Of a stretch of 64,000 bases of DNA, positions 1-64,000 are shown one piece after another. The notes below the pieces were generated by a model. That model had not been told where the DNA came from. It ran no database searches and saw only the letters and a program-made list of their open reading frames with translations. Positions within the stretch are counted from its first letter, which is position 1; every line of letters starts with the position of its first letter. The position numbers and the translations under genes were made by a program. The DNA is from Anaerolineales bacterium (GTDB lineage: Bacteria > Chloroflexota > Anaerolineae > Anaerolineales > Villigracilaceae), in contig JAVEWN010000006.1 of assembly GCA_034004515.1 (NCBI GenBank), forward strand, positions 6,615 to 70,614, given 5' to 3'.

Positions 1-159
1 GATAAGACTCCGCACTTCGTGCTGCTGGTCGAAGATTGGATGCGCCTCAGCAGCGAGTTGGATAGCGCGCGCGTCTCCGGGCGTATCCAGCAAAAAGGGA
101 AGCCAAAGCCCAAGCTAACGCCTGGCCTGCTGGATGACTTGAACAAACACCTTAAGTGA
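1..159 (+). CDS. 3' end of an unidentified CDS entering from the left edge (partial)
   Basis: Frame 1 is open from base 1 to TGA at 157-159 (...LLDDLNKHLK*). No recognisable domain in the 52 visible residues. Confidence 0.3.
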   Translation, partial: DKTPHFVLLVEDWMRLSSELDSARVSGRIQQKGKPKPKLTPGLLDDLNKHLK

Positions 160-340
160 CAGGCGTCATACTCAAACTTATGAATTACGTCACCAATAAA
201 AAGTGACATCCATAGCTGGACGAGCAATGCCCAAGCAGGTATCATACCAGCAAGAGATAGAGCGATAGCTCATACTGTCTCCTCCTTTGGCGAATGCCTC
301 CACTGGGTCCTCCCCCCGGTGGAGGCTGCGCTTTAAACAC

Positions 341-380
341 AAAACTTCCGAGGCCTTGCAGCCTCGGAAGTTTTATTTTG
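341..380 (-). terminator. Stem-loop terminator after the SET-domain gene
   Basis: Perfect 14-bp stem AAAACTTCCGAGGC / GCCTCGGAAGTTTT (341-354 / 361-374) with a 6-nt loop and T/A-rich flanks. Lies about 20 nt beyond the stop at 395-397. Confidence 0.65.
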
Positions 381-394
381 CTGAACGGGTTTCC

Positions 395-991
395 CTACTC
401 GTACAACGTGGCGGGGATGGCAACCGCTCCGCTGTAAGCATAGTTCTCGTGGCGGGGGGAACGGCGGGCCGCGGCGCGTTGTTCGCTGCGCCAGGCATCG
501 ATCTTACGCTGCACATGCGGCGCAAAAAAGCCTGCGTAACGCTTCTGCAGCTCGGGCAGGCGCCAGTCGTTGCCGGTCACGCTTCCACGGCAAGTACGCG
601 CGCCGCAGTTACAAGGGAACTCATCGTACGGGAGCGTATCGCTCATTGCATAATCAAAACATACTTCTTCGCCGGGATGTATATTACGCATTGCAACCAG
701 TGCTATCTGCCCCGAAAGCCCGGCATTGGGATTACAGGAGTGGTTGACATAATCACCTTCCCCGATCGGGCGCGGCACCAGGAAGTGGTTTTCTTCCACC
801 TGGATGCACAACGTCTGTTCAATTTCAGGAAGGGTAACAAAGGCGTCATATTCGTACACGACACCCCCGAAAACGGCTACGAGCTCGCCTTTTTTTAAAG
901 GCTGTTTGGCAAAAATGCCGTTTCCGTTGCCATCGGCTCTCGGGCGGCCTTGCAGCTTAGGTGACAGATGAGTACTGAGATGCTCTGACAT
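395..991 (-). CDS. SET-domain protein (putative protein-lysine methyltransferase)
   Basis: ORF track 198 aa. SET signatures NHSCNPN and EEVCFDY, plus a post-SET Cys cluster CNCGARTCRG. Confidence 0.85.
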   Translation of the reverse strand: MSEHLSTHLSPKLQGRPRADGNGNGIFAKQPLKKGELVAVFGGVVYEYDAFVTLPEIEQTLCIQVEENHFLVPRPIGEGDYVNHSCNPNAGLSGQIALVAMRNIHPGEEVCFDYAMSDTLPYDEFPCNCGARTCRGSVTGNDWRLPELQKRYAGFFAPHVQRKIDAWRSEQRAAARRSPRHENYAYSGAVAIPATLYE

Positions 992-1136
992 TCATACAAA
1001 TCCCTTTCTTTTCGAGTTAAAGATTGACGGCGTCCCCCCGGATGGCACCGGGCAAAACGCCAGAGGCGTTTAGTGTACAACAAATAACCAGACTGTAAAG
1101 GTTAAAAAGACCTGAATTTTTTATTCCCCAACACAC

Positions 1137-1166
1137 AAAAAAAAGTCCCTGCCGCAGTGGACAGGT
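1137..1166 (-). terminator. Probable intrinsic terminator downstream of nadD
   Basis: On the minus strand, a 6-bp stem CCTGTC / GGCAGG (one G-U pair) is followed by GAC and a run of 8 T (plus-strand A-run 1137-1144). Confidence 0.45.
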
Positions 1167-1285
1167 CTTTTTCGGCAGAAAAGCGATGGTTTTTTTACCG
1201 ATTCGGCAGGCAGATTTGGCTCAAATTTCAGATAATTTTATCAATCACAAAATCTGTTTCAAAGAAGCGCGCGGGTTGGGGAAAG

Positions 1286-1948
1286 TCAGGCTTTATCTCC
1301 CGCAGAAGCGTCAGAAAGATAAAGCCCCGCCTGGCAAACATATTCATAGACGCGCGGATGCAAGTAATACCGGAACGGCCGGCCCGCCGCGACACGCTGC
1401 CGCACCTGGCTGGACGAAATCTGGAGCAGAGGCACGTCCACCATCCGCACTTTGGCAGACAGGCCGGGCAGCCGCTTCTCAAGCACAGGCAAATCGACCC
1501 GATCATTCGGGCGGCGCATGACTCCCAGGGCCTGGCACAGCCGAAGGATTTCGTGCGGTTCGCGCCAGTCTGGCAGGGCGCGCAGCGAGTCGCCGCCCAT
1601 CAAAAAGACCAGTCCCTGCCCGGGGTTTTCGGCCTTGAGCAGGCGTAAAGTCTCCGCGGTGTACTGCGGGCTGGGCCGCCCAATTTCGACTTCACAAATT
1701 TCAAAGCGTGGCTCATCTGCAATTGCCCGTTGCAGCATCTCCAGCCGCTCGGCGACAGGTGTGATGGGGCGGGTCGGCTTATGAGGCGGGGCAGGGGTCA
1801 AGACCCACAGCAGACGATCCAGCCCAAGTTGCGCAAGCGACTCACACGCCAGGATCAAATGTCCAAGATGGGGCGGGTCAAACGTCCCGCCAAAAACGCC
1901 GGTCAGGCAGGGCGGCTTCACAAGATATCGCCTCAGACCCGCCGCCAT
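1286..1948 (-). CDS. nadD: Nicotinate-nucleotide adenylyltransferase
   Basis: GGTFDPPHLGH nucleotidyltransferase motif near the N-terminus. The ATG at 1948 overlaps the upstream gene by 16 nt. A GTG at 1921 with a GAGG upstream is an alternative start. Confidence 0.88.
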   Translation of the reverse strand: MAAGLRRYLVKPPCLTGVFGGTFDPPHLGHLILACESLAQLGLDRLLWVLTPAPPHKPTRPITPVAERLEMLQRAIADEPRFEICEVEIGRPSPQYTAETLRLLKAENPGQGLVFLMGGDSLRALPDWREPHEILRLCQALGVMRRPNDRVDLPVLEKRLPGLSAKVRMVDVPLLQISSSQVRQRVAAGRPFRYYLHPRVYEYVCQAGLYLSDASAGDKA

Positions 1949-2733
1949 TCAGCCAGCGGATTTCCGCCGCGCCAGAAATTGAGGCCATGCCAAAACAAGC
2001 CCAACTGCGAGAAAGCGAACCAGAGCAGAAAAACAGTCAGCGCAATGGAGGCAGTCTGCACCCAGCCCGGGAAAGACTGGCGGATCTCGCCCAATTGGGT
2101 GCGCCAACCGCCCAATTTCTGTTCGTAATCCACGATCACGAGCTGAAAGTTCTGCAAGTTCTGGATGGTTTCGCCCATGTCGCCGCCCATCAGGTAAGAA
2201 GCATCCTTCAAGAAGACAGCCGCTTGTTCAGCCAGGCCTTCCATATCTACAATTTGTTTATCGAGCGAGACGCCAATCGAAATAATTTCAGCCAGCAAAT
2301 CATCACCCGGCAGGTTCAAGTTCAAAAAGGGAATGTCGTTGATCTGCTGCAACGAAATGCGAATTTCCTCAACCGCCGTAACGACTTCACTAATTTGTTT
2401 ACGGGTTTCCTGCAAACCAGGCAGCATCTGGCCTTCCAGGTTGCCATCCACGATACCGAACATGGCCCGCGCCTGAGACAATTCGTCTTTGAGTTCGGCC
2501 AGGGTTTGCTCGGCAGATTCGACAATCCGCAGGGTGCGTTCAATTTCCAGGCGGGCATCTTTCAGGCTGGACTGGGCCAGTTCCAACTCGGAGTCAACTC
2601 CCTGAATGCGAGCCAAAACATCCCGCGTCAGGGGAGCTTTATAAAACCAGACCGCGCCGATACCGACCAGGCTGAACAGAAAGAAGAGGGCGCTCAGGCC
2701 AATTAAGGCCCCCGAAAGAATTTTTCTGATCAT
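1933..2733 (-). CDS. Membrane-anchored coiled-coil protein, function unknown
   Basis: Start moved to the internal ATG at 2733 (MIRKILSGALIGLSALFFLF..., preceded by AAAGGAA). N-terminal and C-terminal hydrophobic helices flank a long heptad-like E/L/Q-rich segment. Confidence 0.6.
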   Translation of the reverse strand: MIRKILSGALIGLSALFFLFSLVGIGAVWFYKAPLTRDVLARIQGVDSELELAQSSLKDARLEIERTLRIVESAEQTLAELKDELSQARAMFGIVDGNLEGQMLPGLQETRKQISEVVTAVEEIRISLQQINDIPFLNLNLPGDDLLAEIISIGVSLDKQIVDMEGLAEQAAVFLKDASYLMGGDMGETIQNLQNFQLVIVDYEQKLGGWRTQLGEIRQSFPGWVQTASIALTVFLLWFAFSQLGLFWHGLNFWRGGNPLAEWRRV

Positions 2734-2776
2734 GTTTATTCCTTTCTGTAACAAACCGCTTGCATAAAGCGATCCC

Positions 2777-2890
2777 GTCCTGAGCGGAGGCCCGCACGAT
2801 TCTGCGGGCCGCAGTCGAAGGGCATTTTCCTGCAAATCAGCCTGCGACTGTGCTCCCTTCGACTACGCTGAGAAACGCTCACTCAGGACG
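2777..2890 (+). repeat. Short intergenic repeat, family A copy 1
   Basis: About 70 nt (CCTGAGCGGAGGCCCGC..TTCTGCGGGCCGCAGTCGAAGG.CATTT.CC.GCAA.TCA.CCTGCGACT) matches the reverse complement of 22196-22280 with few substitutions. This copy carries an extra ~25-nt internal duplication. Confidence 0.7.
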
Positions 2891-2979
2891 AAAAATCTTA
2901 ATCTGCCATTATCAAAGTGGTACGATGTATTCATTATACGCGAGGAAGTTTTAGGGGCTATACGTGACATCCCCCCCCC

Positions 2980-3008
2980 TTGACAAAGCCAGACTGTTAG
3001 ACTATCAT
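2980..3008 (+). promoter_or_regulatory. Sigma-70-like promoter
   Basis: TTGACA (2980-2985), 17-nt spacer, TATCAT (3003-3008), upstream of the small ORF and ArsR-type gene. Confidence 0.5.
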
Positions 3009-3011
3009 CTA

Positions 3012-3029
3012 ATTAGATATATATCTAAT
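3012..3029 (+). promoter_or_regulatory. Candidate operator: perfect 18-bp palindrome
   Basis: ATTAGATATATATCTAAT is a perfect palindrome starting 4 nt after the -10 element. This is the typical position for a repressor (ArsR-family) operator. Confidence 0.5.
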
Positions 3030-3085
3030 AAAAATAGCTGCCTAACAGATTATTCGTACCCACTCAACAGAAGGAGAAAAACACG

Positions 3086-3262
3086 ATGACTCACACCCCA
3101 CAAATCTACGTCTTATTGGAAGAACGCGCCCGCCACGCCGCCCCCGATTGGAGCATTGAGCGCGCCCCAGCTCTACCGGCCGGTTTCGCCCGCTTCCGCC
3201 TGCATCTCGACTTGCAATTAGGGCCAATCTTCATTACAATCGGCGAGAAGATCGCGAGCTAA
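3086..3262 (+). CDS. Small hypothetical protein (58 aa), below the ORF-track length cutoff
   Basis: ATG at 3086 preceded by AAGGAG at 3071-3076, no internal stops, TAA at 3260-3262 (MTHTPQIYVLLEERARHAAPDW...GEKIAS). Sits between the promoter/operator and the ArsR-type gene. Confidence 0.4.
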   Translation: MTHTPQIYVLLEERARHAAPDWSIERAPALPAGFARFRLHLDLQLGPIFITIGEKIAS

Positions 3263-3297
3263 ACCGGCTCGCAGACCCGGCTCGTCAAGGAAATCGT

Positions 3298-4377
3298 ATG
3301 GCATCCAATCCAAACAGCGCGCGCCAGATCACGTGGGACTTTGGCACAGCGTATGAATTTTTCATCAGCTTGCAAGTGCTCCATAATCCCGAATATTATG
3401 GGGTGCGGGCCTCCTGGGCTGCCGGGGTCCGTTCACGCATCCCGGCGACTGAGCGCAAACTGCTCGAAGAAATCATGCCGTTCGTCGCGCCGCCTCTGGA
3501 TTGGATTTATGGCCTGCCCCAACCCAAAGATGCTTTAAGCGCGCTCTACAGCCTGCGCCAAATCCCCGCGGAGAAGCGTCTTGAGCAGGTTTTCATGGCC
3601 GAAGAACACCCGGAAGATGAATATTTCAGCCTGCTTCAGAAAATTTCTCGAAAATCCAGTTGGGATCAGGCCGATTTACAAGCCATCCGCAAAATGATGG
3701 GCAAAAAAGAAAAGGTCAAATATAACGACGAAAGCATCAGCCGTTTTCTGGAATGGTGGGTGCGGCCCGCAGAATTAGGCGAAGGCTACTTGAGCGCCCT
3801 GCAAGCCTACCAGCAGGCATTTTTTGAAGAAGAAGAACGGCGGGTGACGCCGGTCTTAAAAAATGGCCTGGAACACGCCCAAGAACTGGCCGCGAAATTA
3901 AGTACCCCGCAATTGCTGACGGAGCTTAGCCAGGGGGTACAATTTGCCGAAAACATTCTTGAAAAAGATTTGATTTTAATTCCGGCCTATTGGATCACGC
4001 CGCTGGTCATGTACCGCAATTTGGGCGAGCAAAAAACATTGATCCTGTTTGGCGCGCGCCCGGCCAATATGGCAGATATCCCCGGCGAGTTGGTTCCAGA
4101 TGATTTGCTGCGCAAGCTGAAAGCGCTGGCGGATCCGACCCGTCTTAAAATCCTGCGTTATCTTTCCAACGAAGAGTTGATGCCGTCTGAATTGGCTCGG
4201 CGGCTGCACCTGCGCGCGCCCACCGTTACCCACCACCTGAATGAACTGCGCCTGGCGGGTCTGGTCAACCTGCGCCTGCAAGGGCAGGAAAAACGCTATA
4301 CCGCCCGCCGGGAAGCCCTCCAGAATTCGTTTGACTTACTGCGCAACTTTCTGACTGCCGCCTCTGACGAAACCTAA
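3298..4377 (+). CDS. ArsR/SmtB-family transcriptional regulator with a ~260-aa N-terminal extension
   Basis: C-terminal winged HTH LKALADPTRLKILRYLSNEELMPSELARRLHLRAPTVTHHLNELRLAGLV. The N-terminal two thirds have no motif I recognise. Confidence 0.85.
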   Translation: MASNPNSARQITWDFGTAYEFFISLQVLHNPEYYGVRASWAAGVRSRIPATERKLLEEIMPFVAPPLDWIYGLPQPKDALSALYSLRQIPAEKRLEQVFMAEEHPEDEYFSLLQKISRKSSWDQADLQAIRKMMGKKEKVKYNDESISRFLEWWVRPAELGEGYLSALQAYQQAFFEEEERRVTPVLKNGLEHAQELAAKLSTPQLLTELSQGVQFAENILEKDLILIPAYWITPLVMYRNLGEQKTLILFGARPANMADIPGELVPDDLLRKLKALADPTRLKILRYLSNEELMPSELARRLHLRAPTVTHHLNELRLAGLVNLRLQGQEKRYTARREALQNSFDLLRNFLTAASDET

Positions 4378-4392
4378 GGACAGCCTTTTCTC

Positions 4393-5553
4393 ATGACCGA
4401 AACTGACTACGACCTGATCATCATCGGCGCTGGGCCAGCCGGCATTTCGACCGCGCTCCACCTCGCAAAAATATTTCCTGAGATCATCCAACGAACCCTG
4501 ATTCTTGAAAAAGCCCGCCACCCGCGCCACAAACTGTGCGGGGGCGGACTTTTGCCGGATGGCGAAATCATCTTAAAGCAATTGGGGCTTGATATTACCG
4601 AAATTGCGCACGTCGATGCGCCGTTTTCGCATTTCGACTTTGGCGGGCAGGGCCTGGCGATGACCGCCAACGACGGAACCGGAATCGCCTTCCGCTTGAT
4701 TCGGCGGGATGAGTTTGATGCCTGGCTGGCAGACAAAGCCCGCGTCAGCGGCTTCGAGATTCGGGAGGGCGTCACCGTCAAAACGGTAGAGGCTTCTGCC
4801 GAGGGATGTGTTGTCAGCACAGATCAGGGCGTTTTTCGGGCCAGGGCAGTGATCGGGGCAGATGGATCGAAGGGCAGCACCCGCCGGCTGGTGAATCCGC
4901 ACGAGAAGCCGCATTCGGCCCGAGCGTTGGAGCTGCTTGCATCCCCCAAACCGGGCTTATCGGCCCACGTTCAGCAGGATGCTTATTTCGATTTCCGCCC
5001 GATCATGGACGGGATTGGCGGTTATATCTGGGACTTCCCAACCCTGGTGGAGGGCGTTCCAACCCGCTGCTGGGGCATTTATGATGCCAATTTTAAGCCC
5101 GGCAAGGCGACGCGCGCCCTCAAAACCGTGCTGGCAGAAGAGATGAAAGCGCACGGTTATAACCTGGATGAGTATGAGGTTGAGGGCCACCCCATTCGCT
5201 GGTTCGAGGCTTCGGGCGAGTTTTCAATTCCCGGCCTGATTTTGGCCGGGGATGCCGCCGGAGTGGACGCGCTCTTCGGCGAGGGCGTTGCGCCTGCGCT
5301 GGGGTACGGACGGATCGCCGCGCAAGCGATTCAGGCCGCTTTTGAGAAGAATGATTTCTCTTTCAGCGACTACAAAAAACGGGTTTTAACTTCTGAAATG
5401 GGAAAATCGCTGCGCCTGCGGACGCTGACAGCCAAGGCCTTTTTCAGCCTGCGCAACGCGCCGCTGCAACGCTTTATCTGGACAAAAACGGGCGGGCCGA
5501 CCACCTGGTTTGTGCAAAAATTTTTGGTGTATTGGGCAAGAAGGCAAAAATAA
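4393..5553 (+). CDS. FAD-dependent oxidoreductase (geranylgeranyl reductase-like family)
   Basis: N-terminal dinucleotide fold DLIIIGAGPAGISTALHLA and a later GDAAG motif. Confidence 0.85.
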   Translation: MTETDYDLIIIGAGPAGISTALHLAKIFPEIIQRTLILEKARHPRHKLCGGGLLPDGEIILKQLGLDITEIAHVDAPFSHFDFGGQGLAMTANDGTGIAFRLIRRDEFDAWLADKARVSGFEIREGVTVKTVEASAEGCVVSTDQGVFRARAVIGADGSKGSTRRLVNPHEKPHSARALELLASPKPGLSAHVQQDAYFDFRPIMDGIGGYIWDFPTLVEGVPTRCWGIYDANFKPGKATRALKTVLAEEMKAHGYNLDEYEVEGHPIRWFEASGEFSIPGLILAGDAAGVDALFGEGVAPALGYGRIAAQAIQAAFEKNDFSFSDYKKRVLTSEMGKSLRLRTLTAKAFFSLRNAPLQRFIWTKTGGPTTWFVQKFLVYWARRQK

Positions 5554-5561
5554 GCCTCCCA

Positions 5562-5603
5562 AAAGCAAAAGATGAGAGCGGCCATGCTCTCATCTTTTGC
5601 TTT
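5562..5603. terminator. Bidirectional stem-loop between convergent genes
   Basis: Perfect 18-bp stem AAAGCAAAAGATGAGAGC / GCTCTCATCTTTTGCTTT with a 6-nt loop. It sits between the stop at 5551-5553 (+) and the recO stop at 5602-5604 (-). Confidence 0.7.
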
Positions 5604-6360
5604 AACCCTTTACACGTTTCAAAAATGCGGGCGTGTTCAGGCCGCGTTCGAGCAGATAGGTGAAATAGGCTTGCATCAGGCTTTCAAGTTCCTTTTGCTC
5701 CGCAGCGGTAGGATTGGCGCGGGCGGCGTCTTTGAAGCTGCTGCGCTGAAAATGACGCAGGTATTTGAGCGAGCCCATACTGATCGGCCATAATCCTGGC
5801 AGGCCGGCCCCGCAGCGCGGGCAAATGACTCCGCCGGAGGCCGCCGAGAAATATTGGTCTTCGGGCAAAATTTCGCGTTGACAATTGCTGCACAAAAACA
5901 ACTGCGGGCGAAACCCCAGGCTATCGAGCAGGCGCATCTCGTAAAAACGGAGGGCCAGCCAGGGTTCGATCTGCAAGGAAAGCCGGCCAAGGGTTTCGGT
6001 CAGCAGGCGAAAGATAACCGGATTACCGCCTTCCTCGTCGTAAGTGAAGCGGTCGAGCAGTTCCATCGCATAGGAAGCGTAGCCCATCAGCATCAAATCT
6101 TCGCGCAAGGGCAGGTAGGCATCCAGGGTTTCGACCTGGGTCACAATCGACAAGTCACGCGCGCGCGCCAGCTGGAGGGTGATGTGGGTAAACGGCTCCA
6201 GATGGCCGGCCTTGCGCGAGCGCATCTTGCGCGCGCCTTTGGCTACCGCACGCAGTTTGCCATACTCACGGGTATAAAGCGTCAGAATACGATCCGCTTC
6301 GCCCCAATCGGCGTGGCGCAAGACCACCGCTTCAACCCGGAAAGAGCGAGGCGCATCCAT
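5602..6360 (-). CDS. recO: DNA repair protein RecO
   Basis: Start moved to the ATG at 6360 (MDAPRSFRVEAVVLRH...). OB-fold N-terminus and a C-terminal zinc motif CSNC...CPRC. Confidence 0.85.
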   Translation of the reverse strand: MDAPRSFRVEAVVLRHADWGEADRILTLYTREYGKLRAVAKGARKMRSRKAGHLEPFTHITLQLARARDLSIVTQVETLDAYLPLREDLMLMGYASYAMELLDRFTYDEEGGNPVIFRLLTETLGRLSLQIEPWLALRFYEMRLLDSLGFRPQLFLCSNCQREILPEDQYFSAASGGVICPRCGAGLPGLWPISMGSLKYLRHFQRSSFKDAARANPTAAEQKELESLMQAYFTYLLERGLNTPAFLKRVKG

Positions 6361-6436
6361 ATCGGTAATTGGTAAATAGTAACTGGTAAGTAGTAACTGG
6401 CGGGTGGGGGCTATCCCAAACAGAGCCAATCACCAA

Positions 6437-6853
6437 TTACAAATTACCCTCTTTCCGAGGCAGCTTGGCCGGGGTAAAGGCCTCCGGCAGCAATTGGGCG
6501 ACCGTTGTTTCAAGCACCAGCTGGCCCTCGCCATTGGCAATTAAGACAATCGTTTCGAGGCCAAACTCGGCCAGCACCTGGCGGCAGCCGCCGCAGGGCG
6601 AGCCTCCGTTGTCCGTCACGACCGCGATGACCTCGAACTCGCGCTCGCCTTCTGAAACGGCCTTGTAGACCGCCACCCGTTCGGCGCACATCGTCGTCGG
6701 GTAGGCGGCGCTCTCCACGTTAACGCCGGTAAAAATGCGCCCGCTCACCGTCCGCAGGGCCGCACCGACCCGGTAATTGGAATAAGGGACATAGGCCCGT
6801 TTGCGGGCTTCGTTGGCAAAATCGATCAGGGCTTGTCGTTCTTCGTCAGTCAT
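6437..6853 (-). CDS. cdd: Cytidine deaminase
   Basis: Start moved to the ATG at 6853 (MTDEERQALIDFANEARK...), giving an ATGACTGA overlap with the glmU stop. Zinc ligand motifs CAERVA and PCGGCRQ. Confidence 0.9.
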   Translation of the reverse strand: MTDEERQALIDFANEARKRAYVPYSNYRVGAALRTVSGRIFTGVNVESAAYPTTMCAERVAVYKAVSEGEREFEVIAVVTDNGGSPCGGCRQVLAEFGLETIVLIANGEGQLVLETTVAQLLPEAFTPAKLPRKEGNL

Positions 6854-8207
6854 TCTTTTTATCCAGTTTTTTGATTGCGCGGGCGGGTACACCCACCACG
6901 AGTGTATCTTCGGGAACATTTCTGGTGACGACTGCGCCTGCGCCCGTCCGCGAGCGCGCGCCAATCTTGAGGGGCGCCACCAGCATCGTATCTGAGCCAA
7001 TAAAAACATCCTCGCCAATCGTGGTGGGGTGCTTATGCTGGCCGTCATAATTGCAGGTAATTGTACCCGCGCCAATATTGGTATTTGCGCCAATTTCGGC
7101 ATTGCCGATATACGAAAAATGGCCCATCTTGACGCCTTCGCTCAGGTGCGAATCTTTGACCTCGCCAAAATTCCCCATGTGAACATGGTTTCCAAGGTGG
7201 GCGCCCTTGCGCAGGCGCGCAAACGGGCCGATCTCGATATCGTTTTCAAGGACAGCGCTTTCCAGGTCAGACATCAGCAGCTTGCAACGGTCTCCAATTT
7301 TTGTGTTGCGGATGATGGTATTCGGCCCGATAGCGCAATCCTCGCCGATTTGGGTTTCGCCGTGCAAATACGTGTTCGGCCAGAGGACTGTATCCCGCCC
7401 AATCCGGACTCCCGCTTCGATGTAGATGGTCTCAGGCTGGATCATGGTCACGCCGTTCAGCAGGTGGGCGGTATTGATGCGTTTGCGCATGGCGGCTTCG
7501 GCCTCTGCCAGGTGAACGCGGCTGTTGACGCCAATCGTCTCGGCCATGTCGTCGAGCAGGATGGCCTGCACGGGCAGGTTCTGCTCGACCGCGAGAGCAA
7601 TCGTATCGGTCAGGTAATACTCACCCTTCGGCGAAAGCGGAATCCGTTTCAGCGCAGCCCAAAGCCATTCGGAGCGGAAGCAGTATGCGCCCACGTTGAG
7701 TTCCTTGAGCGCCAATTGAGCAGAATCGGCCTGAGCCTCCTCCACAATCGCAGCAACGCTGTCATCCGCCTTGCGAACAATCCGCCCAAAGCCACGCGGG
7801 TCTTGAGCGATGACGGTCAGCAAACTGATCGGGCCGGGGTTGGTCTGTTGGGCCGCTGCCAGGCGTTGAACCGTTTCGGGGCGCAGGAGCGGCATGTCGC
7901 CATAAGTGACCAGGACGAGATCAGACTGGCCCTTGAGCAGGCTTTCAGCCTGCATGACGGCGTGGCCGGTGCCAAGCTGCTCGGCCTGAATCGCAAAGCG
8001 GGCCGCTTCACCCAGCGCGGCCTGGACCGCTTCGGCCCCATGTCCAACCACCAGAACCGGAGTTTCAGTACCGGCGGCCCGGGCGGCTGCGAGGGCATAA
8101 AAAACCATCGGTTGGCCGCAGATTTTATGCAGCATTTTGGGCAGTTTGGACTTCATGCGCGTGCCTTGCCCGGCTGCAAGAATGAGAGGGGTTATTCTAA
8201 TCATCAA
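6846..8207 (-). CDS. glmU: Bifunctional UDP-N-acetylglucosamine pyrophosphorylase / GlcN-1-P N-acetyltransferase
   Basis: LAAGQGTRMKS nucleotidyltransferase signature plus a C-terminal left-handed beta-helix of hexapeptide repeats. TTG start. Confidence 0.95.
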   Translation of the reverse strand: MMIRITPLILAAGQGTRMKSKLPKMLHKICGQPMVFYALAAARAAGTETPVLVVGHGAEAVQAALGEAARFAIQAEQLGTGHAVMQAESLLKGQSDLVLVTYGDMPLLRPETVQRLAAAQQTNPGPISLLTVIAQDPRGFGRIVRKADDSVAAIVEEAQADSAQLALKELNVGAYCFRSEWLWAALKRIPLSPKGEYYLTDTIALAVEQNLPVQAILLDDMAETIGVNSRVHLAEAEAAMRKRINTAHLLNGVTMIQPETIYIEAGVRIGRDTVLWPNTYLHGETQIGEDCAIGPNTIIRNTKIGDRCKLLMSDLESAVLENDIEIGPFARLRKGAHLGNHVHMGNFGEVKDSHLSEGVKMGHFSYIGNAEIGANTNIGAGTITCNYDGQHKHPTTIGEDVFIGSDTMLVAPLKIGARSRTGAGAVVTRNVPEDTLVVGVPARAIKKLDKKND

Positions 8208-8228
8208 AGCTCCGAAATGGATGGTTGT

Positions 8229-8283
8229 GCAGAATGCAGAATGCAGAATGCAGAATTTTCATTCCACATTCTGCATTCTGCAT
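8229..8283 (-). repeat. Heptamer tandem repeat (GCAGAAT x4) folding into a long hairpin
   Basis: GCAGAAT repeats at 8229-8256, and CATTCTG x2 on the other arm. This gives a 23-bp stem (8234-8256 / 8261-8283) around a 4-nt loop. Lies between tRNA-Gln and glmU. Confidence 0.85.
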
Positions 8284-8293
8284 TTCAATGAGG

Positions 8294-8364
8294 CTGGGGC
8301 GCCTGGATTCGAACCAAGATCCACGGCTCCAAAGGCCGGTGTGCTGCCATTGCACCACGCCCCA
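8294..8364 (-). tRNA. tRNA-Gln (anticodon TTG)
   Basis: Hand-folded cloverleaf: acceptor TGGGGCG/CGCCCCA, D stem GTGC/GCAC, anticodon stem CCGGC/GCCGT with loop CTTTGGA, T arm CTTGG-TTCGAAT-CCAGG, discriminator G. CCA is not encoded. Confidence 0.85.
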
Positions 8365-8418
8365 GTGAGCGGGCAATATTGTATCACAGGGTTTTGCAGC
8401 ACGCAACCAGACAATTTT

Positions 8419-9444
8419 TTAGTCAGCATCCCCATTTTTGGGGGCCAGCCCCAACTGGGCGGCCTGTTCGTAGGTGAGTTTATCGGGCTCGGTATACTGC
8501 GGGCCTTGCTCGAGGGCCTGATCCCAAAAAGCATTGGCATCGATTTTGTTATCGGGTACTTTTCTGAGGAGTTCCTCGAATTCCAGCGGAATGGTGGCCG
8601 ATTCCATGAAAGCAGGGATTCCGTGCGGGATGGGTTCTTCAACCGGCGACTCGCCTTCGATTTGTTCAAAAATTTCTACAATTTTTTGTTTGCTGGCATT
8701 GAGCGTATTAATGGTTTTAGAAATGGACAATAAATCGGCCAGCCCGCGCCCAACCACCCACAAGACATGTGATTTTCCGAGCGGGATGAAAACAAGATCG
8801 TGCTCGTCGCAATCAAACAGGTGAAGATGGTAATTGCTCTTGCCCAACAAGCTGGCGGCTTTCTGGGCGGCGTTGTGCATCCCCATCAGCGAGGAAATCA
8901 ACGAAACCTTGTGGTTGGTGTCTGGCAGCTGGCCGGCTTCGGCCTGAACGTGCCCAAGGCTGTCGAGCAGGAAAACCGCGTCCGCAGCCAGGTCTTTGCG
9001 AATTCCTACCAGCAGGTCGGCCAGGGTTTGGTTATCTTCTGGCTCGGGCTCTGCGGAAGACTGCAAGATGGTGCGGGCCAGGCCGAGAGATCGCTCAACA
9101 GCGTCCAAAAAGTCGGCCATCGGGACGGGCTTGGTAAAGAAAGCATCTGCGCCTGCTTTCCCAATATCAGCCCGGGTTTTTGGTTCAGAGACGCCAGAAA
9201 TAATGATGATTTTCATCTCAGGATAGCGGGCGCGCATTTTTTGCATCAATTCAAGGCCGCTCATGCCCGGCAAGCGATAATCGACCACCAGCAAATCGAC
9301 CGAAACGCGGCTGGCTTCCAGCAGCGCTTCTTCGCCAGAAGGAGCTTCGCTCACATCCAGTCCCTGCTCAATTGTTTCAAGCGCCGAGCGTAATAAACGG
9401 CTTACTTCGCGCTGATCGTCCACAATCAAAATACGTTTTGTCAT
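8419..9444 (-). CDS. Response regulator: receiver domain fused to a Roadblock/LC7-like domain and an acidic tail
   Basis: Start set to the ATG at 9444 (AGGTGG upstream). REC motifs ILIVDDQ, LLVVDYRLPGMSG and IIIISG. The central region (AVFLLDSLGHVQAEAG...VFIPLGKSHVLWVV) resembles Roadblock/MglB-type domains. Confidence 0.8.
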   Translation of the reverse strand: MTKRILIVDDQREVSRLLRSALETIEQGLDVSEAPSGEEALLEASRVSVDLLVVDYRLPGMSGLELMQKMRARYPEMKIIIISGVSEPKTRADIGKAGADAFFTKPVPMADFLDAVERSLGLARTILQSSAEPEPEDNQTLADLLVGIRKDLAADAVFLLDSLGHVQAEAGQLPDTNHKVSLISSLMGMHNAAQKAASLLGKSNYHLHLFDCDEHDLVFIPLGKSHVLWVVGRGLADLLSISKTINTLNASKQKIVEIFEQIEGESPVEEPIPHGIPAFMESATIPLEFEELLRKVPDNKIDANAFWDQALEQGPQYTEPDKLTYEQAAQLGLAPKNGDAD

Positions 9445-9523
9445 TTTAACCACCTGAGATCGAGGATGGAAGTATTATAAATCAAAACTTTCCCCCGTCT
9501 CTGTCAAAGCGAGGGAAAGTCTG

Positions 9524-10537
9524 TCACTCATACAGCCAGCACGAAACCCAATGGTCTGCGCCAACTTCTTTGAGCAGCGGTTCTTCCTGCGAACAAATCT
9601 GCATGGCAACCGGGCAGCGCGGATGAAAGCGGCAGCCCTTTGGCGGGTTGAGCGGGCTGGGCACGTCCCCTTTAAGGATGGTGCGTTCGCGCTTGAGGGT
9701 CGGGTCTGGAATCGGAATGGCCGACATGAGGGCTTTGGTATAAGGGTGGAGCGGGTTGGCGAACAACTCATCCCGCGCTGTCAGCTCGACGATTTTACCC
9801 AGGTACATGACCGCCACGCGGTCTGAAATATGCTCGACAACGCTCAGGTTATGGGCAATGAAAAGGTAGGTCAGGCCGAATTCGGCTTGCAAATCTTTCA
9901 AAATGTTCAAAACTTGTGACTGAATGGAGACATCCAGGGCCGAAACAGGCTCGTCGCAAACGATGAATTTGGGCCGCAGCGCCAGGGCGCGCGCGATCCC
10001 AATCCGCTGGCGCTGCCCGCCTGAAAATTCATGCGGATAACGCCGGGCATGATAATCTTCGAGGCCAACTTTCTTAAGCGTGTCGAGCATCATCTCGAAA
10101 CGCTGCTGGCGATCACCCACGTTGTGGATGTTCAAGCCCTCCATCACCGATTCGCCAATCGGCATGCGCGGGTCAAGCGAGGCATACGGATCTTGGAAAA
10201 TGATTTGCATATTACGGCGCATGTGCTTTAATTCCGCGCCGCGTAATTTGAGCACGTTCTGACCGTCAAAAGTGACTTCCCCTGAAGTCGGCTCGATCAA
10301 CCGCAGCATCGAACGCCCGACGGTGGTTTTGCCGCAGCCCGATTCGCCCACCAGCCCCAATGTCTCTCCTTCACGGACGGTAAAGGAGACCTTGTCGACA
10401 GCCTGAACCTGGGCAACCACCCGCTGCAACAAGCCGGCCCGGACCGGGAAATATTTAACCAGATTCTCAACCTTAACCAACTCTTTGGTATTTTTGGGCA
10501 GCGTCGGTTGGGGCTGTCTTTCGAGCTTTTCTGTCAT
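9524..10537 (-). CDS. Oligopeptide/dipeptide-type ABC transporter ATP-binding protein (OppF/DppF-like), second pair
   Basis: Start moved to the ATG at 10537 (AGGAGA upstream). Walker [10 protein letters not shown], signature FSGGQRQR, C-terminal HPYT / CRFHPRC motif. Confidence 0.9.
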
Positions 10538-10556
10538 TTCTAAATCTCCTCGCTGC

Positions 10557-11597
10557 TTATTGCGCAAAGTCTGCGATCGATAGGGGCGCCTGATGACCTT
10601 CGGCATCCTGGTAAAGCCAGCAGCGCACCTTATGATCGTGTTCCGGCTCGCGCAAATCTGGAGATTGAAGCGTGCAAATTTCGAGGTGATACTCTTCCCG
10701 GGCGCGGCAGCGCGGGGCAAAGCGGCAGCCCACAGGCAGGTTGACCAAATTCGGCACCGAACCGGGAATGACTTCCAGCCGGTTTTTCAGCTTTCCCAAC
10801 ACCGGGATGGAGCCAATCAGTCCCTGGGTGTAAGGGTGCATTGGCCGCGCGAAAATGGTCTCGACGTTGGCCTGTTCAACGATTTGCCCGGCGTACATGA
10901 CCGCAACCCGCTCGCACATTTCCGAGACCACACCCAGATCGTGCGTAATCAGAATAATCGCCGTGCCAATATTCTCGCGCAAGTTACGCATCAGATCCAA
11001 GATCTGGGCCTGAATCGTAACGTCCAGGGCGGTGGTCGGCTCATCTGCGATCAGCAGGTTGGGCACGCAAGCCAGCGCCATTGCAATCATCACGCGCTGG
11101 GCCATTCCGCCCGAAAGCTCGTGCGGATAGGCCTCGGCCCGTCGATCTGGTTCAGGAATGCCCACCATCTGGAGCAGTTCAATCGCGCGCGCCAGACCCG
11201 CTTCCTTGCCCATGCCCTGATGAATGCTGAGCACCTCCGCAATCTGATCGCCAACCTTGAAAACCGGATTGAGAGCCGTTTGCGGCTGCTGGAAAATCAT
11301 CGAGATGCGGTTGCCTCGAACTTGGATCATCTCTTCTTCGCTGGCTCGGACCAGGTCTTTGCCTTCGAAAAAGATTTCACCTGCAATGATTTTCCCCGGG
11401 TCGCTGATCAGGCGCATAATTGAGAGCGAAGTAACGCTCTTGCCGCAGCCTGACTCGCCGACCAGACCCAAAACCTCCCCAGGGTTGACGTAAAAGTCGA
11501 CGCCATCGACCGCCTTGACCTCGCCATCTTCGGTGAAGAAATAGGTTTTTAGGTTTTTTACTTCCAGCAAGTGTTGGTTTGGTTCTTGTTGGTTCAC
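10557..11597 (-). CDS. Oligopeptide/dipeptide-type ABC transporter ATP-binding protein (OppD/DppD-like), second pair
   Basis: Walker A GESGCGKS, signature LSGGMAQR, Walker [10 protein letters not shown]-terminal HPYT / CRFAPRC. Confidence 0.9.
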
Positions 11598-11737
11598 GGG
11601 GATTCTCCAAAGAGCAGGGATGGTTATGATTATAGCAAAAAAACAGGAGCGAGACGCCTAAAATAAAAGTCGCCTTTGCTATTCATCGTAAAAATAAGAG
11701 GATTTATCGTCCCCAATTCTTAAAGAACCACAAAAAT

Positions 11738-11779
11738 GAAAAGGCCTGCCTTTGCCGTAAAGCAAAAGCAGGCCTTTTC
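11738..11779 (-). terminator. Intrinsic terminator ending the first ABC operon
   Basis: 17-18-bp stem GAAAAGGCCTGCCTTTGC / GCAAAAGCAGGCCTTTTC (one mismatch) with a 6-nt loop. It is followed on the minus strand by CATTTTTG, 46 nt after the stop at 11825. Confidence 0.7.
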
Positions 11780-11824
11780 CACGTTTATCGCCTCACAGTC
11801 CTGGATGAAGGAGAGCGATTGCGC

Positions 11825-12043
11825 TTATTTATCGTCAGAGTCACGCTTGCGCAGTTCGATTGCTTTCCAGGCGATTCCGATCGTGCCAAGAATCATGCCG
11901 CCAAGCTGGGCTGTGAATGCAAAGAAGTTGAGAAAAAAGGTGGATTCGATGACCTTTATTACCATCAGAAAAGGTAAGACAGCTCCCAACAAAGCCAGCA
12001 AAAAACCAATCACAATCCAGTTGCGCGGATGCTTAATATCCAT
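11825..12043 (-). CDS. Small two-helix membrane protein (72 aa)
   Basis: ORF track. Two hydrophobic helices (WIVIGFLLALLGAVLPFLMVI and FFAFTAQLGGMILGTIGIAW). Starts 3 nt after the ATPase gene stop and is followed by a terminator. Confidence 0.55.
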   Translation of the reverse strand: MDIKHPRNWIVIGFLLALLGAVLPFLMVIKVIESTFFLNFFAFTAQLGGMILGTIGIAWKAIELRKRDSDDK

Positions 12044-12045
12044 TT

Positions 12046-13074
12046 TTACTTATATAACCAGCAAGAAGTCTGGTGGCGCGGTTCGATCTCGAACTCTGGC
12101 GGCTCCTCGATCTCACATAAGCCTGGGATCATGCGCGAGCAACGCGGGTGGAAGCGGCAGCCCGGCGGAGGATTGACCAGGCTGGGCGGTTCTCCGGGGG
12201 GAACCTCTTTGTAAGACAAGGCATTGTTGGCGTCAGGGTCTGAAGTACCGGCCAAAAGGGCATTGGTGTAGGGATGGCTGGCGTTGTGCAGAATGTCGTG
12301 CACGCCTGATTTCTCAACCAATTTGCCCGCATACATGACAAAGATGCGCTCCGAGAAATAGCTGACGGTTGAAAGGTCGTGGGTGATATACATGACAGAC
12401 AAATCGTGCTGTTCCTGCAAGCCCCGCAGCAATTTAAGAATCTCAACCCGGACGGAGGCGTCCAGCATCGAAACCGGCTCGTCTGCCACCAGGAAGCGCG
12501 GCTCCATAATCATGGCGCGCGCAATTACAACACGCTGCTGCTGTCCACCGCTGAGCATGTGAGGGAATTTCTTCAAGAAATCGCTCACCGGACTCATCTT
12601 GACTTCTTCCATGACCTTGTAGACGCGGGCTTCGCGCTCCGCCTTATCCTTGACTCCGCCTACAATCAGCGGTTCTTCGAGAATACGCTCGACCGTCATA
12701 AAGGGCGGCAAAGCGCCGTACGGGTCCTGCTGGACGTATCCCACCTGCCCGCGATACCAGCGCATTTCGGCGGCGCTCATTTTGCTGATATCTTTGCCAT
12801 CAAAGAGGATTTCACCTTTTGTGGGGCGGTATAAAGCCAGGATGGTTTTCATCAAGCTCGATTTACCGCAGCCCGATTCGCCGACGACCGCAATTGCCTC
12901 GCCGCGCTGAACGTCAAAGGTGACGTTGTCCACAGCGCGGACGTATCCGGCATGACCAAAGCCCCAGCGCCGCAGTTCAAACCAAACATGTAAATTTTTG
13001 ATCGAGATCAAGACATCCCGTTTTTTTTGCTCAGTGATAACTTCAGAGGTGATCGTTTCAGCAGTCATACTCAA
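12046..13074 (-). CDS. Oligopeptide-type ABC transporter ATP-binding protein (OppF-like), first pair
   Basis: Walker [10 protein letters not shown], signature LSGGQQQR, HPYT and CRFHPRC motifs. ATGA overlap with the upstream ATPase gene. Confidence 0.9.
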   Translation of the reverse strand: MSMTAETITSEVITEQKKRDVLISIKNLHVWFELRRWGFGHAGYVRAVDNVTFDVQRGEAIAVVGESGCGKSSLMKTILALYRPTKGEILFDGKDISKMSAAEMRWYRGQVGYVQQDPYGALPPFMTVERILEEPLIVGGVKDKAEREARVYKVMEEVKMSPVSDFLKKFPHMLSGGQQQRVVIARAMIMEPRFLVADEPVSMLDASVRVEILKLLRGLQEQHDLSVMYITHDLSTVSYFSERIFVMYAGKLVEKSGVHDILHNASHPYTNALLAGTSDPDANNALSYKEVPPGEPPSLVNPPPGCRFHPRCSRMIPGLCEIEEPPEFEIEPRHQTSCWLYK

Positions 13075-14042
13075 CTCCCGTTTTCGTGTTCATACAACCA
13101 GCATTTGACAGTCCGCCCCTGTCTTTGGAAGACCGGCGGCTCCTGATCACATTTTTCAAAACGCGAAACGCAGCGCGCCGCAAAACGGCAGCCGGTAGGC
13201 GGGTTGATCAGGCTGGGAGGTTGTCCCGTAATAAACTCAAGCTCACTTGTCTGACGCAGGCGGGGAACGCTGGCCATCAACTTTTTAGAGTAGGGGTGCA
13301 ACGGCTCGGTGAAAAAGCGCATCGCGTCACCGGTTTCAACAATTTGACCGGCGTACATCACCGCCACGTCATCGGCCAGTTCACTGGAGGTGGCAATGTC
13401 ATGCGTAATCAGAATGAAACTGACGCCGAGGTCCTTTTTGATGCGCTTCAGCACGTTGAAAATATTGGCCTGGGTCAAGACATCCAGGGCCGAGGTTGGC
13501 TCGTCCAAAACTACCAGGTTGGGCGAGGTAATCAACGCCATGGCAATCGCCACGCGCTGGCGCATTCCGCCGCTTAGCTCAAAGGGGTAACGGTCAAGAA
13601 AATCGACAGAAATGCCCACGTGCTGGAACATTTTACGGCCCATCTCCAGGGCTTCCTGCTTGCTGACGCCGAGGTGGATGATGGCCGGTTCCGCCACCTG
13701 TTCGCCAACTTTCAGGACCGGGTTAAGCGAGTTCATCGCCGCCTGCGGCACCAAAGACATTGCCACCCAGCGCACATTTTGACGAAATTCTTCATCGTCT
13801 AACGCCATCGTGTCTTTGCCTTCGACAAAGACCTTGCCAGAATAAGCGTGGACGTTTCGCGGCAGCATCCGCAAGATGGCTTTGGCAAGCGATGTTTTTC
13901 CGCAGCCCGATTCGCCCAAAATCACGACGGCGCGGTGGTAATTAAGCTCAAGGTTGACCCCATCGACTGCCTGGACAACACCCGCTCCTGCGCGGAAATG
14001 GAGCAAGAGATCTTCTATGCGTAACAACATTTTATCAGCCAT
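13071..14042 (-). CDS. Oligopeptide-type ABC transporter ATP-binding protein (OppD-like), first pair
   Basis: Walker [10 protein letters not shown], signature LSGGMRQR, Walker B LVVLDEPT, C-terminal CRFAARC. Confidence 0.9.
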   Translation of the reverse strand: MADKMLLRIEDLLLHFRAGAGVVQAVDGVNLELNYHRAVVILGESGCGKTSLAKAILRMLPRNVHAYSGKVFVEGKDTMALDDEEFRQNVRWVAMSLVPQAAMNSLNPVLKVGEQVAEPAIIHLGVSKQEALEMGRKMFQHVGISVDFLDRYPFELSGGMRQRVAIAMALITSPNLVVLDEPTSALDVLTQANIFNVLKRIKKDLGVSFILITHDIATSSELADDVAVMYAGQIVETGDAMRFFTEPLHPYSKKLMASVPRLRQTSELEFITGQPPSLINPPTGCRFAARCVSRFEKCDQEPPVFQRQGRTVKCWLYEHENGS

Positions 14043-14047
14043 GTGGG

Positions 14048-15394
14048 TTACATCCCTCTAAGTCTCGGATTGAAGATACGGTCGAGGGCAAAGCCAAGCA
14101 TGGCAAAACCCAAACCGGTTACCATCAGCAAAACTGCCGGTTCCAAAATCCAGTAGTAATATCCCTTATATAAAGCGCCGTTGTTCTGGGCGTCGTTGAT
14201 GATCTTGCCCCAGGTGGGCAAAACCGGATCGCCAAGCCCAAGCACAGCCAGGGATGCTTCGAGGAAAACAAAAGCCGGGACAGACGAAACCAGGCCAGGG
14301 ATCAGCAGCGGAATCATACGCGGAATTAAGTATAAAAAGATGATGCGCGCATCTGAAGCGCCGTAAGCGCGCGCTGCTTCAATATACGTCGATTCTCTGG
14401 TTTGTAAGAAGATGGCCCGGTAACTTTTAATCGAGGCTGTAAAGATGCTGAGCAGGATGGTCGCGCCTAAAATAACCCAAATGCTGCGCGAATAAAACGT
14501 TCCCACCATAATCAAGATCGGCAGGAAGGGCAGCACCAGGTTAACTTCAGTGATACGCTGGATGAGTTCATCAACCCAGCCGCCGTACCAGGCCCCAATC
14601 GCGGCGATAATCATCGTCAGAACAGAAGTTCCAAGCGAAGCGATCAACCCGAAGGCCAGGGCGACCGGAATACCCCACATCAAGGGCAGGGTCAGGTCGC
14701 GGCGAGCGTGATCCGTACCGGCCAAGCCATACACCTGGCCGTGAAAGACAAACTCGGCATCGATGTCTGAGCCTTCTTCAAAAGTTACCCCTTTCAGGAC
14801 GAGCTGATAGGTTCCTTTAACCGGCACAAGCGGGCCTTCGGCGTCGAGGTTGGCAAACAAACCTTCGACCGGGCTGACGCCGCCCAGGCGGCGGATCAGC
14901 TTTTCGTCCTGTGAGAAGCGGTAAGTGACTTTATTGGCCACGCCAAAGTCTGAGACTCTGATTTCTCGTTGATCAGGGGTAATCAGCACAATCGAAACGA
15001 AAGGCTGCTTGCTTTCAAAAGTTGAATTGAAGTAAAGCAGCATTTCCTGCGGGAAAACGTCAAAATCATAATCAAAGGTATAGGTCAGGTTGATCCGGGA
15101 GGTGCCTTTATCGCCGGGGATCACCTCGCGAACCACGTCCGGGTCTGCGGAGGTCATCGAGAAAGACTCGGCCAGTTTCTTTTCGGTGAAATTGTTGAAC
15201 CAGGCCGGCGGCGCATATTTCGGATTTTTATACCAGACTTCCTCACCACCGCGCCATAAAGAGATGGCGGTGCTGTACGGGATGGTGATGACGACATAGA
15301 TTGAAGCAATGATCAACACCAAGACAACGATCAACCCGGCAATCGCAGAAGGGTATTGCAACAAACTGGAAAATGCTTTTTTTATGGTATTCAT
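14048..15394 (-). CDS. ABC transporter permease (OppC/DppC-like) with a long extracytoplasmic insert
   Basis: Multi-pass membrane protein with a ~200-aa loop after TM1 and the conserved permease core (YIEAARAYGASDARIIFLYLIPR). Start taken at the ATG at 15394, 2 nt after the upstream stop; a GTG at 15406 is possible. Confidence 0.9.
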   Translation of the reverse strand: MNTIKKAFSSLLQYPSAIAGLIVVLVLIIASIYVVITIPYSTAISLWRGGEEVWYKNPKYAPPAWFNNFTEKKLAESFSMTSADPDVVREVIPGDKGTSRINLTYTFDYDFDVFPQEMLLYFNSTFESKQPFVSIVLITPDQREIRVSDFGVANKVTYRFSQDEKLIRRLGGVSPVEGLFANLDAEGPLVPVKGTYQLVLKGVTFEEGSDIDAEFVFHGQVYGLAGTDHARRDLTLPLMWGIPVALAFGLIASLGTSVLTMIIAAIGAWYGGWVDELIQRITEVNLVLPFLPILIMVGTFYSRSIWVILGATILLSIFTASIKSYRAIFLQTRESTYIEAARAYGASDARIIFLYLIPRMIPLLIPGLVSSVPAFVFLEASLAVLGLGDPVLPTWGKIINDAQNNGALYKGYYYWILEPAVLLMVTGLGFAMLGFALDRIFNPRLRGM

Positions 15395-15395
15395 A

Positions 15396-16514
15396 TTAAT
15401 TCCCACCGCCCACTTTTACTCTGGGGTCAACCAACGCATAGGCAAAATCCAGCAAGAACACGGTAATTGCCAGAAGATAGGCATAAATAATAGTTGAACC
15501 CACAATCACCGGCGTATCGTACAGGCCAATCGCCTGGAACGAGGTACGGCCCAGCCCCGGCCACAGAAAAACGGTTTCGGTAATAATCGCGCCGGTCCAC
15601 AAACTGATCAGGATTAGCGCAAAATTGGTAATGATATTGGGCAGGGTCGGGCGCAAAATATAACGACTCTCAATATCGCGCGAGCGCAGGCCTTTGGCTT
15701 TGGCTAATTCCACGTAATCTTCACTGGAATAGATCAAAAAGAAAGTGCGCCAATTGTAAATGCTGATAAAAATGGAACTGATAATCAGGGACGAAGCAGG
15801 CAAAATCAGATGTTTCAGAAGACTAAGCGCATACTCGAACTTATTATCAGGCGGGGGAGCAGAAACCATGCCGCCAAAGGGCAGAACCCTCCAGATGGCC
15901 GCAAAGAGCAGAATGAAGAAAATACCGTAAAACCAGGGAGGCGCAGCCGAGGCGGGCGAGAGCGTAATCACCAACTTGTCCCAAAAGCTGCCGTATTGCC
16001 GCGAAAGGGCCAGCGCCAGATAAAGACTGAGGAAAAACAAAATGAGATTGGAGGTGCCCATTAGCAGCAGAGTCGCGGGCAGGCGTTCGAGAATAATCAA
16101 ACGGACCTGGCGCGAGCCGCTGTCGCTGGACATGTTGAGGGCGCGCCCCAAGTTCAATCGCAGGGCATTCCCCAGATAGCGAAAGTTTCGGATTGCGACA
16201 GGCGTATCCAGGCCCAGGCGTTTCTCTTGCAATCTGATCGTATCCTCGGCCAGTTTTTTCTTAACGTCTGTGGCCATACTTTTGTTCGCAGGGTTATTCA
16301 TCACCTGCATGGTGACATTCTCGCGAATTTCGGAGCGCATGATGTTGTCTACATAACCGCCCATATTTGCGATGTTAATCGTCAAATAAACGCCGATCAC
16401 AATCGTTACAAAAAGTGTGAGTAACCTCACACCGGTGTAACGCGCCACGCGCAAGAGGGTGCTGCTGCCTGAAGATTTTTTTTCAGATGAACCTGACTGG
16501 CTGCCTGATGTCAT
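15396..16514 (-). CDS. ABC transporter permease (OppB/DppB-like)
   Basis: Start moved to the ATG at 16514 (AAGAGGA upstream); the longer ORF would read through a hairpin. Permease core motif ELAKAKGLRSRDIESRYILRP. Confidence 0.9.
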   Translation of the reverse strand: MTSGSQSGSSEKKSSGSSTLLRVARYTGVRLLTLFVTIVIGVYLTINIANMGGYVDNIMRSEIRENVTMQVMNNPANKSMATDVKKKLAEDTIRLQEKRLGLDTPVAIRNFRYLGNALRLNLGRALNMSSDSGSRQVRLIILERLPATLLLMGTSNLILFFLSLYLALALSRQYGSFWDKLVITLSPASAAPPWFYGIFFILLFAAIWRVLPFGGMVSAPPPDNKFEYALSLLKHLILPASSLIISSIFISIYNWRTFFLIYSSEDYVELAKAKGLRSRDIESRYILRPTLPNIITNFALILISLWTGAIITETVFLWPGLGRTSFQAIGLYDTPVIVGSTIIYAYLLAITVFLLDFAYALVDPRVKVGGGN

Positions 16515-16538
16515 GCTCTGTCCTCTTAATTTAGGATA

Positions 16539-16569
16539 GATAGGGGCAAGGAGAACCCTTGCCCCTATC
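16539..16569 (-). promoter_or_regulatory. Intercistronic stem-loop between the binding-protein gene and the permease genes
   Basis: Perfect 13-bp stem GATAGGGGCAAGG / CCTTGCCCCTATC with a 5-nt loop. No U-tract follows on the minus strand. Confidence 0.7.
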
Positions 16570-16616
16570 CTGATCACTTTGTTTGGTGCATTTGAAGCCT
16601 AAAAAGCAGGCTTACC

Positions 16617-19181
16617 TTACGGAACGGTTACGAATTCAAAGCTGGTGAAGGTCGGGACACTCACGAGCATCGGAATAACCGCAACTTCGATCTTGCCGGA
16701 GCCAGCTTCGAGCTTGGCGGTAACATCAGCAGGAAGAACAACCTTGTACTGACCGTCTGCCACAACCTCAGCGGTGCCGACCAGTTCAACTTCGTTGTTG
16801 GCGTTGTAGAACAGGAATTTGACTTCTTTGATCTCATCCTGTGGGTAAGCTTCGCCCTTGAAGGTTACAAAGACATCAAAGGTGGCTTCCTGACCAATTG
16901 TTACCTGGCCGGGGCCATCCAACTCAGCGTCAGCCAGTTTGGGTTCGCCGAAGGTTGACCAGCGGTCAGCAAGATCAGGATAATCCGGGAAGTTCACCAG
17001 GGTCAGGGACTTTTCAGTCGTGAAGACTTTGTCCAAAACGTAAGGGCCGGTCCCAACGATCATGTGGCTGTGAGCAGCATAGAACTTGGCCAGGTTGTCG
17101 TAACGAGTCTTGGCTTCGTCCGCAGTAAGATACTGGCTCATGGTCGGGGCGTAGGGGATGTAGGATTCTTCAGCGGCCTGATCGAGGTATTTCTTCAGGA
17201 TTTCGAGGCTGGGTCCACCGACATAGCTCGTCCATTCGACTTTTTCGACATCGGCTTTATCAGCCGAGTAAGCCAACTCACCACCAGCTTCGGCCAGGTT
17301 ACCGATCGCGATTGTGTCCCAGCTGCCTTCACCAAAGGTGTAGGTCGGCCACAGGGAGTAAGCCATGTTTTCGGCATCGGGTTGGGTCAGGTCGGTGTAG
17401 AACTCAACCACCAACGGGTCAACCGAGGCAATTTTGAAGCCCTTGAAACTGGCCATGAAGGATTCAAAGACCGGCACAGCGGCTTCGTCATAGATGGCGC
17501 TTTCGGGCTTGGCGCGGTCAAAGGTCATAATCAGAGACATGACCACGTCGGCGGCGCTGAAGCTGCTGCCAGAGTGCCACTTGACGCTCGTGTAGAGATC
17601 CGCCGGGTAGGTGACAACCGATTTCAGGTTGGCGGTGGTGCCTTCAGCAACGGGGATGAAGGTCTGGGTGACGGCATCCCAATCGCCAAAGGCGTCGGTC
17701 GGGACGGCAATTTCGGGAGCGGTCTTGAGGGTGACCCAGTCGAGGGTCTGATTGGTGGGGGGCAGGCTGTCGAGCACGGTCACTTCAGCCGATTCAGCGC
17801 GCAGCGGCCAGACAAGACCGGTGTACGGGTCATTCATGAAGCCAGCACCAGCGGTGGCGCGCAGTGCGCCCTGGTCAAAGGTCCAGTTGCCACCGGCAAT
17901 CGGGTTCCAAGGATCGTTGAACAGGTTCTGGGTGGCCCATTTCAGTTGACCACCTTCCTGATCCTTAAAGCGCAGGGTGAAGGGGTAAATCTGGGCGCTT
18001 TCAATGCCGGCGGCCAGGTCGGAAGTGGCCTGAACAGTGCTGGCATACGGGGTGTAGTTTTTGCCGTCGATCAGGAAGACCTGGAAGGAGTCTTCCAAGC
18101 TGAGTTCCATGGCGCGGGCAAACATCTCGCGGCGCTGGTCGAGGGTCGTAAAGAGGCCGTTGTTCAGATCGTCGCCGAGTTTCTGGTATTCGGGATCAGA
18201 GACGTTGGCCAGGAAGACGGGCATACCCTGAACACTGGTGTTCAGGTACATCTGCTGGAACATGTTCTTTTCATCGCGGCTGATGGCGGTCGAGCTCCAG
18301 GCAGCGGTATAAGCATTCCACAAGCAGTCGGTCGGTTCGCTCTGAATCCAAAGCGGGGAGGCTTCAGACCCGGTCTTGTATTGGCTGTCAACGGTGAAGC
18401 CAACGGCCTCGAGCTGGGTGGTGAAGTAATCGCCGATCGGAATGCGGGTGCGGTCGCTGTCGTTGCGGATCAGTTGAATGACAACAACGGGAGCGTCGTT
18501 ATACATCCATTTGCCATCGGCACCCAGGGTAGCGCCCATCGCTTCCATCTCGGTCGCGATCATTTCCTTGCCCTTGTCGAGGTTATAAGCATACTTCGAT
18601 TCGAGGGCGCGGGCTACGTCGGCCATTTCAGCATAATCTGGGCCATTGGTCTGGATGGTGAAGAACTTGGCCAAACCACCGCCAGCATAAACTTCCTGGT
18701 TGATGTAGTCACGGTCGAGCAGGTAGTTGGTGGCTTCGCGGATCTTGCGGTTTGAGAAGGGATTGAGGACAGCCGTGTCGGTGCAAACAGCCGGGTTGTA
18801 GAGTTGATCGTAGTACAGGCCGTTTGAGGCAGAGTAGCTCAAGCCAGCTTCTTTAATAGCGGGCAGGTCTTTGGAAGAAAGGCCACTGGCGTAAATGTCG
18901 ATTGCGCCAGCCTGAATCTGCGTGATGGCAGAGTCTGAGGCGACAACAGACATGACAATTTCGTCCAGCCAGCCGCCCTTGCGGGTGGTGCGGGGCGCTT
19001 CGGTCGGTTCGGGAACCGTGGTTGCTTCGGGGGCAGCCGGTTCAGCGGGAGCAACAGTCGCTTCAACGGGAGCAGCCGGTTCAACCGGGGCAACCGGGGT
19101 GGCTGCCGGCGCACAAGCAGCGAGGACCATGCTGGCAATAATTACCAGGCCCAAAACGAACATCAAACGTTTCTTAAGCAT
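16617..19181 (-). CDS. Family-5 ABC substrate-binding lipoprotein, unusually long (854 aa)
   Basis: Lipobox LVIIASMVLAAC, Pro/Ala/Glu/Thr-rich linker, SBP_bac_5-like body, and an extra ~110-aa C-terminal segment. Confidence 0.9.
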   Translation of the reverse strand: MLKKRLMFVLGLVIIASMVLAACAPAATPVAPVEPAAPVEATVAPAEPAAPEATTVPEPTEAPRTTRKGGWLDEIVMSVVASDSAITQIQAGAIDIYASGLSSKDLPAIKEAGLSYSASNGLYYDQLYNPAVCTDTAVLNPFSNRKIREATNYLLDRDYINQEVYAGGGLAKFFTIQTNGPDYAEMADVARALESKYAYNLDKGKEMIATEMEAMGATLGADGKWMYNDAPVVVIQLIRNDSDRTRIPIGDYFTTQLEAVGFTVDSQYKTGSEASPLWIQSEPTDCLWNAYTAAWSSTAISRDEKNMFQQMYLNTSVQGMPVFLANVSDPEYQKLGDDLNNGLFTTLDQRREMFARAMELSLEDSFQVFLIDGKNYTPYASTVQATSDLAAGIESAQIYPFTLRFKDQEGGQLKWATQNLFNDPWNPIAGGNWTFDQGALRATAGAGFMNDPYTGLVWPLRAESAEVTVLDSLPPTNQTLDWVTLKTAPEIAVPTDAFGDWDAVTQTFIPVAEGTTANLKSVVTYPADLYTSVKWHSGSSFSAADVVMSLIMTFDRAKPESAIYDEAAVPVFESFMASFKGFKIASVDPLVVEFYTDLTQPDAENMAYSLWPTYTFGEGSWDTIAIGNLAEAGGELAYSADKADVEKVEWTSYVGGPSLEILKKYLDQAAEESYIPYAPTMSQYLTADEAKTRYDNLAKFYAAHSHMIVGTGPYVLDKVFTTEKSLTLVNFPDYPDLADRWSTFGEPKLADAELDGPGQVTIGQEATFDVFVTFKGEAYPQDEIKEVKFLFYNANNEVELVGTAEVVADGQYKVVLPADVTAKLEAGSGKIEVAVIPMLVSVPTFTSFEFVTVP

Positions 19182-19423
19182 TGTATTTCTCCTCCTGAGA
19201 AATTTAAAACGGATTGAGTGGATACAAAAAACTTGTGGATTTTACAGGGTTATCTAGCCGTTAATCACCTCCTTTTCAGAGGATTTTGCCGAATCGGAAA
19301 ACCCGACAATCGGAAAGATTTAGACCATCACTATAGCACAAGGGTTTTATAGAGTCAAGAAAGATTGGTTTGGCAACAGCCTGATAAAGAGTGATTTTCA
19401 ACAGAAACAGCAGATGTAAGCGT

Positions 19424-21385
19424 TTACGGCAGACGGCAGGCCGGATCGAGATCCAGTTCCTCGATGTTCCATAAATCCAGCAAAATATTGGGGCTGAGAT
19501 CGAAGTTGCACAGATCGGGGCGCATGGCCGCAACCTTCAAGCGCGCGTACAAAGGCAGGGAGGGCAGATCGTTGGCAAAAATAGATTGCAAGCGGGCATA
19601 ATTTTCTTTATAGGCGGGCTGATCGGGCAGGTTGCGCTGAGCCTGGCGGCAGAGCAGGTCGAAATCGGGGTTGCGGTAGCCCATGATGTTCATTCCCAGC
19701 CAATCATTACGGGCAGATGGAATTTCAGGTTCGGTATAGGCACTGCAAACCGGCTGCGGGCCAAGCGCGCCGATGGCATAAACCGCCAGGTCAAACTGGC
19801 GGCCAAAGAGCGGGCCGCCCGGCCCGGGGGCGTATAAATCGCTGACCGGCTGGTGCTGAACGTTGAGGCCCACGCCGCAGGCCCGCAGCGAAGCGGACAA
19901 AATCTCGGCCACCTGGCGGCGTTGGAGGGCGTCAGAGGTCTGGTAGTTGAGTTGCAAGGGCAGGCCGTCGGGCAAGCCCGCGACCGCACTCGAAGTGCGC
20001 GGCGTTGTAACATCTTGATCGGCATCGACCCAGCCAGCCTGCTCCAGCAATGCGCTGCCTTTATTAGGGTCAAAAGGATAGGCGGCGGCCTGTTCACTAT
20101 AAGCCGGATGTGAAGACGGGACAAAAGTAGCTGGAGCATACGTCAGGCCAGAGAAGACCTCGTCGACCACGCGCTGGCGGTCGAGGCAGTAGGCCAGGCC
20201 CTGGCGGGTGCGCAAATCGTCCAACAGGTTGGGGCGGTCTGTCAGGTCGATTCCATCTTCATACGAAGCGGGGCGAATCCCAAAATCAAGCCGTTCCATG
20301 ATATTGGTGTCGGTCACTGCCACGCGGGCGGTCTTGCTGTTTTCGAGTTCGAGCAATAATTCGAGTTGGGATTCGAGGCGCAGGCTCGCATCGAGCAGGT
20401 CGCACTCGCCGGAGGTCAGGGCGCTGATTCCGCTTTCGGTGTCTGGCAAAAAGCGGAAGGTGAGAATCTCAAAGGCCGGCAGGCCTTCTTCGGCGCGGAA
20501 GTAGTTGGGGTTTTTGCGCAGCCGAATCGATTCGCCGCGAGTCCAGTTTTCGAAAACGTAAGGCCCCCAGCCAAGCGGCGGACGGGATTCGACCTCAGCC
20601 CGGGCCAGCTCGGCAGCGGGGATTTCATTCCAGGCGTAGAAGGAGAGCGGCAGCCAGAAATTATCGGCATAGGTTGGGTCGAGAAATCCGGGGCGGCCCC
20701 ACCACTGGACGGTTAATTCGTCGACCGCTTCATAAACCTGGGTGCGGTCGATCAAATATTTGGAGGCGGGCGTTTCGGCATCGGAGGCGATCCGGTGGGC
20801 AAAGATTGTATCCTGGGCGGTCATGGGCCGGCCGTCGGACCAGCGGACTTCAGGATTGATGCGGAAGGTGACCACCATTTGATCGAGTTCAACTTCGCCG
20901 CTGCCGCTGTAGCGTTCGGCGCAGGCCAAATCATTACAGCCCGCCGGGAAAAATTCGGCCCCGGCATCGAGCAGCACGACTTCGTCGGCTGTATTAACGA
21001 TCAGATCGCCGCGCTTGGCCTTGACCGGTACGATTTCAGCATCGCCGTTTTCGAGGGAGGGGATGCTTTCGAGAATGACGGGTTGGTAGCCATCCAAAAA
21101 GACATCGATCGGGCCATCGTACAGCGCAGAAAGGACGCTGCGCGCGGCAGGGTTGGGGTTGCCGTAAGGGTAAAGTGTATTGGGTTCCTGCCCGAGGCAG
21201 ATGCTGAGATATTTTGGCTGCGGCTGGGTGGCTTCAGACTGAACGGCCGGCGCTGTGACTGTCGGGGTGGGCAGGGCCGAGGCGGAGGCGGGCGGCTCAG
21301 GGTTGGCGGTCGGGACGTTGCAAGCGCCGAGCAAGAAGCTCAACAAAAACAAGCTCAGGCCGTATTTGAGAAAAGGTGGATTCAT
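19424..21385 (-). CDS. Family-5 ABC substrate-binding lipoprotein (second copy)
   Basis: Start set to the ATG at 21385 (AGGAG upstream). Lipobox LLSFLLGAC, Pro/Ala/Thr linker, SBP_bac_5-like body. Confidence 0.9.
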   Translation of the reverse strand: MNPPFLKYGLSLFLLSFLLGACNVPTANPEPPASASALPTPTVTAPAVQSEATQPQPKYLSICLGQEPNTLYPYGNPNPAARSVLSALYDGPIDVFLDGYQPVILESIPSLENGDAEIVPVKAKRGDLIVNTADEVVLLDAGAEFFPAGCNDLACAERYSGSGEVELDQMVVTFRINPEVRWSDGRPMTAQDTIFAHRIASDAETPASKYLIDRTQVYEAVDELTVQWWGRPGFLDPTYADNFWLPLSFYAWNEIPAAELARAEVESRPPLGWGPYVFENWTRGESIRLRKNPNYFRAEEGLPAFEILTFRFLPDTESGISALTSGECDLLDASLRLESQLELLLELENSKTARVAVTDTNIMERLDFGIRPASYEDGIDLTDRPNLLDDLRTRQGLAYCLDRQRVVDEVFSGLTYAPATFVPSSHPAYSEQAAAYPFDPNKGSALLEQAGWVDADQDVTTPRTSSAVAGLPDGLPLQLNYQTSDALQRRQVAEILSASLRACGVGLNVQHQPVSDLYAPGPGGPLFGRQFDLAVYAIGALGPQPVCSAYTEPEIPSARNDWLGMNIMGYRNPDFDLLCRQAQRNLPDQPAYKENYARLQSIFANDLPSLPLYARLKVAAMRPDLCNFDLSPNILLDLWNIEELDLDPACRLP

Positions 21386-21520
21386 GCGGATCACTCCTGG
21401 GGCGGGAAGGAAATTTCATGTTTCGGGCAAAATATAACACAACTTGACTTTAGAGTTCGCTTTTATGAGTCTGGAGAAACAGGAAAGCTGGTTTAAAAGG
21501 CGATTAAAAACCAAATCTGG

Positions 21521-21604
21521 ACACGGATTTCGCGGATTAAACGAATTTACGCGGATTTTTTAAGAAAATCCGTGAGATTCCGCGTAACATGTGCAATCCG
21601 TGTA
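21521..21604. repeat. Cluster of CGGATT / AATCCG short repeats in inverted arrangement
   Basis: ACACGGATTTCGCGGATT, TACGCGGATTTTTT, AAAATCCGTGAGATTCCGCGTA and GCAATCCGTGT. The central pair forms a CGGATTTT/AAAATCCG hairpin. Located in the divergent spacer between the SBP gene and mscL. Confidence 0.6.
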
Positions 21605-21730
21605 CGAAAAAGCTGCGATTCAAATTGAACTCTAAACTCAAGAACACAAGAAGTAAGTTCTGAACGTGGGCTGATGAAAACCGAGGCCAGGGTGTAAAAT
21701 CGGGGTAACAAACATTCTGGAGGAGAAGCC

Positions 21731-22120
21731 ATGCTTAAAGAATTTCGTGATTTCGCCATGCGCGGAAACGTGATCGATTTGGCCGTTGGCGTGATTATTG
21801 GCGGCGCATTCGGCAAGATTGTCAGTTCGCTGGTCAATGACCTGCTGATGCCGTTGGTGGGGCTGGCCCTGGGCGGCGTCAACTTTTCAGAGCTGTCCTT
21901 TACCGTCGGTGAAGCGGTGATTAAGTGGGGCGCATTTGTGCAAACCGTGATCGACTTTGTGATGATCGCCTTTGTGATCTTCCTGATTGTGCGGGCGGCC
22001 AACAAGCTCAAGCAAGAAGAACCCGCACGGGCAGAGGCGACCACCAAAACCTGCCCGCAGTGTTTTACGGAAATCCCAATCCCGGCCCTGCGCTGCCCGC
22101 ATTGCACGTCGCAATTGTAG
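21731..22120 (+). CDS. mscL: Large-conductance mechanosensitive channel with a C-terminal Cys4 motif
   Basis: [35 protein letters not shown] is close to the canonical MscL N-terminus. The C-terminus is CPQC...CPHC. Confidence 0.95.
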
Positions 22121-22195
22121 GGATGGGTGCGCTCAGGACGGCTCGCAAGGTCGTGCGGACGGCTTTTTCTACTACCCGGAGCAGTTCAGATTTTT

Positions 22196-22280
22196 CACCC
22201 TGAGCGTAGTCGCAGGGTGAGTTGCGGGGAAATGTCCTTCGACTGCGGCCCGCAGAAGCGCGCGGGCCTCCGCTCAGGGC
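22196..22280 (-). repeat. Short intergenic repeat, family A copy 2
   Basis: The reverse complement aligns with 2777-2890 (see that entry). Confidence 0.7.
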
Positions 22281-22553
22281 GAAGTTGAGAGATGGTCAAG
22301 GTGGTTAAAAGAACCGCGCAGCGCTTCGCGGTTCAATTCTCAGCGTTGCGCCAGGACTTGCTCGCTTTAAGAACTTTGAAGTTAAATCCTTGCACAAAAA
22401 GCAAGAAAATTAAACACAACCCCACAAAATACGCGGGGCGCGAGGAAACGAAGTAAAAGCTTTAGGTTTTCCTTTGTGTCCGTCGTGACCTTCGTGTTTA
22501 AAGGTTTTCTTTTCCGGCTTGTCCGGGTTAAGAAAACGCTGTTTGAAGCCCAT

Positions 22554-22712
22554 GGTTTTCTCAAAGTCGCTTGACTGTTGGGTACAAATATGGCATGTCA
22601 TTGCGAACCCGGCGTTCTTCAGGCGGGTGAAGCAATCTCCTATCCTGTCAGGGGATTGCCGCGCCGCGAAAAAACTGCGGCTCGCAATCACATTTCCGAC
22701 TTTGAGAAAGCC
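22554..22712. repeat. MITE-like element with terminal inverted repeats, long copy (159 nt)
   Basis: Ends GGTTTTCTCAAAGTCG ... CGACTTTGAGAAAGCC are inverted repeats. Shares 102 of 107 positions with 62226-62332 and carries a 52-nt internal insertion. No coding capacity. Confidence 0.75.
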
Positions 22713-22836
22713 ATATTTAAAGCCCACTGCTTGATATTCAGGATTGGCGAAGTGGGTTACAATCCAGTTGCCGTGTTTGTTTTTGACGGGCCTGCGCCTG
22801 GCGTTTTTTACTCTCAAAGCACCCCCTTCTATTCTT

Positions 22837-25023
22837 ATGGACTTTCTCGACAAACTCAACCCCGCCCAAAAAAAGGCTGTCAGCGCCGGAGATGGGCCGA
22901 TTCTTGTGATGGCCGGCCCCGGCTCTGGCAAAACGCGCGTTCTGACTCAGCGGATCGCCTATCTGATTGCGTATGAAGGCGTGCGCCCGTACCAGATGCT
23001 GGCCGTGACCTTTACCAATAAGGCCGCCCGCGAAATGGGACAGCGGGTCGAGGCCTTGCTCGGCCCAGAGATGACGAGCGGCTTGTTCCTGGGGACGTTT
23101 CATTCCATCTGCGCCCGCCTGCTGCGGCGCGAAGCCGACAAACTGCCGGTTTCCTCCGATTTTGTGATCTTCGATGCCGATGACCAGCAGAATATCGTCA
23201 AACGGGTTACAAAAGAACTCAACCTGAACGACAAACTCTACCGCCCGGTGGTCGTCCATGCGGCCATCAGCAAGGCCAAGAACGAGTTGATTGGGCCAGA
23301 TAAATTCCCGGTCGTCACCTACCGCGACGAGGCCGTCAAACGCATCTACGGGCGCTACCAGGAAATGCTGCGCGACTCGAATGCGGTCGATTTTGACGAC
23401 CTGCTGCTGATGACCGCCAACCTGCTGGCCGATCACCCTGACGTGCGCGAAAAATACGCTCAACGCTTTCGGCACGTCCTGGTCGACGAATTTCAGGACA
23501 CGAACCAGGCCCAGTACACGCTCATCAAACATCTTTCCTCGGCGCACGGCAATATCTTTTGCGTTGGGGATGGCGATCAATCAATTTACGCCTGGCGTGG
23601 CGCAGATTACCGCAATATTCAAAGATTTGAAAAAGACTTTCCCGGCGCGCAGGTCATTCTGCTCGAACAAAACTATCGCTCCAAGCAAATCATTCTCGAT
23701 GCGGCCATGGCCGTCATCGACAAAGCCCATAACCGGCGCAAGAAAAAACTCTTCAGCGAACTCGGACCGGGCGAGCGCATCAACTATTACGAGGCCTTCG
23801 ACGACTATGGCGAGGCCAGTTTTGTGGTCGACAGCATCGCCCAACTGATTGCCAGCCGGCGCTTCGACCCCGGCGAATGCGCCGTGATGTACCGCACCAA
23901 TGCCCAATCGCGTCTGATGGAAGAAGCCTTCCTGGCGGCGCGCCTGCCCTATAAATTGGTGGGAGCGCAGCGTTTCTATGGCCGGCGCGAAGTCAAAGAT
24001 ATGATTGCCTTCCTGCGCCTGGTTCACAACCCCGCCGACGAAATCTCGCTCGACCGGGTCATCAACATCCCGCCGCGCGGGATTGGGGATAAAACCCTGC
24101 TGACGCTGCATAGCGTTGCCCGCGGCGCCCGTCTCAGCCCCGGCTCTGTCCTGCTGGACCTGGCGCGCGGATCAGACTCGCCTTATTTTGCCCAGTTTAG
24201 CGGACGGGCCGGCCTGGCCCTGGCCGGTTTTGGGGCAAATTTCTCGGCCTGGCGCGGCGTGGCCTCGGCCTACACCGTCCCCGAACTGTTCGACAAAATT
24301 CTAGCAGACATCCGCTATCAGGATCATATCGAGGATGGCAGCGAAGAGGGCAAGGAACGCTGGGAGAACGTGGTTGAACTGCGCCGCCTGGCTCAGGAAT
24401 ACGAAAGCCGGACTCTGTCCGAATTTCTTGAAAACGTAGCCCTGATCTCAGACCAGGACACCCTCAGCGAAAACCAGAACGCCCCGACCCTGCTGACCCT
24501 GCACGCCGCCAAAGGACTGGAATTTGGGGCAGTCTTCATCGTCGGGCTGGATGACGGCACCCTGCCGCACAGCCGCTCTTTTGACGAACCAGAGCAGATG
24601 GAGGAGGAACGCCGCCTGTTCTACGTCGGCATGACGCGCGCCAAAGACGCGCTTTACCTGGTGCGCGCCCTGCAACGCGGCGGACGCGGCTACTCTGAAA
24701 GCACGATTCCGTCCCGCTTTTTGGAAGATGTTCCGGGCGAGTTATTAAATGGAAAGAGCCGCGCGGGTGGCGGCGGCCGGCGAGGCGGGACAGGTTACAA
24801 TCCGCGCCGCGACAGCTGGACACTGCCCTCCCCCCGGCAGGCAGCCCCAATCATCGCGCCCAAGTTCCGGGCCGGGATGCGCGTCAGTCATCCGACCTGG
24901 GAAGAAGGGATCGTGCTCGACAGCCGCATCCAGCAGGACGATGAGATTGTGGATGTGATCTTCGAGAGCGTGGGGATGAAGCGCCTTTCGGCAACCCTGG
25001 CGCACTTGACTATCTTGAAGTAA
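22837..25023 (+). CDS. uvrD: ATP-dependent DNA helicase, UvrD/PcrA family
   Basis: Start moved to the ATG at 22837 (MDFLDKLNPAQKKAV). Motif I AGPGSGKT, motif II VDEFQDTN, and other SF1 motifs. Confidence 0.9.
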   Translation: MDFLDKLNPAQKKAVSAGDGPILVMAGPGSGKTRVLTQRIAYLIAYEGVRPYQMLAVTFTNKAAREMGQRVEALLGPEMTSGLFLGTFHSICARLLRREADKLPVSSDFVIFDADDQQNIVKRVTKELNLNDKLYRPVVVHAAISKAKNELIGPDKFPVVTYRDEAVKRIYGRYQEMLRDSNAVDFDDLLLMTANLLADHPDVREKYAQRFRHVLVDEFQDTNQAQYTLIKHLSSAHGNIFCVGDGDQSIYAWRGADYRNIQRFEKDFPGAQVILLEQNYRSKQIILDAAMAVIDKAHNRRKKKLFSELGPGERINYYEAFDDYGEASFVVDSIAQLIASRRFDPGECAVMYRTNAQSRLMEEAFLAARLPYKLVGAQRFYGRREVKDMIAFLRLVHNPADEISLDRVINIPPRGIGDKTLLTLHSVARGARLSPGSVLLDLARGSDSPYFAQFSGRAGLALAGFGANFSAWRGVASAYTVPELFDKILADIRYQDHIEDGSEEGKERWENVVELRRLAQEYESRTLSEFLENVALISDQDTLSENQNAPTLLTLHAAKGLEFGAVFIVGLDDGTLPHSRSFDEPEQMEEERRLFYVGMTRAKDALYLVRALQRGGRGYSESTIPSRFLEDVPGELLNGKSRAGGGGRRGGTGYNPRRDSWTLPSPRQAAPIIAPKFRAGMRVSHPTWEEGIVLDSRIQQDDEIVDVIFESVGMKRLSATLAHLTILK

Positions 25024-25068
25024 ACCGCGCCCTCCGCTCAGGGCTTAAACAACCAATAGGAGAAAACC

Positions 25069-26082
25069 GTGGCACAAACCTTAAAAATCGTTATCCCGAT
25101 GGCCGGCTGGGGCACACGCATGCGCCCGCAAACCTGGAGCAAGCCCAAGCCGCTGGTCAGTGTGGCGGGGAAAACATCGTTGGATCATCTGATGCAGATG
25201 TTCGCGACCATTCCGGCCTCATTTGATGTCGAATACATCTTCATCATCGGGCCGCATCTGGGGGAGCAGATCCCGGTTTACATCGAAAAGAATTATCCGC
25301 ACCTCAAAGCGAGCTATGTCGTGCAGGAAGAAATGAAGGGCCAGTCGCACGCGCTCTGGCTGGCGCGCCATTCCTTGCATGGCCCAACCATGATGGTTTT
25401 TTCAGACACCCTGGTTGAAACCGATTTCTCCTTCATCCAGGATGAAAAGCTGGATGGGGTAGCCTGGGTCAAGCCGGTTCCGGATCCACGGCGATTCGGC
25501 GTGGCCGAAGTGGATGGGCAAGGCCAGATCACGCGCCTGATCGAAAAGCCGCAAGGCCTGGAAAACAACCTGGTGCTGGTAGGCTGCTATTTCTTCAAAA
25601 AAGGCGAGGCACTGGTTGCCGCCATCGATGAGCAGCTCAAACGCCAGGTGCAGTTGAAAGGCGAGTACTTCCTGGCAGACGCCATCAACATCATGATCGA
25701 ACACGGCGCAAAAATGCGCCCGGAAAAAGTGGAGGTCTGGCTGGACACCGGCACAATCGAGGCGACTCTTGAGACCAACCTTTACATGCTCGAACATGGC
25801 CGCGACAACTCCGCCGAGGCCAGCCAATCTAAAGATCTGACGATTGTGCCGCCGGTTTTCATTCATCCCAGCGCCAAAGTGGAGTGGGCCGTGATTGGGC
25901 CGCATGTCTCAATCGGGGCAGACTGCGAGGTCAGCCACTGCATCATCAGCAACAGTATCCTGGATGAGGGCGCAGTCGCCACCCAATCGGTGCTGCACGG
26001 CTCTTTTGTCGGCAGGCAGGCCAGGGTGGAGGGGCGCTCTCACACCGTCAACATCGGCGACAACAGCAGCATCCAGTTTTAG
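25069..26082 (+). CDS. Sugar-phosphate nucleotidyltransferase with a C-terminal hexapeptide-repeat domain
   Basis: GTG start after AGGAGA. PMAGWGTRMRP signature of glucose-1-phosphate nucleotidyltransferase-like enzymes. Substrate not assignable. Confidence 0.85.
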   Translation: MAQTLKIVIPMAGWGTRMRPQTWSKPKPLVSVAGKTSLDHLMQMFATIPASFDVEYIFIIGPHLGEQIPVYIEKNYPHLKASYVVQEEMKGQSHALWLARHSLHGPTMMVFSDTLVETDFSFIQDEKLDGVAWVKPVPDPRRFGVAEVDGQGQITRLIEKPQGLENNLVLVGCYFFKKGEALVAAIDEQLKRQVQLKGEYFLADAINIMIEHGAKMRPEKVEVWLDTGTIEATLETNLYMLEHGRDNSAEASQSKDLTIVPPVFIHPSAKVEWAVIGPHVSIGADCEVSHCIISNSILDEGAVATQSVLHGSFVGRQARVEGRSHTVNIGDNSSIQF

Positions 26083-26092
26083 GGACATTTTA

Positions 26093-26131
26093 TAGTAGGA
26101 CAAGGTGACATCTTGTCCTACTATTTTTTTT
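26093..26131 (+). terminator. Intrinsic terminator
   Basis: 12-bp stem TAGTAGGACAAG / CTTGTCCTACTA with a 7-nt loop, then T8. Starts 11 nt after the stop at 26080-26082. Confidence 0.85.
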
Positions 26132-26181
26132 GCAAGGTCTGTACAATGAGAATACCTATTCTCACCCCTATTGGAGGATTC

Positions 26182-27360
26182 ATGCAGGCAAATGTTAAAA
26201 AGAGTTATGTATCAAAACGCGCCGCAGAATTGAAGCCGAGCGGCATTCGGAAATTCTTCGATATTGTCGCCACCATGAAAGATGTCATCTCGCTCGGCAT
26301 TGGCGAACCGGATTTCACCACTCCAAAGCCAATTCTGGATGCCGGTATCCGCTCTCTCGCCAGTGGTGAGACCCATTACACCTCCAACGCGGGCAAAATA
26401 GAATTGCGCCAGGGGATCGCGAAGAACCTGCTGGAGCGCTACAACGTCAAATACGACCCGGCCACGGAGATTATCGCGACCGTCGGCGTTTCAGAAGCCT
26501 TATACCTGACCTTTATGGCCCTGCTCGACCCCGGCGATGAAGTCATCATCCCGACCCCGTGCTTTGTCTCGTACCAGGCCGAAGTCTATCTGGCGGGCGG
26601 TATTCCGGTTGAGATCCCCAGCCGGCTTGAGAATAATTTTTCGGTCGACCCGGCGGATATTCGCAAGGCCATCACGCCGCGCACCCGGGTCATTTTCATC
26701 GGCTATCCCAACAACCCGACCGGGGCGGTTGCCGAGCGCGCGACCATGATCGAAATTGCAAAAATCGCCGAAGAATTCGACCTGATGGTTGTCTCCGACG
26801 AAATTTACGACCGCCTGGTGTATGGGTTTGAGCATGTCTGCTTCCCCGCTCTGGGAGAAAGCATTCGCCGCCGGACCGTGCTGCTGGGCGGATTTTCCAA
26901 AAGCCACGCCATGACCGGTTGGCGGATCGGCTATGCCGCCGCCCCGCCTGAGATCATCGCCGGGCTGGTACGCATCCACCAATACACGATCATGTCCGCG
27001 CCGACCACCGCCCAGGATGCCGCCATCGAAGCCCTCAAAAGCGGCGAACCGCACGTGGAAGAGATGCGCAACGAGTATGACCGCCGCCGCAAATTAATTG
27101 TCGGCGGGCTAAACCGGCTTAGCCTGGATACTTTCGAGCCGCGCGGCGCGTTTTACGCCTTCCCCAACATCAGCGCCAGCGGCATGGACGATGAAACCTT
27201 CGCCGAGAAATTGCTGCAAGAAGAAAGCGTCGCGGTTGTGCCAGGCTCTGCATTTGGCACGGGCGGGGATGGCTTTGTGCGCTGCTCTTACGCGACCGCC
27301 TACGACAAAATCGAAGAAGCCCTGCGGCGCATGGAAAAATTTATGGAACGCCACGGGTAA
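26182..27360 (+). CDS. Class I/II pyridoxal-phosphate aminotransferase (aspartate aminotransferase-like)
   Basis: Start moved to the ATG at 26182 (GGAGGA upstream). PLP-lysine motif GFSKSHAMTGWRIGY. Confidence 0.9.
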   Translation: MQANVKKSYVSKRAAELKPSGIRKFFDIVATMKDVISLGIGEPDFTTPKPILDAGIRSLASGETHYTSNAGKIELRQGIAKNLLERYNVKYDPATEIIATVGVSEALYLTFMALLDPGDEVIIPTPCFVSYQAEVYLAGGIPVEIPSRLENNFSVDPADIRKAITPRTRVIFIGYPNNPTGAVAERATMIEIAKIAEEFDLMVVSDEIYDRLVYGFEHVCFPALGESIRRRTVLLGGFSKSHAMTGWRIGYAAAPPEIIAGLVRIHQYTIMSAPTTAQDAAIEALKSGEPHVEEMRNEYDRRRKLIVGGLNRLSLDTFEPRGAFYAFPNISASGMDDETFAEKLLQEESVAVVPGSAFGTGGDGFVRCSYATAYDKIEEALRRMEKFMERHG

Positions 27361-27382
27361 ACCATTTCCCCAATCATGGCAA

Positions 27383-27414
27383 GGGGCGGGCAATCAGCCC
27401 GCCCCTGTTTTTTT
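27383..27414. terminator. Bidirectional terminator between convergent genes
   Basis: GGGGCGGGC-AATCA-GCCCGCCCC followed by TGTTTTTTT. It overlaps the last codons of the minus-strand methyltransferase gene. Confidence 0.75.
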
Positions 27415-28038
27415 CCACCACAGCCCGCTGAATTCCGGCAGGGTCGTACTTTCAACTTCTGCGGCCAGCTGCTCTCCGAAGAAAAAACCAAGCAACTCGC
27501 GGGCCTCGGCCAGGCTTTCAAAGCGATAATCGGTCGTAATCTGCCGAAAGTCGCACCCTTTTTGAGCGAGCCAGGTGTAATAATCGTTCAAATGATCAAG
27601 ACGGATGGGGGCCGGGTGTCCGGTGCCGAGCGACTCAATCAGAATCACCATGCCGCCGGGGCGCAGAATGCGCACAATCTCGCTCCAGCCTGCTTCCAGT
27701 TGTGAGCGGTCTCCCCAGACTGAAAGATAGCTAAAGCTCCAGCCGGATACCACCAAATCGGCGCTGGCCGCGGCAATCGGCAGCTGGCGATGGTCGGCGA
27801 CCTGCGCCTGGCAGTTGTCCAGCCCGGCAGACCTGAAAGACTGAGCGGCCACCCTCAGCATGGCAGCGGAACCATCCAAGGCCCACAGGCTGCGGGCCTT
27901 CGGCCCAAGCAAACGCCCGAGACGGCCCGTCCCCGCCCCCAGGTCAACAATATCCAGCCCGGCGGTAGGAATAATCGCTTCAATCGCCCTGAGCAGGTTG
28001 CCGTGATGGTCCTCACGCTGAATCAAGCGCTCGTACAT
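27394..28038 (-). CDS. Class I SAM-dependent methyltransferase
   Basis: Motif I VDLGAGTGRL and the post-I acidic residue pattern. Confidence 0.85.
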   Translation of the reverse strand: MYERLIQREDHHGNLLRAIEAIIPTAGLDIVDLGAGTGRLGRLLGPKARSLWALDGSAAMLRVAAQSFRSAGLDNCQAQVADHRQLPIAAASADLVVSGWSFSYLSVWGDRSQLEAGWSEIVRILRPGGMVILIESLGTGHPAPIRLDHLNDYYTWLAQKGCDFRQITTDYRFESLAEARELLGFFFGEQLAAEVESTTLPEFSGLWWKKTGAG

Positions 28039-28084
28039 CCCGGCGTGCTGGGCGTAGACTTCCTTTTCGCTGGGGATGACGGCC

Positions 28085-28843
28085 TCAGGCTTTTTTGCGG
28101 CGTTGGAGGATGCTGTAAATCGCCAGCCCTAAAGCCAGGGCAGCAGCCAGCCAGGCGCTATTGGCCACAAGCGGAACGCCGGCCTGTTTGACGGCGATCC
28201 CAATAAAAGACCAGACAAAAACGAAGAGATAGGCTGCATCGCGGCGGGTAAAGGCCATCAAAATCCCCAAAACGGAGGCGACGACCAGCATGATTACCGC
28301 CCAGGCCTCCGGCGCAATCCCCAACCCGTTCCAGCCGGCGTCGTACAACCAGCTGGTGAAATTGGCAATCGTCGCAACGCTGACCCAGCCCAGATAAACG
28401 CTAAAGGGAATATCCACGCTCCAGCGTTCGGCGGTGCTAATGGCAGTGCGGCCTACATCCAGCTTAAGATAGCTGACAATCAGCGTGCCGAGCAAAGCCA
28501 GCATGACCAGGACGCTCAGATCAAACTGGTTGTAATGCCAGCAAAACAGCCAGAACGCATTGAAGACGCCGCTCAAGGCAAACCAGTAGCCAAGTTTTTG
28601 CAAACGCGGGTTATTCTTTTGGGCGGGCAAAAACTGGTAGATGGTAAAAGCGATCCAGCCAAGATAGACAACGCCCCAGATGGCAAAGACGTAGCCCGCC
28701 GGGACGAAAAAGACCTTGAAGCGGTCTGAGATTTCGCCGGTATCCTGCCCATTGAGGGGCAAGGTGCTTGCGAGGATATTGATGGTCAGGGCCAGGACAA
28801 CCGAAAGGGCATTGGCCGCTTGTCGTAAAGTGTTTTTGGACAT
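28085..28843 (-). CDS. Trp-rich multi-pass membrane protein, TspO/MBR-related
   Basis: AGGAGA RBS. N-terminal pattern LPLNGQDTGEISDRFKVFFVPAGYVFAIWGVVYLGW, as I recall from TspO-like proteins. 7-8 predicted helices. Confidence 0.6.
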   Translation of the reverse strand: MSKNTLRQAANALSVVLALTINILASTLPLNGQDTGEISDRFKVFFVPAGYVFAIWGVVYLGWIAFTIYQFLPAQKNNPRLQKLGYWFALSGVFNAFWLFCWHYNQFDLSVLVMLALLGTLIVSYLKLDVGRTAISTAERWSVDIPFSVYLGWVSVATIANFTSWLYDAGWNGLGIAPEAWAVIMLVVASVLGILMAFTRRDAAYLFVFVWSFIGIAVKQAGVPLVANSAWLAAALALGLAIYSILQRRKKA

Positions 28844-29063
28844 ATTTTTCTCCTATTCTTTCTTCAAAAATGAAAACATGTTCTTATTGTACCGCCAAGC
28901 AGCCCAAATGCTATTTAAAAATGGGTTTTTCCCAGGCCGGGCTTTGGCAAAGCGAGATGATTTCATAAAAAACAGCCAACCGGGCGGTTTTGCGCCAGAA
29001 TGTGGGATAATGAACATAACCTAAGTTTTAAGCTGTAAAATTCCCAAAGAACAGGATGTCACC

Positions 29064-29204
29064 TTGGCCAAAGTTAATTATAAACACGAAAAACGTCAGA
29101 AAGAACTCGACAAAAAAAAGAAAAAAGAGCAGAAGATAAAAAAGAAGCAGGAAAAGAAAGAGATAACGCCTGCCGAAAATAAAACTGAGACTTCACAAGA
29201 GTAG
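29064..29204 (+). CDS. Possible Lys-rich micro-protein (46 aa)
   Basis: TTG start at 29064, open to TAG at 29202-29204 (MAKVNYKHEKRQKELDKKKKKEQKIKKKQEKKEITPAENKTETSQE). A strong terminator follows directly. Weak RBS (AGGA). Confidence 0.35.
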   Translation: MAKVNYKHEKRQKELDKKKKKEQKIKKKQEKKEITPAENKTETSQE

Positions 29205-29206
29205 CC

Positions 29207-29247
29207 AACAAGCAGGGCGTCCCAACTGGGACGCCCTGCTTGTTTTC
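29207..29247 (+). terminator. Strong stem-loop terminator between convergent genes
   Basis: Perfect 17-bp stem AACAAGCAGGGCGTCCC / GGGACGCCCTGCTTGTT with a 4-nt loop, followed by TTC (so GTTTTC on the plus strand). Confidence 0.8.
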
Positions 29248-29265
29248 AAACCTTCAGCTCTGTTC

Positions 29266-29892
29266 TCAGGGAGTCGGAATTGGGGTGCCTTCACCCGCCA
29301 CAACAATTTCCACGCTGACAAATTCGCCGAAAAGCTCGCCGCGGCCATTCGCCAGACGCCAGACGCCGGAGTATTCGCCGGGTGTGTTGGGCGCAAATAA
29401 TCGGACGCTGACATTGGCCTGACCCTGCGGCGCAACCGTCTGACCGATCTCGCGGGTATTGCCCTGCATCAGGTTGCCGGTCACAAAAACAATCGTGTAA
29501 CCTGGCTTCCAGGTGCAAGTGCCTGTGTTTTGAAATGTCCAGGTTTTTTCAAAGACCTGGCCGCGCGCCAGAATCGTACCGTCTGGGATGGTGACATCTG
29601 CCACAAAGGCAGAATTATCACAAAAATTGTTCGTGACAGAGGTGGGGACAATCGGCGTGAGCGAGGGGGTTTCGGTAATTGTAGCGGTGGGCGTGACCGT
29701 CGCGCTGGGGGTGGAGGTCGGTTCCAGCGTCGGCGTTTGGGTAGCCTGGGCGGCGATGGTCTGGGCAATCGCCGCTTCGACCTGGGCGGTGGCTTCCTGG
29801 GCGGTGCTGATGCTGATCGATCCGCAGCCAGCCAGGAGCGCCGTCAGGAGCGGCAAGCTGAAAAGCAAATTTTTGATGGATGGTTTTAACAT
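29266..29892 (-). CDS. Lipoprotein with an NBR1-type Ig-like domain
   Basis: Start set to the ATG at 29892 (GAGGAA upstream). Lipobox LLTALLAGC and a Thr/Pro/Ala linker. The C-terminal domain DVTIPDGT...FEKTWTFQNTGTCTW...GEYSGVWRL matches the NBR1/Ig-like pattern. Confidence 0.75.
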   Translation of the reverse strand: MLKPSIKNLLFSLPLLTALLAGCGSISISTAQEATAQVEAAIAQTIAAQATQTPTLEPTSTPSATVTPTATITETPSLTPIVPTSVTNNFCDNSAFVADVTIPDGTILARGQVFEKTWTFQNTGTCTWKPGYTIVFVTGNLMQGNTREIGQTVAPQGQANVSVRLFAPNTPGEYSGVWRLANGRGELFGEFVSVEIVVAGEGTPIPTP

Positions 29893-30063
29893 GGTCTTAT
29901 TCCTCAATCGCTGGTTCAAACAGATTGGAAAGCACCCATTCTAACACCTTCCTGGCCTTGAAAACGCTGATTCAAACGAGACCAGTATGACGTTCCTCAA
30001 CCCAAATTGTAAACGAGATCGCCTTTTGACGTTTTTTTGACGCTGCCTGGTTACAAAAGAAAC

Positions 30064-30270
30064 ATGACCACGACCCCCTACCGCTCTTACCTGCTGCGCC
30101 TGTGGCTCGAACCGAGCAACCCGCCTGAATGGCGCGCCATGCTCGAAAGCCCGTCCAGCGGCGAACGGCACGGATTCTCCAGCCTGAAGGCGCTCTTTGC
30201 TTTTGTGGAGCAGGAGGCCGAGCGGTTGGAAAGTGAAACCAACGCGCGGACAGACCCGAATTTTCCTTAA
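30064..30270 (+). CDS. Small hypothetical protein (68 aa)
   Basis: ATG at 30064 inside ORF 30037-30270. Sequence YRSYLLRLWLEPSNPPEWRAMLESPSSGERHGFSSLKALFAFV. No assignable function. Confidence 0.45.
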   Translation: MTTTPYRSYLLRLWLEPSNPPEWRAMLESPSSGERHGFSSLKALFAFVEQEAERLESETNARTDPNFP

Positions 30271-30314
30271 ATTTATTCGCGTCTTCTGCGCCCTCATCAA
30301 AAGGAGATTCACCC

Positions 30315-32321
30315 ATGAAAAAGTTCATTCCGCTTTGTCTCGTTTTTTTATTATTACTGACCAGCCTGGCCTGCAACTTTGGCGCGCAGCCCGCCGCCGA
30401 ACCGACTCCGGTCGAGACGGACGCCTGCTGCACCAACGAGCCGCCCACCCTGCAAGAAACCGTCGCGCCTGACGCGGCTGCCACCCCCGTCCCGCCCGGC
30501 GGGCCGCAAACTTCCGGGCTGGAAACTGGCCGGTATCCCTTCACCAACGCCAACGTCGTGCTCGATTTGGTCGTCTACAAAGGCGTCATCCATGCCGCCA
30601 CGTTGGGCGGGCTGGTCACCTGGCGGCTGGACAGCGGCTATTCGATGCGCTATACCCCACTGGATGGGATGGGACACGTCAGCGCCAACGCCATTGTCTA
30701 CTGCGAAATCCCGCAGCCGAGGATTTTGGTCGGGACCCTGAGCGGGATCAGCGTCTACGACCCGAACAGCGGTCTGTGGGAAAAAGGCTTAACCTTCCCT
30801 GCCGAAAGCCGGGTGGATGTCAGCAGAATCGAACGGCTGTACTGTGACCAGGCCAACAACCGCCTGCTGATTGGCTACAACGGCCTGGGCATCTACGACT
30901 TGAAAAGCGGCGGCTTCCAGCATTTCACCAGCAAGGAAGGCCTGTTGTGGGATTCGGTCAGAGGCATCACCGTCAACGGCCAGGACATCTGGATCGCGAG
31001 CGGCTACAAGGGCATCGCAAAAATCTCCAACGGACAGGTGAAAACCTACAGCGCCGCCGACGGAATGCCCGACGAACGCGCCAATGCGCTGGCCTTTGCC
31101 CAGGATGGGACGCTGTGGGTCGGCGCTTCGAGCGGCATCCAATCCTTTAAGGCGGATAAATGGACGCTTTACGGCTCAGACAGCCCGGCCGCTTTGGGCA
31201 ATGTCGACCAAATCCGGGTTGCGCCAGACGGCAAACTGTGGCTCACCACCCTGCCGCTCGGCGTCGGCAGGCTGTGCCAGTTCAACCCGAAAACCGCGGC
31301 CTGCGACGTGGATTTCAAGGAAATCGATCAGCAGGGCATTTTGGCCCTGGCCCTGACCGAATCGGGCGGGCCGGTCTATGGCACGAGCAAGGGCGTCTAT
31401 GTTTTCGAGAACGGCGCGGCCAAAGCCTTCAAAACCGACGACCAACTCGCCAGCAACTACGTTGATTCGTTCGCCTCCGCGCCCGACGGCATGTTGTGGG
31501 TCGGCAGCGACGCCGGCATCCACGTCCTCGACCCGGCCAACCCGGCCGCCAAGTGGCAAACCTTCCGCCAGACTGAAACCCCCGAAATGGGCGGCAGTTG
31601 GGGCAAGGCAATCGCTATCGCCCCGGACGGAAGCGTCTGGCTGGCAGCGACCAACGGTTCCGCCAGCCGCTACCAAAACGGGGCGTGGACCGCCTTCAAA
31701 GACATCTACTCCTTCGACACGGTCGCGGTCGATGGCCAGGGCCGGGCCTGGTTCGGCGATGACAGCAAGGGCGTGGTCGTCCTGAACGGCGACGGTTCAC
31801 AGGCGATGAGCTTCAGCAGCGCCAACGGCCTGCCCGGTGACAACGTCCAGGCGATTGTGGTCGATTTATCGGGCCGGGTCTGGATCGGGACGAACGAGGG
31901 CCTCGCCAAATACGAAAATGAGATGCTTGAAGTGGTTTTCGGCAAAGATACGAAAGAAATCCCCAACAAATACATCCGCGCCCTGGCGGTAGATTCGACT
32001 GGCGCACTGGTGATTGGCACCTTTACCGGCGTCGCCCGCTATGACGGGACCCGGGCCGAAGTGCTGGTCGATTTTCTCAAAGACGGCTTCAGCGAAGCGC
32101 GCCTGACGACGCTGGCTGTGTCTCCCGCTGGCGCGGTCTGGGTGGGGACCGACAAGGGCCTGCTGGCCCAACAAAACGGGGCCTGGAAACTGCTCACTAC
32201 CGCCGACGGCCTGCTGACCAACTACATCTCGGCCCTGCACGTCGACCAGTACGGCGCGGTCTGGGTCGGGGGCGGCGGCTCCAACTTCGACGGCGGCGGG
32301 ATGTTGCAAATTGTGCCATAA
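30315..32321 (+). CDS. Lipoprotein made of 'two-component regulator propeller'-type repeats
   Basis: AAAGGAGA RBS and lipobox LLLTSLAC. At least 9 repeats of the pattern hWhGT..GL..a (TLWVGASSGIQSF, MLWVGSDAGIHVL, RVWIGTNEGLAKY, AVWVGTDKGLLAQ, ...). Confidence 0.8.
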   Translation: MKKFIPLCLVFLLLLTSLACNFGAQPAAEPTPVETDACCTNEPPTLQETVAPDAAATPVPPGGPQTSGLETGRYPFTNANVVLDLVVYKGVIHAATLGGLVTWRLDSGYSMRYTPLDGMGHVSANAIVYCEIPQPRILVGTLSGISVYDPNSGLWEKGLTFPAESRVDVSRIERLYCDQANNRLLIGYNGLGIYDLKSGGFQHFTSKEGLLWDSVRGITVNGQDIWIASGYKGIAKISNGQVKTYSAADGMPDERANALAFAQDGTLWVGASSGIQSFKADKWTLYGSDSPAALGNVDQIRVAPDGKLWLTTLPLGVGRLCQFNPKTAACDVDFKEIDQQGILALALTESGGPVYGTSKGVYVFENGAAKAFKTDDQLASNYVDSFASAPDGMLWVGSDAGIHVLDPANPAAKWQTFRQTETPEMGGSWGKAIAIAPDGSVWLAATNGSASRYQNGAWTAFKDIYSFDTVAVDGQGRAWFGDDSKGVVVLNGDGSQAMSFSSANGLPGDNVQAIVVDLSGRVWIGTNEGLAKYENEMLEVVFGKDTKEIPNKYIRALAVDSTGALVIGTFTGVARYDGTRAEVLVDFLKDGFSEARLTTLAVSPAGAVWVGTDKGLLAQQNGAWKLLTTADGLLTNYISALHVDQYGAVWVGGGGSNFDGGGMLQIVP

Positions 32322-32415
32322 GCATAGGGTGAGGAGGGCGGTTAAAGCCGCCTCCTCGCCCACGCCAAAACCGCACTCCTTAAAAGTTTGGATCGTATCC
32401 TGAAAGGAAAAATCG

Positions 32416-33111
32416 ATGAAAAACAAAACAATTCTGCTGGCCGTCTTCGTCCTGGCTGGCCTGCTGCTCTCGGCCTGCAAAGTCAACTTTATCACCGACC
32501 TCCAAAGCAGCGGCGCTGGCACTTACACCCAGGAAATTGGTTTCGAGGGTGACGAAGCCTCAATGGCCGGGCTGAGCGACGGCAGCGAGGATTTCTGCGC
32601 CAAACAGAACGAAGAACTGCCGCCCGGCACCTCCATCCGCCAGGAGACGCGCAACGAAGCCGAAACCTGGTGCGTTTACGAAACACCGTTCAAGTCCATC
32701 GAAGAGTTGCAAGCCATCTATGGCGCGACCGATACCCGCATCAACGAAATTTCCATCGTCGATGGCAAACTGACTTACGATATCAGCCTCGACCTGAGCG
32801 GCGACAGCGGCGCGCCCATGGGGGCCGACATTTTCTGGATCGTCAACATGCCGGGAAAACTGATCGAAAACAACGCCAGCCAGCAATCTGACAACACCCT
32901 GAAATGGAAACTGGTCGGCGGCGAACTCAATAACATCCGCGCGGTCAGCGAAATTGGCGGGCTGAACTTCGATCTGGGCGGCGATTGGGTTGGGTACGTC
33001 TTGGGCGGCGGCTTTTTGCTGTGCGTGTGCTGTTTCGTGCCGCTGGTCATCGCCGCGCTGGCCTTCTTCCTGATTCGGCGCAAGAAACAGGCCGAACCTT
33101 CCGCCGCTTAG
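32416..33111 (+). CDS. Lipoprotein with a C-terminal transmembrane anchor
   Basis: Lipobox AGLLLSAC, a ~170-aa soluble domain, and a C-terminal helix GGGFLLCVCCFVPLVIAALAFFLI followed by RRKK. The architecture is reminiscent of LppM/DUF3153-type proteins (recollection only). Confidence 0.65.
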   Translation: MKNKTILLAVFVLAGLLLSACKVNFITDLQSSGAGTYTQEIGFEGDEASMAGLSDGSEDFCAKQNEELPPGTSIRQETRNEAETWCVYETPFKSIEELQAIYGATDTRINEISIVDGKLTYDISLDLSGDSGAPMGADIFWIVNMPGKLIENNASQQSDNTLKWKLVGGELNNIRAVSEIGGLNFDLGGDWVGYVLGGGFLLCVCCFVPLVIAALAFFLIRRKKQAEPSAA

Positions 33112-33147
33112 CCACGGGCTGCTGATCGCGCATTACAGGAGACTGAA

Positions 33148-33792
33148 ATGGACGATATCCTCCTCAACCTGATTGTTTTCGCCGCTTTGGCAATAGTTGG
33201 CGGGCTGGTGTTTGTTCTCGTCCGCCAGCGACAAGCCCAAAGCAGGCAGGAAATCATTCAAATGGCCGCCGAAAAAGGCTGGCAAATCGAAACCCTGCGC
33301 GAACCGCTCCGGTGGGGAGAGCGGCTCATTTCCCCAGGCTGGCGTCTGGAAGCAACTTCCCGCGCCAGCGGGCGGGAACTGGACTCCGGTTCGAGCGATG
33401 TTGCCATGCAGACGGTCTGGAGCGCCGACCAGCCCGGCCCGACCCTGCTAATCGGCGAACGCAGCTCCCAGGCAAATCTCGGCTCTCTGGGCGGGATGCT
33501 CCAGCAGCAGGTTTTACAGCTTGCCCTCGGCCCAGATGCAAATGGGCTGACCGAAATCCGGGCTGGGAGCGCGGCCTTCCAGCAGAAATACATGCTCTGG
33601 GCCCAAAACCCGGCTGATGTGCGCCTCTCCACGCAGCTGGAGTCGATCCTGCTCGAATGGAAAGGGATCAAGCCGATCATTAAACGCACCTCCGCAGGCC
33701 TGACCATTGAATTACAGGGCGCGCACCTGAAAACCGCGCCCGATTTGTTACGGCTGGTCGATTTAGGCGAGACCTCGCTGAAAACGCTCTAA
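33148..33792 (+). CDS. N-terminally membrane-anchored hypothetical protein
   Basis: AGGAGA RBS. N-terminal helix LNLIVFAALAIVGGLVFVLV. No recognisable domain. Confidence 0.6.
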   Translation: MDDILLNLIVFAALAIVGGLVFVLVRQRQAQSRQEIIQMAAEKGWQIETLREPLRWGERLISPGWRLEATSRASGRELDSGSSDVAMQTVWSADQPGPTLLIGERSSQANLGSLGGMLQQQVLQLALGPDANGLTEIRAGSAAFQQKYMLWAQNPADVRLSTQLESILLEWKGIKPIIKRTSAGLTIELQGAHLKTAPDLLRLVDLGETSLKTL

Positions 33793-33809
33793 AAAGAAAA
33801 GAGTTTGCG

Positions 33810-34922
33810 ATGAAAACCAAAATGAAAATCCTCCTGTCCGGCCTGTGGGGGCTTGGGTTGCTGCTCTCAGGCTGCGCCTTGCCGGGCGCGCTTCAACCCG
33901 GCGCGCCTGCGTCAGCAAACAAAGCTGAACAACCTGCTGCCTCGGCTACAACACTCACAGAATCAGCGCCCGGCGAGTCGCCCGCCGCAATCTCTCCAAC
34001 ACCAGCCGAGACACTACCCGTTGCCAGTGAGGCGGCCCCGACAGAAATTGCGATCAGCCACCAAAGCAGGCCGGGGAATCCGCTTTACAGCCAGGCCCTG
34101 CCCGGGGAATGCAACACCGGCTTCAATTACAAAATCGGATTCCGGGTGCGGCCGCCCTGCGATACCTGGGGCACCAATATGCTCGAACGCGCCGTCTCGG
34201 CAGATATGAGCAGCTTCTATCACTATATCGACATCCTTAGCGCCCGGGTCGGCAAATCCGGCGACTGGTTTTACGCCAGCTTCGATCTGTTCGGAGCCGG
34301 GATGGCCGAGGAGGGCGTTCCGCTGACCTATTTCTTCGAACTGGACCTGGACCAGAATGGGCGCGGAGACATTTTGCTGGCGGTGCAAGACCTTGACCTG
34401 TACATCAGCGAGTGGAGCGTGACCGGCGTCCGCGCCTGGCGCGACCTGAACGGCGATGTCGGCGGCCCGACCGCCGTCCGCCCGGACGGCCAATCTGGGG
34501 ACGGCTACGAGACCCTGGTTTTTGATCAGGGCCTGGGCGACGATCCCGACCTGGCCTGGGTGCGCCACAACCCGGACAACTACCAAAGGATTGAGTTTGC
34601 CTTCAAACCGGCCCTGCTGGACAGGAAAGAATCCTTCATGTTGTGGGCGGGAGCCATGCGCGGCCGCTTCGACCCGCAGGCCTTTGACCTGGTCGACAGC
34701 CAATCCGAAACCGCGTTGTACGAGGTGGACACCACCTGCGGCTGGGTTTTCGGTCACGAAAAAGGCTACAACCTCAAGAAATGTTTCGTCGCGCCTGACC
34801 CGACCAAGGCTCCCCAAGAGGAGAGCGGCCCCGCCATCTGCATCAAGCCGCCGCACCCGAACCCACAAGATGGCGGCTGGGTCTGGAACGAAGCCAAATG
34901 CAAATGGGAACTGTGGAATTAG
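33810..34922 (+). CDS. Hypothetical lipoprotein
   Basis: Lipobox LGLLLSGC and a Pro/Ala/Ser/Thr linker. The Cys-containing C-terminal domain is of unknown family. Confidence 0.6.
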   Translation: MKTKMKILLSGLWGLGLLLSGCALPGALQPGAPASANKAEQPAASATTLTESAPGESPAAISPTPAETLPVASEAAPTEIAISHQSRPGNPLYSQALPGECNTGFNYKIGFRVRPPCDTWGTNMLERAVSADMSSFYHYIDILSARVGKSGDWFYASFDLFGAGMAEEGVPLTYFFELDLDQNGRGDILLAVQDLDLYISEWSVTGVRAWRDLNGDVGGPTAVRPDGQSGDGYETLVFDQGLGDDPDLAWVRHNPDNYQRIEFAFKPALLDRKESFMLWAGAMRGRFDPQAFDLVDSQSETALYEVDTTCGWVFGHEKGYNLKKCFVAPDPTKAPQEESGPAICIKPPHPNPQDGGWVWNEAKCKWELWN

Positions 34923-34939
34923 GCAAAAAGAGAGCACAG

Positions 34940-36412
34940 ATGAAAAACAGATTTTTCCTGGCATTCCTGGCGCTCCTGCTCGCTTCGCTGGCCTGTAAGA
35001 CCGTCCAGCCCGCAGCGCCAGATGCCCCATCCAGCGCGCCGCCTGTCCTCCGCGCAGCAATCACCGCGACAGCGACTGTCCGACCTGCGCCGACCGGCCC
35101 GCTTCCGCAACCAGCCGCCGCCCGCCCGGGGACAATCTACTGGCCGATGCAGGCCTTCTCCGAAACCGGCGACCCCGATTTTGCCACCGGTCAGCCGGAC
35201 GTGAGCAACTGCGCCGAAGCGATGCAGCCCACCTGGGCGGCCTCCGCCTCCGACCAGCCCGCCAGCCTGACCCTGACCTACCCGACGCCCGTCCTCGCCA
35301 GCCAAATCGACCTGTACACACTCGGACAGCCCGGCGACCTGCTGCGGGTCGAGGTGCGGAACAGCCTCTCCGGGTTGGGACGGGTGATCCATGACGGCGG
35401 GCAGGCTGCGCTGAGCCTGCCCGAAGCCCTGAGCGACCCGTCGCAGGGAAGTTGCCCGGCCAAACTCTCCCTGCCGGTGAAGGTCGATTTCGAAGTCGAC
35501 CTGGTCATCGTCACGGTCGCCGCCTCCCCCAATCCCCTCCAAATCGATGCGGTTGGCCTGGCCGGGGAACTGCTTGGCCTGATCGAACCGCCGGTTTTCT
35601 GGCGCGTGCCGCTGCCCGGAACGCCGGTCAGCCTGGCGGTCAACCAAAACGGGTTGGTTTTTGCCGCGACCGAGCCGGACGGCCTGTTCACGTATGATGT
35701 CGAAGGAAACCAACTCAAGCAGCATTCCATTCCCAACGGAGCCCAACTAACCGACGTGACCGCCGACCCCTTCGGCAACTTTGTGATAATCGATGACGGC
35801 TACGGCTGGTTTATCCTGATGTCGCCCGAAGGCGAACATCTGACCATCGGCGGCGAGTACCTGTACGGCCAGGGAGCGGTCAGCCCCGCCGACGGCAATC
35901 TTTATGTCCTGAAAGATAAATCCATCCTGGTTTACACCAGCGACACCGCCGAATTCCTGCGCGAAATGGCGATTGATGAACTGCCCGCCTACAGCAGCCT
36001 GGCCTTTGACCCCGCCGGGCGATTGTTCAGCCTTCGCAACCCGCAATGGCAGCCGGAACTGCTCCAACTCGACCCACAGACCGGGGCCGAACTGGATGCC
36101 ATCCCGCTCGCCCGCGCCAACCAATACCCCGTCGAAATTGTTGCGCGTGACCTGGCGATTGACGCCAGCGGTAATTTTTATGTGCTGTTCCAGATGAACA
36201 CCGGCCAAATCGCGATCCATGTCCTCGATTCGCAGGGCAGCTTCGTCAGCCGCTTTGGCCGCCTGACCTCCGACCCTGACGACTGGCCGGAAGGCGCGTT
36301 TTTCGACGCGCGCGCCCTGGCCGTCAGCCCCGATGGCCGTTTCGTGCTGGTCGCCGATGGGTACGATGAAACTTCCTACCTGACCGCCTTTCTGCTGGAG
36401 CCGGAACCATGA
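34940..36412 (+). CDS. Lipoprotein with a C-terminal NHL-like six-blade propeller
   Basis: Start moved to the ATG at 34940 (MKNRFFLAFLALLLASLAC). Repeats PFGNFVIIDDG, PADGNLYVLKD, DPAGRLFSL, DASGNFYVLF and SPDGRFVLVADG. Confidence 0.7.
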   Translation: MKNRFFLAFLALLLASLACKTVQPAAPDAPSSAPPVLRAAITATATVRPAPTGPLPQPAAARPGTIYWPMQAFSETGDPDFATGQPDVSNCAEAMQPTWAASASDQPASLTLTYPTPVLASQIDLYTLGQPGDLLRVEVRNSLSGLGRVIHDGGQAALSLPEALSDPSQGSCPAKLSLPVKVDFEVDLVIVTVAASPNPLQIDAVGLAGELLGLIEPPVFWRVPLPGTPVSLAVNQNGLVFAATEPDGLFTYDVEGNQLKQHSIPNGAQLTDVTADPFGNFVIIDDGYGWFILMSPEGEHLTIGGEYLYGQGAVSPADGNLYVLKDKSILVYTSDTAEFLREMAIDELPAYSSLAFDPAGRLFSLRNPQWQPELLQLDPQTGAELDAIPLARANQYPVEIVARDLAIDASGNFYVLFQMNTGQIAIHVLDSQGSFVSRFGRLTSDPDDWPEGAFFDARALAVSPDGRFVLVADGYDETSYLTAFLLEPEP

Positions 36413-38319
36413 AACTGCGCTTTTTGGGAATCGGAATGTTGTTCACGCTCTGGCTTTCTGCCTGTGGCCCGGGCTTTGGGCCTGCCCCCAGCTTAACCCC
36501 GGCGGAAGAGACGCCCCGTATCTTATCCACCGTTACCCAGGCCGCCGCCATCCTGACACCTTCCCCGCCTCCAACGCAATCGTCCACAGCCTCCCCAATT
36601 CTCCAATCTACCGATTTGCCAACTTCCAATTTACCAATCACCCCATTACCCATTACCCAATTACCAATCGCCACTTGTTTAGCTGACAGCCTTCAATCTT
36701 TCGCCTACCTGCCCAATTCCATCGTCCTGCTTGAAATCCTGCCCCTCGAAGACGGCAGCCTGCTCCTGCGCGGCCTGCTCGACGACAAACCCGGCACCTG
36801 GCTCGCCAAAACCGACCCCGCCGGAATGATTCTCTGGCAAAACGTTTATGGCAGCGGCTCGTGCAGCCTGCGCCCCGGCCCCAACGGCAGTTTCGTGCTC
36901 GAATTTGGAAGAACCAGCCTCGAAATCGCCGGGGATGGTTCGCTGGTTGGGAACGGCTACAGCGTCCCCTGGTTTCAACGCAACGCCGATGACAGCCTGA
37001 CCCTCCTCTCCGGCGGACGGGTGGCCCATCTCAACAGCGCCAAAAACTGGGCTTACAGCATCAAGGATTTCGGCGGCTTCGCGCTTCCGGCCTCCGATGG
37101 CGGCGCATGGTTTGCTTACGCGGGTGTCTATACAGATACGTCGGTTTATTATGCCCCGCAATGCACCGATATCAAGGTCATCAAAATCCTGCCGGGTGGT
37201 GAGGTCATCCAGCGCGTGTACGGCAAACTGGTCGGCGACGAAACCCTCGAATTTCTCTATCCGGCCAACGACGGCGGCGCGCTGCTGGCCGGTTCGCACG
37301 CCTACGAAGAACTCGCCCCCGATTACGACATCTGGCTGATGAAACTAAACGCCAGCGGCGGGCTGTCCTGGCAGACGACGCTCAAGCTGCCGCCCCATCA
37401 TGAAACCCTGACTGGGATTTATTTCCTTAAAACCGGCTATCTGGCCGTCCTGACAACGCCCGTCGAAAACGACAATCCGCTGCTGGTGCGGCTGAAACCC
37501 AACGGCAGCCTGGCCTGGCAGAAAATTCTGACCTCCAGCCGCGGCACGGTCCAAATCAGCGCTGTGGCCGAAACCGCAGATGGCGGCCTGCTGCTGGCCG
37601 GTGAAACCTGGGAAAAGAACAACGTCTACTGGCTGGCCCGGCTCGACTCGCGCGGCAACCTGCTCTGGGAGAAAACCCTCGGCTACTACGGCTTGGCCGA
37701 CGCGCCAGGCACAAGCGTAACCGCCATTCTGCCGCTTGCGGACGGCGAAATCCTGCTCGGCGGCAGCAGCGATTTGGTCGGGAATGCCATTAACGCAGCC
37801 TCGTCCGCCTGGTTGGCGCAGATTCCCGATTCCGGGCAGGTTTTCGGCCTGATCAGCCTGCAACCCGGCAAATTTACGGTCATTTCCAGCCTCGCCAGCC
37901 GCCCGAACAACTTGCCGAACGAGGTCTTGGCCCTAGACAAAATTTTCTGGGACGAGACGGAGGCCGAAGTCACGCCGATCGATCTCCAGCCGGTCTCGGT
38001 CTGCCTGCCCGCCGAAGCCTCCTTCCCCACCCCGGCAGCGCTCCCCAGCCTGACGCCTTCTCTGACCCCCACGCCTTCTTTCACCCGCGATCTGTACCTG
38101 TCCAATCCGCCCATGCAGGGCGACGATGTGCGGATGCTGCAAGAGCGCCTGCTCGAGCTGGGCTACAGCGAAGTCGGCCTGCCGGATGGCATCTTTGGCA
38201 AAATGAGCGAGGCCGCCGTGCGCCGCTTCCAGCAAAACAACGGCCTGGAAGTGGATGGTTACCTCGGCCCCAAAACATGGCGCACGCTCTTCAGCCCCGA
38301 TGCGGCCCGTGGAGGGTAG
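36409..38319 (+). CDS. Lipoprotein with a repeat propeller and a C-terminal peptidoglycan-binding domain
   Basis: ATGA overlap with the previous gene. Lipobox TLWLSAC. Repeats of the type DGG.LLAG...W(L/M)..L...G...W. The C-terminal LQERLLELGYSEVGLPDGIFGKMSEAAVRRFQQNNGLEVDGYLGPKTWRTLF matches the PG_binding_1 pattern. Confidence 0.75.
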   Translation: MKLRFLGIGMLFTLWLSACGPGFGPAPSLTPAEETPRILSTVTQAAAILTPSPPPTQSSTASPILQSTDLPTSNLPITPLPITQLPIATCLADSLQSFAYLPNSIVLLEILPLEDGSLLLRGLLDDKPGTWLAKTDPAGMILWQNVYGSGSCSLRPGPNGSFVLEFGRTSLEIAGDGSLVGNGYSVPWFQRNADDSLTLLSGGRVAHLNSAKNWAYSIKDFGGFALPASDGGAWFAYAGVYTDTSVYYAPQCTDIKVIKILPGGEVIQRVYGKLVGDETLEFLYPANDGGALLAGSHAYEELAPDYDIWLMKLNASGGLSWQTTLKLPPHHETLTGIYFLKTGYLAVLTTPVENDNPLLVRLKPNGSLAWQKILTSSRGTVQISAVAETADGGLLLAGETWEKNNVYWLARLDSRGNLLWEKTLGYYGLADAPGTSVTAILPLADGEILLGGSSDLVGNAINAASSAWLAQIPDSGQVFGLISLQPGKFTVISSLASRPNNLPNEVLALDKIFWDETEAEVTPIDLQPVSVCLPAEASFPTPAALPSLTPSLTPTPSFTRDLYLSNPPMQGDDVRMLQERLLELGYSEVGLPDGIFGKMSEAAVRRFQQNNGLEVDGYLGPKTWRTLFSPDAARGG

Positions 38320-38424
38320 CGAACTTTAAATTGGTCGCTTTTCAGGATCAGTTCATTCACAATTCGCGCTTCGAAAACGCGCTTTTCATCAACAACAATC
38401 CGCCTGTGGCCTGGTGCGGGCGGT

Positions 38425-38928
38425 TTAGGCGGGCGGATTTTGCGCGAGGAAAGACTCAATGCAGGCCGCAAGACCGTCGACATCGTCCAGGTCAAACACG
38501 GGGACGCTTGTCTTGAGGGCGATATCGCTTGCATAGGCGATTAAATTCTCAGGAGCGCTGATTGGCTCAGAACTCAACCCGCTCCGTATAATTTCAATCG
38601 AAGGTTTGCCGGCATTCTTGTAACCTTCGACAAGGATTAAATCAACATCGGCAATCTCGCGGACGATTTCATCGAGGGTCAGCTCTTTTTTGAGAAGGCG
38701 ATAAGAGGCCAGCTTATCGGGCGCGGCAATGACGACATGTTCGCTGCCCGCCCGGGCATGCCGCCAGCTATCTTTTTGGGGCTGGTCAATTTCAAAGCCG
38801 GCGTGTGAGTGGTGTTTCACCGTCGCAATGTGATAGCCCCTGCGTTTTAGCTGCGGGATGAGCTTTTCGAGTAGGGTGGTCTTTCCAGCGCCAGACCTGG
38901 CAATGATGGTAATGACAGGAATCGACAT
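38425..38928 (-). CDS. mobB: Molybdopterin-guanine dinucleotide biosynthesis adapter protein MobB
   Basis: Start moved to the ATG at 38928 (GAGGAG upstream). Walker A ARSGAGKTTL, then VKHHSHAGFEID and LILVEGYK as in MobB. The longer ORF would overlap the upstream gene. Confidence 0.85.
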   Translation of the reverse strand: MSIPVITIIARSGAGKTTLLEKLIPQLKRRGYHIATVKHHSHAGFEIDQPQKDSWRHARAGSEHVVIAAPDKLASYRLLKKELTLDEIVREIADVDLILVEGYKNAGKPSIEIIRSGLSSEPISAPENLIAYASDIALKTSVPVFDLDDVDGLAACIESFLAQNPPA

Positions 38929-38936
38929 GAGTCTCC

Positions 38937-39671
38937 TCAGGGCAAGAACAGGATCAAGATCAAGAGAGAGGCCTCCCCAAGAATGAGCCATCCGTCCAGT
39001 GTGCCAATTTTGAGGGGCGTCGTGCGGCTTAGCTCGGGCCGAAAGGCGCGCGCTTCTGCCGCAAGCACAATCTGATCGGCGTGGCGCAGCGAATTGGTCA
39101 GAATCGTCAGCAACAACAATTGGATTGCGCGCCACCAATTGGCGCGCAATCCGCCGCGCATGCGCAGGCTGTGCCAGGCATTCGTGCTGGATTGGCGCAG
39201 GTCGGGCAGCAGGTTGGCCGCCACCCCGATTGAAAAACCCAACCCCTGCAATCCGCCGCGTTCGATCAAACCGGCCAGCTCGGTAATATTGACCGAACTC
39301 GAAAGGCCGTCCGCCGCCAGCAAAATGGCAACGGCCCGCAGGGTCATCTGGGCGCCATTCATCAAGGCAACCGAAGAAACGGGCAAGCCCAAAATCATCC
39401 AATCAGGGCCGCTTTCCGGGACGCCAAAAAACACGTTGACCAGAAACAAGCCGCCCAGGATGAGCAGCCAGCGCGGGCGGGCCAGGCGCTGCAAGGCAAA
39501 CGGATAAGCCGCCACCAGGACCACGAGCGTGAGCAGGGCCGGCACAAGCCCGCGTGAGAGCGGCGGCAGGAGAACCATGCCGATTGCCCACAGAAAAATG
39601 CTCAAATGAGCCAGGCTCCCAAAGCGGGGCCTGGCTTTTTGGGGTTCGCGCATGGATTGGGCCGCTTTCAT
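38937..39671 (-). CDS. ecfT: ECF transporter transmembrane (T) component, CbiQ/EcfT family
   Basis: Multi-pass membrane protein with the C-terminal Arg-containing coupling region (AWHSLRMRG...ADQIVLAAEARAF) typical of CbiQ/EcfT. Confidence 0.75.
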   Translation of the reverse strand: MKAAQSMREPQKARPRFGSLAHLSIFLWAIGMVLLPPLSRGLVPALLTLVVLVAAYPFALQRLARPRWLLILGGLFLVNVFFGVPESGPDWMILGLPVSSVALMNGAQMTLRAVAILLAADGLSSSVNITELAGLIERGGLQGLGFSIGVAANLLPDLRQSSTNAWHSLRMRGGLRANWWRAIQLLLLTILTNSLRHADQIVLAAEARAFRPELSRTTPLKIGTLDGWLILGEASLLILILFLP

Positions 39672-39673
39672 CC

Positions 39674-40114
39674 TTATGGGATTGCGATAATCTCTGTCAG
39701 CTGGCGCGGATTCAGCTTGCCGCCTTCTTTTGGCAGCACCATCCGAAAGGGTGCGTCTTCGGCGCTGAGCGGGCCATCGGCCTGGGCATAGGCCACAATC
39801 GTATCGGGGAGGTTATAAAGCGCGGCATCATAGTTGGCCGAAAAGCCGTCTGCGGCGACTGCTTTGACTGCGGAGAGCGCAGCGGGATCAATGCCGGCAT
39901 CCGCCAGCAAAACTGTCAACGGTACGCCGAGGTAGGTGATACCGTTGATCGTGGCTTGTGCATCCCCGAGCGCCTTGAGATCGGCGTTGGTGTAGGTTTT
40001 TTCAAGGGTGCCGTTCGACACTTTCAAAGCGTCGGCAGCGGGGGTCTGGGCGGCAGGCGCACAAGCTGCCAGGGCCACCATCAAAGCCAAACTCAAAAGT
40101 AAAAAGCGTTTCAT
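39674..40114 (-). CDS. Small lipoprotein with a molybdopterin-oxidoreductase-like (sulfite oxidase fold) domain
   Basis: Lipobox LMVALAAC. GVPLTVLLADAGI...AVAADGFSANY...GPLSAEDAPFRMVLPKEGGKLNPRQLTEIIAI resembles the Oxidored_molyb signature (GVPL..LL, DGY, G-P-x-R-L-V-V-P...K-W-L..I). Confidence 0.55.
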   Translation of the reverse strand: MKRFLLLSLALMVALAACAPAAQTPAADALKVSNGTLEKTYTNADLKALGDAQATINGITYLGVPLTVLLADAGIDPAALSAVKAVAADGFSANYDAALYNLPDTIVAYAQADGPLSAEDAPFRMVLPKEGGKLNPRQLTEIIAIP

Positions 40115-40136
40115 TAGTAGAGTCTCCTATCAGAAA

Positions 40137-40745
40137 TTAGATTTCAAGCGGTTCGGGCAGGGTTGCGCCCAGTCTTATTTTTAAAACTTGTCCAAGTTTC
40201 CAGCCCAGCCAACCGCCCAGGCCGCCGACTGCCAGGTGCAAAATGACCAGGGCCAGCACAATCCACAAGGCGGCCTGAGCCGGCAGCCGAAACAGGCGGC
40301 TGCCCGTATCCAGCAAATCGAGCCAGACGACAAACAGGTTGCGGCCAAACAAAAGCGCGCCGGTCACGAAAGGCTGGACAACCGTCCATAAGGATGCGCC
40401 GGCGCTGGCAAAGATAAAAGCCAGCATGGACGGCTTCGGGAAGATATCCAGAATCAGTTCCGCAACCAGGGCTTCGGTCAAGATGCCGACCATGGGCCCA
40501 ATCAGGATATTGCCAATGCTGAATAATTTCAGCGTCATCGCGATCAGGCCGATGAAAATAGTGGAGCCGCGCCGCGGCACAAACAGACGGGCAATCGAGG
40601 CCACCATTACGCCAATCACCGAAAGCATCATGCCGCTCAAGGGCAAATGGATGGCGTGCAGCACCGAACCCAGGCTGATCTCTACCAGGCCCCACAACGC
40701 CCCAAATACAGCCAGGGTTACGAGTTCGCGGGTTGAAAATTTCAT
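40137..40745 (-). CDS. ECF transporter substrate-capture (S) component, specificity unknown
   Basis: Start set to the ATG at 40745 (MKFSTRELVTLAVFGALWGLVEI...). About 200 aa with six hydrophobic helices, positioned between the ECF ATPase and T genes. Confidence 0.6.
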   Translation of the reverse strand: MKFSTRELVTLAVFGALWGLVEISLGSVLHAIHLPLSGMMLSVIGVMVASIARLFVPRRGSTIFIGLIAMTLKLFSIGNILIGPMVGILTEALVAELILDIFPKPSMLAFIFASAGASLWTVVQPFVTGALLFGRNLFVVWLDLLDTGSRLFRLPAQAALWIVLALVILHLAVGGLGGWLGWKLGQVLKIRLGATLPEPLEI

Positions 40746-40765
40746 AATTGTCCTTTCCACTCAAA

Positions 40766-42274
40766 TTAATTTGCAGGATACCCGTCCGGCAGCGGGCTGG
40801 TTTTATCAGGATCAGGGCCGGAAGCGCGGCCCATCGAAACGGGATCAATTTTCCCGTCGAGCGTGATGCGGCCTTTCTCCATCAAAATAACACGGCGCGC
40901 GTAGCGATGCACCAATTTATAGTCATGGGTAATCAGCAAAATGGCAGCGCCCTGGGCGTTGAGCTGCATCAGGCAATCCATCAGTTGTTGCAGGTGACGC
41001 CAATCCTGCCCGAGGGTAGGCTCATCGAGAATGACCAGGGCGGGGCGCAGGGCAATGCAGGAGGCCAGGGCGGTGCGCTGCTGCTGCCCAATCGACAGCG
41101 AAAATGGGCGGCGGGCGCGCAGCAGGAGCAGGTCTGCGCTGGCAAGCGTCTGTTCGTGGATGTGCTCGTCAAAGCTGCGATAATTGCGCGGGCCGAACGA
41201 AACTTCTTCCTCGACCGAATCGGTAAAGAGCTGGTCGGCAGGGTTTTGAAATAGCAGGGCAATATCCAGGCCGGGGCGCGGGCGGGATGTGCCGCGCACG
41301 AGCGTTTTCCCGCTCAGGGGTTTGAGCAGTCCCGCCGCGGCCAGGGCCAGGGTCGATTTGCCCGTGCCATTGTTGCCAACCAGGGCGACAAACTCGCCGG
41401 GGAAAATTTTCAGATCGATGTCGTGGATGATGGCCTGACCGTTGTAGCCGGCGGTAATATTTCGGAGGTCAAGCAAGGGCGGCTGACCGGCGGGAGGCTG
41501 CCCGTTCGGGACCAGCAAGCGCGACCAGTCCGCGAGCGACTCCATCGTCGGACGGCGCAAACCAAACTTGCGGCGAATTTCGTGATCGCCGAGCACCTCT
41601 TCAAAATTGCCTTGAGCCACCTGCTGGCCTTCGTCCAGCACCAGCACTTTGTCTGCAATCCGGCGCACCTCGGCCAGGCGATGTTCGATCAGCACGATTG
41701 TCAGGCCAAATTGACGGCGCAGGTTTTCGAGGGCCGCGATGACACTTTGGGTACCCGGCACATCCAGCGAGGCGGTCGGTTCATCCAGCACCAGCACCTG
41801 GGGACGCATGGCCAGGGCGGCCGCGATAGCGATCCGCTGAATCTGTCCGCCAGAGAGGTTGGCGGGCTTTTTATCGCGCAATTCGGTCAGCCCAAGCGCC
41901 TCGAGCGCCCAATTGACGCGGGCCGCAACTTCATCTTCTGGAAAGCCGAGGTTGCGCGGGCCAAAAGCAATTTCATCGTCCACGCGCAAGTGGAAAAGCT
42001 GGGCGCGCGGATTTTGGAAAACGACGCCGACCTTTTGCGAGATTTCTGCGAGAGGCGTGTGGAGGACATCCAGGCTGGCCACCGTCACCTGGCCCTCGAC
42101 CTGGGCCGGAATCGAATGGGGGATAATTCCCGTCAGGACACGCGCCAGGGTCGACTTGCCGCAGCCAGAAACGCCGGTCACAATCAGGCATTCAGCGGCC
42201 TTCAGGCTGAGCGAAACCTGCTGCAAAACCCGGCTGGGCCCGTACGAGACGGTTAAGTCAGAAACCTGGATCAT
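40766..42274 (-). CDS. Fused tandem ABC ATPase (EcfA1-EcfA2-like)
   Basis: Start moved to the ATG at 42274 (MIQVSDLTVSYG). Two Walker A motifs (GVSGCGKST, GNNGTGKST), two signatures (LSGGQIQR, LSIGQQQR) and two Walker B motifs (VLVLDEPT, LVILDEPT). Confidence 0.9.
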   Translation of the reverse strand: MIQVSDLTVSYGPSRVLQQVSLSLKAAECLIVTGVSGCGKSTLARVLTGIIPHSIPAQVEGQVTVASLDVLHTPLAEISQKVGVVFQNPRAQLFHLRVDDEIAFGPRNLGFPEDEVAARVNWALEALGLTELRDKKPANLSGGQIQRIAIAAALAMRPQVLVLDEPTASLDVPGTQSVIAALENLRRQFGLTIVLIEHRLAEVRRIADKVLVLDEGQQVAQGNFEEVLGDHEIRRKFGLRRPTMESLADWSRLLVPNGQPPAGQPPLLDLRNITAGYNGQAIIHDIDLKIFPGEFVALVGNNGTGKSTLALAAAGLLKPLSGKTLVRGTSRPRPGLDIALLFQNPADQLFTDSVEEEVSFGPRNYRSFDEHIHEQTLASADLLLLRARRPFSLSIGQQQRTALASCIALRPALVILDEPTLGQDWRHLQQLMDCLMQLNAQGAAILLITHDYKLVHRYARRVILMEKGRITLDGKIDPVSMGRASGPDPDKTSPLPDGYPAN

Positions 42275-42413
42275 GCCGCGGCCTGTGGGCCGCTGCGCCT
42301 GCCCATTCGAAGGCCCAAGACCTGGTGCGGGCACAGATGCGGATGAATTGCCGCGCTTTTTTGCAAGAAATCTTGTAAAGTTGTCACCTTTGCCTGACTT
42401 TCAAGTAAAGCGA

Positions 42414-42446
42414 TTAAAAAACTCGCCCGGCGGGAACCAGGCGAGT
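42414..42446 (-). terminator. Intrinsic terminator inside the 5' leader of the ECF operon (putative expression platform)
   Basis: Minus strand: ACTCGCCTGG-TTCCCG-CCGGGCGAGT (10-bp stem with one G-U pair) followed by TTTTTTAAT. Lies about 140 nt upstream of the start codon. Confidence 0.6.
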
Positions 42447-42459
42447 TTTGAGGCCGTTG

Positions 42460-42605
42460 CAGGGTCTCAGCTCCTTTCCAAGTCGATCCCATTTGCGGTG
42501 AGACTTCGGGAGGCCGCCCTGTTTCCGGGGAAACCCTTGCCCTGCGCGCAGGGCTGTCCAGTCTGCCATGACTTTCGTTTTAGACAGAAAAGATCGGAGT
42601 GATTT
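42460..42605 (-). ncRNA. Structured leader RNA; candidate Moco/Tuco riboswitch aptamer
   Basis: The minus-strand leader contains, in order, ACUCCGAUC, the hairpins GCCCUG-CGCG-CAGGGC and GUUUCC-GG-GGAAAC, GGCCUCCCGAAG, and UGGAAAGGAGC enclosed by a GUCUCA/UGAGAC helix. These strings match my recollection of the Moco motif core. Not verified with a covariance model. Confidence 0.45.
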
Positions 42606-42725
42606 TGGGGACAGGTTCTTTTGAACTCGTCCCAATTTGATGATACTGAACTTTGCGTTATTTCACATCATGATTTTGGATGGTTTTTCTTATTACCCGA
42701 AAGAGTGAAGCCGGAGCCGGGGGAT

Positions 42726-42941
42726 TCATTTGGTGAGTGATTTCTTCACCTTTTCCAATTCGTCGAGCATGTCCAGCTCTGTTTTTAACTCGTCAGAAAA
42801 GGAGGCGAGATAGGCTTTCACGTTGCGCACAAATTTACCGATCTCACGGGCAGAGCGGGCCAGCCGTTCAGGGCCAAGCACGATCGCTGCCAGCAAGAGA
42901 ATAACAAGCAGTTCATTGCTGCCAATCCCAAAAATATCCAT
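42726..42941 (-). CDS. Twin-arginine translocase TatA/TatB-family protein (second copy)
   Basis: MDIFGIGSNELLVILLLAAIVLGPERLARSAREIGKFVRNVK: an N-terminal TM helix, then G-P, then an amphipathic helix. Confidence 0.85.
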   Translation of the reverse strand: MDIFGIGSNELLVILLLAAIVLGPERLARSAREIGKFVRNVKAYLASFSDELKTELDMLDELEKVKKSLTK

Positions 42942-42942
42942 A

Positions 42943-43746
42943 TCAACCTCGCCTGACCAACGCTGCCAGGAGGATGCTGACCAGGTACAGGCCCATCAGC
43001 GGCAGCATCACCAATCCCATGTTGACCGGGTCAACCGTGGGTGTAACCGCCGCAGCGACGATCGCCATGATCACCAGGGCATAGCGCCAGCCTTCCAGCA
43101 GCTGTTTTGCGGAGACGAATTTCAGCTTGGCCAGGAACATAATCACCAGCGGCATTTCAAAACAGAGGCCGATCCAGAACATTAAGCGTGTGATGAAATC
43201 GAAATAGTTTTCAGGGCGAACCTGGGTGGTAATGCCCAGAAAATTCGTCAGGAAAGGGACTGCCGTCGGCAGCATTACAAACCAGGTGAAAGCCACTCCG
43301 CCCGCAAAGAGGATCGTCGCAAAAGGCACGATGAGCAGTAGCCAGCGGCGTTCGCTCGTTTTCAGGCCGGGCAGGATGAAGGCCATCAACTGATAAATGA
43401 TGAAGGGCATCCCCAGGATGAACCCGCCCAGCAGGGAAACCTTCATAAAGGTGGCGATGTTCTCGGTAATCTCGATTGAGATTAGTTTCTCCGTGCCGCC
43501 GATCGGCGCGGCCAGGTAATCGATAATCTGCTGCGCGAAGATAAAGCTGAAAGCGGTCGCGGCCACCAGCGCGGCAAACGCCTTGAACAGCCTGCGACGC
43601 AGTTCGTCCAGGTGCTGAAGCAAGGGGGCCGAAGTTTCAAGCTGGGTGCTGGCTTTTTGATGGGCGCGTCCAAATGCGCCCAAGTAGCCAGCCCAGTTCC
43701 GTTTGGCCTTCTTCTCCGCTAACGTTTCCTTGTCACGCGCAGACAT
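42943..43746 (-). CDS. tatC: Twin-arginine translocase subunit TatC
   Basis: LLQHLDELRRRL start region, six TM helices, conserved TatC layout. Confidence 0.9.
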   Translation of the reverse strand: MSARDKETLAEKKAKRNWAGYLGAFGRAHQKASTQLETSAPLLQHLDELRRRLFKAFAALVAATAFSFIFAQQIIDYLAAPIGGTEKLISIEITENIATFMKVSLLGGFILGMPFIIYQLMAFILPGLKTSERRWLLLIVPFATILFAGGVAFTWFVMLPTAVPFLTNFLGITTQVRPENYFDFITRLMFWIGLCFEMPLVIMFLAKLKFVSAKQLLEGWRYALVIMAIVAAAVTPTVDPVNMGLVMLPLMGLYLVSILLAALVRRG

Positions 43747-43926
43747 TTATTCCTTCGCGGCTTTATCCGCTGAGGCGTTCTCGTCTGGTTTGCCAGAGAG
43801 TCCTTCGCGGAATTCGCGCATCCCTTTCCCCAATTCACCAGCGATCTTGCCAATCCGTCCCACGCCGAAGAGCAGGACAATGATAACCAGGATGATGAGC
43901 AGTTCGGGCGTTCCCAAGCCAAACAT
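43747..43926 (-). CDS. tatA: Twin-arginine translocase subunit TatA (59 aa, missing from the ORF track)
   Basis: Hand translation: AAGGAG RBS, ATG at 43926, MFGLGTPELLIILVIIVLLFGVGRIGKIAGELGKGMREFREGLSGKPDENASADKAAKE, TAA at 43747-43749, directly abutting the tatC start. Confidence 0.85.
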   Translation of the reverse strand: MFGLGTPELLIILVIIVLLFGVGRIGKIAGELGKGMREFREGLSGKPDENASADKAAKE

Positions 43927-43936
43927 AGTATTCTCC

Positions 43937-45259
43937 TTATATATCCGATAAACGAAAATCTTTAGGGTAGGTCAGGTCAAGTTTGAGTTCCCGCAGGTAG
44001 GTTTCCCCGCCACGCTCCTCGAGGACGTTAGTCGATATACCCACCTCGATATCGAGTTTTTTCAACATCCTGATCTTGCTGACATGAAAAACAAGGCTGC
44101 CGGGCTTGTCACCGGCCCTGTAATCGCGATAGCCATTCTTTTGGAAAGCCGCCTTTGCGATTTCGGCGTCTTTGCCAAAGACCTTGGCCGCCTTCAAGAA
44201 GTAGTCGCGGCGTGAAAAGTATAGCACATTCATTTTAACGGGCTTCAGATCCTGCTGATAAATCTGGCCGGTGTGTTTGTTTTCGAGCGAGCAGTAATGG
44301 ACGCCCAGTTGCAGGCCTTGCTCCAAAGCAAACTCGATCAGGTCGAGGCAGGCCTGCTCACTGCCGGCCACAGGCAGCCCGCCGGCATACCAGTAGTTGT
44401 ACAGCACCCGGAAAGGCCGGGCTTTGATCAGATAGCCGCGCGCGCGGTATTCCTGGGCGTTGTGGAGCGGGAAACAAAATTCGAGCAAGTTGATTCCGAA
44501 GACGCCCAAACGCTCCAGTTCAAGCAAAATTTCCTGCATGGCCTCCCGCGAATCGGGTAAAACCGGCATCTCGACCATGACGTTCGGGATATACTCACGC
44601 GCCAGAGCGATCTGGTCGAAGGTGTGCTGGCGCGCGGTGGGCGTATCTTCAACCCGAATGCTGAAACGGATTTCATCCATGCCGGCCTCTTTGAAGGCCT
44701 GCAAGGTCTCACGCTCCAGCTGATCGCCGCAGGTGTAAAGACGCGTATAGGCTTTGGGAAAGTTCTGGCGGGCATGTTGGAAAAAGTTGATCGTTTCTTC
44801 TTTGTAAAGCAAGGGTTCACCGCCGGTCAGAGCCAAATGCTGGGCAGGCCCGCCGCTCTGTTGGAGGGCGTCCAGTTCGGCGGCTACGTCGCGTTTATGC
44901 TCGCGGTGATGCTGATAGTCTTCCTGGTTCGGGTTGAAACAGAAAAAACAATCGCGGTGACATTTAAGCGAGATAAAGAATGTTCTGCTGCCAATGCCGC
45001 GCTGGCAAGCCAGGCAACCGCCCGAGATGCGCTGGGTATAGACGCTTTTCGCATCATTGCGCACGATTGCGCCGCGTTTACCCAGATCAGACAGGCGCTG
45101 GGCCACCTGCTGGCTGTCATCCAGCGCTTCAACGTCGAGGCCCATCTGGCGCACCTGATCCATGAAATCCTGATAGATTTGGACGTACTGCCCGGCCTGT
45201 GACCTCAGTTCAGGGTTGCGGATGGAGGCCAGTGTACTCTCGTTGATCTCAATAATCAT
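43937..45259 (-). CDS. Radical SAM protein, unknown substrate
   Basis: CX3CX2C cluster CHRDCFFC at about residue 100 and a GGEPLL SAM-binding motif. Overlaps the upstream gene by 11 nt. Confidence 0.85.
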   Translation of the reverse strand: MIIEINESTLASIRNPELRSQAGQYVQIYQDFMDQVRQMGLDVEALDDSQQVAQRLSDLGKRGAIVRNDAKSVYTQRISGGCLACQRGIGSRTFFISLKCHRDCFFCFNPNQEDYQHHREHKRDVAAELDALQQSGGPAQHLALTGGEPLLYKEETINFFQHARQNFPKAYTRLYTCGDQLERETLQAFKEAGMDEIRFSIRVEDTPTARQHTFDQIALAREYIPNVMVEMPVLPDSREAMQEILLELERLGVFGINLLEFCFPLHNAQEYRARGYLIKARPFRVLYNYWYAGGLPVAGSEQACLDLIEFALEQGLQLGVHYCSLENKHTGQIYQQDLKPVKMNVLYFSRRDYFLKAAKVFGKDAEIAKAAFQKNGYRDYRAGDKPGSLVFHVSKIRMLKKLDIEVGISTNVLEERGGETYLRELKLDLTYPKDFRLSDI

Positions 45260-46451
45260 CGGGCTGCTCCACTGCTACAGGTTTGTTCCGTTTAAATCCG
45301 GGCGGCAGGACAGAACCAAACCGGTTTTCACGGCGGTATTGGCACAGCTCGCACAGCCGCGTGGCCCCGCGTTTTGCCGTCAGCGCGGCGCACTGCTCAC
45401 ATTTGATCAACTCACCCGCCTGGAGGACAGCGATGGCGTCCCCAAAAATATCCGCAAACTGGGGCGAACGGTCGAGGCGGATGGCATCCGGCGCGCAAAC
45501 GTGGACGCACAATCCGCAAGCCACGCAGTCCGGCGCGGCGAATTTTAGGGCGAAGGTGGTTTGGTCTTCATCTTTTTCAAACTGCAAAGCGCCGGTTGGG
45601 CAGGCCCGCGCGCAGGCGGCGCAGGCGGTGCAGGCTGCACTGACTTGGAGCGAGCCGAATCCAAACTCTCCCAGGTTTAAGTTTTCAGCCGCGCTGGGGG
45701 CAGGCAAATGGCCGAGTGCGTTGACGGTGCGTTTGTGGTTGCGCCCGGGGCGCGGGCCAGCCTGAGTCTGTCCATATTGCATGGCGCGCGCCATCGCAAC
45801 CTGACCCTGGCGGGCCAGCATCCGAAACAGGTCGCGCCGCGAGAGCGGCGGGTTGCTGGCGTTCCAGAGCGGGCGCTCGATTGCCTGGTCGAGGCCGGAG
45901 ACGCAGCGCAACGAGTCGCCGCGACCCCAGGCTGCAAGCAGCTCTTTGGCGCGCGCAACCTGGGCTTCGACTTCGGGCTGCAAAGCGGCCCATTTGCAAG
46001 TGGAACAGGCATCAGTCCGGGCCACGACCTGTTCGAGGCCGAGCGCGGCCAGGGCCAGGTAAGTCCCGCTCCCCAGCCCGGCGAGACAGCCTCGAACCTG
46101 GATGCCCACGCTCGTTTGGGCGATGCCGGCCTCGCAAGCAGGATTCAACTCACAAAGCAGTTCGAGGGTCTGATCTTCCAGGTGGGTGACAGCGTTCAGA
46201 AGCGGCGTGACCGCATCGTCCGCGCTGTACGCGCCGACCGGGCAGACCGTCAGGCAGGCCAAACAGCCCTCGCATTTTTTCGGGTCGAGGCTTGGCGGTT
46301 GGCCGGGCGTAATCGCGCCGACCGGGCAGATATTAAAACATGCCGCGCACTCTGAATGCTGGTCACGCGTATGCAGGCAGCGTTCAGCATCCAAAATGAC
46401 TTGCGAACGGTCAAGTGAGGCAAACCGTTCGGCAGCATCGAGCAGACTCAT
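45249..46451 (-). CDS. Multi-cluster 4Fe-4S ferredoxin-domain protein (about 400 aa)
   Basis: Start moved to the ATG at 46451 (ATGA overlap with torD-like). Motifs CAACFNICPVG, CEGCLACLTVCPVG, CTACAACARACPTG and CVACGLCVHVCAPD, plus extra Cys pairs. Confidence 0.8.
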   Translation of the reverse strand: MSLLDAAERFASLDRSQVILDAERCLHTRDQHSECAACFNICPVGAITPGQPPSLDPKKCEGCLACLTVCPVGAYSADDAVTPLLNAVTHLEDQTLELLCELNPACEAGIAQTSVGIQVRGCLAGLGSGTYLALAALGLEQVVARTDACSTCKWAALQPEVEAQVARAKELLAAWGRGDSLRCVSGLDQAIERPLWNASNPPLSRRDLFRMLARQGQVAMARAMQYGQTQAGPRPGRNHKRTVNALGHLPAPSAAENLNLGEFGFGSLQVSAACTACAACARACPTGALQFEKDEDQTTFALKFAAPDCVACGLCVHVCAPDAIRLDRSPQFADIFGDAIAVLQAGELIKCEQCAALTAKRGATRLCELCQYRRENRFGSVLPPGFKRNKPVAVEQPDDY

Positions 46452-47152
46452 AGCGTGGCTACCTTCGGCAGGGGCACTTGCAGCATCTGGGCCGCGGCCA
46501 ACAGCGCGCCATGCGCCAGATGGGCCATTCCGCGATAGAAATCGGTCGAGGCGTGCTGCTTGGCCAGGGTCGCCCAAGCCGGCCCCCAGCGCAGGAGATG
46601 CTCCAAGAGAAAATCACGCTGAGCTTGCAGGACATCGTCCAGCGATTGCTGATCTGCCTGTTCGATTGCCCGCAAGCCGCGCGAGGCAAGGTGAGACACA
46701 AAAAGCAGTTCCAAACCGATGTGATCGTCTGGTTCCTTGTTAATTTGTTCGATCTGCATCCCAAAACGCGCATACCAGTTGCGCACCTGAATGGTTTGCT
46801 CCTGGAAGACGAGCCGCTCGTTGTTGAAGTAAACCGATTCCCAGGGAACCGCGGGCATGGAACCCAAGCCAATAAACAAGCGGGTATAGTCCATTCTCAG
46901 ATCATTAAATTTCTGGTCAGAAATGCCGCCGGCCTGTTCGTCCGCCCACTTTTGGAGAATTTCCAAGCCGCGCACGATTTCGATCTGGGCTGCGCCAAAC
47001 GGCGATTCGCTAAAGACCTCGTCGCTGACCAATTGATTCAGCCATTCACGGTCTGGCTCCTGGTAGAGCGCTCTGCCGAGCAAGCTGAATAGTAATACTT
47101 CTCCGACAAGTGCTGCCGTTAAGTCGTCTGTTAAGATCATTTTATTGTTCAT
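46448..47152 (-). CDS. TorD/DmsD-family molybdoenzyme maturation chaperone
   Basis: DYTRLFIG...PWESVY...DHIGLELLF pattern typical of the TorD/DmsD family. Confidence 0.8.
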   Translation of the reverse strand: MNNKMILTDDLTAALVGEVLLFSLLGRALYQEPDREWLNQLVSDEVFSESPFGAAQIEIVRGLEILQKWADEQAGGISDQKFNDLRMDYTRLFIGLGSMPAVPWESVYFNNERLVFQEQTIQVRNWYARFGMQIEQINKEPDDHIGLELLFVSHLASRGLRAIEQADQQSLDDVLQAQRDFLLEHLLRWGPAWATLAKQHASTDFYRGMAHLAHGALLAAAQMLQVPLPKVATL

Positions 47153-47164
47153 TGCGTCTCCAAT

Positions 47165-50140
47165 TTAATTCTGGCGGATTTTGAAGCGCCGCCAGGCTAA
47201 GTATAGGCCTCTGATTAAGAATGCTGCAATAACAATCAGCACCACTATATACGTAACGAAGGTCACAGCTTGGGCAATGTTAATTCCAATTTGGGCCAGG
47301 CGGTCACGGATTTGGGCCGGGAGGGAGGGTTCCCATTTGGCTGGCAAGAGGGTTTCATCCCCGCGTGGAAGCGACACAACCAGCGTTCCCTCATGAGCGA
47401 CCGGGATGGGGAGATTCTGTTCGGAAAGGAAAACCATTTCTCCGGCTCTGACTGGCACTTCCTGCCCGTCCCGCGTCCGAATGAGGGCTTCTCCCTCGAA
47501 CAAATACAACCAACCGCCCCGCGCCGGGTGATATTCCAAAGCAAAGGAACCGCGCGTTAGCGTGATCTGTTTGCCCGCCACGCGGAAATTGAGTGCTTCG
47601 GCCTTTTGGTTCTGGCCCCAGACCCAGCCGGTTGCCAGGCTGCGAATCCCCAGCGATTCTTCGGAGATCGTCTCAGGCGGTAGGGTGATGTTTCCATCTC
47701 CCCAGGGCAGGAGCCTGGTTTCTGGCTGGCGAACCAGTGCAAAGTCGATCTTCTGGGCCGGCCCGTCCGCCAGGTCCACCACCCGGGCCTGGCTGTAATA
47801 ACCGGGCGCGTTGGCAATCAGGGTGGCTTTTAGCGGGTCGAGGCCAAAGATGCGATACTCCCCGTTAAGCGGATTAACGGGGGAGGCCGGGTCTGAGGCG
47901 GCTGTCGCCCAGCCAAAGGGCAGCGAGACTCCATCCTGGCCGGACAAGCGCCCGGCAGCCCAGGCGTTGCCAGTCTTCTGGATCTCGATTGTGATCTCAG
48001 CTTGAGCATCTTTGGTCAGATCAACCTGGGAGGCGGCCGCCTGGTAGCCGCGTCTGTTCGCGGATGGATCCAGAAACAGCTGGTATTTACCGCTCGGCAG
48101 GTCGGCGAAGGTGAAATTTCCATTTTCCGCCAGCGTGGTGTGGGAGGTTCCATCCGGCAGATGGACAGCCCAGATCTCGAACGGTTCGAGCCGGTCGGGG
48201 CTGGTCAACTGTCCGCTGATCTGGCCCTGACTGGTGCGGACAAAGACTGTCACCGGATCGTGGCCGGCTGCGCCGGGCGCAAGCTCTACCACAACCGATT
48301 CGAGGCTCTCGTACAAATATCCATTCAGGGAAGTGGGCGGAACGCTGATCGTGTATTGGGTCGCGGCCTGGGAAAGGGCTTCGAGGGACAGCCGGGCAAT
48401 GCCGTTCGCGTCGCTGGTTTCGCCTGCAAATTGGTCGCGCCATTCATACAGGATGGCCGCCGCGCGCACAGAAAGCCCGGAAATGGGCTCGCCATTCTTG
48501 CTATCAAGCACGCGCACGTCCATTTCCAAATCCCTGCCCGTATCGACAGTAAACCAGCGTTCGTCCGAAGCCTGCCCGCCATTCGGAGAAGCAGCCGTGA
48601 TGAGAAGTTGAACCTGTCCATCTGGCAGGGAAGCCTGGCTTTTGAATTCCTCGTGACAGGAGGCGCAATCCGGGTCAGCAGCTTTGGCTCCGGCCACGAT
48701 CATGGCCCCCTCCGGGTTGATGGCAAGGCTGAAGGTAAATGCACCATCCGACTCTGGTTGGGTGAATAATTCGGCAGTCCGTTGCCCGCCCGACCAGATT
48801 TCCATTCTGACGGTAACTTCGTTTTGCGGGCCAGTATAAAATACGCGCCCAACCACAAATGCCGGAGAAAAATTGCGTCCGCTGCTATACAACGTTTCCC
48901 CATTGGTGGGGTAGTTGATCTGAACCGCGAGATTTTCAGACGAGATCGGAAGCCCGACCGGGTCGGCGGGTGGAAGATAGGTAATCGGAGATACCGCCTT
49001 GCTTGAGCGCGGGAAGAAGGGGCACCAGTTCATGCTGACGCCATTGACATGGCACGATTCGCAGCTCATTTGAATGACGCGCGGCGGGGCGCTCATCCCG
49101 ATTGGATGGTGACAGGCCCGACAGTCGCTGGGAGTATCTGCCTGCGGAAAATCTGCGGCGCTCGGGTTACTTAAATCCCACAGCCGGAGCGTGTTGTCGC
49201 TCGAACCCGAAGCGACGGTTTTTCCATCCGGGGCGAAGGCGACGCTGTAAACAAAATCCGTGTGTCCCACCAGGGTGCGCAGCAGGCGGCCATCAGCCGT
49301 GTCCCATAACTTGACGGTGGCATCGACAGACCCGCTCGCCAGGCTTTTGCCGTCGGGTGAGAAGGATAAACTCAGGACGCTGGCGCGATGGTCAGCAAGG
49401 AAATATTTTATCTGGCCCGAAGCAACATCCCATAAAATGACTTTGGTATCGAACGCGCCCGAAGCCAGCGTTTTGCCATCGGGCGAGAAGGCCAGCCCCC
49501 GCACCCAATCCTTGTGCCCCTTAAGCGTTTTGACCAAACTCCCGCTTGAAGCATTCAACAACTGGACGGTGGTATCCTGCAAGCCCACCGCGAGCAGCTC
49601 GTCATCCGGCGAGAACACCAAGACTCGCGCCCCAGGCGAACCGGCGATGGACAAGGCCTCGCTCCCGCTTTCAACGTTCCAAATCCGGATGATGTCATCA
49701 TCCGCAGCGGTCGCAAGCAAAGCGCCATCCGAAGAGAAGGCAATACTGCGCACCCAGCCGTTATGGGCGGCAATCGTTCGGATTTCCTTTTCGTCAGAAA
49801 GACGCCAAAAGCGGAGTGTGCCATCGAACAATCCCGCAGCGACGGTCTGTCCATCCGGGGAAAAAGCCACGCTGCGCGCCCAGACTGCGGTGCTAAAAAA
49901 ATGCGCCTGTGAGAATTGCTGTGTATCAAAAATGGAAACGCCCGCAGATCTGGCAACTGCCAGCCATTTGCCATCCGGGGAATAAGCGACCGAATTGGCG
50001 ATGTCGCGTCCGGCGCTGGAAAGAGTAATAACACGGCTGCCGCCATCCGGAGACAACTGGAAAGCGGTGGAAGGAGTCGGAAAGCAGAATGAAATCAGAA
50101 TAATAACTGAAAGGGTCAGTAAATAGCGTTTGAGAGCCAT
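47165..50140 (-). CDS. Fusion protein: signal/anchor, 7 WD40 repeats, three CxxCH heme motifs, Ig-like domains, a FecR-like domain, C-terminal TM helix
   Basis: Start moved to the ATG at 50140 (MALKRYLLTLSVIILISF). WD40 repeats are of the form GH.D.V.S.AFSPDGK.LASGS.D.T..LWD. CRACH is encoded at 49109-49123, CESCH at 49049-49063 and CASCH at 48653-48667. The FecR-like stretch is GKQITLTRGSFALEY...GEALIRTRDGQEVPVRAGEMVFL. The C-terminal helix is VTFVTYIVVLIVIAAFLI. Confidence 0.8.
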   Translation of the reverse strand: MALKRYLLTLSVIILISFCFPTPSTAFQLSPDGGSRVITLSSAGRDIANSVAYSPDGKWLAVARSAGVSIFDTQQFSQAHFFSTAVWARSVAFSPDGQTVAAGLFDGTLRFWRLSDEKEIRTIAAHNGWVRSIAFSSDGALLATAADDDIIRIWNVESGSEALSIAGSPGARVLVFSPDDELLAVGLQDTTVQLLNASSGSLVKTLKGHKDWVRGLAFSPDGKTLASGAFDTKVILWDVASGQIKYFLADHRASVLSLSFSPDGKSLASGSVDATVKLWDTADGRLLRTLVGHTDFVYSVAFAPDGKTVASGSSDNTLRLWDLSNPSAADFPQADTPSDCRACHHPIGMSAPPRVIQMSCESCHVNGVSMNWCPFFPRSSKAVSPITYLPPADPVGLPISSENLAVQINYPTNGETLYSSGRNFSPAFVVGRVFYTGPQNEVTVRMEIWSGGQRTAELFTQPESDGAFTFSLAINPEGAMIVAGAKAADPDCASCHEEFKSQASLPDGQVQLLITAASPNGGQASDERWFTVDTGRDLEMDVRVLDSKNGEPISGLSVRAAAILYEWRDQFAGETSDANGIARLSLEALSQAATQYTISVPPTSLNGYLYESLESVVVELAPGAAGHDPVTVFVRTSQGQISGQLTSPDRLEPFEIWAVHLPDGTSHTTLAENGNFTFADLPSGKYQLFLDPSANRRGYQAAASQVDLTKDAQAEITIEIQKTGNAWAAGRLSGQDGVSLPFGWATAASDPASPVNPLNGEYRIFGLDPLKATLIANAPGYYSQARVVDLADGPAQKIDFALVRQPETRLLPWGDGNITLPPETISEESLGIRSLATGWVWGQNQKAEALNFRVAGKQITLTRGSFALEYHPARGGWLYLFEGEALIRTRDGQEVPVRAGEMVFLSEQNLPIPVAHEGTLVVSLPRGDETLLPAKWEPSLPAQIRDRLAQIGINIAQAVTFVTYIVVLIVIAAFLIRGLYLAWRRFKIRQN

Positions 50141-50209
50141 GAATTGTCCTGATAAGGACAGGGGCGGATATAAATCCGCCCCTGTCCTGTGTAAAGAGCA
50201 AGCAGGCAA

Positions 50210-51106
50210 CTACAGACCAATACCCACTTTCGTTGCGTAGAAGATGTAGCGTCCCATCGTCTCGCCTAGCAGGACAAGGATGAAGGCGCTGTAGACCACA
50301 TTCGCCAGGACCGCTTCCCGGCCCACGACAGAAGCATTCTTATACATATAGAAGGCCAGCAAGCCCGCTCCGGCGAAGACAAAGACCAGGCGCAGAACAA
50401 ACATGCCGCCCAGCGGGCCGATCATCAGACCGAGGCTCTCCAGCGCGGCTGCGCCCTGGGTGGAAAGGTAGATGGCGTAGACTGGCAGGACTACGAACTC
50501 AACGCCCACCAAGACGATCGCCGCCAGCGCGATACCACGCAGGGCGTCGCGAAACAGGCTGAGTTGGATCTCATCTTTGGAACGGGTTGCCACCAAGGCC
50601 ACGGCCACCAGCAACGCGCCCAGCAAAAGGGAGGTCGTGATGAAGGTGATCGGCGTGGCAAAGGTATTCCAAGCCGGTTGGGTGCGGATCATGTAGACCT
50701 GGGCCATGGCATAGGTCTGAAACAAGCCGACCGCGGCGGCAACCCAGCCAATGACCGTGCGAACGGAATCGGATGATATTTTGCGCCACTGCATGACGGT
50801 GTAAATCCCCGCCAGGATCACAAAGATCACGACAATAATCACCTCACGGCTCAGCCAGGATGAGCCCAGGTTGGGGACAGCCCGGGTAATGTTAAGCGGG
50901 TTTCCCAGGTGCAGCAGGGAGGCCAGCAGAGCCAGCAGAATGATGGGCACGACGATAAAAAGCGGCTTATCGGTCAGCCGATCGGCCTGTTCCAGGCCCG
51001 CTTTGCGGACAGCATAGGTGCGAACGATCAAGAGGATGATCAACGCGCCAGTTGAAACCTGTCCGAGGATAGTAAAGATGAGCAAAGACCATTCACGGAT
51101 ATCCAT
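50210..51106 (-). CDS. DmsC-type membrane anchor subunit (8 helices)
   Basis: Polytopic protein immediately after the DmsB-like gene. MDIREWSLLIFTIL..., SSWLSRE and MAQVYMIRTQPAWN motifs are shared with the paralog at 55069-55989. Confidence 0.8.
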   Translation of the reverse strand: MDIREWSLLIFTILGQVSTGALIILLIVRTYAVRKAGLEQADRLTDKPLFIVVPIILLALLASLLHLGNPLNITRAVPNLGSSWLSREVIIVVIFVILAGIYTVMQWRKISSDSVRTVIGWVAAAVGLFQTYAMAQVYMIRTQPAWNTFATPITFITTSLLLGALLVAVALVATRSKDEIQLSLFRDALRGIALAAIVLVGVEFVVLPVYAIYLSTQGAAALESLGLMIGPLGGMFVLRLVFVFAGAGLLAFYMYKNASVVGREAVLANVVYSAFILVLLGETMGRYIFYATKVGIGL

Positions 51107-51118
51107 ATCACTTCTCCT

Positions 51119-51733
51119 TTAATCGATATTCAGAACTTTGCCGCCGCCAGATTTGGAGGTGCGGGTATCCTTGTGGGGAGTGTAGACGATGGCGGGCCGG
51201 GTCAGGGACGGGTCAGGCATGGGAGCCGGGTTGTTGAGCACTCCGTGTTTGGCTTTCAGTTCATTGATATCGCCATATTCCAGTGCGCGGTAAGGGCAGG
51301 CTTCGACACAGGCCGGCTTTCCGCCCTTTTCCTGAAGCTCGATGCAGAAATCGCACTTCGTCATAACGCCCGCATCCTCGTTGAACTGCGGCGCACCGTA
51401 CGGGCAAGCCCAGGAGCAGTAGCGGCATCCGATACATTGATCGGGATTGATGAGAACGATCCCATCCTCCCGTTTGCTGATGGCAGAGGCCGGGCAAACT
51501 TCCATGCAGATCGGCTGTTCGCAGTGCATACAGGCGGTGGAGACGAAGTAATGGAAGACGCCGCTCGGTACGCTCTGGTCGCCATCCTGAATCCATTCGC
51601 CGCCGCCGTATTCGTAGACACGCCGCCAGCGCACCCCGGTCGGTAAATCTTTGCGGTCTTTGCAGGCAATCTCGCAGGCTTTACAGCCTGTGCAGTTTGC
51701 CAGGTTAACATAGAAACCAAGTTGTTTAGCCAT
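51119..51733 (-). CDS. 4Fe-4S electron-transfer subunit of a DMSO-reductase-family enzyme (DmsB-like)
   Basis: Four Cys groups: CTGCKACEIAC, CMHCEQPICMEVCP, CIGCRYCSWACPYG and CDFC...CVEACP. Confidence 0.9.
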   Translation of the reverse strand: MAKQLGFYVNLANCTGCKACEIACKDRKDLPTGVRWRRVYEYGGGEWIQDGDQSVPSGVFHYFVSTACMHCEQPICMEVCPASAISKREDGIVLINPDQCIGCRYCSWACPYGAPQFNEDAGVMTKCDFCIELQEKGGKPACVEACPYRALEYGDINELKAKHGVLNNPAPMPDPSLTRPAIVYTPHKDTRTSKSGGGKVLNID

Positions 51734-51744
51734 GATAATCTCCT

Positions 51745-54153
51745 TTAAGCCTTCTCAACCTGCACCAGGTTGGTGTGTTGCGGGTTGCCCTTGGCAAAAG
51801 GTGTCGGGTGATACTTGGTTAACGTGTTCGTACAACCACGAATATCCACACCATTTTCGTCCGGGGTAAACCAGGCCCCTTGCGGCAGGCTGGTGACGCC
51901 TGGGCGCAGGCGGTTTGTAACATACGCCGGAACCCGAACCACGCCGCGATCATTGAATATTTTGACCATATCGCCGTTCTTGATATTGCGCAGATCGGCA
52001 TCGAGCGTGTTCATCCATAAGGACTGAACATGCGCTTCCTGCAAAGCAGCCACATTATCAAAGGTGGAATGGGAACGTTGAACCGCGTGGTGACCAACCA
52101 TCAAAAGCGGGTACTTCTCGCGCAGCGGATCGCTGACCCCTTCCCACTCAGGGATGTATTGCGGAATGGCAGGAATCTCTTGCGGGCTATTCAGCGCGGC
52201 CAGGGTCGGCGAGTAGACCTCGATTTTACCGGTCGGGGTTCTGAGCGGATTGGCAACCGGGTCTGCGCGGAAGTCTTTGCCCGCAATGATCCCGCCGCCG
52301 CCAGTTTTTTTGTAATAGCCGATCTCTTTGAACTCTTCGTAGGTTGGGAAGTCTTCGTTCTTTTCCCGGGCAACCGCTACCATATCGCGCAGCCACTCTT
52401 CACGGGTGGTGTGCCCGTCGCGGAATTCTTCGCCCAGGCCGAGACGGTCTGCCAGCTGTTCGGCCACCCAAAGCACATCTCTGGTTTCGTAGAGCGGCTC
52501 GATTAGCTGATGGTTGAAGAGCACAAAGTTCGATTTGCCTTCGCCGTTTCCACCGGTGATGTTTTCGGCTTCGAAGTGGGTGGTATCAGGCAAGAGGATA
52601 TCTGCCATCTTGGCGCTGTGGGTCATGACGACATCTGCGACGACGATAAATTCCAACTTGGTGTCGTCTTGCAGCATTTTGGTGGTGGCGTTGACGTCCG
52701 AGTGCTGATTGGTGATGCAGTTGCCAGCCCAGTTCCACATGAATTTCATGTCTGAGCTCATTTTGTCCGCGCCCTTAATCAGGTCACGCAGCCCGGAGGT
52801 CATCTCGTGGCCGCGCTCGATGAAATCGGGCCACATATAAACAGAGATGGTGGTTTTTACGGGATTTTCGCCAGCCGGGAAACTGCCGATGCTGATGTTT
52901 GTGCCGCCGCTTGGGCGAGTGCCCGTGCCGCCGCCAGGGATACCGAAATTGCCGGTCATCGCGGCCAGGATGGGCAGGGCCCGGACTGGCTGTTCGCCAT
53001 AGGCCCGGCGCTGCATTCCCCAGCCCTGAATCATGGCACAGGGTTTGGTGCTGGCAATCTCATGCGCCAGTTTAATGATGCGTTCGGCAGGAATGCCGGT
53101 GATGGGGGCAGCCCAGGCGGGCGTTTTCGCGGTTTTATCCGCGCCGCGCCCCATGATATAAGCCATGTATGAGGAATTAGGCGGAGCGCCTTCGGGCAGC
53201 GTATCTTCGTCAAAGCCGACCGCGTGGGTTGCCATGAACTCCTTATCGTACATCTCATCCTTGACCATGACATACGCCATGGCGTCCATCAAGGCGTTGT
53301 CGGTTCCAGGGTAGATCGGAATCCAGTCTGCTTCCAAGGCAATCGCTGTGTCATTGTAGACCGGGTCCACGACAATGAACTTGGCCCCGGCTTCTTTTGC
53401 CATCAAGTAATGGTAGCCCATGCCTTTGCCGCCGGCTCGGGTAACCATGCCGTTGTCAGAGACGAGCAGCACCAATTTGGAATTGACGAGGTCATCGGCG
53501 GAATTGCTGCCCATGTTGGTAATCAGAGGCATGGCAGCAGAATAGCAAGCCGTGCTGTAAGTTCCATAGAAATTGACGTAGCCGCCGAACAAGTGCATCA
53601 TCCGCGCAATCGGGCCAACGCCCTTATAGGTGTTGTCGATCCCGCCCGCAATCTGACCGGTAGCGTAGTTGTAGTAAATTGATTCGTTGCCGTATTTTTC
53701 TTTAACTTCCTTCAACTTATTCGCAATCGTATCCAGGGCTTCTTCCCAGGAAATGCGCTCAAATTTTCCTTCGCCGCGTTTGCCAACCCGTTTCATGGGG
53801 TATTTCAAGCGTTCTGGCGAATAAACGCGCCATCGTTGAGAGCGGCCGCGCAAACACGGGATCGCCTTGGGTTGTTCAAAGGTGTCGACCGGGTCCTGGT
53901 CCGGCAACATGCGTACAACCGTGCCATCTTTGACTTCGGCCCAAAGAATACAGCGGCTGCCGCAGTTATGATAGCAGCTGGTGGTCATAATCTCGCTGCT
54001 CTCGGCAGCAGCAGCCTGAGCGGCTTTCAAGCCATAACTTACGCCTCCGGCCAATGCAGCGGTGCCGCCCAATGCCGCGCTCCACTTCAAGAAGCTGCGC
54101 CGGGAGAGAACCGTATCGGTCAGGGTTTTTGTTAGGAAATCCTTTTCAGTCAT
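51745..54153 (-). CDS. Molybdopterin oxidoreductase catalytic subunit (DmsA/YnfE-like), Tat-exported
   Basis: Twin-arginine signal SRRSFLKWSAALGGTAALAGG. N-terminal FS0 cluster motif CYHNCGSRC. 802 aa with DMSO reductase family layout. Substrate not assignable. Confidence 0.9.
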   Translation of the reverse strand: MTEKDFLTKTLTDTVLSRRSFLKWSAALGGTAALAGGVSYGLKAAQAAAAESSEIMTTSCYHNCGSRCILWAEVKDGTVVRMLPDQDPVDTFEQPKAIPCLRGRSQRWRVYSPERLKYPMKRVGKRGEGKFERISWEEALDTIANKLKEVKEKYGNESIYYNYATGQIAGGIDNTYKGVGPIARMMHLFGGYVNFYGTYSTACYSAAMPLITNMGSNSADDLVNSKLVLLVSDNGMVTRAGGKGMGYHYLMAKEAGAKFIVVDPVYNDTAIALEADWIPIYPGTDNALMDAMAYVMVKDEMYDKEFMATHAVGFDEDTLPEGAPPNSSYMAYIMGRGADKTAKTPAWAAPITGIPAERIIKLAHEIASTKPCAMIQGWGMQRRAYGEQPVRALPILAAMTGNFGIPGGGTGTRPSGGTNISIGSFPAGENPVKTTISVYMWPDFIERGHEMTSGLRDLIKGADKMSSDMKFMWNWAGNCITNQHSDVNATTKMLQDDTKLEFIVVADVVMTHSAKMADILLPDTTHFEAENITGGNGEGKSNFVLFNHQLIEPLYETRDVLWVAEQLADRLGLGEEFRDGHTTREEWLRDMVAVAREKNEDFPTYEEFKEIGYYKKTGGGGIIAGKDFRADPVANPLRTPTGKIEVYSPTLAALNSPQEIPAIPQYIPEWEGVSDPLREKYPLLMVGHHAVQRSHSTFDNVAALQEAHVQSLWMNTLDADLRNIKNGDMVKIFNDRGVVRVPAYVTNRLRPGVTSLPQGAWFTPDENGVDIRGCTNTLTKYHPTPFAKGNPQHTNLVQVEKA

Positions 54154-54256
54154 TCCTCGCCTCCATTGTATTGAGTAGATGTTTCCATTCGCTCACGAAG
54201 AGCTGCCCCTCTATCCGCAATGAAAATCTGTTTTTTATTATTTTCCATTTTCACTC

Positions 54257-54313
54257 TCCTGATAGTTTTAACGGCCAGACCAGCCATATTTGTGCTTTTA
54301 TACACTATCAGGA
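54257..54313 (-). promoter_or_regulatory. 10-bp inverted repeat pair in the dmsA-like promoter region
   Basis: TCCTGATAGT (54257-54266) and ACTATCAGGA (54304-54313) are exact reverse complements 37 nt apart. They bracket a TATAAA element on the minus strand, 105-160 nt upstream of the ATG at 54153. Confidence 0.3.
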
Positions 54314-54387
54314 TACCCCCAACCCCGCCCGCTCACATCCTTCTGTGGGACAATCCGGCCTCACCCGAAAGAGTGATCCCTGAAAAA

Positions 54388-55044
54388 CTATCCGTCGCGC
54401 GGCATCACCAAGCCGTGTTTCATGGCATACGTAGCTGCCTGAGTCCGATTCTCAAGCTGTAATTTTCCCAAAATACTTTTTAGATGGCTTTTAACCGTGT
54501 TAATCGAGATCGAAAGCTTCTCGGCAATGATCTGGTTCGTCGCGCCGCTTGCAACCAGTCGCAGCACAAATAGCTCTCTTTCGGTCAGGGCCTGTTCGCC
54601 CTTCTCGTCATCCACCATCCGGTTGGCAACCGCCTTCAAGAGTTTTCCGGCAATGGCGCGGGTCATAGCCGGCTCGCCGGAGATGACTCCCTTCAGGAGG
54701 TCGAACAATTCATCCGCGTCCAGGCTTTTCAGCAAATAACCTGCGGCTCCCACCTGAACCGCCTCGTATAGATGTCCATCTCTTTCGGAGGAGGTCAGCA
54801 TCACAATCGAGATTTCAGGAAAGCGGGCGTGGATCTTCTTGGCAGCCTGCAAACCATCCATCTCCGGCATATAAATATCCATCAGGATCACGTCCGGGTG
54901 CAGTTGCTCAGCCATCTGAACGGCTTCTTCGCCGGTTTCCGCCTCACCGATCACTTCGACCAGGTCCTGACGGGTTCGCATCAAGCTGATCATCCCCTGG
55001 CGGAACAGTTTATGGTCATCGGCAATCAATACTTTTATGGGCAT
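54388..55044 (-). CDS. NarL/FixJ-type response regulator (REC + LuxR HTH)
   Basis: KVLIADDHKLFRQG and DVILMDIYMPEMDG receiver motifs. C-terminal HTH LTERELFVLRLVASGATNQIIAEKLSISINTVKSHLKSILGKL. Confidence 0.92.
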   Translation of the reverse strand: MPIKVLIADDHKLFRQGMISLMRTRQDLVEVIGEAETGEEAVQMAEQLHPDVILMDIYMPEMDGLQAAKKIHARFPEISIVMLTSSERDGHLYEAVQVGAAGYLLKSLDADELFDLLKGVISGEPAMTRAIAGKLLKAVANRMVDDEKGEQALTERELFVLRLVASGATNQIIAEKLSISINTVKSHLKSILGKLQLENRTQAATYAMKHGLVMPRDG

Positions 55045-55068
55045 GGGTACTCACTTTCGCTATTGGGG

Positions 55069-55989
55069 TTAAACACCAATCCGAACATGGGTCGCATAAA
55101 AAAGGAAGCGGCCCAGAATCTCGCTGACCAATATAACAATACAGGCGCTGTAAACGGGCACCATTAACTCTTTCAGATCTTGATCGGACTGAATGGCCCG
55201 GAAAACCGAGCTTGCCAGCCAGATAATTCCAGCCAGCGGCAGCCCCAGTCGCAGCACCAGCAAGGGCAGATATAAACTTGTCAATAATTCAAAACTGGCT
55301 TGGGCCCAGGCGTCCCCGGCCCGCAAGAAAGAAATCTGATAAAAGTTGAGGGCCAGAATACCCAGCCAGGCCAAAATCGAAGCATAGGTGGCCCCAACCA
55401 AAATTTTACGAACCAGCAAGCTGCGCTGACCAAACTGCTGGCCTTCAAGCACCGTTGAAAAGGATAGATCCATCAGCAGGATGGTGGGTAAAGCAATAAA
55501 GCCGAGCGTGAACACGGAAGCATAAAAAGAAAAAACTGTGATCGGTGAATTCCAGGCTGTCTGGGTCGGCAGCAGATAAATCTGCGCCATGCAGAAGACC
55601 ATAATCAGCCCAAACCCAATCGCCAGCCAGCCCAGCCCGGAAATGAGTTTGTCGTGACCGGCTGTAAACCAATGCAGCCAGAGCAGCCAGGTAATTGTCA
55701 GCGAAAAGAGCAAGGTAAAAACGATCTCGCGGCTCAGCCAGGAGGAGCGGAAGTTTAACACGGCCAAAAATGACCGAAAAGGCTGACTCAAATGAAAATG
55801 CGACCCGACTATGGCCATGACAATCGTAATTGAGATGATTGCAAGCGGAATTTTGGCAATCTGCCTGAGGGCAGGGTAGCCGAGGCTGGCGAGGTGGCGG
55901 GCCCGGATAATCCAGAGCAGCATAAAAACGCCGACAGACAACTGCATCAAGATGGTATAGACCGGCAAAGCCCATTCACGCACGTTCAT
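55069..55989 (-). CDS. DmsC-family polytopic membrane protein (paralog of 50210-51106) located between kinase and regulator
   Basis: Start set to the ATG at 55989 (GAGGTG upstream; MNVREWALPVYTILMQL). Shares SSWLSREI, MAQIYLLPTQTAWN and GRFLFYATHVRIGV with the operon DmsC (SSWLSREV, MAQVYMIRTQPAWN, GRYIFYATKVGIGL). Confidence 0.75.
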   Translation of the reverse strand: MNVREWALPVYTILMQLSVGVFMLLWIIRARHLASLGYPALRQIAKIPLAIISITIVMAIVGSHFHLSQPFRSFLAVLNFRSSWLSREIVFTLLFSLTITWLLWLHWFTAGHDKLISGLGWLAIGFGLIMVFCMAQIYLLPTQTAWNSPITVFSFYASVFTLGFIALPTILLMDLSFSTVLEGQQFGQRSLLVRKILVGATYASILAWLGILALNFYQISFLRAGDAWAQASFELLTSLYLPLLVLRLGLPLAGIIWLASSVFRAIQSDQDLKELMVPVYSACIVILVSEILGRFLFYATHVRIGV

Positions 55990-56002
55990 AAAACCATTCA
56001 CC

Positions 56003-58084
56003 TCAATTTGTCGGGAAAGTATCTGGCTTGGCCGCAAGCCAGGAAGGGTTGTTTGGCAGCTTTTCTTGCGGCAAACACGGTAAAGCGCACTCAACCCGCG
56101 TGCCTGCCCCGGGGAAAGAGTGGACCGTTACACAGCCCTGGACACTGGAAGCGCGTTCCCGCATGGTCTCCAGGCCAAAACTGCGCTTTGAACCCTGGGC
56201 CGCAAAACCAATCCCATCGTCCAATACGGACATGTGAATGTAGTCCGTTTGCTGCTCGTTTTTATAATCGATCAGTACCTTCACGTGGGTCGCCTGGGCG
56301 TGCTTGCGGACATTAGCCAGCGCTTCCTGAAGGATGCAGACCAACTGCACCTCGGCCACAGAAGCAAGATTCAGGTTTCCCTCAATCTTGTTGATAAATT
56401 CAGTTTCAATGCCGGTCTGGATTCCAAATTCCTGCAAATATTCATCGATGGCAGAAGCCAATCCCTTTTCGCTGGCGAGCGTCGTCCGCAGGCTGAGGAT
56501 GTTCTCGCGCACATCGGCATTTGCGACCGAAATCGCCTGCCGCATTTGTCCAAGCTCTGTCTCCAGGTCTGCGCGGCGGTCTTGTTTGAGCAAAGCGCCC
56601 AAGGTCTGAACCTGCAAATTTAAATAACCCAGCACTTGGGCCAGGCCATCGTGCATTTCGCGCGCGATGCGGGAGCGCTCTTCAGTGATCGATAAAGACT
56701 GCAATTGTGAAGTCATCAGGCCATGCTGAAGCGCGATCACGACCTGATCGGCCATATACTCCAGCCAGATTAAATCTACATCCGAATAGGCCTTGGCCTC
56801 TTTCCGGGCAATCCAAATTCCCCCAATCGGTCTATGATCCAAGGCAAAAGAAACCACCGCAACCGCCTCCATTTTATCGTGCGAAAAAAGGCCGGCCTGG
56901 CTCAAATCTGCCAACACTTCCTCTCCGGCAGAGCGGAAGGAGCGGGTCGATTGCAAAGCATTCAGAATGAGCGCGCTCTGGATGGGAGTGGGCGCAGCCA
57001 GCAGTTCGGTTTGCTGGCCGTTTGAATAACATTTCAGTTCCAGGGAAGAATAATCGTCCTGGAGCAGCCCCAAGCCGGCAAAGTCCGAATTCAATAAGTT
57101 GCGCGCGTTCTCGATGATATAGAGCAGGATGCCGTCCACATCTTCGAGTTCGGTGATCTTGCGGTTGATGCTGACCAGGACCTCTGCCCAATTTTCAGCA
57201 ATCTGGCGGGCTGCGATCTGGCTCTCGATGGCCGCTTTTTGAGCGCGGTCGCGTTCCATCTCCAAAAATACGAGTTGGCGTTTGCGAAGCGCGTCGAACA
57301 CGCCCAGGCCTCTCACCATAAAAATGGTGAGCGTAAGCGTAGAGAGCAGCCGCCAAAATTGGATCGGCATGCCGGTTACCTCCAGCACTTTTTGATAATC
57401 GAGCCAGGGAGTCATCAGCCCATACGACGGCACCCCGCCGATATGTTCGCCGATAAAAGCGTTACTGATGACGCGGTCATAGTTGTAATACGAAGCCGGC
57501 CCATACGGCGCAGCCGGGACAATCAACCCCAAGACAAAGGCCTCGAACAAAAAAGCCAGGCCGGTTGCCAGCATTAAGCCAGAAATATCGATCAGGCCCT
57601 GTTTTCTTTGGGCGTGCGCCTGGCGCAGAAAACCAATCCCTGCCATGATACTGCCTGGCAGATAAAGCAGATATCTCGACCAGATATCGATTGGAATTTC
57701 AATCGGTGAAGGGGTGATAAACGTGGTGGCCGCATAGGCGAAGACGTACGAAATCGGGACGATCAAAATACCGAGGATAAATATCGCCCAGGTTGGGAGC
57801 GGCGTCAGGTCTTTTAAGATGTGCCAGCCAAATATCAAAAGCAGCAAGCCGCTGAGTGGTTGGGCAACCACCCGCAAGACCTTTAAGACGATCAGGTACT
57901 CGTCGACACTGCCGCCCACCAGGAACATATCGACCCAGCTGGTAATCCCGCTTACAAATCCAAAGGCGGCCAGCCACGGCAGCTGCTTTTTAAGTGCGAA
58001 ATCCCCGCTTTGCCGAAATTGCAAATACGCAGCCAGCCCCAATCCCCCAAAACACAGCCCGTTAACAAAATAGATAATCATCAT
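56003..58084 (-). CDS. Membrane sensor histidine kinase (multi-TM sensor, GAF-like domain, HisKA_3, HATPase)
   Basis: About 7 N-terminal helices. NarX-type H-box ARELHD-like REMHDGLAQVL, N-box EALANVRKHA, G-box VLDDGIGF ... GAGTRVE. Confidence 0.9.
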   Translation of the reverse strand: MMIIYFVNGLCFGGLGLAAYLQFRQSGDFALKKQLPWLAAFGFVSGITSWVDMFLVGGSVDEYLIVLKVLRVVAQPLSGLLLLIFGWHILKDLTPLPTWAIFILGILIVPISYVFAYAATTFITPSPIEIPIDIWSRYLLYLPGSIMAGIGFLRQAHAQRKQGLIDISGLMLATGLAFLFEAFVLGLIVPAAPYGPASYYNYDRVISNAFIGEHIGGVPSYGLMTPWLDYQKVLEVTGMPIQFWRLLSTLTLTIFMVRGLGVFDALRKRQLVFLEMERDRAQKAAIESQIAARQIAENWAEVLVSINRKITELEDVDGILLYIIENARNLLNSDFAGLGLLQDDYSSLELKCYSNGQQTELLAAPTPIQSALILNALQSTRSFRSAGEEVLADLSQAGLFSHDKMEAVAVVSFALDHRPIGGIWIARKEAKAYSDVDLIWLEYMADQVVIALQHGLMTSQLQSLSITEERSRIAREMHDGLAQVLGYLNLQVQTLGALLKQDRRADLETELGQMRQAISVANADVRENILSLRTTLASEKGLASAIDEYLQEFGIQTGIETEFINKIEGNLNLASVAEVQLVCILQEALANVRKHAQATHVKVLIDYKNEQQTDYIHMSVLDDGIGFAAQGSKRSFGLETMRERASSVQGCVTVHSFPGAGTRVECALPCLPQEKLPNNPSWLAAKPDTFPTN

Positions 58085-58367
58085 GGGAGACTCAGCAGCT
58101 TATACCCGCTCCGGCCACAAATTGCTATTTCAAAACGCATGGACACGCAATTTTGGGCCGGGGCATTATATAATAGCCTTGAATACGCTCTTTATTCTAA
58201 CGCCTGACCTTGCTCCTGGCAGGTGATAATCGTCACCAAAAGTGAGTGCAAAGGTAAACTTTATCCGATCCACCAGGCTGCCGAAAAACCTGCGCAAATT
58301 AGGCCAGATGTTTATTAGCCGCCTTGCTCCCAAACCCAGCGCCGCAACCCTTAAAAGGAAATTTCCC

Positions 58368-60419
58368 ATGCCCAAACTCCGCTACCCCGCCACGCCCACC
58401 GTCAATCAAAGCGATGATTTTCACGGCACACTGGTCGGCGACCCGTATCGTTGGCTCGAAGAGGTCGATGCGCCTGAAACCCGGGCCTGGGTCCAGGCCC
58501 AGAACGAACTGACCTACCGCTATCTTGAAAAAATCCCGGCTCGTGAGCGGCTTACAAAACGGCTGACGGCCCTCTGGAATTACGCCAAAGCCGGCGCGCC
58601 CTTCCAGCGCGGCGGGTTGTACTTCCAATTCCGTAATACCGGCCTGCAAAATCAAGACATCCTCTACGTGGCAGACGCGCCCGCCGCCGCCGGGCGTAGC
58701 CTGCTTGACCCCAACCGCCTCAGCCCAGACGGGACAGCCGCCCTCAACGCCTATTCCGTCAGTGACGATGGCCGCTGGCTGGCCTACGCCATCAGCAGTT
58801 CCGGCTCTGACTGGCAGGAATGGCGCATCCGCGATGTCCAAAGCGGGCTCGACCTGCCCGAAACGCTGACCTGGAGCAAGTTTTCCGGCGCGGCCTGGGC
58901 CAAAGACAGTTCCGGCTTTTACTATGGGCGCTACCCCGCGCCCGCCGCCGGAGAAACCTATCAGCAGGCCAATTACAACCAGCAGCTCGTTTTCCACCGC
59001 CTCCAAACGCCCCAGAGCGAAGACAGCCTGGTCTACGCCCGCCCCGACCAGCCCGAATGGAGTTTTGGGGCCGAAATCAGCGACGATGGCCGCTACCTGC
59101 TGCTGACCGTCGGGCAGGGTACGGACAGCCGCAACCGCTTCTTCTACAAAGATTTGCAATTAAACGGAGAAATGCTGGAGTTGATTCCCAACCTCGAAGC
59201 GGCCTACAGCTTTGTCGGCAACGATGGCCCGCTCTTTTATTTCCAAACGGATCGCAACGCCCCGGGCGGCTGCCTGCTTTCGATTGACATCCGCCAACCC
59301 GATCCGGCCCACTGGCAGACCCTCATCGCGGAAAGCGAGGACGTGCTCGAAAGTGTCCATCTCTTCGGGGAGCAGTTTGTGGCGGTCTATTTGCACGACG
59401 CCCGCCACATCCTGCGCCGCTTTGGGCTGGATGGCGCGCCCCTCGCAGATATTCCCCTGCCCGGGCTGGGTTCGCTGCCGGCCCTGAGCGGAAAACGCGC
59501 CCAACAGGAGATGTTCTACACCTTTAGCGGCTACCTGGCCCCGGCCAGCGTTTATCGCTACGATTTTAAGAGCGGCCAGAGCGAGCTGATCTTTACCCCG
59601 CAGCTTGATTTCGATTTCTCGGCTTACGAAACCCGCCAGGTTTTCGTCCCATCCAAAGACGGCACAAAAATCCCGATGTTTCTGACCCACAAAAAGGGAC
59701 TGGTCTGCGACGGGCAAAACCCGACCCTGCTGTATGGCTATGGCGGGTTCAATATTTCCTATCTGCCGGCTTTCGCCGTCCAATACCTGGCCTGGCTCGA
59801 GCTGGGCGCGGTCTTTGCGGTCGCCAACCTGCGCGGCGGCAGTGAATACGGCGAAGAATGGCATCAGGCCGGGATGCTCCACAACAAACAAAACGTCTTT
59901 GACGATTTCATCGCCTGCGCCGAGTGGTTGATTGCCGAAAAAGTGACCTGTACGCCCAAACTGGCAATCGAAGGCCGCTCGAATGGCGGCTTGCTGGTCG
60001 GCGCGTGCATGACCCAACGGCCCGACCTGTACGGGGCCTGCCTGCCGATTGTCGGCGTGATGGACATGCTGCGCTTCCACAAATTCACCATCGGCTGGGC
60101 CTGGGTCAGCGATTACGGCTGTGCCGACGACCCGCAATTTTTCCCGACGCTGTATGCCTATTCCCCCTACCACAACCTCAGGCCGGGAACAGTCTACCCC
60201 GCGACGCTTGTCCTGACCGGGGATCACGACGACCGGGTCGTGCCGGGCCACTCGTTCAAGTTCGCCGCTGCGCTCCAGGCCGCCCAGGCCGGCGATGCTC
60301 CGGCCCTGATCCGCATCCAGACCAAAGCCGGGCATGGGATGGGCAAACCGACGGCCATCTTAATCCAGGAGTGGGCCGATATCTTCGCCTTCCTGGTGCA
60401 AGCCCTGGCGATGGAGTAA
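58368..60419 (+). CDS. Prolyl oligopeptidase (S9A family)
   Basis: Start moved to the ATG at 58368 (AAGGAA upstream; MPKLRYPATPTVNQSDDFHG..DPYRWLE). Catalytic Ser motif GRSNGGLL, then GDHDDRV and KAGHG. Confidence 0.9.
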   Translation: MPKLRYPATPTVNQSDDFHGTLVGDPYRWLEEVDAPETRAWVQAQNELTYRYLEKIPARERLTKRLTALWNYAKAGAPFQRGGLYFQFRNTGLQNQDILYVADAPAAAGRSLLDPNRLSPDGTAALNAYSVSDDGRWLAYAISSSGSDWQEWRIRDVQSGLDLPETLTWSKFSGAAWAKDSSGFYYGRYPAPAAGETYQQANYNQQLVFHRLQTPQSEDSLVYARPDQPEWSFGAEISDDGRYLLLTVGQGTDSRNRFFYKDLQLNGEMLELIPNLEAAYSFVGNDGPLFYFQTDRNAPGGCLLSIDIRQPDPAHWQTLIAESEDVLESVHLFGEQFVAVYLHDARHILRRFGLDGAPLADIPLPGLGSLPALSGKRAQQEMFYTFSGYLAPASVYRYDFKSGQSELIFTPQLDFDFSAYETRQVFVPSKDGTKIPMFLTHKKGLVCDGQNPTLLYGYGGFNISYLPAFAVQYLAWLELGAVFAVANLRGGSEYGEEWHQAGMLHNKQNVFDDFIACAEWLIAEKVTCTPKLAIEGRSNGGLLVGACMTQRPDLYGACLPIVGVMDMLRFHKFTIGWAWVSDYGCADDPQFFPTLYAYSPYHNLRPGTVYPATLVLTGDHDDRVVPGHSFKFAAALQAAQAGDAPALIRIQTKAGHGMGKPTAILIQEWADIFAFLVQALAME

Positions 60420-60611
60420 GGTTGGACGGAGCCAGGCGCGCCAACGTTCGGCCCGGCCTGTGGGTAGAGATTATTTTGAAACAAGCCCAATCGAGCGGTA
60501 AACTGACCGCGGGAATCGTCCAATACGGGCGGCGCAACCCTTCGATAAACTCAGGGCGATTCGCCCTCGGCTCAGGACTTGCCGTAGCACCGATGTAAGA
60601 GGGCTAATTTT

Positions 60612-61514
60612 CTACTGATAGTGCCGCTGCAATTCGGAGGCGTATTGCGCTCCCACCGTTTTGCGGTTCTCGGCCAGCCAATCGCCCAGGCGCGTTTTGC
60701 AGCGCGGCGGTTCAGAAGAGACCAGCAGCCCGGCCATCAGGCCATCCACTTCTTGGGGGGTCAGCAGCACGTCGCCCACGAACAGGCTCAGGAATTGAGC
60801 AGCCGTCAGCGCCAGGCGCGGCGGGAGATGCAGGATCGGCTTCGGATGTGCGATGCTTTTGCCGATTAGCGCAACCAACTCGTCAAAGCTGAAAATATCC
60901 GGGCCAACGGCGTCCCAGATGAAGGATTCGTCCATGCCCCCCGCCTGAACCGCCAGGCCGGCCAGGTCATCCACAAAAACAGGCTGAATGCCGTACTGCC
61001 CGTCGCCGATCTGCCCAAAGAACGGCAGCCGTCTCTGCAGCCAGGCGATGTTGTTGATCAGGATGTCTTCCGCGCCAAAAAGGACGGTCGGGCGCAGGAT
61101 GGCGTAACTCAGGCCGCTTTCCATGACGGTCTGCTCGTTGGCGGCCTTGCCCCAGTAATACGGCAGGTGCGACGTGGCGGACGGGTTGGCAATGCTAATG
61201 TGGACAATCCGCCGCAGGCCCGCCTGAACGGCCGCCTGGACGAGGGTGCGCGTGTTTTCGACAGCCCGCTGCTGGGTGTTTGGGCCGCGGTCGAAACGCA
61301 CCCAATAGGTGTTGTAGAGCGTCTCCACACCTTGCAGGCTGCGGGCCAGCTCGGCCTGGTCGAACACCAGCGGGTAGGCTGTGACTTTCCCGTCAAACGG
61401 ATCCGGGCGCTGCGGGTGGCCGGTCAGGGTGATAACTTCGTGTCCCTGGGCCAGCAAGCGGCGGGTAATGTATTTTCCAGAGTAGGAAAAAGCTCCAGTA
61501 ACGGCGATTTTCAT
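60612..61514 (-). CDS. NAD(P)-binding atypical SDR (NmrA/epimerase-like)
   Basis: N-terminal Rossmann motif MKIAVTGAFSYSGKYITRRLL. About 300 aa. Confidence 0.8.
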   Translation of the reverse strand: MKIAVTGAFSYSGKYITRRLLAQGHEVITLTGHPQRPDPFDGKVTAYPLVFDQAELARSLQGVETLYNTYWVRFDRGPNTQQRAVENTRTLVQAAVQAGLRRIVHISIANPSATSHLPYYWGKAANEQTVMESGLSYAILRPTVLFGAEDILINNIAWLQRRLPFFGQIGDGQYGIQPVFVDDLAGLAVQAGGMDESFIWDAVGPDIFSFDELVALIGKSIAHPKPILHLPPRLALTAAQFLSLFVGDVLLTPQEVDGLMAGLLVSSEPPRCKTRLGDWLAENRKTVGAQYASELQRHYQ

Positions 61515-61592
61515 TTTGTCTCCTCATTGATAAATGGCAACACGAAACAGACCGATGGCGCAGGCCTCGGTAATAAGCGGATTTCTGCCGCG

Positions 61593-62117
61593 TTATTTCA
61601 GGATTTTCAGAACAGTTTGGACGGTGTTCAAGCCGAGACTATCCAGGCGCGCAACCGCGTTGGAGAGGGTATCCAGCGCGGCGAAGAAGTCCTTCAAGGC
61701 CCGCACGCGCTCAATCAGGAAGACATGCTCTGGCTCAGACGCCTCCGCGCCTGCTTCCAATTTCTCAAGCGTTTCAGCCACGGAGGCCACAGCCTGGTTA
61801 AACTCGTTATTCTGACGTTCTTTCAGGATCGAGCGAATGGACTTGTAAAAATCGGCTTCGGCCTGGTAATAATCCTTGCGGTCGCCCAGTCGCTGCACAG
61901 AATGGATCAGGCCCATCCGGGCCAGCGCGCGCACGTTGGTGCTGATCGCGCCTTTTGTCAGCCCGGTCTGTTGGACGAGTTCATCCAGCGAAAGCGGTTC
62001 GGGGGAGAGGTAAAGCACGCCAAAGATGGCCCCCACGCCCTTGGGCAGGCCCCAAAACTGGCTGATGCCGCTCATGCCGGTCACAAAGTTTTGTTTGATG
62101 TCTTCCAGTTCGCTCAT
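61593..62117 (-). CDS. GbsR/MarR-family transcriptional regulator
   Basis: WGLPKGVGAIFGVLYLSPEPLSLDELVQQTGLTKGAISTNVRALARMGLI is a winged HTH of the GbsR/OpuAR type. Confidence 0.8.
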   Translation of the reverse strand: MSELEDIKQNFVTGMSGISQFWGLPKGVGAIFGVLYLSPEPLSLDELVQQTGLTKGAISTNVRALARMGLIHSVQRLGDRKDYYQAEADFYKSIRSILKERQNNEFNQAVASVAETLEKLEAGAEASEPEHVFLIERVRALKDFFAALDTLSNAVARLDSLGLNTVQTVLKILK

Positions 62118-62134
62118 ACTGTCTCTTTCTGTTC

Positions 62135-62152
62135 GTTTAGTAACAACTAAAC
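62135..62152. promoter_or_regulatory. Candidate operator palindrome upstream of the GbsR/MarR gene
   Basis: GTTTAGT-AACA-ACTAAAC (7-bp perfect arms) lies 18-35 nt upstream of the ATG at 62117. Confidence 0.4.
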
Positions 62153-62225
62153 AAAGTATATATCAGTTTGTGTTGCATGTCAAGAGAAGAGAGATGCGTT
62201 TTGGTGGACAGTTGTGGTGGGCAAT

Positions 62226-62332
62226 GGTTTTCTCAAAGTCGATTGACTGTTGGGTACAAATAGGGCATGTCATTGCGAACCCGGCGTTCTTCAGCCGGGC
62301 GAAGCAATCACATTTCCGACTTTGAGAATGCC
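62226..62332. repeat. MITE-like element, short copy (107 nt)
   Basis: Same terminal inverted repeats as 22554-22712 (GGTTTTCTCAAAGTCG ... CGACTTTGAGAATGCC). 5 substitutions over the shared 107 nt. Lacks the 52-nt insert. Confidence 0.75.
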
Positions 62333-62478
62333 ATGTGTGGTTGGCCTGGCCGAAATTTCGTTCTCTCCCGTCCCGGGGTATAATTTTCCTGTCCGCTTGC
62401 TAACGTGATTGGGCGCAGAAGAACGCTTGGTCCCGTTCCGCAGCTGAACCTTTTCAAATTTTCACGAGGAGATTGACC

Positions 62479-62910
62479 ATGAAGGAACAGGAACAACCCA
62501 TTCTACAGGTCTTGGACCGCTATAAAGCGGCAGTCAACAAAAAAGATGTCGACGCATTCGTCGCTCTATACGACCAAGATGTAGTGGTTTTCGATTTGTG
62601 GGCCGAATGGTCTTATAAAGGTCTTCAAGCATGGCGAAGAATGGTGGTAGATTGGTTTGGTTCGCTGGGCAGTGAACGGGTAATGGTTGAGATAAATAAT
62701 GTCCAAGTAGTTACAGAAGATCGTATCGCAAGCGTCCACGCATTTGTCACCTTTAAAGGAGTTTCATCCGCAGGAGAAGAATTGCGGGCGATGCAGAATC
62801 GATTTACATGGATCTTGAAAAATAAAGAAGGTGTATGGAAAATCATCCATGAACATTCTTCCGCGCCTATTAATTTCGAGACATCAAAGGTTATTCTCCA
62901 GCATCCATGA
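62479..62910 (+). CDS. NTF2-like / SnoaL-DUF4440-type small protein
   Basis: ATG at 62479 after GAGGAG. The pattern VDAFVALYDQDVVVFD...WKIIHEHSS is typical of the ketosteroid-isomerase-like fold. Confidence 0.65.
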   Translation: MKEQEQPILQVLDRYKAAVNKKDVDAFVALYDQDVVVFDLWAEWSYKGLQAWRRMVVDWFGSLGSERVMVEINNVQVVTEDRIASVHAFVTFKGVSSAGEELRAMQNRFTWILKNKEGVWKIIHEHSSAPINFETSKVILQHP

Positions 62911-63010
62911 AGACACCCTTGAAATACAAAGCCGTCGGAAAAGCGCGTAGCGGACAGTAGAAATGCTGGCGGCCTACAAGCAATATTCTCCATTTTTTAT
63001 AGGAGCAAAC

Positions 63011-63319
63011 ATGTATGGTTTGATTGGAAAAATTAAAGCTGTACCCGGCCAACGGGATACGTTAATTTCAATTTTGATTAATGGCATAGCGGGCATGCCG
63101 GGCTGTGTAAGTTACGTCGTGGCACAAGATCAAGCGGATCAAGATGCCCTTTGGGTGACGGAAGTTTGGATAAGCGAAACGAGTCATCACGAATCGCTCT
63201 CCCTTCCATCTGTTCAGAAGGCAATTAGGCTTGGGAAACCTCTCATTGCTGGTTTTGGCGAACGGTTTGAGACAACACCGATTGGTGGCCAGGGGCTTTC
63301 TGACCACTCGATTTCCTAA
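63011..63319 (+). CDS. Antibiotic-biosynthesis-monooxygenase (ABM/Dabb) domain protein
   Basis: ATG at 63011 after AGGAG. About 100 aa with MYGLIGKIKAVPGQRD...CVSYVVAQDQADQDALWVTEVW, as in ABM-fold proteins. Confidence 0.7.
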   Translation: MYGLIGKIKAVPGQRDTLISILINGIAGMPGCVSYVVAQDQADQDALWVTEVWISETSHHESLSLPSVQKAIRLGKPLIAGFGERFETTPIGGQGLSDHSIS

Positions 63320-63409
63320 TAGTTCAAGATTAGCGTCTGATAGAAGACAAGGGCTTGACCACCAGACGAACGTGGCGAGCCGCGTAAAACGGTGATTTAC
63401 AGGCTGATA

Positions 63410-64000
63410 ATGAAAATATTGACTCAAAAAAATGTGCAGCCGCCCCAATTTCCCAAGCACATGCCGAGCGGGTTGCTTGCAGCGCTTGAGGACGATGGCG
63501 AGTATTCGACGCTTGCGTTGTCCGGCTGTAACTTGGCTAACTCGAAAGCATCTTATCTGCTCTTCGAACAGATTTTATTTCGACGGGTGACGCTCGGCCC
63601 ATCCCAACATACGAAACCTCGCTTTGTGGATTGCCAGCTTGAAGCTTCTGACTTATCGGGGATTGACTGGGAAAAAGCGCGCTTTCGCCGCGTCGAGTTT
63701 CTGGGCTGTCGACTGATGGGCGCGCAACTGCTCGATGCAGAATTCGAGGATGTCACCTTCAAGGATTGCAATTTGGAAAGCGCCGTTTTCTCATCGGCCA
63801 AGTTCAGCGCTGCCTGTTTTGAAAACTGTTTGTTGCCTGATGTATCTTTTGAAAGCACGGATTTATGCGGGGTAGTTTTCGATAACTGCGACCTGGCTCA
63901 AGCAGATTTGCGTCAAGCCAGGCTCAACGGCACAGATTTCAGAAGTTCACGCTTGGGCGGCATCCAGGTCGGCGCTCAAGAGCTAAAAGGAGCGATTGTG
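63410..64000 (+). CDS. Pentapeptide-repeat protein (partial, runs off the right edge)
   Basis: Hand translation from the ATG at 63410 is open to base 64000 (197 codons). It contains tandem A(D/N)LxX-type pentapeptides (CNLESAVFSSAKFSAACFENCLLPDVSFESTDLCGVVFDNCDLAQADLRQARLNGTDFRSSRL). Absent from the ORF track because there is no stop in the window. Confidence 0.8.
   Translation, partial: MKILTQKNVQPPQFPKHMPSGLLAALEDDGEYSTLALSGCNLANSKASYLLFEQILFRRVTLGPSQHTKPRFVDCQLEASDLSGIDWEKARFRRVEFLGCRLMGAQLLDAEFEDVTFKDCNLESAVFSSAKFSAACFENCLLPDVSFESTDLCGVVFDNCDLAQADLRQARLNGTDFRSSRLGGIQVGAQELKGAIV

Follow-up and report, generated by a model that had tools for sequence, protein, structure and literature searches.

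A Moco riboswitch in front of a candidate ECF importer operon for molybdenum cofactor metabolism in Anaerolineae

Background

The Moco RNA motif (RF01055), described in 2008 and exemplified by the leader of Escherichia coli moaA, is built of five stems around a CUCCGA / GCCUCCC / GGAAAGGAG core, with a GAAA tetraloop on P4, a receptor in P2 and a P3 hairpin, and it lies upstream of Moco-related genes, where it works as an OFF switch whose platform is a terminator or a ribosome-binding site (RBS) within P1 (PMC2408646). Expression platforms of the terminator type have already been described for Moco riboswitches, and for E. coli moaA it was proposed that P1 hides the Shine-Dalgarno sequence (Regulski et al. 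2008, PMC2408646). The RNAs that lack P3 are the Tuco-associated ones, an assignment reported as a correlation (PMC2408646). The structural features, core and genomic position of the motif all recur in the RNA presented here, and the OFF logic is predicted to recur with them.

As for the genes behind this RNA, the closest described transporter is a group-I ECF importer for thiamine or HMP-related compounds. This system, YkoEDC of Bacillus subtilis, is under the control of a TPP riboswitch. The operon studied here has in common with it a fused double-domain ATPase, a dedicated T component, an S component of YkoE fold, and the placement of the whole module in one riboswitch-controlled operon. 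It differs in that the riboswitch is of the Moco and not of the TPP class, in that the S component is far diverged, and in that a gene for an extracytoplasmic lipoprotein is inserted between S and T. More generally, ECF vitamin transporters were first recognised through riboswitch regulons (PMC3766115).

The lipoprotein has a counterpart in PruR of Agrobacterium and other Proteobacteria (7kom, 7kp2, 7kos/7kou, 7rkb), a small, secreted protein with a truncated SUOX Moco-domain fold (PMC11194511). The periplasmic ligands of PruR are pterins, and the protein has no Mo-ligating cysteine; a PW motif replaces this residue, Tyr and Trp stack on the pterin, an Asn forms a hydrogen bond to it, and the pocket is reported to lack the length needed for Moco (PMC11194511). 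The same core fold is found in the molybdoenzymes of the sulfite oxidase family, such as SorA (2c9x), SoxC (2xts) and YedY/MsrP (1xdq). According to a recent review, how pterins pass bacterial membranes is unknown and an efflux system for pterins has yet to be identified (PMC13259868), while Moco is generally considered not to be taken up from outside, as stated in the abstract of PMC9026282. With pterin transport unexplained and Moco uptake doubted, an operon as described below becomes a concrete and cloneable candidate for the salvage of Moco or its precursors. It was found in a window of 64,000 nucleotides from an Anaerolineales bacterium, which is the whole stretch of DNA analysed here.

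Results

A full-length Moco aptamer in the leader of the operon

Between the end of the TatA-like ORF (42726) and the ATG of the ABC ATPase (42274) lies a gap of 451 nt, close to the 450 nt given in a first-pass annotation made from the sequence. The motifs ACUCCGAUC, GCCUCCCGAAG and UGGAAAGGAGC noted there are found on the minus strand in the same order, and the suggestion of a Moco motif is borne out as that annotation predicted: the Rfam covariance model of RF01055 matches 42454-42611 (-) with 54.6 bits (E 2.6e-10; gathering score 36), and the alignment runs end to end over model positions 1-135 of 135. A clade-specific covariance model scores the same aptamer at 134 bits, and the Rfam gathering score is also passed by 9 of 14 diverse relatives. 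With the Rfam models, no other riboswitch family exceeds its threshold anywhere in the window. The conserved core, namely CUCCGA, GCCUCCC(G) and GGAAAGGAG, is fully intact, and CUCCGA is present in 66 of the 70 homologous aptamers. The window aptamer is a Moco RNA motif, a member of the class described in 2008 and not of a new one. As the RNA has a P3 stem and matches the Rfam model over the whole length, the other two options of the first-pass annotation, a Tuco RNA or a new class, are left unsupported, and by the criterion of PMC2408646 the presence and covariation of P3 would assign the RNA to the Moco type. Its host phylum, Chloroflexota (Anaerolineae), lies outside the phyla listed in the abstract of PMC2408646.

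Table 1. Features of the riboswitch leader and the operon (window coordinates)
Feature	Position	Strand	Basis or remark
Moco riboswitch aptamer RF01055, full length	42454..42611	-	Rfam match, clade model, covariation in 70 homologues
P1 5' strand CUCC, then conserved GA	42596..42599	-	pairs with GGAG 42471-42474
P2 with CUAA.../...CAUGG internal loop (tetraloop-receptor-like) and GAAA-capped tip	42557..42593	-	Rfam model, covariation
P3 hairpin GCCCUG-CGCG-CAGGGC, marker of the Moco type	42539..42554	-	Rfam model, covariation
P4 capped by GAAA tetraloop (42522-42525)	42511..42536	-	Rfam model, covariation
P5 with clade-specific inner extension	42478..42509	-	GUCUC 42504-42500 pairs with GGGAU 42490-42486
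P1 3' strand GGAG within AAAGGAG	42471..42474	-	Rfam model; no start codon after it in the window
Predicted intrinsic terminator AAAACUCGCCUGG(U) / (G)CCGGGCGAGUUUU + U6 (42421-42416)	42416..42449	-	fold energy, shuffles
Fused double ECF ATPase EcfA-A', 502 aa, YkoD-like architecture	40766..42274	-	two PF00005 domains; TIGR04520 and TIGR04521 above cutoffs
Candidate S component, multi-pass membrane protein	40137..40760	-	AlphaFold model, 7 helices
Lipoprotein, 146 aa, signal peptide and Cys18	39674..40114	-	minimal SUOX / PruR-like pterin-binding fold, predicted
EcfT (CbiQ-type) transmembrane coupling component	38937..39671	-	PF02361 42.9 bits, cutoff 25
MobB, molybdopterin-guanine dinucleotide biosynthesis adaptor, last gene of the operon	38425..38919	-	PF03205 144 bits; TIGR00176 142 bits, cutoff 76

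Conserved helices and their covariation

The aptamer precedes the orthologous operon, on the operon strand, at 65 of 80 related Chloroflexota (Anaerolineae) loci, and the clade covariance model recovers 70 copies, every one of them on the operon strand. Compensatory changes occur at 30 of the 43 base pairs in the 70 homologous aptamers; 90.4% of the pair cells are paired, as against 34-52% when the partners are slid, and the observed values of pairing and covariation are reached by none of 500 shuffles, figures that refer to an alignment fitted to our own covariance model. In an alignment by MAFFT only, P3 falls out of register and RNAalifold returns no P3, which was remedied by the covariance model and realignment. 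The comparison of orthologous leaders that had been proposed as a check gives the same aptamer with strong covariation.

The compensatory pairs lie in P2, P2b, P4 and inner P5 as well as in P3, while P1 and outer P5 are nearly invariant and hence uninformative. P1 has only four pairs, three of them invariant in the 70 sequences and the fourth being CG in 67, so that covariation speaks neither for nor against it. In P2 (helices 2 and 3), 12 of 13 pairs show compensatory changes, and the receptor-like loop reads CCUAA(A/G) on its 5' side in 46 of the 70 copies with (C/U)A(U/G/C)GG opposite, the window having UCUAAA / CAUGG. The hairpin GCCCUG-CGCG-CAGGGC drawn in the first-pass annotation (42554-42539) is real and corresponds to P3 of the Rfam model (helix 4), where all 6 pairs covary and 83.6% are paired. 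P4 (helix 5), with the conserved and covarying strands GGGUUUCCCCG-GAAA-CAGGGCGGCCU, has 7 of 11 pairs covarying and its GAAA tetraloop in 67 of the 70 aptamers. At P5 the window has 25 nt more than the Rfam model, and in the inner part (helix 7) all 5 pairs covary with 97.5% paired. Such an extended P5, and mimicry of the P1 5' strand by the terminator apex, set the clade apart from known RF01055 members.

Two helices that had been drawn for this leader were rejected on the Rfam alignment and covariation. The GUUUCC/GGAAAC hairpin, whose 2-nt loop is CC and not GG, gives way to P4 as the conserved helix; GUCUCA...UGAGAC is complementary in the window, but it is not conserved and gives way to P5 and P1, since GUCUC pairs with GGGAU and GGAG closes P1. 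The first reading of the leader holds in its gap, motifs, P3 and hairpin with U6, and fails in these two helices. For a conserved CUGUGCA box after P1, no consistent partner appeared among the P4 3' strand, the P3 and P5 loops or a local hairpin; the box holds the GUG start and a Gln codon of an NTPase ORF in the relatives.

Loss of the NTPase gene from the window

In most relatives, AAAGGAG doubles as the Shine-Dalgarno sequence, or RBS, of an extra first gene encoding this NTPase, so that P1 would there hide the Shine-Dalgarno sequence too. The window has lost the NTPase gene and retains the transcriptional arm only. When the window DNA is aligned with that of the relatives, about 430 nt are missing from the interior of their first gene and both of its ends are kept, the GUG start is mutated to CUG, and a tblastn search of the window leader finds no remnant of NTPase coding sequence. 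With no start codon within 20 nt of GGAG, occlusion of a Shine-Dalgarno sequence cannot act there. The aptamer stands directly before the ATPase gene in three other loci as well (L063, L065 and L072). The ORFs 42271-42492 and 42414-42635 (-) were dismissed as spurious, the first merely translating the aptamer and the hairpin. A single aptamer family may employ RBS occlusion, termination or both across closely related genomes.

A predicted terminator and a putative switching helix

A stable hairpin followed by U6 is located about 20 nt downstream of the aptamer, at the place where the first-pass annotation had put a terminator (42449-42416). Its stem of 13-14 bp has a folding energy of -23.6 kcal/mol (z = -3.7), matched by none of 200 shuffles, and the GC-rich stem stands directly before the U run, as is required of an intrinsic terminator, which the hairpin is predicted to be. 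A generic terminator scan of the window did not call it, probably because the A-U extension consumes part of the U run. Most related loci have a homologous hairpin; the U tract is weak in the nearest relatives of the window. The window hairpin, extended by A4/U4 and followed by U6, is stronger than the hairpins of relatives. A scan of the window gives no sigma-70-like promoter in the interval from tatA to the aptamer.

The loop region of the terminator contains GUUCC (42437-42433), which is complementary to GGAGC of the P1 3' strand. A 5-mer fully complementary to GGAGN is present in the terminator apex of 46 of 65 leaders; in shuffles the average is 10.6 leaders and the highest count 17. In 57 of these 65, the nucleotide that follows GGAG is able to pair with the loop nucleotide; pairing in P1 with the one 5' of CUCC is possible in only about 22. 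Where the hairpin is unrelated and lies in a true 5' UTR (GCUGUCUCU/GGAGACAGC), the UCUCU complement is located in the 5' arm of the terminator. The A:U to C:G switch in the putative anti-terminator helix occurs within one closely related subgroup only and may therefore be a single evolutionary event. In the window this helix has 5 bp including one G-U, against about -20 kcal/mol for the hairpin; being so short against a stable hairpin, it could work only kinetically.

We consider it probable that this Moco-sensing, P3-type RF01055 riboswitch is a transcriptional OFF switch before a five-gene ECF importer operon of Moco metabolism, and judged from the leader sequences such a switch is the likeliest mechanism. 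When Moco is plentiful, the bound aptamer would lock the short P1 (CUCC 42599-42596 with GGAG 42474-42471), the downstream hairpin would be free to form, and the polymerase would stop at U6, ahead of the ATPase gene that begins 140 nt further downstream. When Moco is scarce, P1 would stay open and the freed GGAGC could pair with GUUCC in the nascent terminator apex, by which closure of the hairpin would be delayed and the polymerase would read through.

An ECF transporter with a divergent S component

Downstream of the leader, EcfA domains, EcfT and an S component stand together in one operon, as expected of a dedicated (group I) ECF transporter, and the order of ATPase, S component, lipoprotein and EcfT genes is conserved in about 70 of 80 loci. 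The S component, with a likely start at the ATG at 40745 (MKFSTREL...), was identified by fold search only. The window copy belongs to no Pfam or NCBIfam family, its profile matches no PDB sequence, and against PF09819 it scores 11.5 bits, below the cutoff of 25.2, whereas 11 of 18 S components of relatives match this family (best E 1.2e-6). Its AlphaFold model (pLDDT 85.6) has as top PDB match the ECF S component 5edl (TM 0.61/0.63, probability 1.0) and also matches 4huq_S, by which the protein is modelled as a divergent relative of YkoE and not as a clear PF09819 member. A DmsA-like enzyme, which could in principle use Mo or W, neighbours the operon. In relatives, moaA is found nearby together with a ModA gene (fmdE-modA) under a second, P3-containing Moco riboswitch. 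At locus L020, mobA and moaA carry on the gene string after mobB, in keeping with an operon of Moco metabolism.

The known members of RF01055 control modABC, moa genes or a molybdoenzyme, and an ECF transporter under a Moco riboswitch is absent both from PMC2408646 and from the 2013 survey of riboswitch regulons (PMC3766115). Of the earlier remark that a terminator-coupled Moco aptamer before an ECF transporter would be an unusual regulon member, the part on the transporter stands and the part on the terminator does not, such platforms being known. Full-text literature searches returned no report that links a Moco riboswitch with an ECF transporter and, judged by title and abstract, nothing on uptake of the molybdenum cofactor by an ECF transporter; nor did the literature searched describe such an ECF-lipoprotein-MobB system.

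A lipoprotein with a PruR-like fold

The lipoprotein matches PF00174 with 30 bits over profile positions 56-159 of 169, and a 99%-identical copy is on record from five contigs. Its only Cys is the lipobox Cys18, so the Mo-ligating cysteine is absent. The model (pLDDT 87.6) has its best PDB matches, over the full length, in PruR (7kom, 7kp2, 7kos and 7rkb), 7rkb being the complex of PruR with neopterin. Like PruR, the protein is a predicted secreted, minimal SUOX fold without the Mo-coordinating cysteine, but sequence identity is only 15-22% and the protein is lipid-anchored. It has no Trp at all, so that the PW motif and the stacking Trp of PruR are missing; Tyr/Trp stacking of the PruR kind is accordingly not provided. 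It possesses an invariant N94-Y95, a candidate counterpart of N102/Y104 of PruR. By our reading of the alignment it is shorter than PruR because the whole cysteine hairpin is deleted. While PruR is partnered with the c-di-GMP enzyme DcpA, the neighbours of the lipoprotein are ECF components and Moco genes.

The segment FRMVLP...GK.N.R of the lipoprotein aligns with ARLVVP...G of SoxC. Unlike the enzymes of the sulfite oxidase family, the lipoprotein has only about 100 domain residues, without the cysteine-bearing hairpin and its ligand, it carries no dimerisation or heme domain, and its signal peptide is of the Sec/lipoprotein and not of the Tat type. A partial Moco domain lacking both the cysteine ligand and the extra domains argues that it is not an enzyme of that family.

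Discussion

Two other explanations bear on whether and how the window element regulates. The element might be a decaying relic, in which loss of the NTPase broke a switch based on Shine-Dalgarno occlusion and left an aptamer that regulates nothing; about 430 nt of the first gene are indeed missing and its GUG has become CUG. We regard this as highly improbable, as the score of the aptamer is still 54.6 bits and no core nucleotide is altered, the hairpin with its A4/U4 extension and U6 is stronger than in the relatives, the loci L063, L065 and L072 likewise place the aptamer directly before the ATPase gene, and the lipoprotein is on record in the nearly identical copy from five contigs. It is also unlikely, though less so, that the conserved hairpin encodes the NTPase N-terminus or stabilises the RNA rather than terminating transcription, regulation being purely translational. 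A frame passes through the hairpin in about 43 of the 70 leaders and encodes a conserved peptide (...SPDSLLAS...), so that its conservation in most relatives could partly act at the protein level, and several relatives have poor U tracts. Against this, no ORF uses the hairpin in the window, yet the hairpin is kept and followed by U6; L044, L052, L036, L032 and L031 have non-homologous hairpins with a stem and a U run in a true 5' UTR; and compensatory stem changes, read by eye, are seen in L028, L069 and L008. A transcriptional OFF switch stays the preferred reading. The RNA itself is an ordinary member of its class, and its value is that of a functional label: it assigns to Moco metabolism an ECF system that is conserved and unannotated, and the operon is the more novel part.

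On gene content, the operon most likely encodes an ECF-type importer with a substrate within Moco metabolism, for which two inorganic readings have to be weighed. Tungstoenzymes are commonly encoded by anaerobic Chloroflexota. The RNA could be a Tuco variant and the operon could serve tungsten, for example by taking up tungstate for enzymes with W-bis-PGD or for aldehyde oxidoreductases; RF01055 spans both variants and the neighbouring DmsA-like enzyme could use either metal. This is very unlikely, given that the window RNA possesses P3, a stem that covaries across the clade and is lacking in Tuco-associated RNAs (PMC2408646), and that relatives place a second P3-containing copy before fmdE-modA. 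A stronger candidate, still on the unlikely side, is a genuine riboswitch before an ECF system that imports molybdate or tungstate, with the lipoprotein as an accessory metal-capture protein like NikK or NikL. The latter two accompany Ni-type ECF systems, and metal-type ECF systems with additional extracytoplasmic components reportedly exist, as described by Rodionov and colleagues in 2006. The known transporters under Moco riboswitches also carry molybdate or tungstate (PMC3766115, PMC2408646). The S component, on the other hand, resembles the thiamine-type YkoE (5edl) and not CbiM or NikM, the lipoprotein fold is that of pterin/Moco pockets and not of ModA- or TupA-type oxyanion binders, and in the relatives a ModA gene is already controlled by a Moco riboswitch of its own.

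From fold and context, our preferred guess for the substrate is cPMP, molybdopterin or Moco, which the lipoprotein would capture outside and hand to the S component. We tentatively propose, as a possibility somewhat better placed than oxyanion import and yet short of probable, a dedicated uptake of molybdopterin-type pterins in which the PruR-like lipoprotein captures, the YkoE-like S component and ECF module import, and MobB (together with MobA in relatives) feeds bis-MGD enzymes. If true, the operon would provide a type of cofactor salvage for which no bacterial report was found, and an ECF transporter that relies for an organic substrate on a binding protein outside the cytoplasm; one operon component has a fold known for extracytoplasmic pterin binding.

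Several observations speak against pterin import. The relatives, with moaA and a riboswitched ModA gene, are not obvious Moco auxotrophs; the pocket of PruR is reported to be too short for Moco, and the lipoprotein has none of the Trp residues of PruR. Moco auxotrophy as an argument for salvage was rejected, because the relatives have moaA and modA nearby.

The Moco-class aptamer upstream of the ECF operon

On the minus strand, 451 nt lie between the end of the TatA-like ORF (42726) and the ATG of the ABC ATPase (42274), where the first-pass annotation had proposed a riboswitch of the Moco or Tuco type, or a new class, followed by a terminator. The Rfam scan finds the Moco RNA motif RF01055 at 54.6 bits (gathering score 36; E 2.6e-10), over the full model (positions 1-135 of 135), and the motifs listed in that annotation all occur on the minus strand in the order given. 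Only one other match in the whole 64-kb window reaches the Rfam gathering thresholds, a tRNA.

Helices were assigned from the Rfam alignment and our own covariation analysis (see the table). The previously noted hairpin GCCCUG-CGCG-CAGGGC is P3. Two other proposed helices do not hold. One, GUUUCC/GGAAAC, would have a loop of two nucleotides and is not a real aptamer helix: its GGAAAC spans the tip of P4, from the closing G on the 5' side through the GAAA tetraloop to the first C on the 3' side. The complementarity of GUCUCA/UGAGAC is confined to this window and is not the real pairing. By the criteria of Regulski et al., which ask for a GAAA tetraloop, its receptor in P2 and a P3 stem (PMC2408646), the aptamer is a canonical Moco-type, P3-containing representative; P3 is absent from 58 of their 176 representatives, and the P3-less ones correlate with tungsten cofactor genes (PMC2408646). 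We regard the assignment to the Moco class as nearly certain. As an RNA the element is textbook, a further representative of the known class, and terminator platforms for Moco RNAs were already described in 2008 (PMC2408646); the phylum Chloroflexota is absent from the list in the abstract of that original description.

Positions of the aptamer helices, the ECF operon and neighbouring genes in the window
Feature	Position	Strand	Remarks
RF01055 match	42454-42611	-	
P1	CUCC 42599-42596 / GGAG 42474-42471	-	4 bp, almost invariant
P2	42593-42557	-	internal loop CUAA.../...CAUGG; tip capped by GAAA
P3	42554-42539	-	
P4	42536-42511	-	GAAA tetraloop
P5	42509-42478	-	25-nt insertion relative to the Rfam model, making inner stem GUCUC/GGGAU
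Fused double ECF ATPase	40766-42274	-	TIGR04520/04521 above cutoff
Multi-pass membrane protein (candidate S component)	40137-40760	-	no Pfam or NCBIfam family
Lipoprotein, 146 aa	39674-40114	-	PF00174, fold match
EcfT	38937-39671	-	PF02361
MobB	38425-38919	-	domain families
Upstream genes: DmsABC-type Tat-exported molybdoenzyme, TorD-type chaperone, polyferredoxin, radical SAM protein, TatC-TatA		-	
Radical SAM protein (440 aa) and polyferredoxin (442 aa)	43937-46577	-	between TorD-like chaperone and TatC
1014-aa protein	47165-50209	-	WD40 repeats and CarboxypepD_reg domain
tRNA	8294-8364	-	

Conservation and covariation

The downstream membrane protein has 962 homologs, the top ones all from Anaerolineales or Chloroflexota metagenome bins, and a scan of species-representative genomes gave 80 related loci. 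Of 14 diverse loci, 9 passed the RF01055 gathering threshold, and a clade covariance model built from seven aptamers of related loci detected 70 copies across the window and 65 loci, every one of which precedes the operon in the same orientation. Upstream sequence is missing for most of the 15 loci without a match; at E < 0.01 the clade model found no Moco aptamer in L040, L049, L050 and L077 (perhaps also L074), despite an operon and enough upstream sequence.

In the alignment 90.4% of pair cells are paired, versus 34-52% with partners slid by 1-3 columns, percentages that are somewhat inflated since the alignment was fitted to the clade model. Changes on both sides occur in 30 of 43 pairs, with covariation in P2, P2b, P3, P4 and inner P5, and the observed values were reached by none of 500 shuffles. 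Because this covariation includes distinct pair types per position, which cannot arise from model fitting, the element is a genuine Moco-class RNA with a conserved structure.

In one locus, L031, tandem Moco aptamers (3514-3663 and 3786-3939) precede a single operon, the first being followed by its own hairpin and U run. L014 (10629-10784), L020 (10613-10768) and L023 (11000-11155) have a second Moco riboswitch some kilobases past the ECF operon, where it precedes an FmdE-family gene and modA; mobB-mobA-moaA lie before it in L020. Four loci with the same operon (L037, L049, L057, L077) are labelled as Zixibacteria, Actinomycetota and Eisenbacteria bins, which could reflect horizontal transfer or mis-binned Chloroflexota contigs.

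Expression platform

The putative terminator noted earlier directly after the aptamer is present as a structure: the hairpin there has -23.6 kcal/mol (z = -3.7; none of 200 shuffles as stable) and is followed by U6. A generic terminator scan of the window did not call it, probably because the A-U extension of the hairpin uses part of the U run. Regulation in the window would likely be of the OFF type, by termination.

In most loci a hairpin directly follows P1, usually in the form (A)CUCGCCAG-N8-CUGGCGAG(U) and then a U-rich stretch. In 46 of 65 leaders the apex contains a 5-mer that can pair at every position with GGAGN, the P1 3' strand (shuffle mean 10.6, maximum 17). The nucleotide that follows GGAG is matched by the one in the loop in 57 of 65, but by the nucleotide 5' of CUCC in P1 in only about 22 of 65. 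In a minority of leaders the hairpin, GCUGUCUCU/GGAGACAGC, is unrelated and lies in a true 5' UTR, with a UCUCU complement in the terminator 5' arm and GGAGA duplicated in the 3' arm, a layout that reads as a classical terminator/anti-terminator. On the basis of this layout and the apex complementarity, we propose that when the aptamer is empty a downstream sequence resembling the P1 5' strand would compete for GGAG. The helix is short, and the switch from A:U to C:G is limited to one subgroup; we put the chance of a loop-mimic anti-terminator slightly below even.

An NTPase gene lost from the window

The first gene after the aptamer is NTPase_1 (PF03266) in 64 relatives. About 43 of 70 leaders have a GUG, AUG or UUG 3-13 nt past AAAGGAG that opens a frame through the hairpin into the P-loop (consensus VQxxxxSPDSLLASFxS...LILVTGPSGSGKT), so that in relatives the P1 3' strand doubles as a Shine-Dalgarno sequence, as proposed for E. 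coli moaA (PMC2408646). The conserved CUGUGCA box marks where this frame starts, and part of the sequence conservation of the hairpin may be at the protein level. In L005 (3362-3922) and at homologous positions in about 43 leaders, the terminator-like hairpin CUCGCCAG...CUGGCGAG falls inside NTPase codons ~6-16, with SP(D/G)(S/A)LLAS as the dual-use peptide and AAAGGAG of the aptamer as Shine-Dalgarno sequence.

Alignment of window positions 42275-42415 (minus strand) with L011, L008, L003 and L016 shows that about 430 nt are missing from the interior of the NTPase gene. Its two ends are kept, one with the hairpin and the other with the ATGA in which its stop overlaps the ATPase start. The start GUG of relatives is CUG in the window, and the hairpin is longer by A4/U4 before U6. 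With these changes only the transcriptional arm would be able to act in the window. In L063, L065 and L072 the aptamer likewise stands directly before the ATPase.

The transporter and its possible substrate

About 70 of 80 loci keep the order ATPase, S component, lipoprotein, EcfT. Relatives have additional genes: a TehB-like methyltransferase, absent from the window, between the ATPase and S genes (28 loci), and FmdE, MobB, MobA and MoaA after EcfT. PF09819 (YkoE-type S component) is matched by 11 of 18 relatives of the membrane protein, whose AlphaFold model (pLDDT 85.6) best matches the ECF S component 5edl (TM 0.61/0.63), and also 4huq_S. Five operon variants have no lipoprotein gene; their S components are most divergent in L077, L079 and L080 (39-43% identity to that of the window) and 56-58% identical in L061 and L067.

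The lipoprotein matches PF00174 at profile positions 56-159 alone, and its sole cysteine is the lipobox Cys18. Its model (pLDDT 87.6, > 94 in the mature part) best matches PruR proteins over their full length (7kom, TM 0.69/0.74; 7kp2; 7kos; 7rkb, a neopterin complex); SUOX enzymes match over only part of theirs. PruR, which binds small pterins, is periplasmic and has the SUOX fold but no Mo-ligating cysteine (PMC11194511). The lipoprotein family is small: of 1.84 billion representatives, 281 clusters match at E <= 0.001 and 23 at 1e-30. Some distant relatives of the domain are found in multi-repeat proteins (P0283, 1556 aa; P0307, 1234 aa; P0309, 1020 aa), a single one of which can have as many as 10 matching stretches.

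The transporter is controlled by a Moco riboswitch and co-transcribed with mobB, to which relatives add mobA and moaA, and this assigns it to Moco metabolism. The 2008 paper and a 2013 regulon survey name only Moco biosynthesis genes, Mo/W transporters and molybdoenzymes (PMC2408646, PMC3766115), and full-text literature searches found no link between Moco riboswitches and ECF transporters, so that an ECF transporter is, as far as checked, a new member of the regulon. Regarding the substrate, the organic-micronutrient type of the S component and the pterin-pocket fold of the lipoprotein favour a pterin-type compound, e.g. cPMP, molybdopterin or Moco, which we hold only tentatively, at clearly less than an even chance. 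Against pterin import stand the presence in relatives of moaA close by and of a modA controlled by a second Moco riboswitch, the PruR pocket, described as too short for Moco (PMC11194511), and the Trp residues of PruR, which the lipoprotein lacks; import of an oxyanion by the operon is a serious rival. How pterins cross bacterial membranes is unknown according to a 2026 review (PMC13259868). The riboswitch directs attention to a candidate system, open to testing, by which bacteria may take up a Moco-type pterin.

In the upstream neighbourhood, the radical SAM/polyferredoxin pair, neither with an NCBIfam equivalog above cutoff, precedes the riboswitch in about 25-30 related loci, a large minority. 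The gene of the 1014-aa protein is inserted between the DmsC-like anchor and TorD-like chaperone genes of the molybdoenzyme cluster.

Follow-up and report, generated by a model that had tools for sequence, protein, structure and literature searches.

DmsABC is the textbook three-subunit quinol-coupled molybdoenzyme, which raises the question of what a further gene of almost one thousand codons contributes to a dms-type operon of an Anaerolineales bacterium. The gene, referred to here as X, lies in a 64,000-nucleotide stretch of contig JAVEWN010000006.1 (the window), at 47165..50140 on the minus strand, as do all features described below. It encodes 991 amino acids plus a stop codon, and its product is predicted to be an exported, C-terminally anchored tri-haem protein. 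The reading frame spans 47165-50209, and the start was assigned to the ATG at 50140 (MALKRYLL...), which has an AGGA 7 nt on its 5' side and coincides with the position at which the homologues of X begin. A protein identical to X (P0001) was found in Logan assemblies. An initial annotation had placed a gene of about 990 residues between a DmsC-type anchor gene and a TorD chaperone gene; both neighbors were indeed found, with DmsC encoded upstream and DmsD/TorD downstream. The comparisons described below favor, with a probability that we put at roughly 0.55, a model in which X belongs to a DmsABC-type complex as a haem-c subunit outside the cytoplasm, where a conserved transmembrane (TM) helix and a FecR-fold domain would dock it.

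The surrounding operon provides the canonical components. DmsA (51745-54153) carries a Tat signal and scores 964 bits against TIGR02166 (cutoff 778), DmsB (51119-51733) scores 240 bits against TIGR02951 (cutoff 214), and DmsC (50210-51106) matches PF04976 with an E-value of 3e-31. Maturation genes follow downstream of X: dmsD (46448-47152), a polyferredoxin gene (45249-46451), a radical SAM gene (43937-45259), and tatA-tatC-tatA (42726-43926). With its Tat signal and the accompanying DmsD, Mo uptake and MobB genes, DmsA is predicted to be catalytically equipped. DmsC retains H65 and E87, the residues of the E. coli menaquinol site, indicating that coupling to the quinone pool is retained. X itself has no match to DmsA, DmsB, DmsC or DmsD in Pfam or NCBIfam, the four canonical genes being present separately, and in these databases no curated family was found for it beyond the generic WD40 and CarboxypepD_reg entries. 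Its relatives are named in their sources only as 'hypothetical', 'WD40 repeat protein' or 'carboxypeptidase regulatory-like', and a literature search found no paper describing X. These results agree with the earlier view of X as an undescribed domain combination distinct from the standard subunits of the DMSO reductase family.

X is predicted to be extracytoplasmic. Its N terminus, first described as a signal or anchor helix, has the features of a Sec-type signal peptide (residues 1-27; 50060..50140), with a KR n-region, a hydrophobic core and an STA/FQ site. In the AF2 model, residues 2-19 form a helix that is followed by a disordered stretch, a hydropathy scan places a hydrophobic segment at the same position, and all full-length homologues have an equivalent N terminus. 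At the opposite end, an amphipathic helix and a single TM helix (residues 939-985; 47186..47326) precede a basic tail (47165-47185 with the stop codon counted in); the cytoplasmic tail is predicted to have only 6-8 residues. The TM helix proper (residues ~954-985) is present in both AF2 models and in the hydropathy scan, and helix and basic tail are kept in all full-length homologues, as expected from the initial annotation. The topology, assigned from sequence inspection and hydropathy, thus comprises a signal peptide of the Sec type, an anchor at the C terminus and a tail that obeys the positive-inside rule, a prediction that speaks against a cytoplasmic protein. The outer half of the TM helix (AQxVTFVTY) is among the most conserved stretches of X (T960 and Y964, 100%; Q957, 97%; T963, 95%; F961, 90%), which argues for a specific intramembrane partner.

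Between these two ends lie three CxxCH motifs at residues 340, 360 and 492, encoded exactly where they had been reported (CRACH, 49109-49123; CESCH, 49049-49063; CASCH, 48653-48667), and six of the seven cysteines of mature X belong to them. The six haem cysteines, together with H344, H345, H364 and H496, are 100% conserved among the 54-58 homologues that cover the respective columns, and such invariance is not a matter of chance. In 104 representatives at 50% clustering, haem site 3 shows C495 and H496 at 100% and C492 at 95%, a few members having CxxxCH. M902, conserved in 93-97%, is the only other conserved His or Met of the family core besides haem site 3 in these representatives. For three haems, the conserved candidate ligands amount to four histidines and one methionine, which leaves at least one haem short of a sixth ligand. 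Conserved CxxCH motifs in an exported protein point to a c-type cytochrome, in which the haems would be covalently attached.

The first two motifs form a di-haem module (residues 336-392; 48965..49135; DCRACHH ... CESCH ... NWCPFFPR), which matches the C-terminal end of a hepta-haem cytochrome from a sister locus (MHC1 of L018; BLASTP E 2e-11). X falls below the cutoffs of the cytochrome profiles, with 22.1 bits against PF14537 (cutoff 25) and 18.3 bits against PF14522 (cutoff 24.8); the module of MHC1 reaches 30 bits against PF14537, and MHC1 exceeds the cutoffs of both families. The third motif sits on a loop of an Ig-like beta-sandwich (residues 404-535; 48536..48931), a fold assigned from the AF2 model, with which the family core begins and for which no sequence relatives were found in Pfam or the PDB. 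One could argue from the subthreshold profile scores, and from a lineage (L006/L016) in which the core has a gene of its own, apart from that of the WD40-di-haem part, that the motifs are accidental or the gene model is an artefact, either a fusion of separate genes or a protein with haem-free CxxCH motifs such as metal-binding Cys pairs. This explanation is close to refuted by the conservation data and retains an almost negligible probability: the ~990-residue frame is unbroken in about 50 clusters from independent assemblies, the Cys and His of all three motifs are invariant, and the di-haem module is homologous to that of a bona fide multi-haem cytochrome.

The remaining domains are largely those expected from the initial annotation. 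Its seven canonical WD40 repeats correspond to a seven-bladed propeller (residues 35-325; 49166..50038), which scores 200.9 bits against PF00400 (cutoff 27), is modeled by AF2 with seven blades at pLDDT >90, and is matched by Foldseek to the WD40 domain of PkwA (5yzv; TM 0.94-0.96, 39% identity). The beta-sandwich-like segments are represented, in addition to the Ig-like domain, by three further beta-sandwiches of the CarboxypepD_reg or transthyretin-like type (residues 538-805; 47726..48529), with 61-67 bits against PF13620 (cutoff 32.3) and a fold supported by AF2. Beside the membrane follows a cupin-like beta domain (residues 806-915; 47396..47725; pLDDT 90-97) that holds M902 (codon 47435-47437). 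For the whole 991-residue multidomain model, a pTM of 0.69 suggests a defined, compact domain arrangement.

The proposed FecR-like block stood at the level of the fold and not at that of sequence profiles. For residues 800-991, the best four Foldseek matches in the PDB are FecR-family periplasmic domains, namely 4m0h_A, 4m0h_B and 4m0n (E 1.7e-6 to 7.4e-6) and PupR 6ovk_R (E 1.8e-5), aligned over 121-131 columns of the beta-fold with probability 1.0 and an rmsd of 3.5-5.2 Å; the next match has E > 0.1. In contrast, PF04773, the FecR sequence family, gives no match to X even at E <= 10, with only weak cupin matches (Cupin_2, E 2e-4). As in FecR and PupR, the domain adjoins a single TM helix, but sequence identity is 13-15% and the helix follows the domain in X, whereas it precedes it in FecR. 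X shares only the fold with the FecR family and is not a member. An anti-sigma factor of this kind was ruled out, the N terminus being a signal peptide, the TM helix C-terminal, and a cytoplasmic anti-sigma domain absent from X; genes for ECF sigma factors or TonB-dependent transducers are likewise absent from the cluster in the window and from the homologous loci.

These features also bear on the proposal that X is a redox or ligand sensor, in which an external signal received by the haems and/or the propeller would reach a neighboring two-component system (a 6-TM kinase, a DmsC paralog and a LuxR-type regulator) by way of the FecR-fold domain and the TM helix. The C-terminal FecR fold and the conserved TM helix would be compatible with signaling, as would the membrane-embedded kinase and DmsC paralog that are encoded upstream in many loci. 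However, the short cytoplasmic tail and a topology opposite to that of FecR, together with the missing anti-sigma domain, ECF sigma factor and transducer, weaken this option, which we consider very unlikely. In addition, X resides in the structural operon and not among the regulators, and three loci (L004, L021 and L029) keep X while the DmsC paralog is absent.

The family context places the fusion itself in a different light. At 50% identity, about 230 clusters, nearly all from Chloroflexota MAGs, share a core that corresponds to the C-terminal ~620-residue mono-haem part of X. The five-part fusion recognized in the initial annotation is therefore present in the gene in the window but is not the unit of the family; judged from the sequences, the form with the WD40 plus di-haem part is derived and in the minority, this part being an add-on of single origin. 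Most loci with the core form instead encode two multi-haem cytochromes (7 and 7-9 haems) at the WD40 position, between dmsC and the core, and these score above the Pfam cutoffs for Cytochrome_C7 and c3_2. The first (MHC1) ends in the di-haem module of the X type; the second (MHC2) is weakly DmsE/NrfB-like, its match to the DmsE family (NCBIfam TIGR03508; E 2e-10) lying far under the cutoff. In one protein (P0129), eight haem motifs are fused directly to the core. The cytochrome-containing form, which is the commoner one, appears to be ancestral, the WD40 form having been derived in the lineage of the window. Of the roles considered initially, the electron conduit gains most, because multi-haem cytochromes occupy the WD40 position in sister loci and the di-haem module is homologous to the end of one of them.

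Across the family, the position directly 3' of dmsC is taken by X or by its partner genes (WD40 or multi-haem) in every locus with sufficient flanking sequence (~20 distinct loci), and X is usually followed by dmsD, so that homologues are always syntenic with molybdoenzyme genes. X marks the border of the structural genes with the maturation block (dmsD, ferredoxin, radical SAM and tat; 42726..47152), which adjoins it in most loci. The 69-nt spacer between dmsC and X contains a perfect 15-bp hairpin (50155..50188); the 91-nt stretch that includes it (50130-50220) folds with a z-score of -7.4, and equivalent hairpins of other sequence occupy the same spacer in seven other loci. Owing to the hairpin, X may be made in smaller amounts than DmsABC, which would be unusual for a stoichiometric subunit.

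With the hairpin parting it from dmsABC, and at the head of the dmsD-fdx-rSAM-tatACA block, X might act as an extracytoplasmic assembly or maturation factor for the exported enzyme, in concert with the products of the dmsD, polyferredoxin, radical SAM and dedicated tat genes, and be missing from the mature complex. We regard this as improbable. X stays with dmsC in those loci in which dmsD-fdx-rSAM has moved upstream of dmsA (L006/L016, L012/13/22, L027 and L043), and the multi-haem partners of other loci would make no sense for a chaperone. Moreover, we know of no haem protein at the outer face among the known Tat or Mo-enzyme assembly factors.

Alternatively, X could be a structural scaffold or spacer that uses its WD40, Ig-like stalk and FecR-fold domains to hold or arrange the Tat-exported DmsAB, or partner proteins, within the envelope of a monoderm filament; the haems would then stabilize the fold or be relics of a cytochrome ancestor and take no part in electron transfer. 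Most of X consists of interaction or stalk domains (the propeller, four beta-sandwiches and the FecR fold), haem-rich cytochromes were replaced by a propeller, and the hairpin hints at expression separate from dmsABC. On the other hand, haem motifs conserved in more than 100 diverse sequences are not decaying relics, and the ancestral partners are true multi-haem cytochromes. In canonical systems DmsC alone suffices to anchor DmsAB (PMC8076601). On balance, a scaffold without redox function appears unlikely.

The preferred model assigns X the role of a dedicated, membrane-anchored fourth subunit of a quinol-coupled DmsABC-type molybdoenzyme in Chloroflexota, working as the cytochrome subunits of ACIII or Qrc would. 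X would be exported unfolded by Sec and receive three covalent haems at the outer face of the membrane. A polar face of the TM helix (Q957, T960, T963 and Y964) and the FecR-fold domain would dock it to DmsC and/or DmsB. Haem 3 is perhaps ligated by His496 and Met902, which would bring it near the membrane; in sequence, four domains separate it from the TM helix. In the di-haem module, His345 is a likely distal ligand. Through haem 3 and this module, the quinol site of DmsC and the Fe-S chain of DmsB would be linked to redox partners external to the complex. In the ancestral form, the outward link would run on through the two separate multi-haem cytochromes, with some 14-16 haems; in the lineage of the window, their place was taken, in a single event, by a WD40 propeller joined to the final pair of haems. 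Exchanging about 12-14 haems for a redox-inert propeller is a poor fit with a simple wire to the outside in this lineage, and the propeller probably offers a partner protein a place to dock instead of serving as part of a wire.

The assignment of a haem-c subunit is reminiscent of other complexes with NrfD-like subunits. In ACIII, Qrc, Nhc, DsrMKJOP and Nrf, haem-c subunits accompany Fe-S and membrane modules of the same kind, whereas a review table lists no extra subunit for DmsABC (PMC8076601). Like ActA/ActE, QrcA and DsrJ, X is encoded beside a four-cluster Fe-S protein and a cofactor-free, quinone-interacting membrane subunit, and the presumed path in both cases leads from the quinol site through Fe-S clusters and haems to an external partner. 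ActA/ActE of ACIII, QrcA of Qrc and DsrJ of DsrMKJOP carry haem c at the positive side of the membrane, to which one TM helix or a lipid anchor attaches them, and X is predicted to be placed likewise. No sequence homology between X and these proteins was detected, however, and none of ActA, QrcA and DsrJ has the Ig-like haem domain, beta-sandwich stalk, FecR fold or, as in the lineage of the window, WD40 propeller. Furthermore, the DmsA-like modules of ACIII and Qrc are devoid of cofactor, in contrast to the DmsA predicted here to be catalytically equipped.

Other parallels are more limited. In DmsEFAB, the extracellular DMSO reductase of Shewanella, DmsAB resides outside the outer membrane and is fed by a porin-cytochrome conduit without DmsC. 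There, as in the loci described here, the genes of a DMSO-reductase-family enzyme are coupled to those of multi-haem cytochromes, and MHC2 is weakly similar to DmsE; the present loci nevertheless belong to Chloroflexota hosts and encode DmsC with an intact quinol site, and DmsEFAB contains nothing equivalent to X. Cytochrome cd1 nitrite reductase, quinohaemoprotein alcohol dehydrogenases and hydrazine synthase alpha/beta are, like X, exported and join a beta-propeller to c-type haem domains, and X has a weak NCBIfam match to hydrazine_beta (E 2e-7). Their propellers are cofactor or active-site domains (d1 haem, PQQ) and not of the G-beta WD40 type, whereas X has a canonical WD40 propeller, which most closely resembles the cytoplasmic PkwA type, shows no trace of a cofactor site and stands in for cytochromes rather than serving as the catalytic center. 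Finally, EbdC, SerC and DdhC, the gamma subunits of type II DMSO-reductase-family enzymes, resemble X in the idea of a mono-haem beta-sandwich subunit that links the Fe-S subunit of a Mo-enzyme to external cytochromes; they are soluble, bind haem b non-covalently and belong to enzymes without a DmsC anchor, and profile and structure-database searches found no sequence similarity to X.

A broader reading is speculative and somewhat unlikely. DmsABC-X, with multi-haem cytochromes or a WD40 propeller, might be an unrecognized respiratory complex of monoderm Chloroflexota that joins the quinone pool, the Mo site and an extracellular electron route; in the WD40 lineages, the exported propeller might be a receptor of a new kind that recruits to a tri-haem relay either a redox partner from outside or a substrate that is insoluble or bound to protein; and the Ig-like haem domain, His/Met-ligated across to the FecR-fold domain, might be a new cytochrome fold. 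What has been gained is an exported WD40-cytochrome fusion of unusual design, an Ig-like haem domain for which Pfam and the PDB gave no relatives, and a set of natural variants (fused, split, cytochrome-containing and bare core) that can be used to dissect function.

If the preferred model is true, a conserved haem-c fourth subunit would change the three-subunit picture of DmsABC. The modular family of Fe-S/NrfD-type respiratory complexes would gain a new architecture, one in which multi-haem cytochromes and a secreted WD40 propeller replace each other. Wastewater sludge and sediments are rich in Anaerolineae and Ardenticatenales, for which extracellular electron transfer is suspected, and the model would point to an unexplored electron route in these organisms.

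X is encoded on the minus strand of the window between the DmsC gene, which precedes it, and a DmsD/TorD chaperone gene, which follows, as the initial annotation had proposed for a dmsABC-type operon. DmsA (51745-54153, minus strand; 802 aa, with a Tat signal) scores 964 bits on TIGR02166 against a cutoff of 778, and DmsB, on the same strand, scores 240 bits on TIGR02951 against 214; DmsC follows DmsB and retains the E. coli menaquinol-site residues H65, S82, S85, and E87. The first block of same-strand neighbors comprises a 6-TM GAF/HisKA_3 kinase, a DmsC paralog, and a LuxR-type response regulator. After X and DmsD/TorD come genes for a polyferredoxin of ∼400 aa (45249-46451) and a radical SAM protein of ∼440 aa (43937-45259), both on the minus strand, and then TatA-TatC-TatA, molybdate-type uptake genes, and MobB. 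Since the quinol site is kept and DmsA is accompanied by chaperone, Tat, and Mo-cofactor genes, the complex appears to be a real quinol-coupled molybdoenzyme with an addition. With the stretch at 38425-43926 (minus strand), which supplies dedicated TatA-TatC-TatA genes, MobB, and an ABC/CbiQ transporter accompanied by a small Oxidored_molyb-like protein, the dms cluster is a self-contained molybdoenzyme island. Upstream on the opposite strand lie a 668-aa protein with Reg_prop/SGL-type propeller repeats (30315-32321) and, at 33810-38319, two open reading frames without Pfam matches and a 636-aa protein ending in a peptidoglycan-binding domain; no link between these plus-strand genes (30315-38319) and the dms cluster was found.

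The open reading frame of X spans 47165-50209 (minus strand). Translation plausibly begins at the ATG at 50140, which has AGGA 7 nt on its 5′ side and gives a protein of 991 aa. A longer start, the TTG at 50209, was rejected: it would overlap the dmsC stop and take in a hairpin, and homologues begin at the ATG. An AlphaFold2 model built with 60 homologues (mean pLDDT 87.6, pTM 0.69) begins with a Sec-type signal peptide (helix at aa 2-19, then a disordered c-region), whose n-region contains KR and no twin arginine. A seven-bladed WD40 propeller follows (aa 35-325; Pfam WD40, 200.9 bits), which in Foldseek comparisons matches the prokaryotic WD40 domain of PkwA (5yzv) with TM scores of 0.94-0.96 at 39% identity. 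Next come a mostly coil stretch with two CxxCH motifs (aa 330-400), an Ig-like sandwich bearing the third on a loop (aa 404-535), three further sandwiches (CarboxypepD_reg, 61-67 bits), a β-rich domain (aa 806-915), and an amphipathic helix, after which comes a TM helix (aa ∼954-985) with the tail RRFKIRQN. The WD40, β-sandwich, and single C-terminal TM helix assignments of the initial annotation were all borne out.

Whole-protein Pfam scans were dominated by WD40 models, and Foldseek with the whole model returned WD40 matches only; the C-terminal pieces were therefore scanned on their own, and a second model was built for aa 800-991 (pLDDT 82) and used for a PDB search. FecR-family anti-sigma factors supply its best four matches, all of them periplasmic domains (4m0h and 4m0n, E 1.7e-6 to 7.4e-6; PupR 6ovk_R, 1.8e-5), and the next are cupins with E > 0.1. 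The "FecR-like block" of the initial annotation holds at the level of fold, but not at that of sequence profiles, as no FecR HMM match was obtained even with the C-terminal pieces scanned separately. X was rejected as a FecR-family regulator: it shares the fold only and fails every other defining FecR feature. That X is a sensor is very unlikely, given a cytoplasmic tail of just 6-8 residues, the lack of an anti-sigma domain, a topology opposite to that of FecR, and no sigma or transducer genes.

The motifs CRACH, CESCH, and CASCH (haem sites 1-3) lie at aa 340, 360, and 492 (nt 49109-49123, 49049-49063, and 48653-48667), exactly where they had been placed, and account for six of the seven cysteines of mature X. 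With the WD40-less part as query, 61 clusters were retrieved, mostly of about 985-1030 aa and with the same architecture, under names such as "hypothetical," "WD40 repeat protein," or "carboxypeptidase regulatory-like," none of them functional. In an alignment of 60 sequences, conservation is complete (100%) at H345, at each of the six haem cysteines, and at the three proximal histidines, so the expectation that the motifs be conserved is borne out; M902 (97%) and C373 (93%) follow closely. In agreement with an exported protein, every full-length homologue starts with a segment resembling a signal peptide and carries, at its C-terminal end, a hydrophobic helix followed by a basic tail. Conservation is striking in the outer half of this TM helix (AQxVTFVTY), where T960 and Y964 reach 100% and Q957 97%, and the peptide of this region was picked by the locus search as the family's most conserved. 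On sequence-level grounds, X is classed as a putative c-type cytochrome carrying a WD40 propeller. Its haem-bearing Ig-like domain has no relative in Pfam or the PDB: Pfam gave nothing over noise on 24 such domains, a PDB search with their profile gave CxxCH-driven matches only, and a PDB sequence search with the core, the C-terminal ∼620 aa of X, returned only a trivial match to NOMO Ig repeats. The host is presumed able to make c-type cytochromes; as no cytochrome-c maturation genes lie within the 64-kb window, this capacity is taken from sister loci and from general knowledge of Anaerolineae.

Homologous loci were collected from individual homologue look-ups, one genome scan, and one metagenome scan, and then searched by tblastn with the window's operon proteins; the two scans used a single TM-helix peptide pattern and gave 18 and 13 loci, so that the taxonomic range may be underestimated. 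In every locus with upstream flank (∼20 distinct loci), dmsC is followed by X or by its partner genes (WD40 or multi-haem), which upholds the suspected synteny with molybdoenzyme genes. The hosts are Anaerolineales (including Ca. Villigracilis), Ardenticatenaceae, and other Chloroflexota MAGs. Two wider occurrences were discarded: a single Acidobacteriota hit on a 3.9-kb contig looks like a binning error, as does one from "Gammaproteobacteria" whose gene order and tblastn coordinates equal those of the Chloroflexi CFX2 locus. That X is an artefact is barely credible. The dmsD-polyferredoxin-radical SAM block usually comes after X; in some loci it is relocated upstream of dmsA, and X still stays with dmsC, which speaks against the distinctly unlikely alternative that X is an extracytoplasmic assembly factor.

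A profile of the WD40-less region, searched exhaustively (E ≤ 1e-30, clustered at 50% identity), yielded 230 core representatives, 104 of which have at least 590 aa. Most of these (87/104) are short forms of about 600-650 aa, and 83 of the 87 carry exactly one haem motif, at the haem 3 position; the other 17 are long, 14 of them with exactly three motifs. C495 and H496 are 100% and M902 93% conserved across the 104, which share no other conserved His or Met. One representative, P0129 (907 aa), has eight haem motifs fused straight to the core and so shows a third type of cytochrome-core junction.

Two cytochrome genes stand between dmsC and the core in most of the short-form loci that have upstream flank (L005/L017, L018, L019, L021, L029, and L030), and the end-truncated L028 has both as well. 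As exceptions, L023 has a single 6-motif open reading frame in this position, L006/L016 has a separate WD40-di-haem gene, and in L020 the core directly follows dmsC. The first encodes a hepta-haem cytochrome of ∼325 aa, the second a weakly DmsE/NrfB-like protein of 255-356 aa with 7-9 haems, and both exceed the Cytochrome_C7 and c3_2 cutoffs of Pfam. The second cytochrome has a lipobox (LIGC or ILGAC) at its start in the three loci that were read at sequence level (L005/L017, 9166-10011 in L005; L018, 8836-9906; L019, 8878-9930), and for this reason it is probably lipid-anchored on the membrane's outer face. The C-terminus of the hepta-haem protein, CVRCHHP-(15)-CEACHEQGAALFWCEYFQR, aligns with aa 336-392 of X (E 2e-11), and in L006/L016 a WD40-di-haem protein (431 aa) and a core protein (633 aa) are encoded by two separate genes after dmsC. 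In a neighbor-joining tree of the core region, a single clade contains the WD40-bearing forms; it takes up 20 of the 104 tips, of which 16 are long forms, two are long forms that are truncated, and two may be split forms. From the locus layouts, haem counts, and tree clade, it therefore follows that the mono-haem anchored core, usually accompanied by about 14-16 additional haems, is ancestral, and that a single Anaerolineales lineage exchanged these haems, except for the last two, for a WD40 propeller that became fused to the core.

Invariance of the haem sites, an exported topology, strict dmsC linkage, and the exchange with true multi-haem cytochromes all point toward X being an electron-carrying subunit of the DmsABC-type enzyme, a reading to which we assign a probability of roughly 0.55. 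X would be seated on DmsC/DmsB by its FecR-fold domain and by the conserved polar side of its TM helix. Haem 3 would lie near the membrane with His496 and Met902 as candidate ligands; for this the chain would have to fold back, a compact shape with which the fairly high pTM agrees. H345 may serve as the distal ligand of a neighboring haem, as in c3/c7-type CxxCHH motifs. Because the WD40 is redox-inert, recruitment of a partner is a likelier role for the propeller in this lineage than electron conduction.

Several observations count against electron transfer through X. The protein itself scores below the Pfam cytochrome HMM cutoffs, no sixth ligand was identified for one of its haems, and a wire that gives up about a dozen haems for a propeller would be strange. 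The spacer between dmsC and X contains a perfect 15-bp hairpin (50155-50188, minus strand; z −7.4 for the folded spacer), and seven other loci (L002, L004, L006, L011, L013, L025, and L027) have equivalent hairpins of unrelated sequence there. These are GC-rich, perfect, and 10-16 bp long, mostly without a U-tract, and conserved in structure but not in sequence. They are probably intra-operon mRNA stabilizers or attenuators that set the DmsABC:X ratio, and they may lower X expression relative to DmsABC, a further point against a stoichiometric subunit. It is rather unlikely that X is a structural scaffold or spacer.

The enzyme itself varies on a common DmsB/DmsC/X backbone. A canonical DmsA/YnfE type (802 aa, 964 bits on TIGR02166) is found in the window, L002, L011, L025, and L032, and a divergent type of 863-903 aa scores 504-590 bits (cutoff 778). 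Compared with the window DmsA, the divergent proteins (L001, 5811-8408; L006, 4288-6999; L013, 4811-7400; L018, 3609-6200) are only 34-37% identical while DmsB is 52-59% identical, which suggests that the catalytic subunit has been exchanged and that the substrates differ. In the "Chloroflexia" MAG MFD09964 (L005/L017, 3903-6510), dmsA is split into five open reading frames within an otherwise intact operon, reflecting either frameshift errors of long-read assembly or a pseudogene. In most loci with flank, dmsD is accompanied by the radical SAM and polyferredoxin genes; the ferredoxin is absent from L028, the radical SAM gene is absent from L029, and L030 has neither beside X. No PDB sequence matches the radical SAM protein, nor does any curated family above its cutoff; the pair may serve in the maturation of X or of the Mo enzyme. 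The DmsC paralog (55069-55989) lies between the kinase (56003-58054) and the LuxR-type regulator (54388-55044), all on the minus strand, an arrangement also seen in L001, L002, L005, L011, L018, L019, and L025. It keeps H65, S82, S85, and E87 of the E. coli DmsC quinol site, and this cofactor-free, quinone-binding protein within a two-component unit may act as a quinone-pool co-sensor for the operon.

No description of X, or of DmsABC with cytochrome subunits in Chloroflexota, was found in the literature. The dms-X cluster is unmentioned in an Ardenticatena extracellular electron transfer paper (PMC5808234) and in two Chloroflexi genomics papers (PMC3971608 and bioRxiv 2021.08.23.457424). It is likewise unmentioned in a review of NrfD-like subunits (PMC8076601), which serves as background on known complexes and gives no extra subunit for DmsABC. 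X, which is homologous to none of DmsA, B, C, or D, is no standard DMSO-reductase subunit, as the initial annotation had stated. Its logic resembles that of the cytochrome subunits of ACIII, Qrc, Nhc, and DsrMKJOP, all built on the same Fe-S/NrfD-type platform. It is possible, though doubtful, that a new respiratory machine here joins a Mo site both to the quinone pool and to an extracellular route, the exported WD40 propeller serving as a receptor. More generally, DmsABC-X would belong with the known quinone-coupled Fe-S/molybdoenzyme complexes that have haem-c subunits.

Follow-up and report, generated by a model that had tools for sequence, protein, structure and literature searches.

Why does a second gene of the DmsC membrane anchor family lie between a sensor kinase gene and the gene of its response regulator, when the DMSO-type respiratory reductase operon that follows carries a dmsC gene of its own? 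The window in which this arrangement is found, a stretch of 64,000 nucleotides from an Anaerolineales bacterium (contig JAVEWN010000006.1 of assembly GCA_034004515.1), encodes on its minus strand, in this order, a sensor histidine kinase (HK), the anchor paralog that we term DmsC', a response regulator (RR), and the dmsA, dmsB and dmsC genes (Table 1). How the expression of alternative reductases is matched to the supply of electrons and acceptors is, to our knowledge, understood in few model systems. We assign a probability of roughly 0.6 to the reading that DmsC' is a putative quinol-binding co-sensor of the kinase in a three-component system; going by what its sequence and gene context suggest, DmsC' most likely helps the kinase decide when the reductase operon switches on.

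An earlier, sequence-only reading of this DNA had placed the open reading frames of HK, the paralog and RR at the positions listed in Table 1, all on the minus strand, and had called them tightly packed. Both observations hold, with a spacer of 13 nt between HK and DmsC' and of 24 nt between DmsC' and RR. The same reading had also described a 15-nt overlap of the paralog start with the HK stop, which is wrong: the HK stop ends at 56003, the DmsC' ATG is at 55989, and all homologs start with MN.REW. It is the ribosome-binding site preceding DmsC' (GAGGTGA) that overlaps the HK stop codon, and terminator-like sites are absent from either spacer of the triplet. The HK core resembles NarQ, NarX, LiaS and UhpB, and NCBIfam puts UhpA among the relatives of the RR.

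Table 1. Features of the sensor module, the reductase operon and candidate regulatory sites, in window coordinates.
Feature	Position	Strand	Description
Sensor histidine kinase (HK)	56003..58084	-	693 aa; 7-TM input domain, coiled coil, GAF, HisKA_3, HATPase; Pfam
Kinase 7-TM input domain (aa 1-260)	57305..58084	-	N-terminus outside, C-terminus inside; no Pfam family
28-residue insertion, ~aa 198-225, SYYNYDRVISNAFIGEHIGGVPSYGLMT	57410..57493	-	Outward-facing TM6-TM7 loop; candidate DmsC' contact
DmsC'	55069..55989	-	306 aa; putative regulatory paralog of the quinol-oxidising DmsC anchor; PF04976
NarL/FixJ-type response regulator (RR)	54388..55044	-	Response_reg (REC) + GerE HTH; Pfam, NCBIfam
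RR-dmsA intergenic gap			234 bp
7-4-7 inverted repeat, consensus ATCACCC-N4-GGGTGA	54360..54377	.	Candidate RR operator
GATGTGA, -10-like element	54333..54339	-	Inferred promoter; 20-22 nt downstream of the inverted repeat
Conserved dmsA-leader stem, TCCTGATAGT / ACTATCAGGA	54256..54315	-	Sequesters AGGAG; covariation
dmsA	51745..54153	-	DmsA/YnfE-type molybdopterin catalytic subunit, Tat signal; TIGR02166, 964 bits vs cut-off 778; Pfam
dmsB	51119..51733	-	DmsB four-cluster ferredoxin subunit; TIGR02951, 240 bits
dmsC	50210..51106	-	Canonical anchor of the operon, 298 aa; PF04976, 109 bits; clade separate from DmsC'
WD40 beta-propeller protein	47165..50140	-	Pfam/NCBIfam; part of remaining operon (43937..50140)
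DmsD/TorD-like chaperone	46448..47152	-	Pfam/NCBIfam
Polyferredoxin	45249..46451	-	Pfam/NCBIfam
Radical SAM protein	43937..45259	-	Pfam/NCBIfam
Second inverted repeat + GATGTGA, equal spacing	42692..42709	.	81 nt upstream of Moco riboswitch; possible second target promoter
Moco/tungsten-cofactor riboswitch RF01055	42454..42611	-	54.6 bits

The middle protein had been taken for a clear paralog of the operon's own anchor, and this is borne out by BLASTP, which aligns DmsC' with the operon DmsC end to end at 32% identity with an E-value of 1e-30, a significant alignment and not a similarity of hydrophobic composition only. Both proteins also match PF04976, with DmsC' scoring 59.6 bits (cut-off 22.3) over profile positions 5-273 of 275, and the four shared motifs that had been picked out (MxxREWxL, SSWLSRE, MAQ(V/I)Y..(R/P)TQ(P/T)AWN and GR(Y/F)(I/L)FYAT.V.IG(L/V)) are all present in the DmsC'/DmsC alignment. 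When 81 DmsC' sequences, 62 operon DmsC sequences and E. coli DmsC are aligned jointly, DmsC' and DmsC are reciprocally monophyletic, with a mean identity of 47% within DmsC', 52% within DmsC and 31% (maximum 40%) between the clades. This split into two clades indicates a single ancient duplication.

Among the proteins of the cluster DmsC' evolves fastest (mean p-distance 0.52), and this faster rate is the only observation that would speak for a decaying or chance duplicate of dmsC. Such a duplicate is ruled out by 124 intact coding sequences of constant length (303-310 aa), by dN/dS values below 1 (0.05-0.5 in close pairs), by the age and monophyly of the clade and by the conserved synteny described below, and the 55 invariant columns in a 33-sequence DmsC' alignment likewise stand against it; we consider its probability negligible. 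Judged by these alignments, DmsC' is under purifying selection.

Regarding the quinol site, which in E. coli DmsC comprises S62, H65, S82 and E87, where H65, S82 and E87 are reported to be required for binding and oxidising quinol and where H65 and E87 mutants block quinol oxidation or binding (PMC8076601), the equivalents of H65, S82 and E87 are invariant in 81/81 DmsC' sequences (H66, S83 and E88 in the window), and the position equivalent to S62 is a mix of A and S. The sequence-only reading had raised the question of whether these residues are kept, and they are. DmsC' in this respect is unlike ActF, described as the only NrfD-like subunit without quinone binding and as lacking the conserved Ser (PMC8076601), since DmsC' retains both the quinone-site Ser and His. 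Flanking the quinol-site His are DmsC'-specific invariant residues, namely G62, H64, S68 and S73, which in DmsC are A, L, G and A, respectively. With its site kept and the flanking residues changed, DmsC' has the look of a quinol-binding protein whose pocket entrance was reshaped. The AF2 model of DmsC' (pLDDT 86) has eight long TM helices, and its best fold matches in the PDB are ActC (TM 0.67), ActF and PsrC, which makes the fold NrfD-like; a sequence search for a solved DmsC structure returned none. When conservation is plotted against membrane depth, it is highest for DmsC' in the outer (P-side) third, where identity to DmsC is also greatest (0.41); in the cytoplasmic (N-side) third this identity is only 0.16.

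These features bear on two rival explanations. In the first, DmsC' would be a non-signalling structural subunit, either an alternative or a second anchor, and being encoded among the regulatory genes would do no more than secure its basal expression. The quinol-site residues and the P-side surface that DmsC' shares with DmsC are what such an anchor should retain, the conserved P side fits ordinary DmsB anchoring equally well, and complexes with two NrfD-like subunits do exist, as with ActC and ActF in alternative complex III. However, the second NrfD-like subunit of that pair has a different quinone site from that of DmsC', which keeps the Ser and His, and we regard the second-anchor explanation as quite unlikely for this and for further reasons given below. 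The other rival holds that DmsC' is a ligand-blind inhibitor or scaffold similar to LiaF that is titrated, for example, by new DmsAB or by its own abundance, and that its pocket is vestigial. Plain repression of the kinase is a frequent role of accessory membrane proteins. There is precedent for such repression in apo-TorC, which inhibits TorS (PMC8534201), and a conserved P-side docking surface is also what a titrated scaffold would have. The invariance of H66, S83 and E88 in a clade with a mean identity of only 47% argues against this explanation, as it indicates that the pocket is functional rather than vestigial, and we therefore hold a ligand-blind DmsC' to be improbable, though a little less so than a second anchor.

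We surveyed the arrangement with tblastn using the window's proteins together with a census, covering two collections of loci that were pooled without de-duplication. The first collection is a one-genome-per-species scan that gave 132 DmsC' relatives, of which 80 loci were taken, and the second consists of 80 further loci from a metagenome scan seeded with the sister kinase domain. DmsC' has hundreds of close relatives of 303-310 aa that are mostly named Anaerolineales or Chloroflexi. In these pooled counts the DmsC' gene is located immediately 3' of a kinase gene of the window's type, which carries the loop insertion described below, in 127/127 judgeable loci; RR comes next after DmsC' in 115/117 loci and dmsA next after RR in 102/106 loci. 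The loci are nearly all from Chloroflexota, class Anaerolineae, and three with other taxonomic labels are probably mis-binned. The HK-DmsC'-RR triplet is therefore widespread and intact, occurring in clearly more than 100 genomes and metagenome contigs of Anaerolineae, so that it is neither unique to this genome nor, given the 124 intact coding sequences, built around a decaying paralog. A full-text literature search for a DmsC or NrfD paralog within a two-component system turned up no such paper, in agreement with the earlier remark that the arrangement was not known as described. Two loci (L068 and L105) are exceptions that have no RR next to DmsC' and in which the dms operon has the opposite orientation, so that it runs towards DmsC'.

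This gene order weighs against the second-anchor explanation in two ways. Specifically, 127/127 loci have the DmsC' gene between HK and RR and none has it inside the dmsABC operon, and a separate canonical dmsC follows dmsB in all main-type loci with enough downstream sequence except one. That exception (L151) is also the best support for the rival: its positions 5647-9579 contain dmsA, dmsB and a TorD-like gene and no canonical dmsC, which leaves DmsC' as the sole DmsC-family gene in 10.6 kb, so that DmsC' could be the anchor there.

The kinase partner of DmsC' has an input domain whose homology to any known family was rejected. It has no Pfam match even at an E-value of 10, and a fold search of the PDB with its AF2 model (pLDDT 82, seven TM helices) gave nothing significant, the best hits being generic 7-TM bundles at an E-value of 0.3. 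No other part of the module is as well conserved as the 7-TM domain (59-73% identity), within which conservation is highest in the outward-facing loops. An exhaustive search of public data found 761 representative clusters that carry the 7-TM domain, among which the kinase subtype of the window has only one full-length representative. The relatives comprise a sister subfamily with 39-65% identity and distant members with 28-36% identity, and two of the distant kinases (L086 and L088) adjoin Rieske/cytochrome b/multihaem and COX2/cupredoxin clusters. The 7-TM domain may be a general respiratory-chain sensor domain.

What sets the kinases linked to DmsC' apart is an insertion of 28 residues in the outward-facing loop between TM6 and TM7, which is missing from sister and distant kinases. 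The insertion and the DmsC' gene occur together in 127/127 loci, as compared to 0/10 sister and 0/2 distant loci. Sister kinases that lack the insertion are directly followed by RR in 10/10 loci, with no DmsC', and then by dmsA in 5/10. The insertion is conserved in sequence and yet disordered in the monomer model (pLDDT below 50), which is what is expected of a partner-binding loop, and it faces the membrane side on which DmsC' has its quinol pocket. Both the co-occurrence of DmsC' with the loop insertion and the existence of sister dmsABC operons that have no DmsC' at all count against DmsC' as a second anchor. Note that the relatives of the 7-TM kinase work without DmsC', so the kinase may also sense by itself. 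A 994-aa HK-DmsC' reading frame in one locus (L078) that could be taken for a Rosetta-stone fusion was rejected as a probable frameshift artefact because its kinase C-terminus does not stay in register with those of homologs and the locus is from a nanopore MAG.

We also compared pairwise distances among the proteins of 45 complete loci, where distance correlations between linked genes are weak evidence and are best read against the value of 0.76 for DmsA versus DmsB. DmsC' distances correlate with those of the cytoplasmic part of HK (0.66), RR (0.58) and the HK 7-TM domain (0.52), and less with those of DmsB (0.42), DmsA (0.38) and DmsC (0.31). DmsC' thus tracks HK and RR more closely than DmsB, which is a further point against the second-anchor explanation. 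The sensor module is also found upstream of two markedly different classes of DmsA, one sharing 60-86% and the other 32-38% identity with the DmsA of the window (loci L005-L084), and upstream of two tandem dmsABC sets in four loci (L010, L019, L039 and L048). The presence of the same module in front of two DmsA classes and of tandem sets argues against sensing of one specific substrate chemistry.

On the output side, the 234-bp gap between RR and dmsA contains an inverted repeat that is present, with two or fewer mismatches, in 87/111 dmsA upstream regions, where it is located at -230 from the dmsA ATG (IQR -233 to -226). It is absent upstream of HK and occurs at about one site per locus in 1.33 Mb of genome loci. 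Where the RR-dmsA gap is long, it contains a gene for a c-type cytochrome, which is a multihaem protein with several CxxCH motifs in L011 (11711-12532) and a small monohaem protein in L070 (12996-13427), and the inverted repeat is still at about -225 from dmsA. The possibility that the repeat is an RNA hairpin was rejected, as it exhibits no compensatory changes and its second copy is in a different promoter context, and we favour a DNA operator. A GGATG(T/A) sequence is conserved 20-22 nt after the repeat (GGATG in alignment A4), and from its position we infer that the repeat would be an activator site centred near -42 relative to the inferred dmsA start.

The inverted repeat is also present in sister loci without DmsC', which suggests an ancestral circuit in which a 7-TM kinase and RR act via the repeat on dmsABC. 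One lineage would have added DmsC' and the kinase loop insertion later, on the input side. A second repeat unit precedes the Moco riboswitch, so the same regulator may control cofactor supply. The riboswitch heads an operon for an ABC ATPase, a CbiQ-like protein, a molybdopterin-domain protein and MobB.

Between the inferred promoter and dmsA there is also a conserved leader stem with 10 pairs, 6 of which exhibit compensatory changes, and its covariation of 0.160 was reached in 0/500 shuffles (0.095). The stem encloses GTGAAnAAAnGCACAAA and a GGC..GCC hairpin (alignment A4), and the AGGAG in its 3' arm precedes the start codon of a uORF that is not conserved by 7-8 nt. A conserved leader peptide upstream of dmsA was rejected given that the uORFs are not conserved as peptides, and a search for Rfam matches to the leader, Moco or other, gave none at E-values up to 10. 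The dmsA leader stem may be a new cis-regulatory RNA.

The genes 3' of dmsC, coding for the WD40 protein, the chaperone, the polyferredoxin and the radical SAM protein, are conserved at this location across many loci. The WD40 protein of about 1000 aa, which also has a CarboxypepD_reg domain, keeps its position between dmsC and the TorD-like chaperone in many loci. The polyferredoxin and radical SAM genes (43937-46451) are kept downstream of the reductase genes, are followed in one locus by a gene for an FmdE-like protein (L001, 16863-20088), and may form an uncharacterised maturation module. Finally, a TatC gene (42943-43746, minus strand) lies directly downstream of the dms cluster, which is consistent with export of DmsA via Tat.

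Taken as a co-sensor, DmsC' would be co-translated at regulatory levels with the 7-TM HisKA_3 kinase and the NarL-type regulator, would adjoin the kinase in the membrane and would retain a menaquinol/menaquinone pocket on its outer (P) side. The state of this pocket would be passed to the kinase via the outward TM6-TM7 loop with its 28-residue insertion specific to DmsC'-linked kinases. Phosphorylated RR would then bind the inverted repeat, some 42 bp ahead of the inferred start site of dmsA, and activate dmsABC, and would probably also activate the Moco-riboswitch operon. We infer that HK and DmsC' are in physical contact, in which direction regulation works and what kind of signal is sensed. 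The sequence-only reading had proposed an accessory that senses the quinone pool or the state of the enzyme, and it is supported in part, by the significant paralogy, the retained quinol-site residues and the widespread triplet. The signal could be the redox state of the quinone pool, or it could be turnover or electron flux of DmsAB docked on DmsC', and the conserved P side together with the indifference to DmsA class makes the flux-sensing version attractive. One form of flux sensing, which we view as speculative and rather doubtful, is a substrate-agnostic 'mock enzyme' in which a few DmsAB dimers dock on DmsC' in place of DmsC and the inserted loop of the kinase reads acceptor-dependent quinol turnover. 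A sensor of this type would explain why one module stands before two DmsA classes and before tandem dmsABC sets, and if true it would be the first case where turnover of a respiratory enzyme is sensed via a dedicated anchor paralog.

With the co-sensor reading, a duplicate of a quinol-oxidising anchor has apparently come to serve a two-component system as its input device, and this provides a concrete and testable route by which a membrane could read its quinone pool or the turnover of an enzyme. The arrangement is common in Anaerolineae, a class that is abundant in sludge, sediments and soils. The 7-TM kinase input domain and the structured dmsA leader also lie beyond the curated libraries that were searched.

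How does this module compare with known systems? DmsC' shares with the DmsC/NrfD-like anchors (PF04976; ActC, ActF, PsrC) its family and the 8-TM fold of two four-helix bundles, and with DmsC also the conserved quinol-site His, Ser and Glu. It differs from these anchors in being encoded with regulators and not with DmsAB, in forming its own clade and in the changed residues around the quinol-site His. ArcB-type kinases likewise control respiratory genes in response to the state of the quinone pool, but ArcB itself senses quinones through cytoplasmic PAS cysteines (PMC8534201), whereas here a separate protein would bind the quinol. The TorS/TorR-TorC system is similar in that the quinol-oxidising anchor of a DMSO-reductase-family enzyme signals to the kinase of its own operon (PMC8534201). 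However, TorC is a pentahaem cytochrome and a real enzyme subunit that exerts negative feedback on a periplasmic four-helix-bundle domain, and there is no paralog and no gene in the two-component operon. With BceS-BceAB and DcuS-DctA/DcuB, a membrane machine of the regulated pathway functions as the sensor for the kinase, with sensing of activity or flux (PMC6978683, PMC8534201); in those cases the co-sensor is the working transporter, whereas here it would be a separate paralog that has been set aside and whose partner is a respiratory enzyme.

As an analogue, although not as a member, the DmsC' module is closest to the UhpABC/UhpT system of E. coli, in which UhpC has about 30% identity to UhpT and is the partner of UhpB, a polytopic HisKA_3 kinase (8 TM), and of UhpA (PMC7607045). 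Both systems have a polytopic HisKA_3 kinase with a NarL-family regulator, both have the gene for the co-sensor within the regulatory operon, and in both the co-sensor, or putative co-sensor, is a paralog of the component that is regulated, at a similar distance (about 30% for UhpC and UhpT, 31-32% for DmsC' and DmsC). The kinase input domains are unrelated, with the match to UhpB covering only the kinase core. The co-sensors also differ: UhpC is an MFS transporter and DmsC' is an NrfD-like anchor of the quinol-oxidising type (PF04976). Where UhpC responds to a periplasmic sugar phosphate, the presumed ligand of DmsC' is membrane quinol or electron flux.
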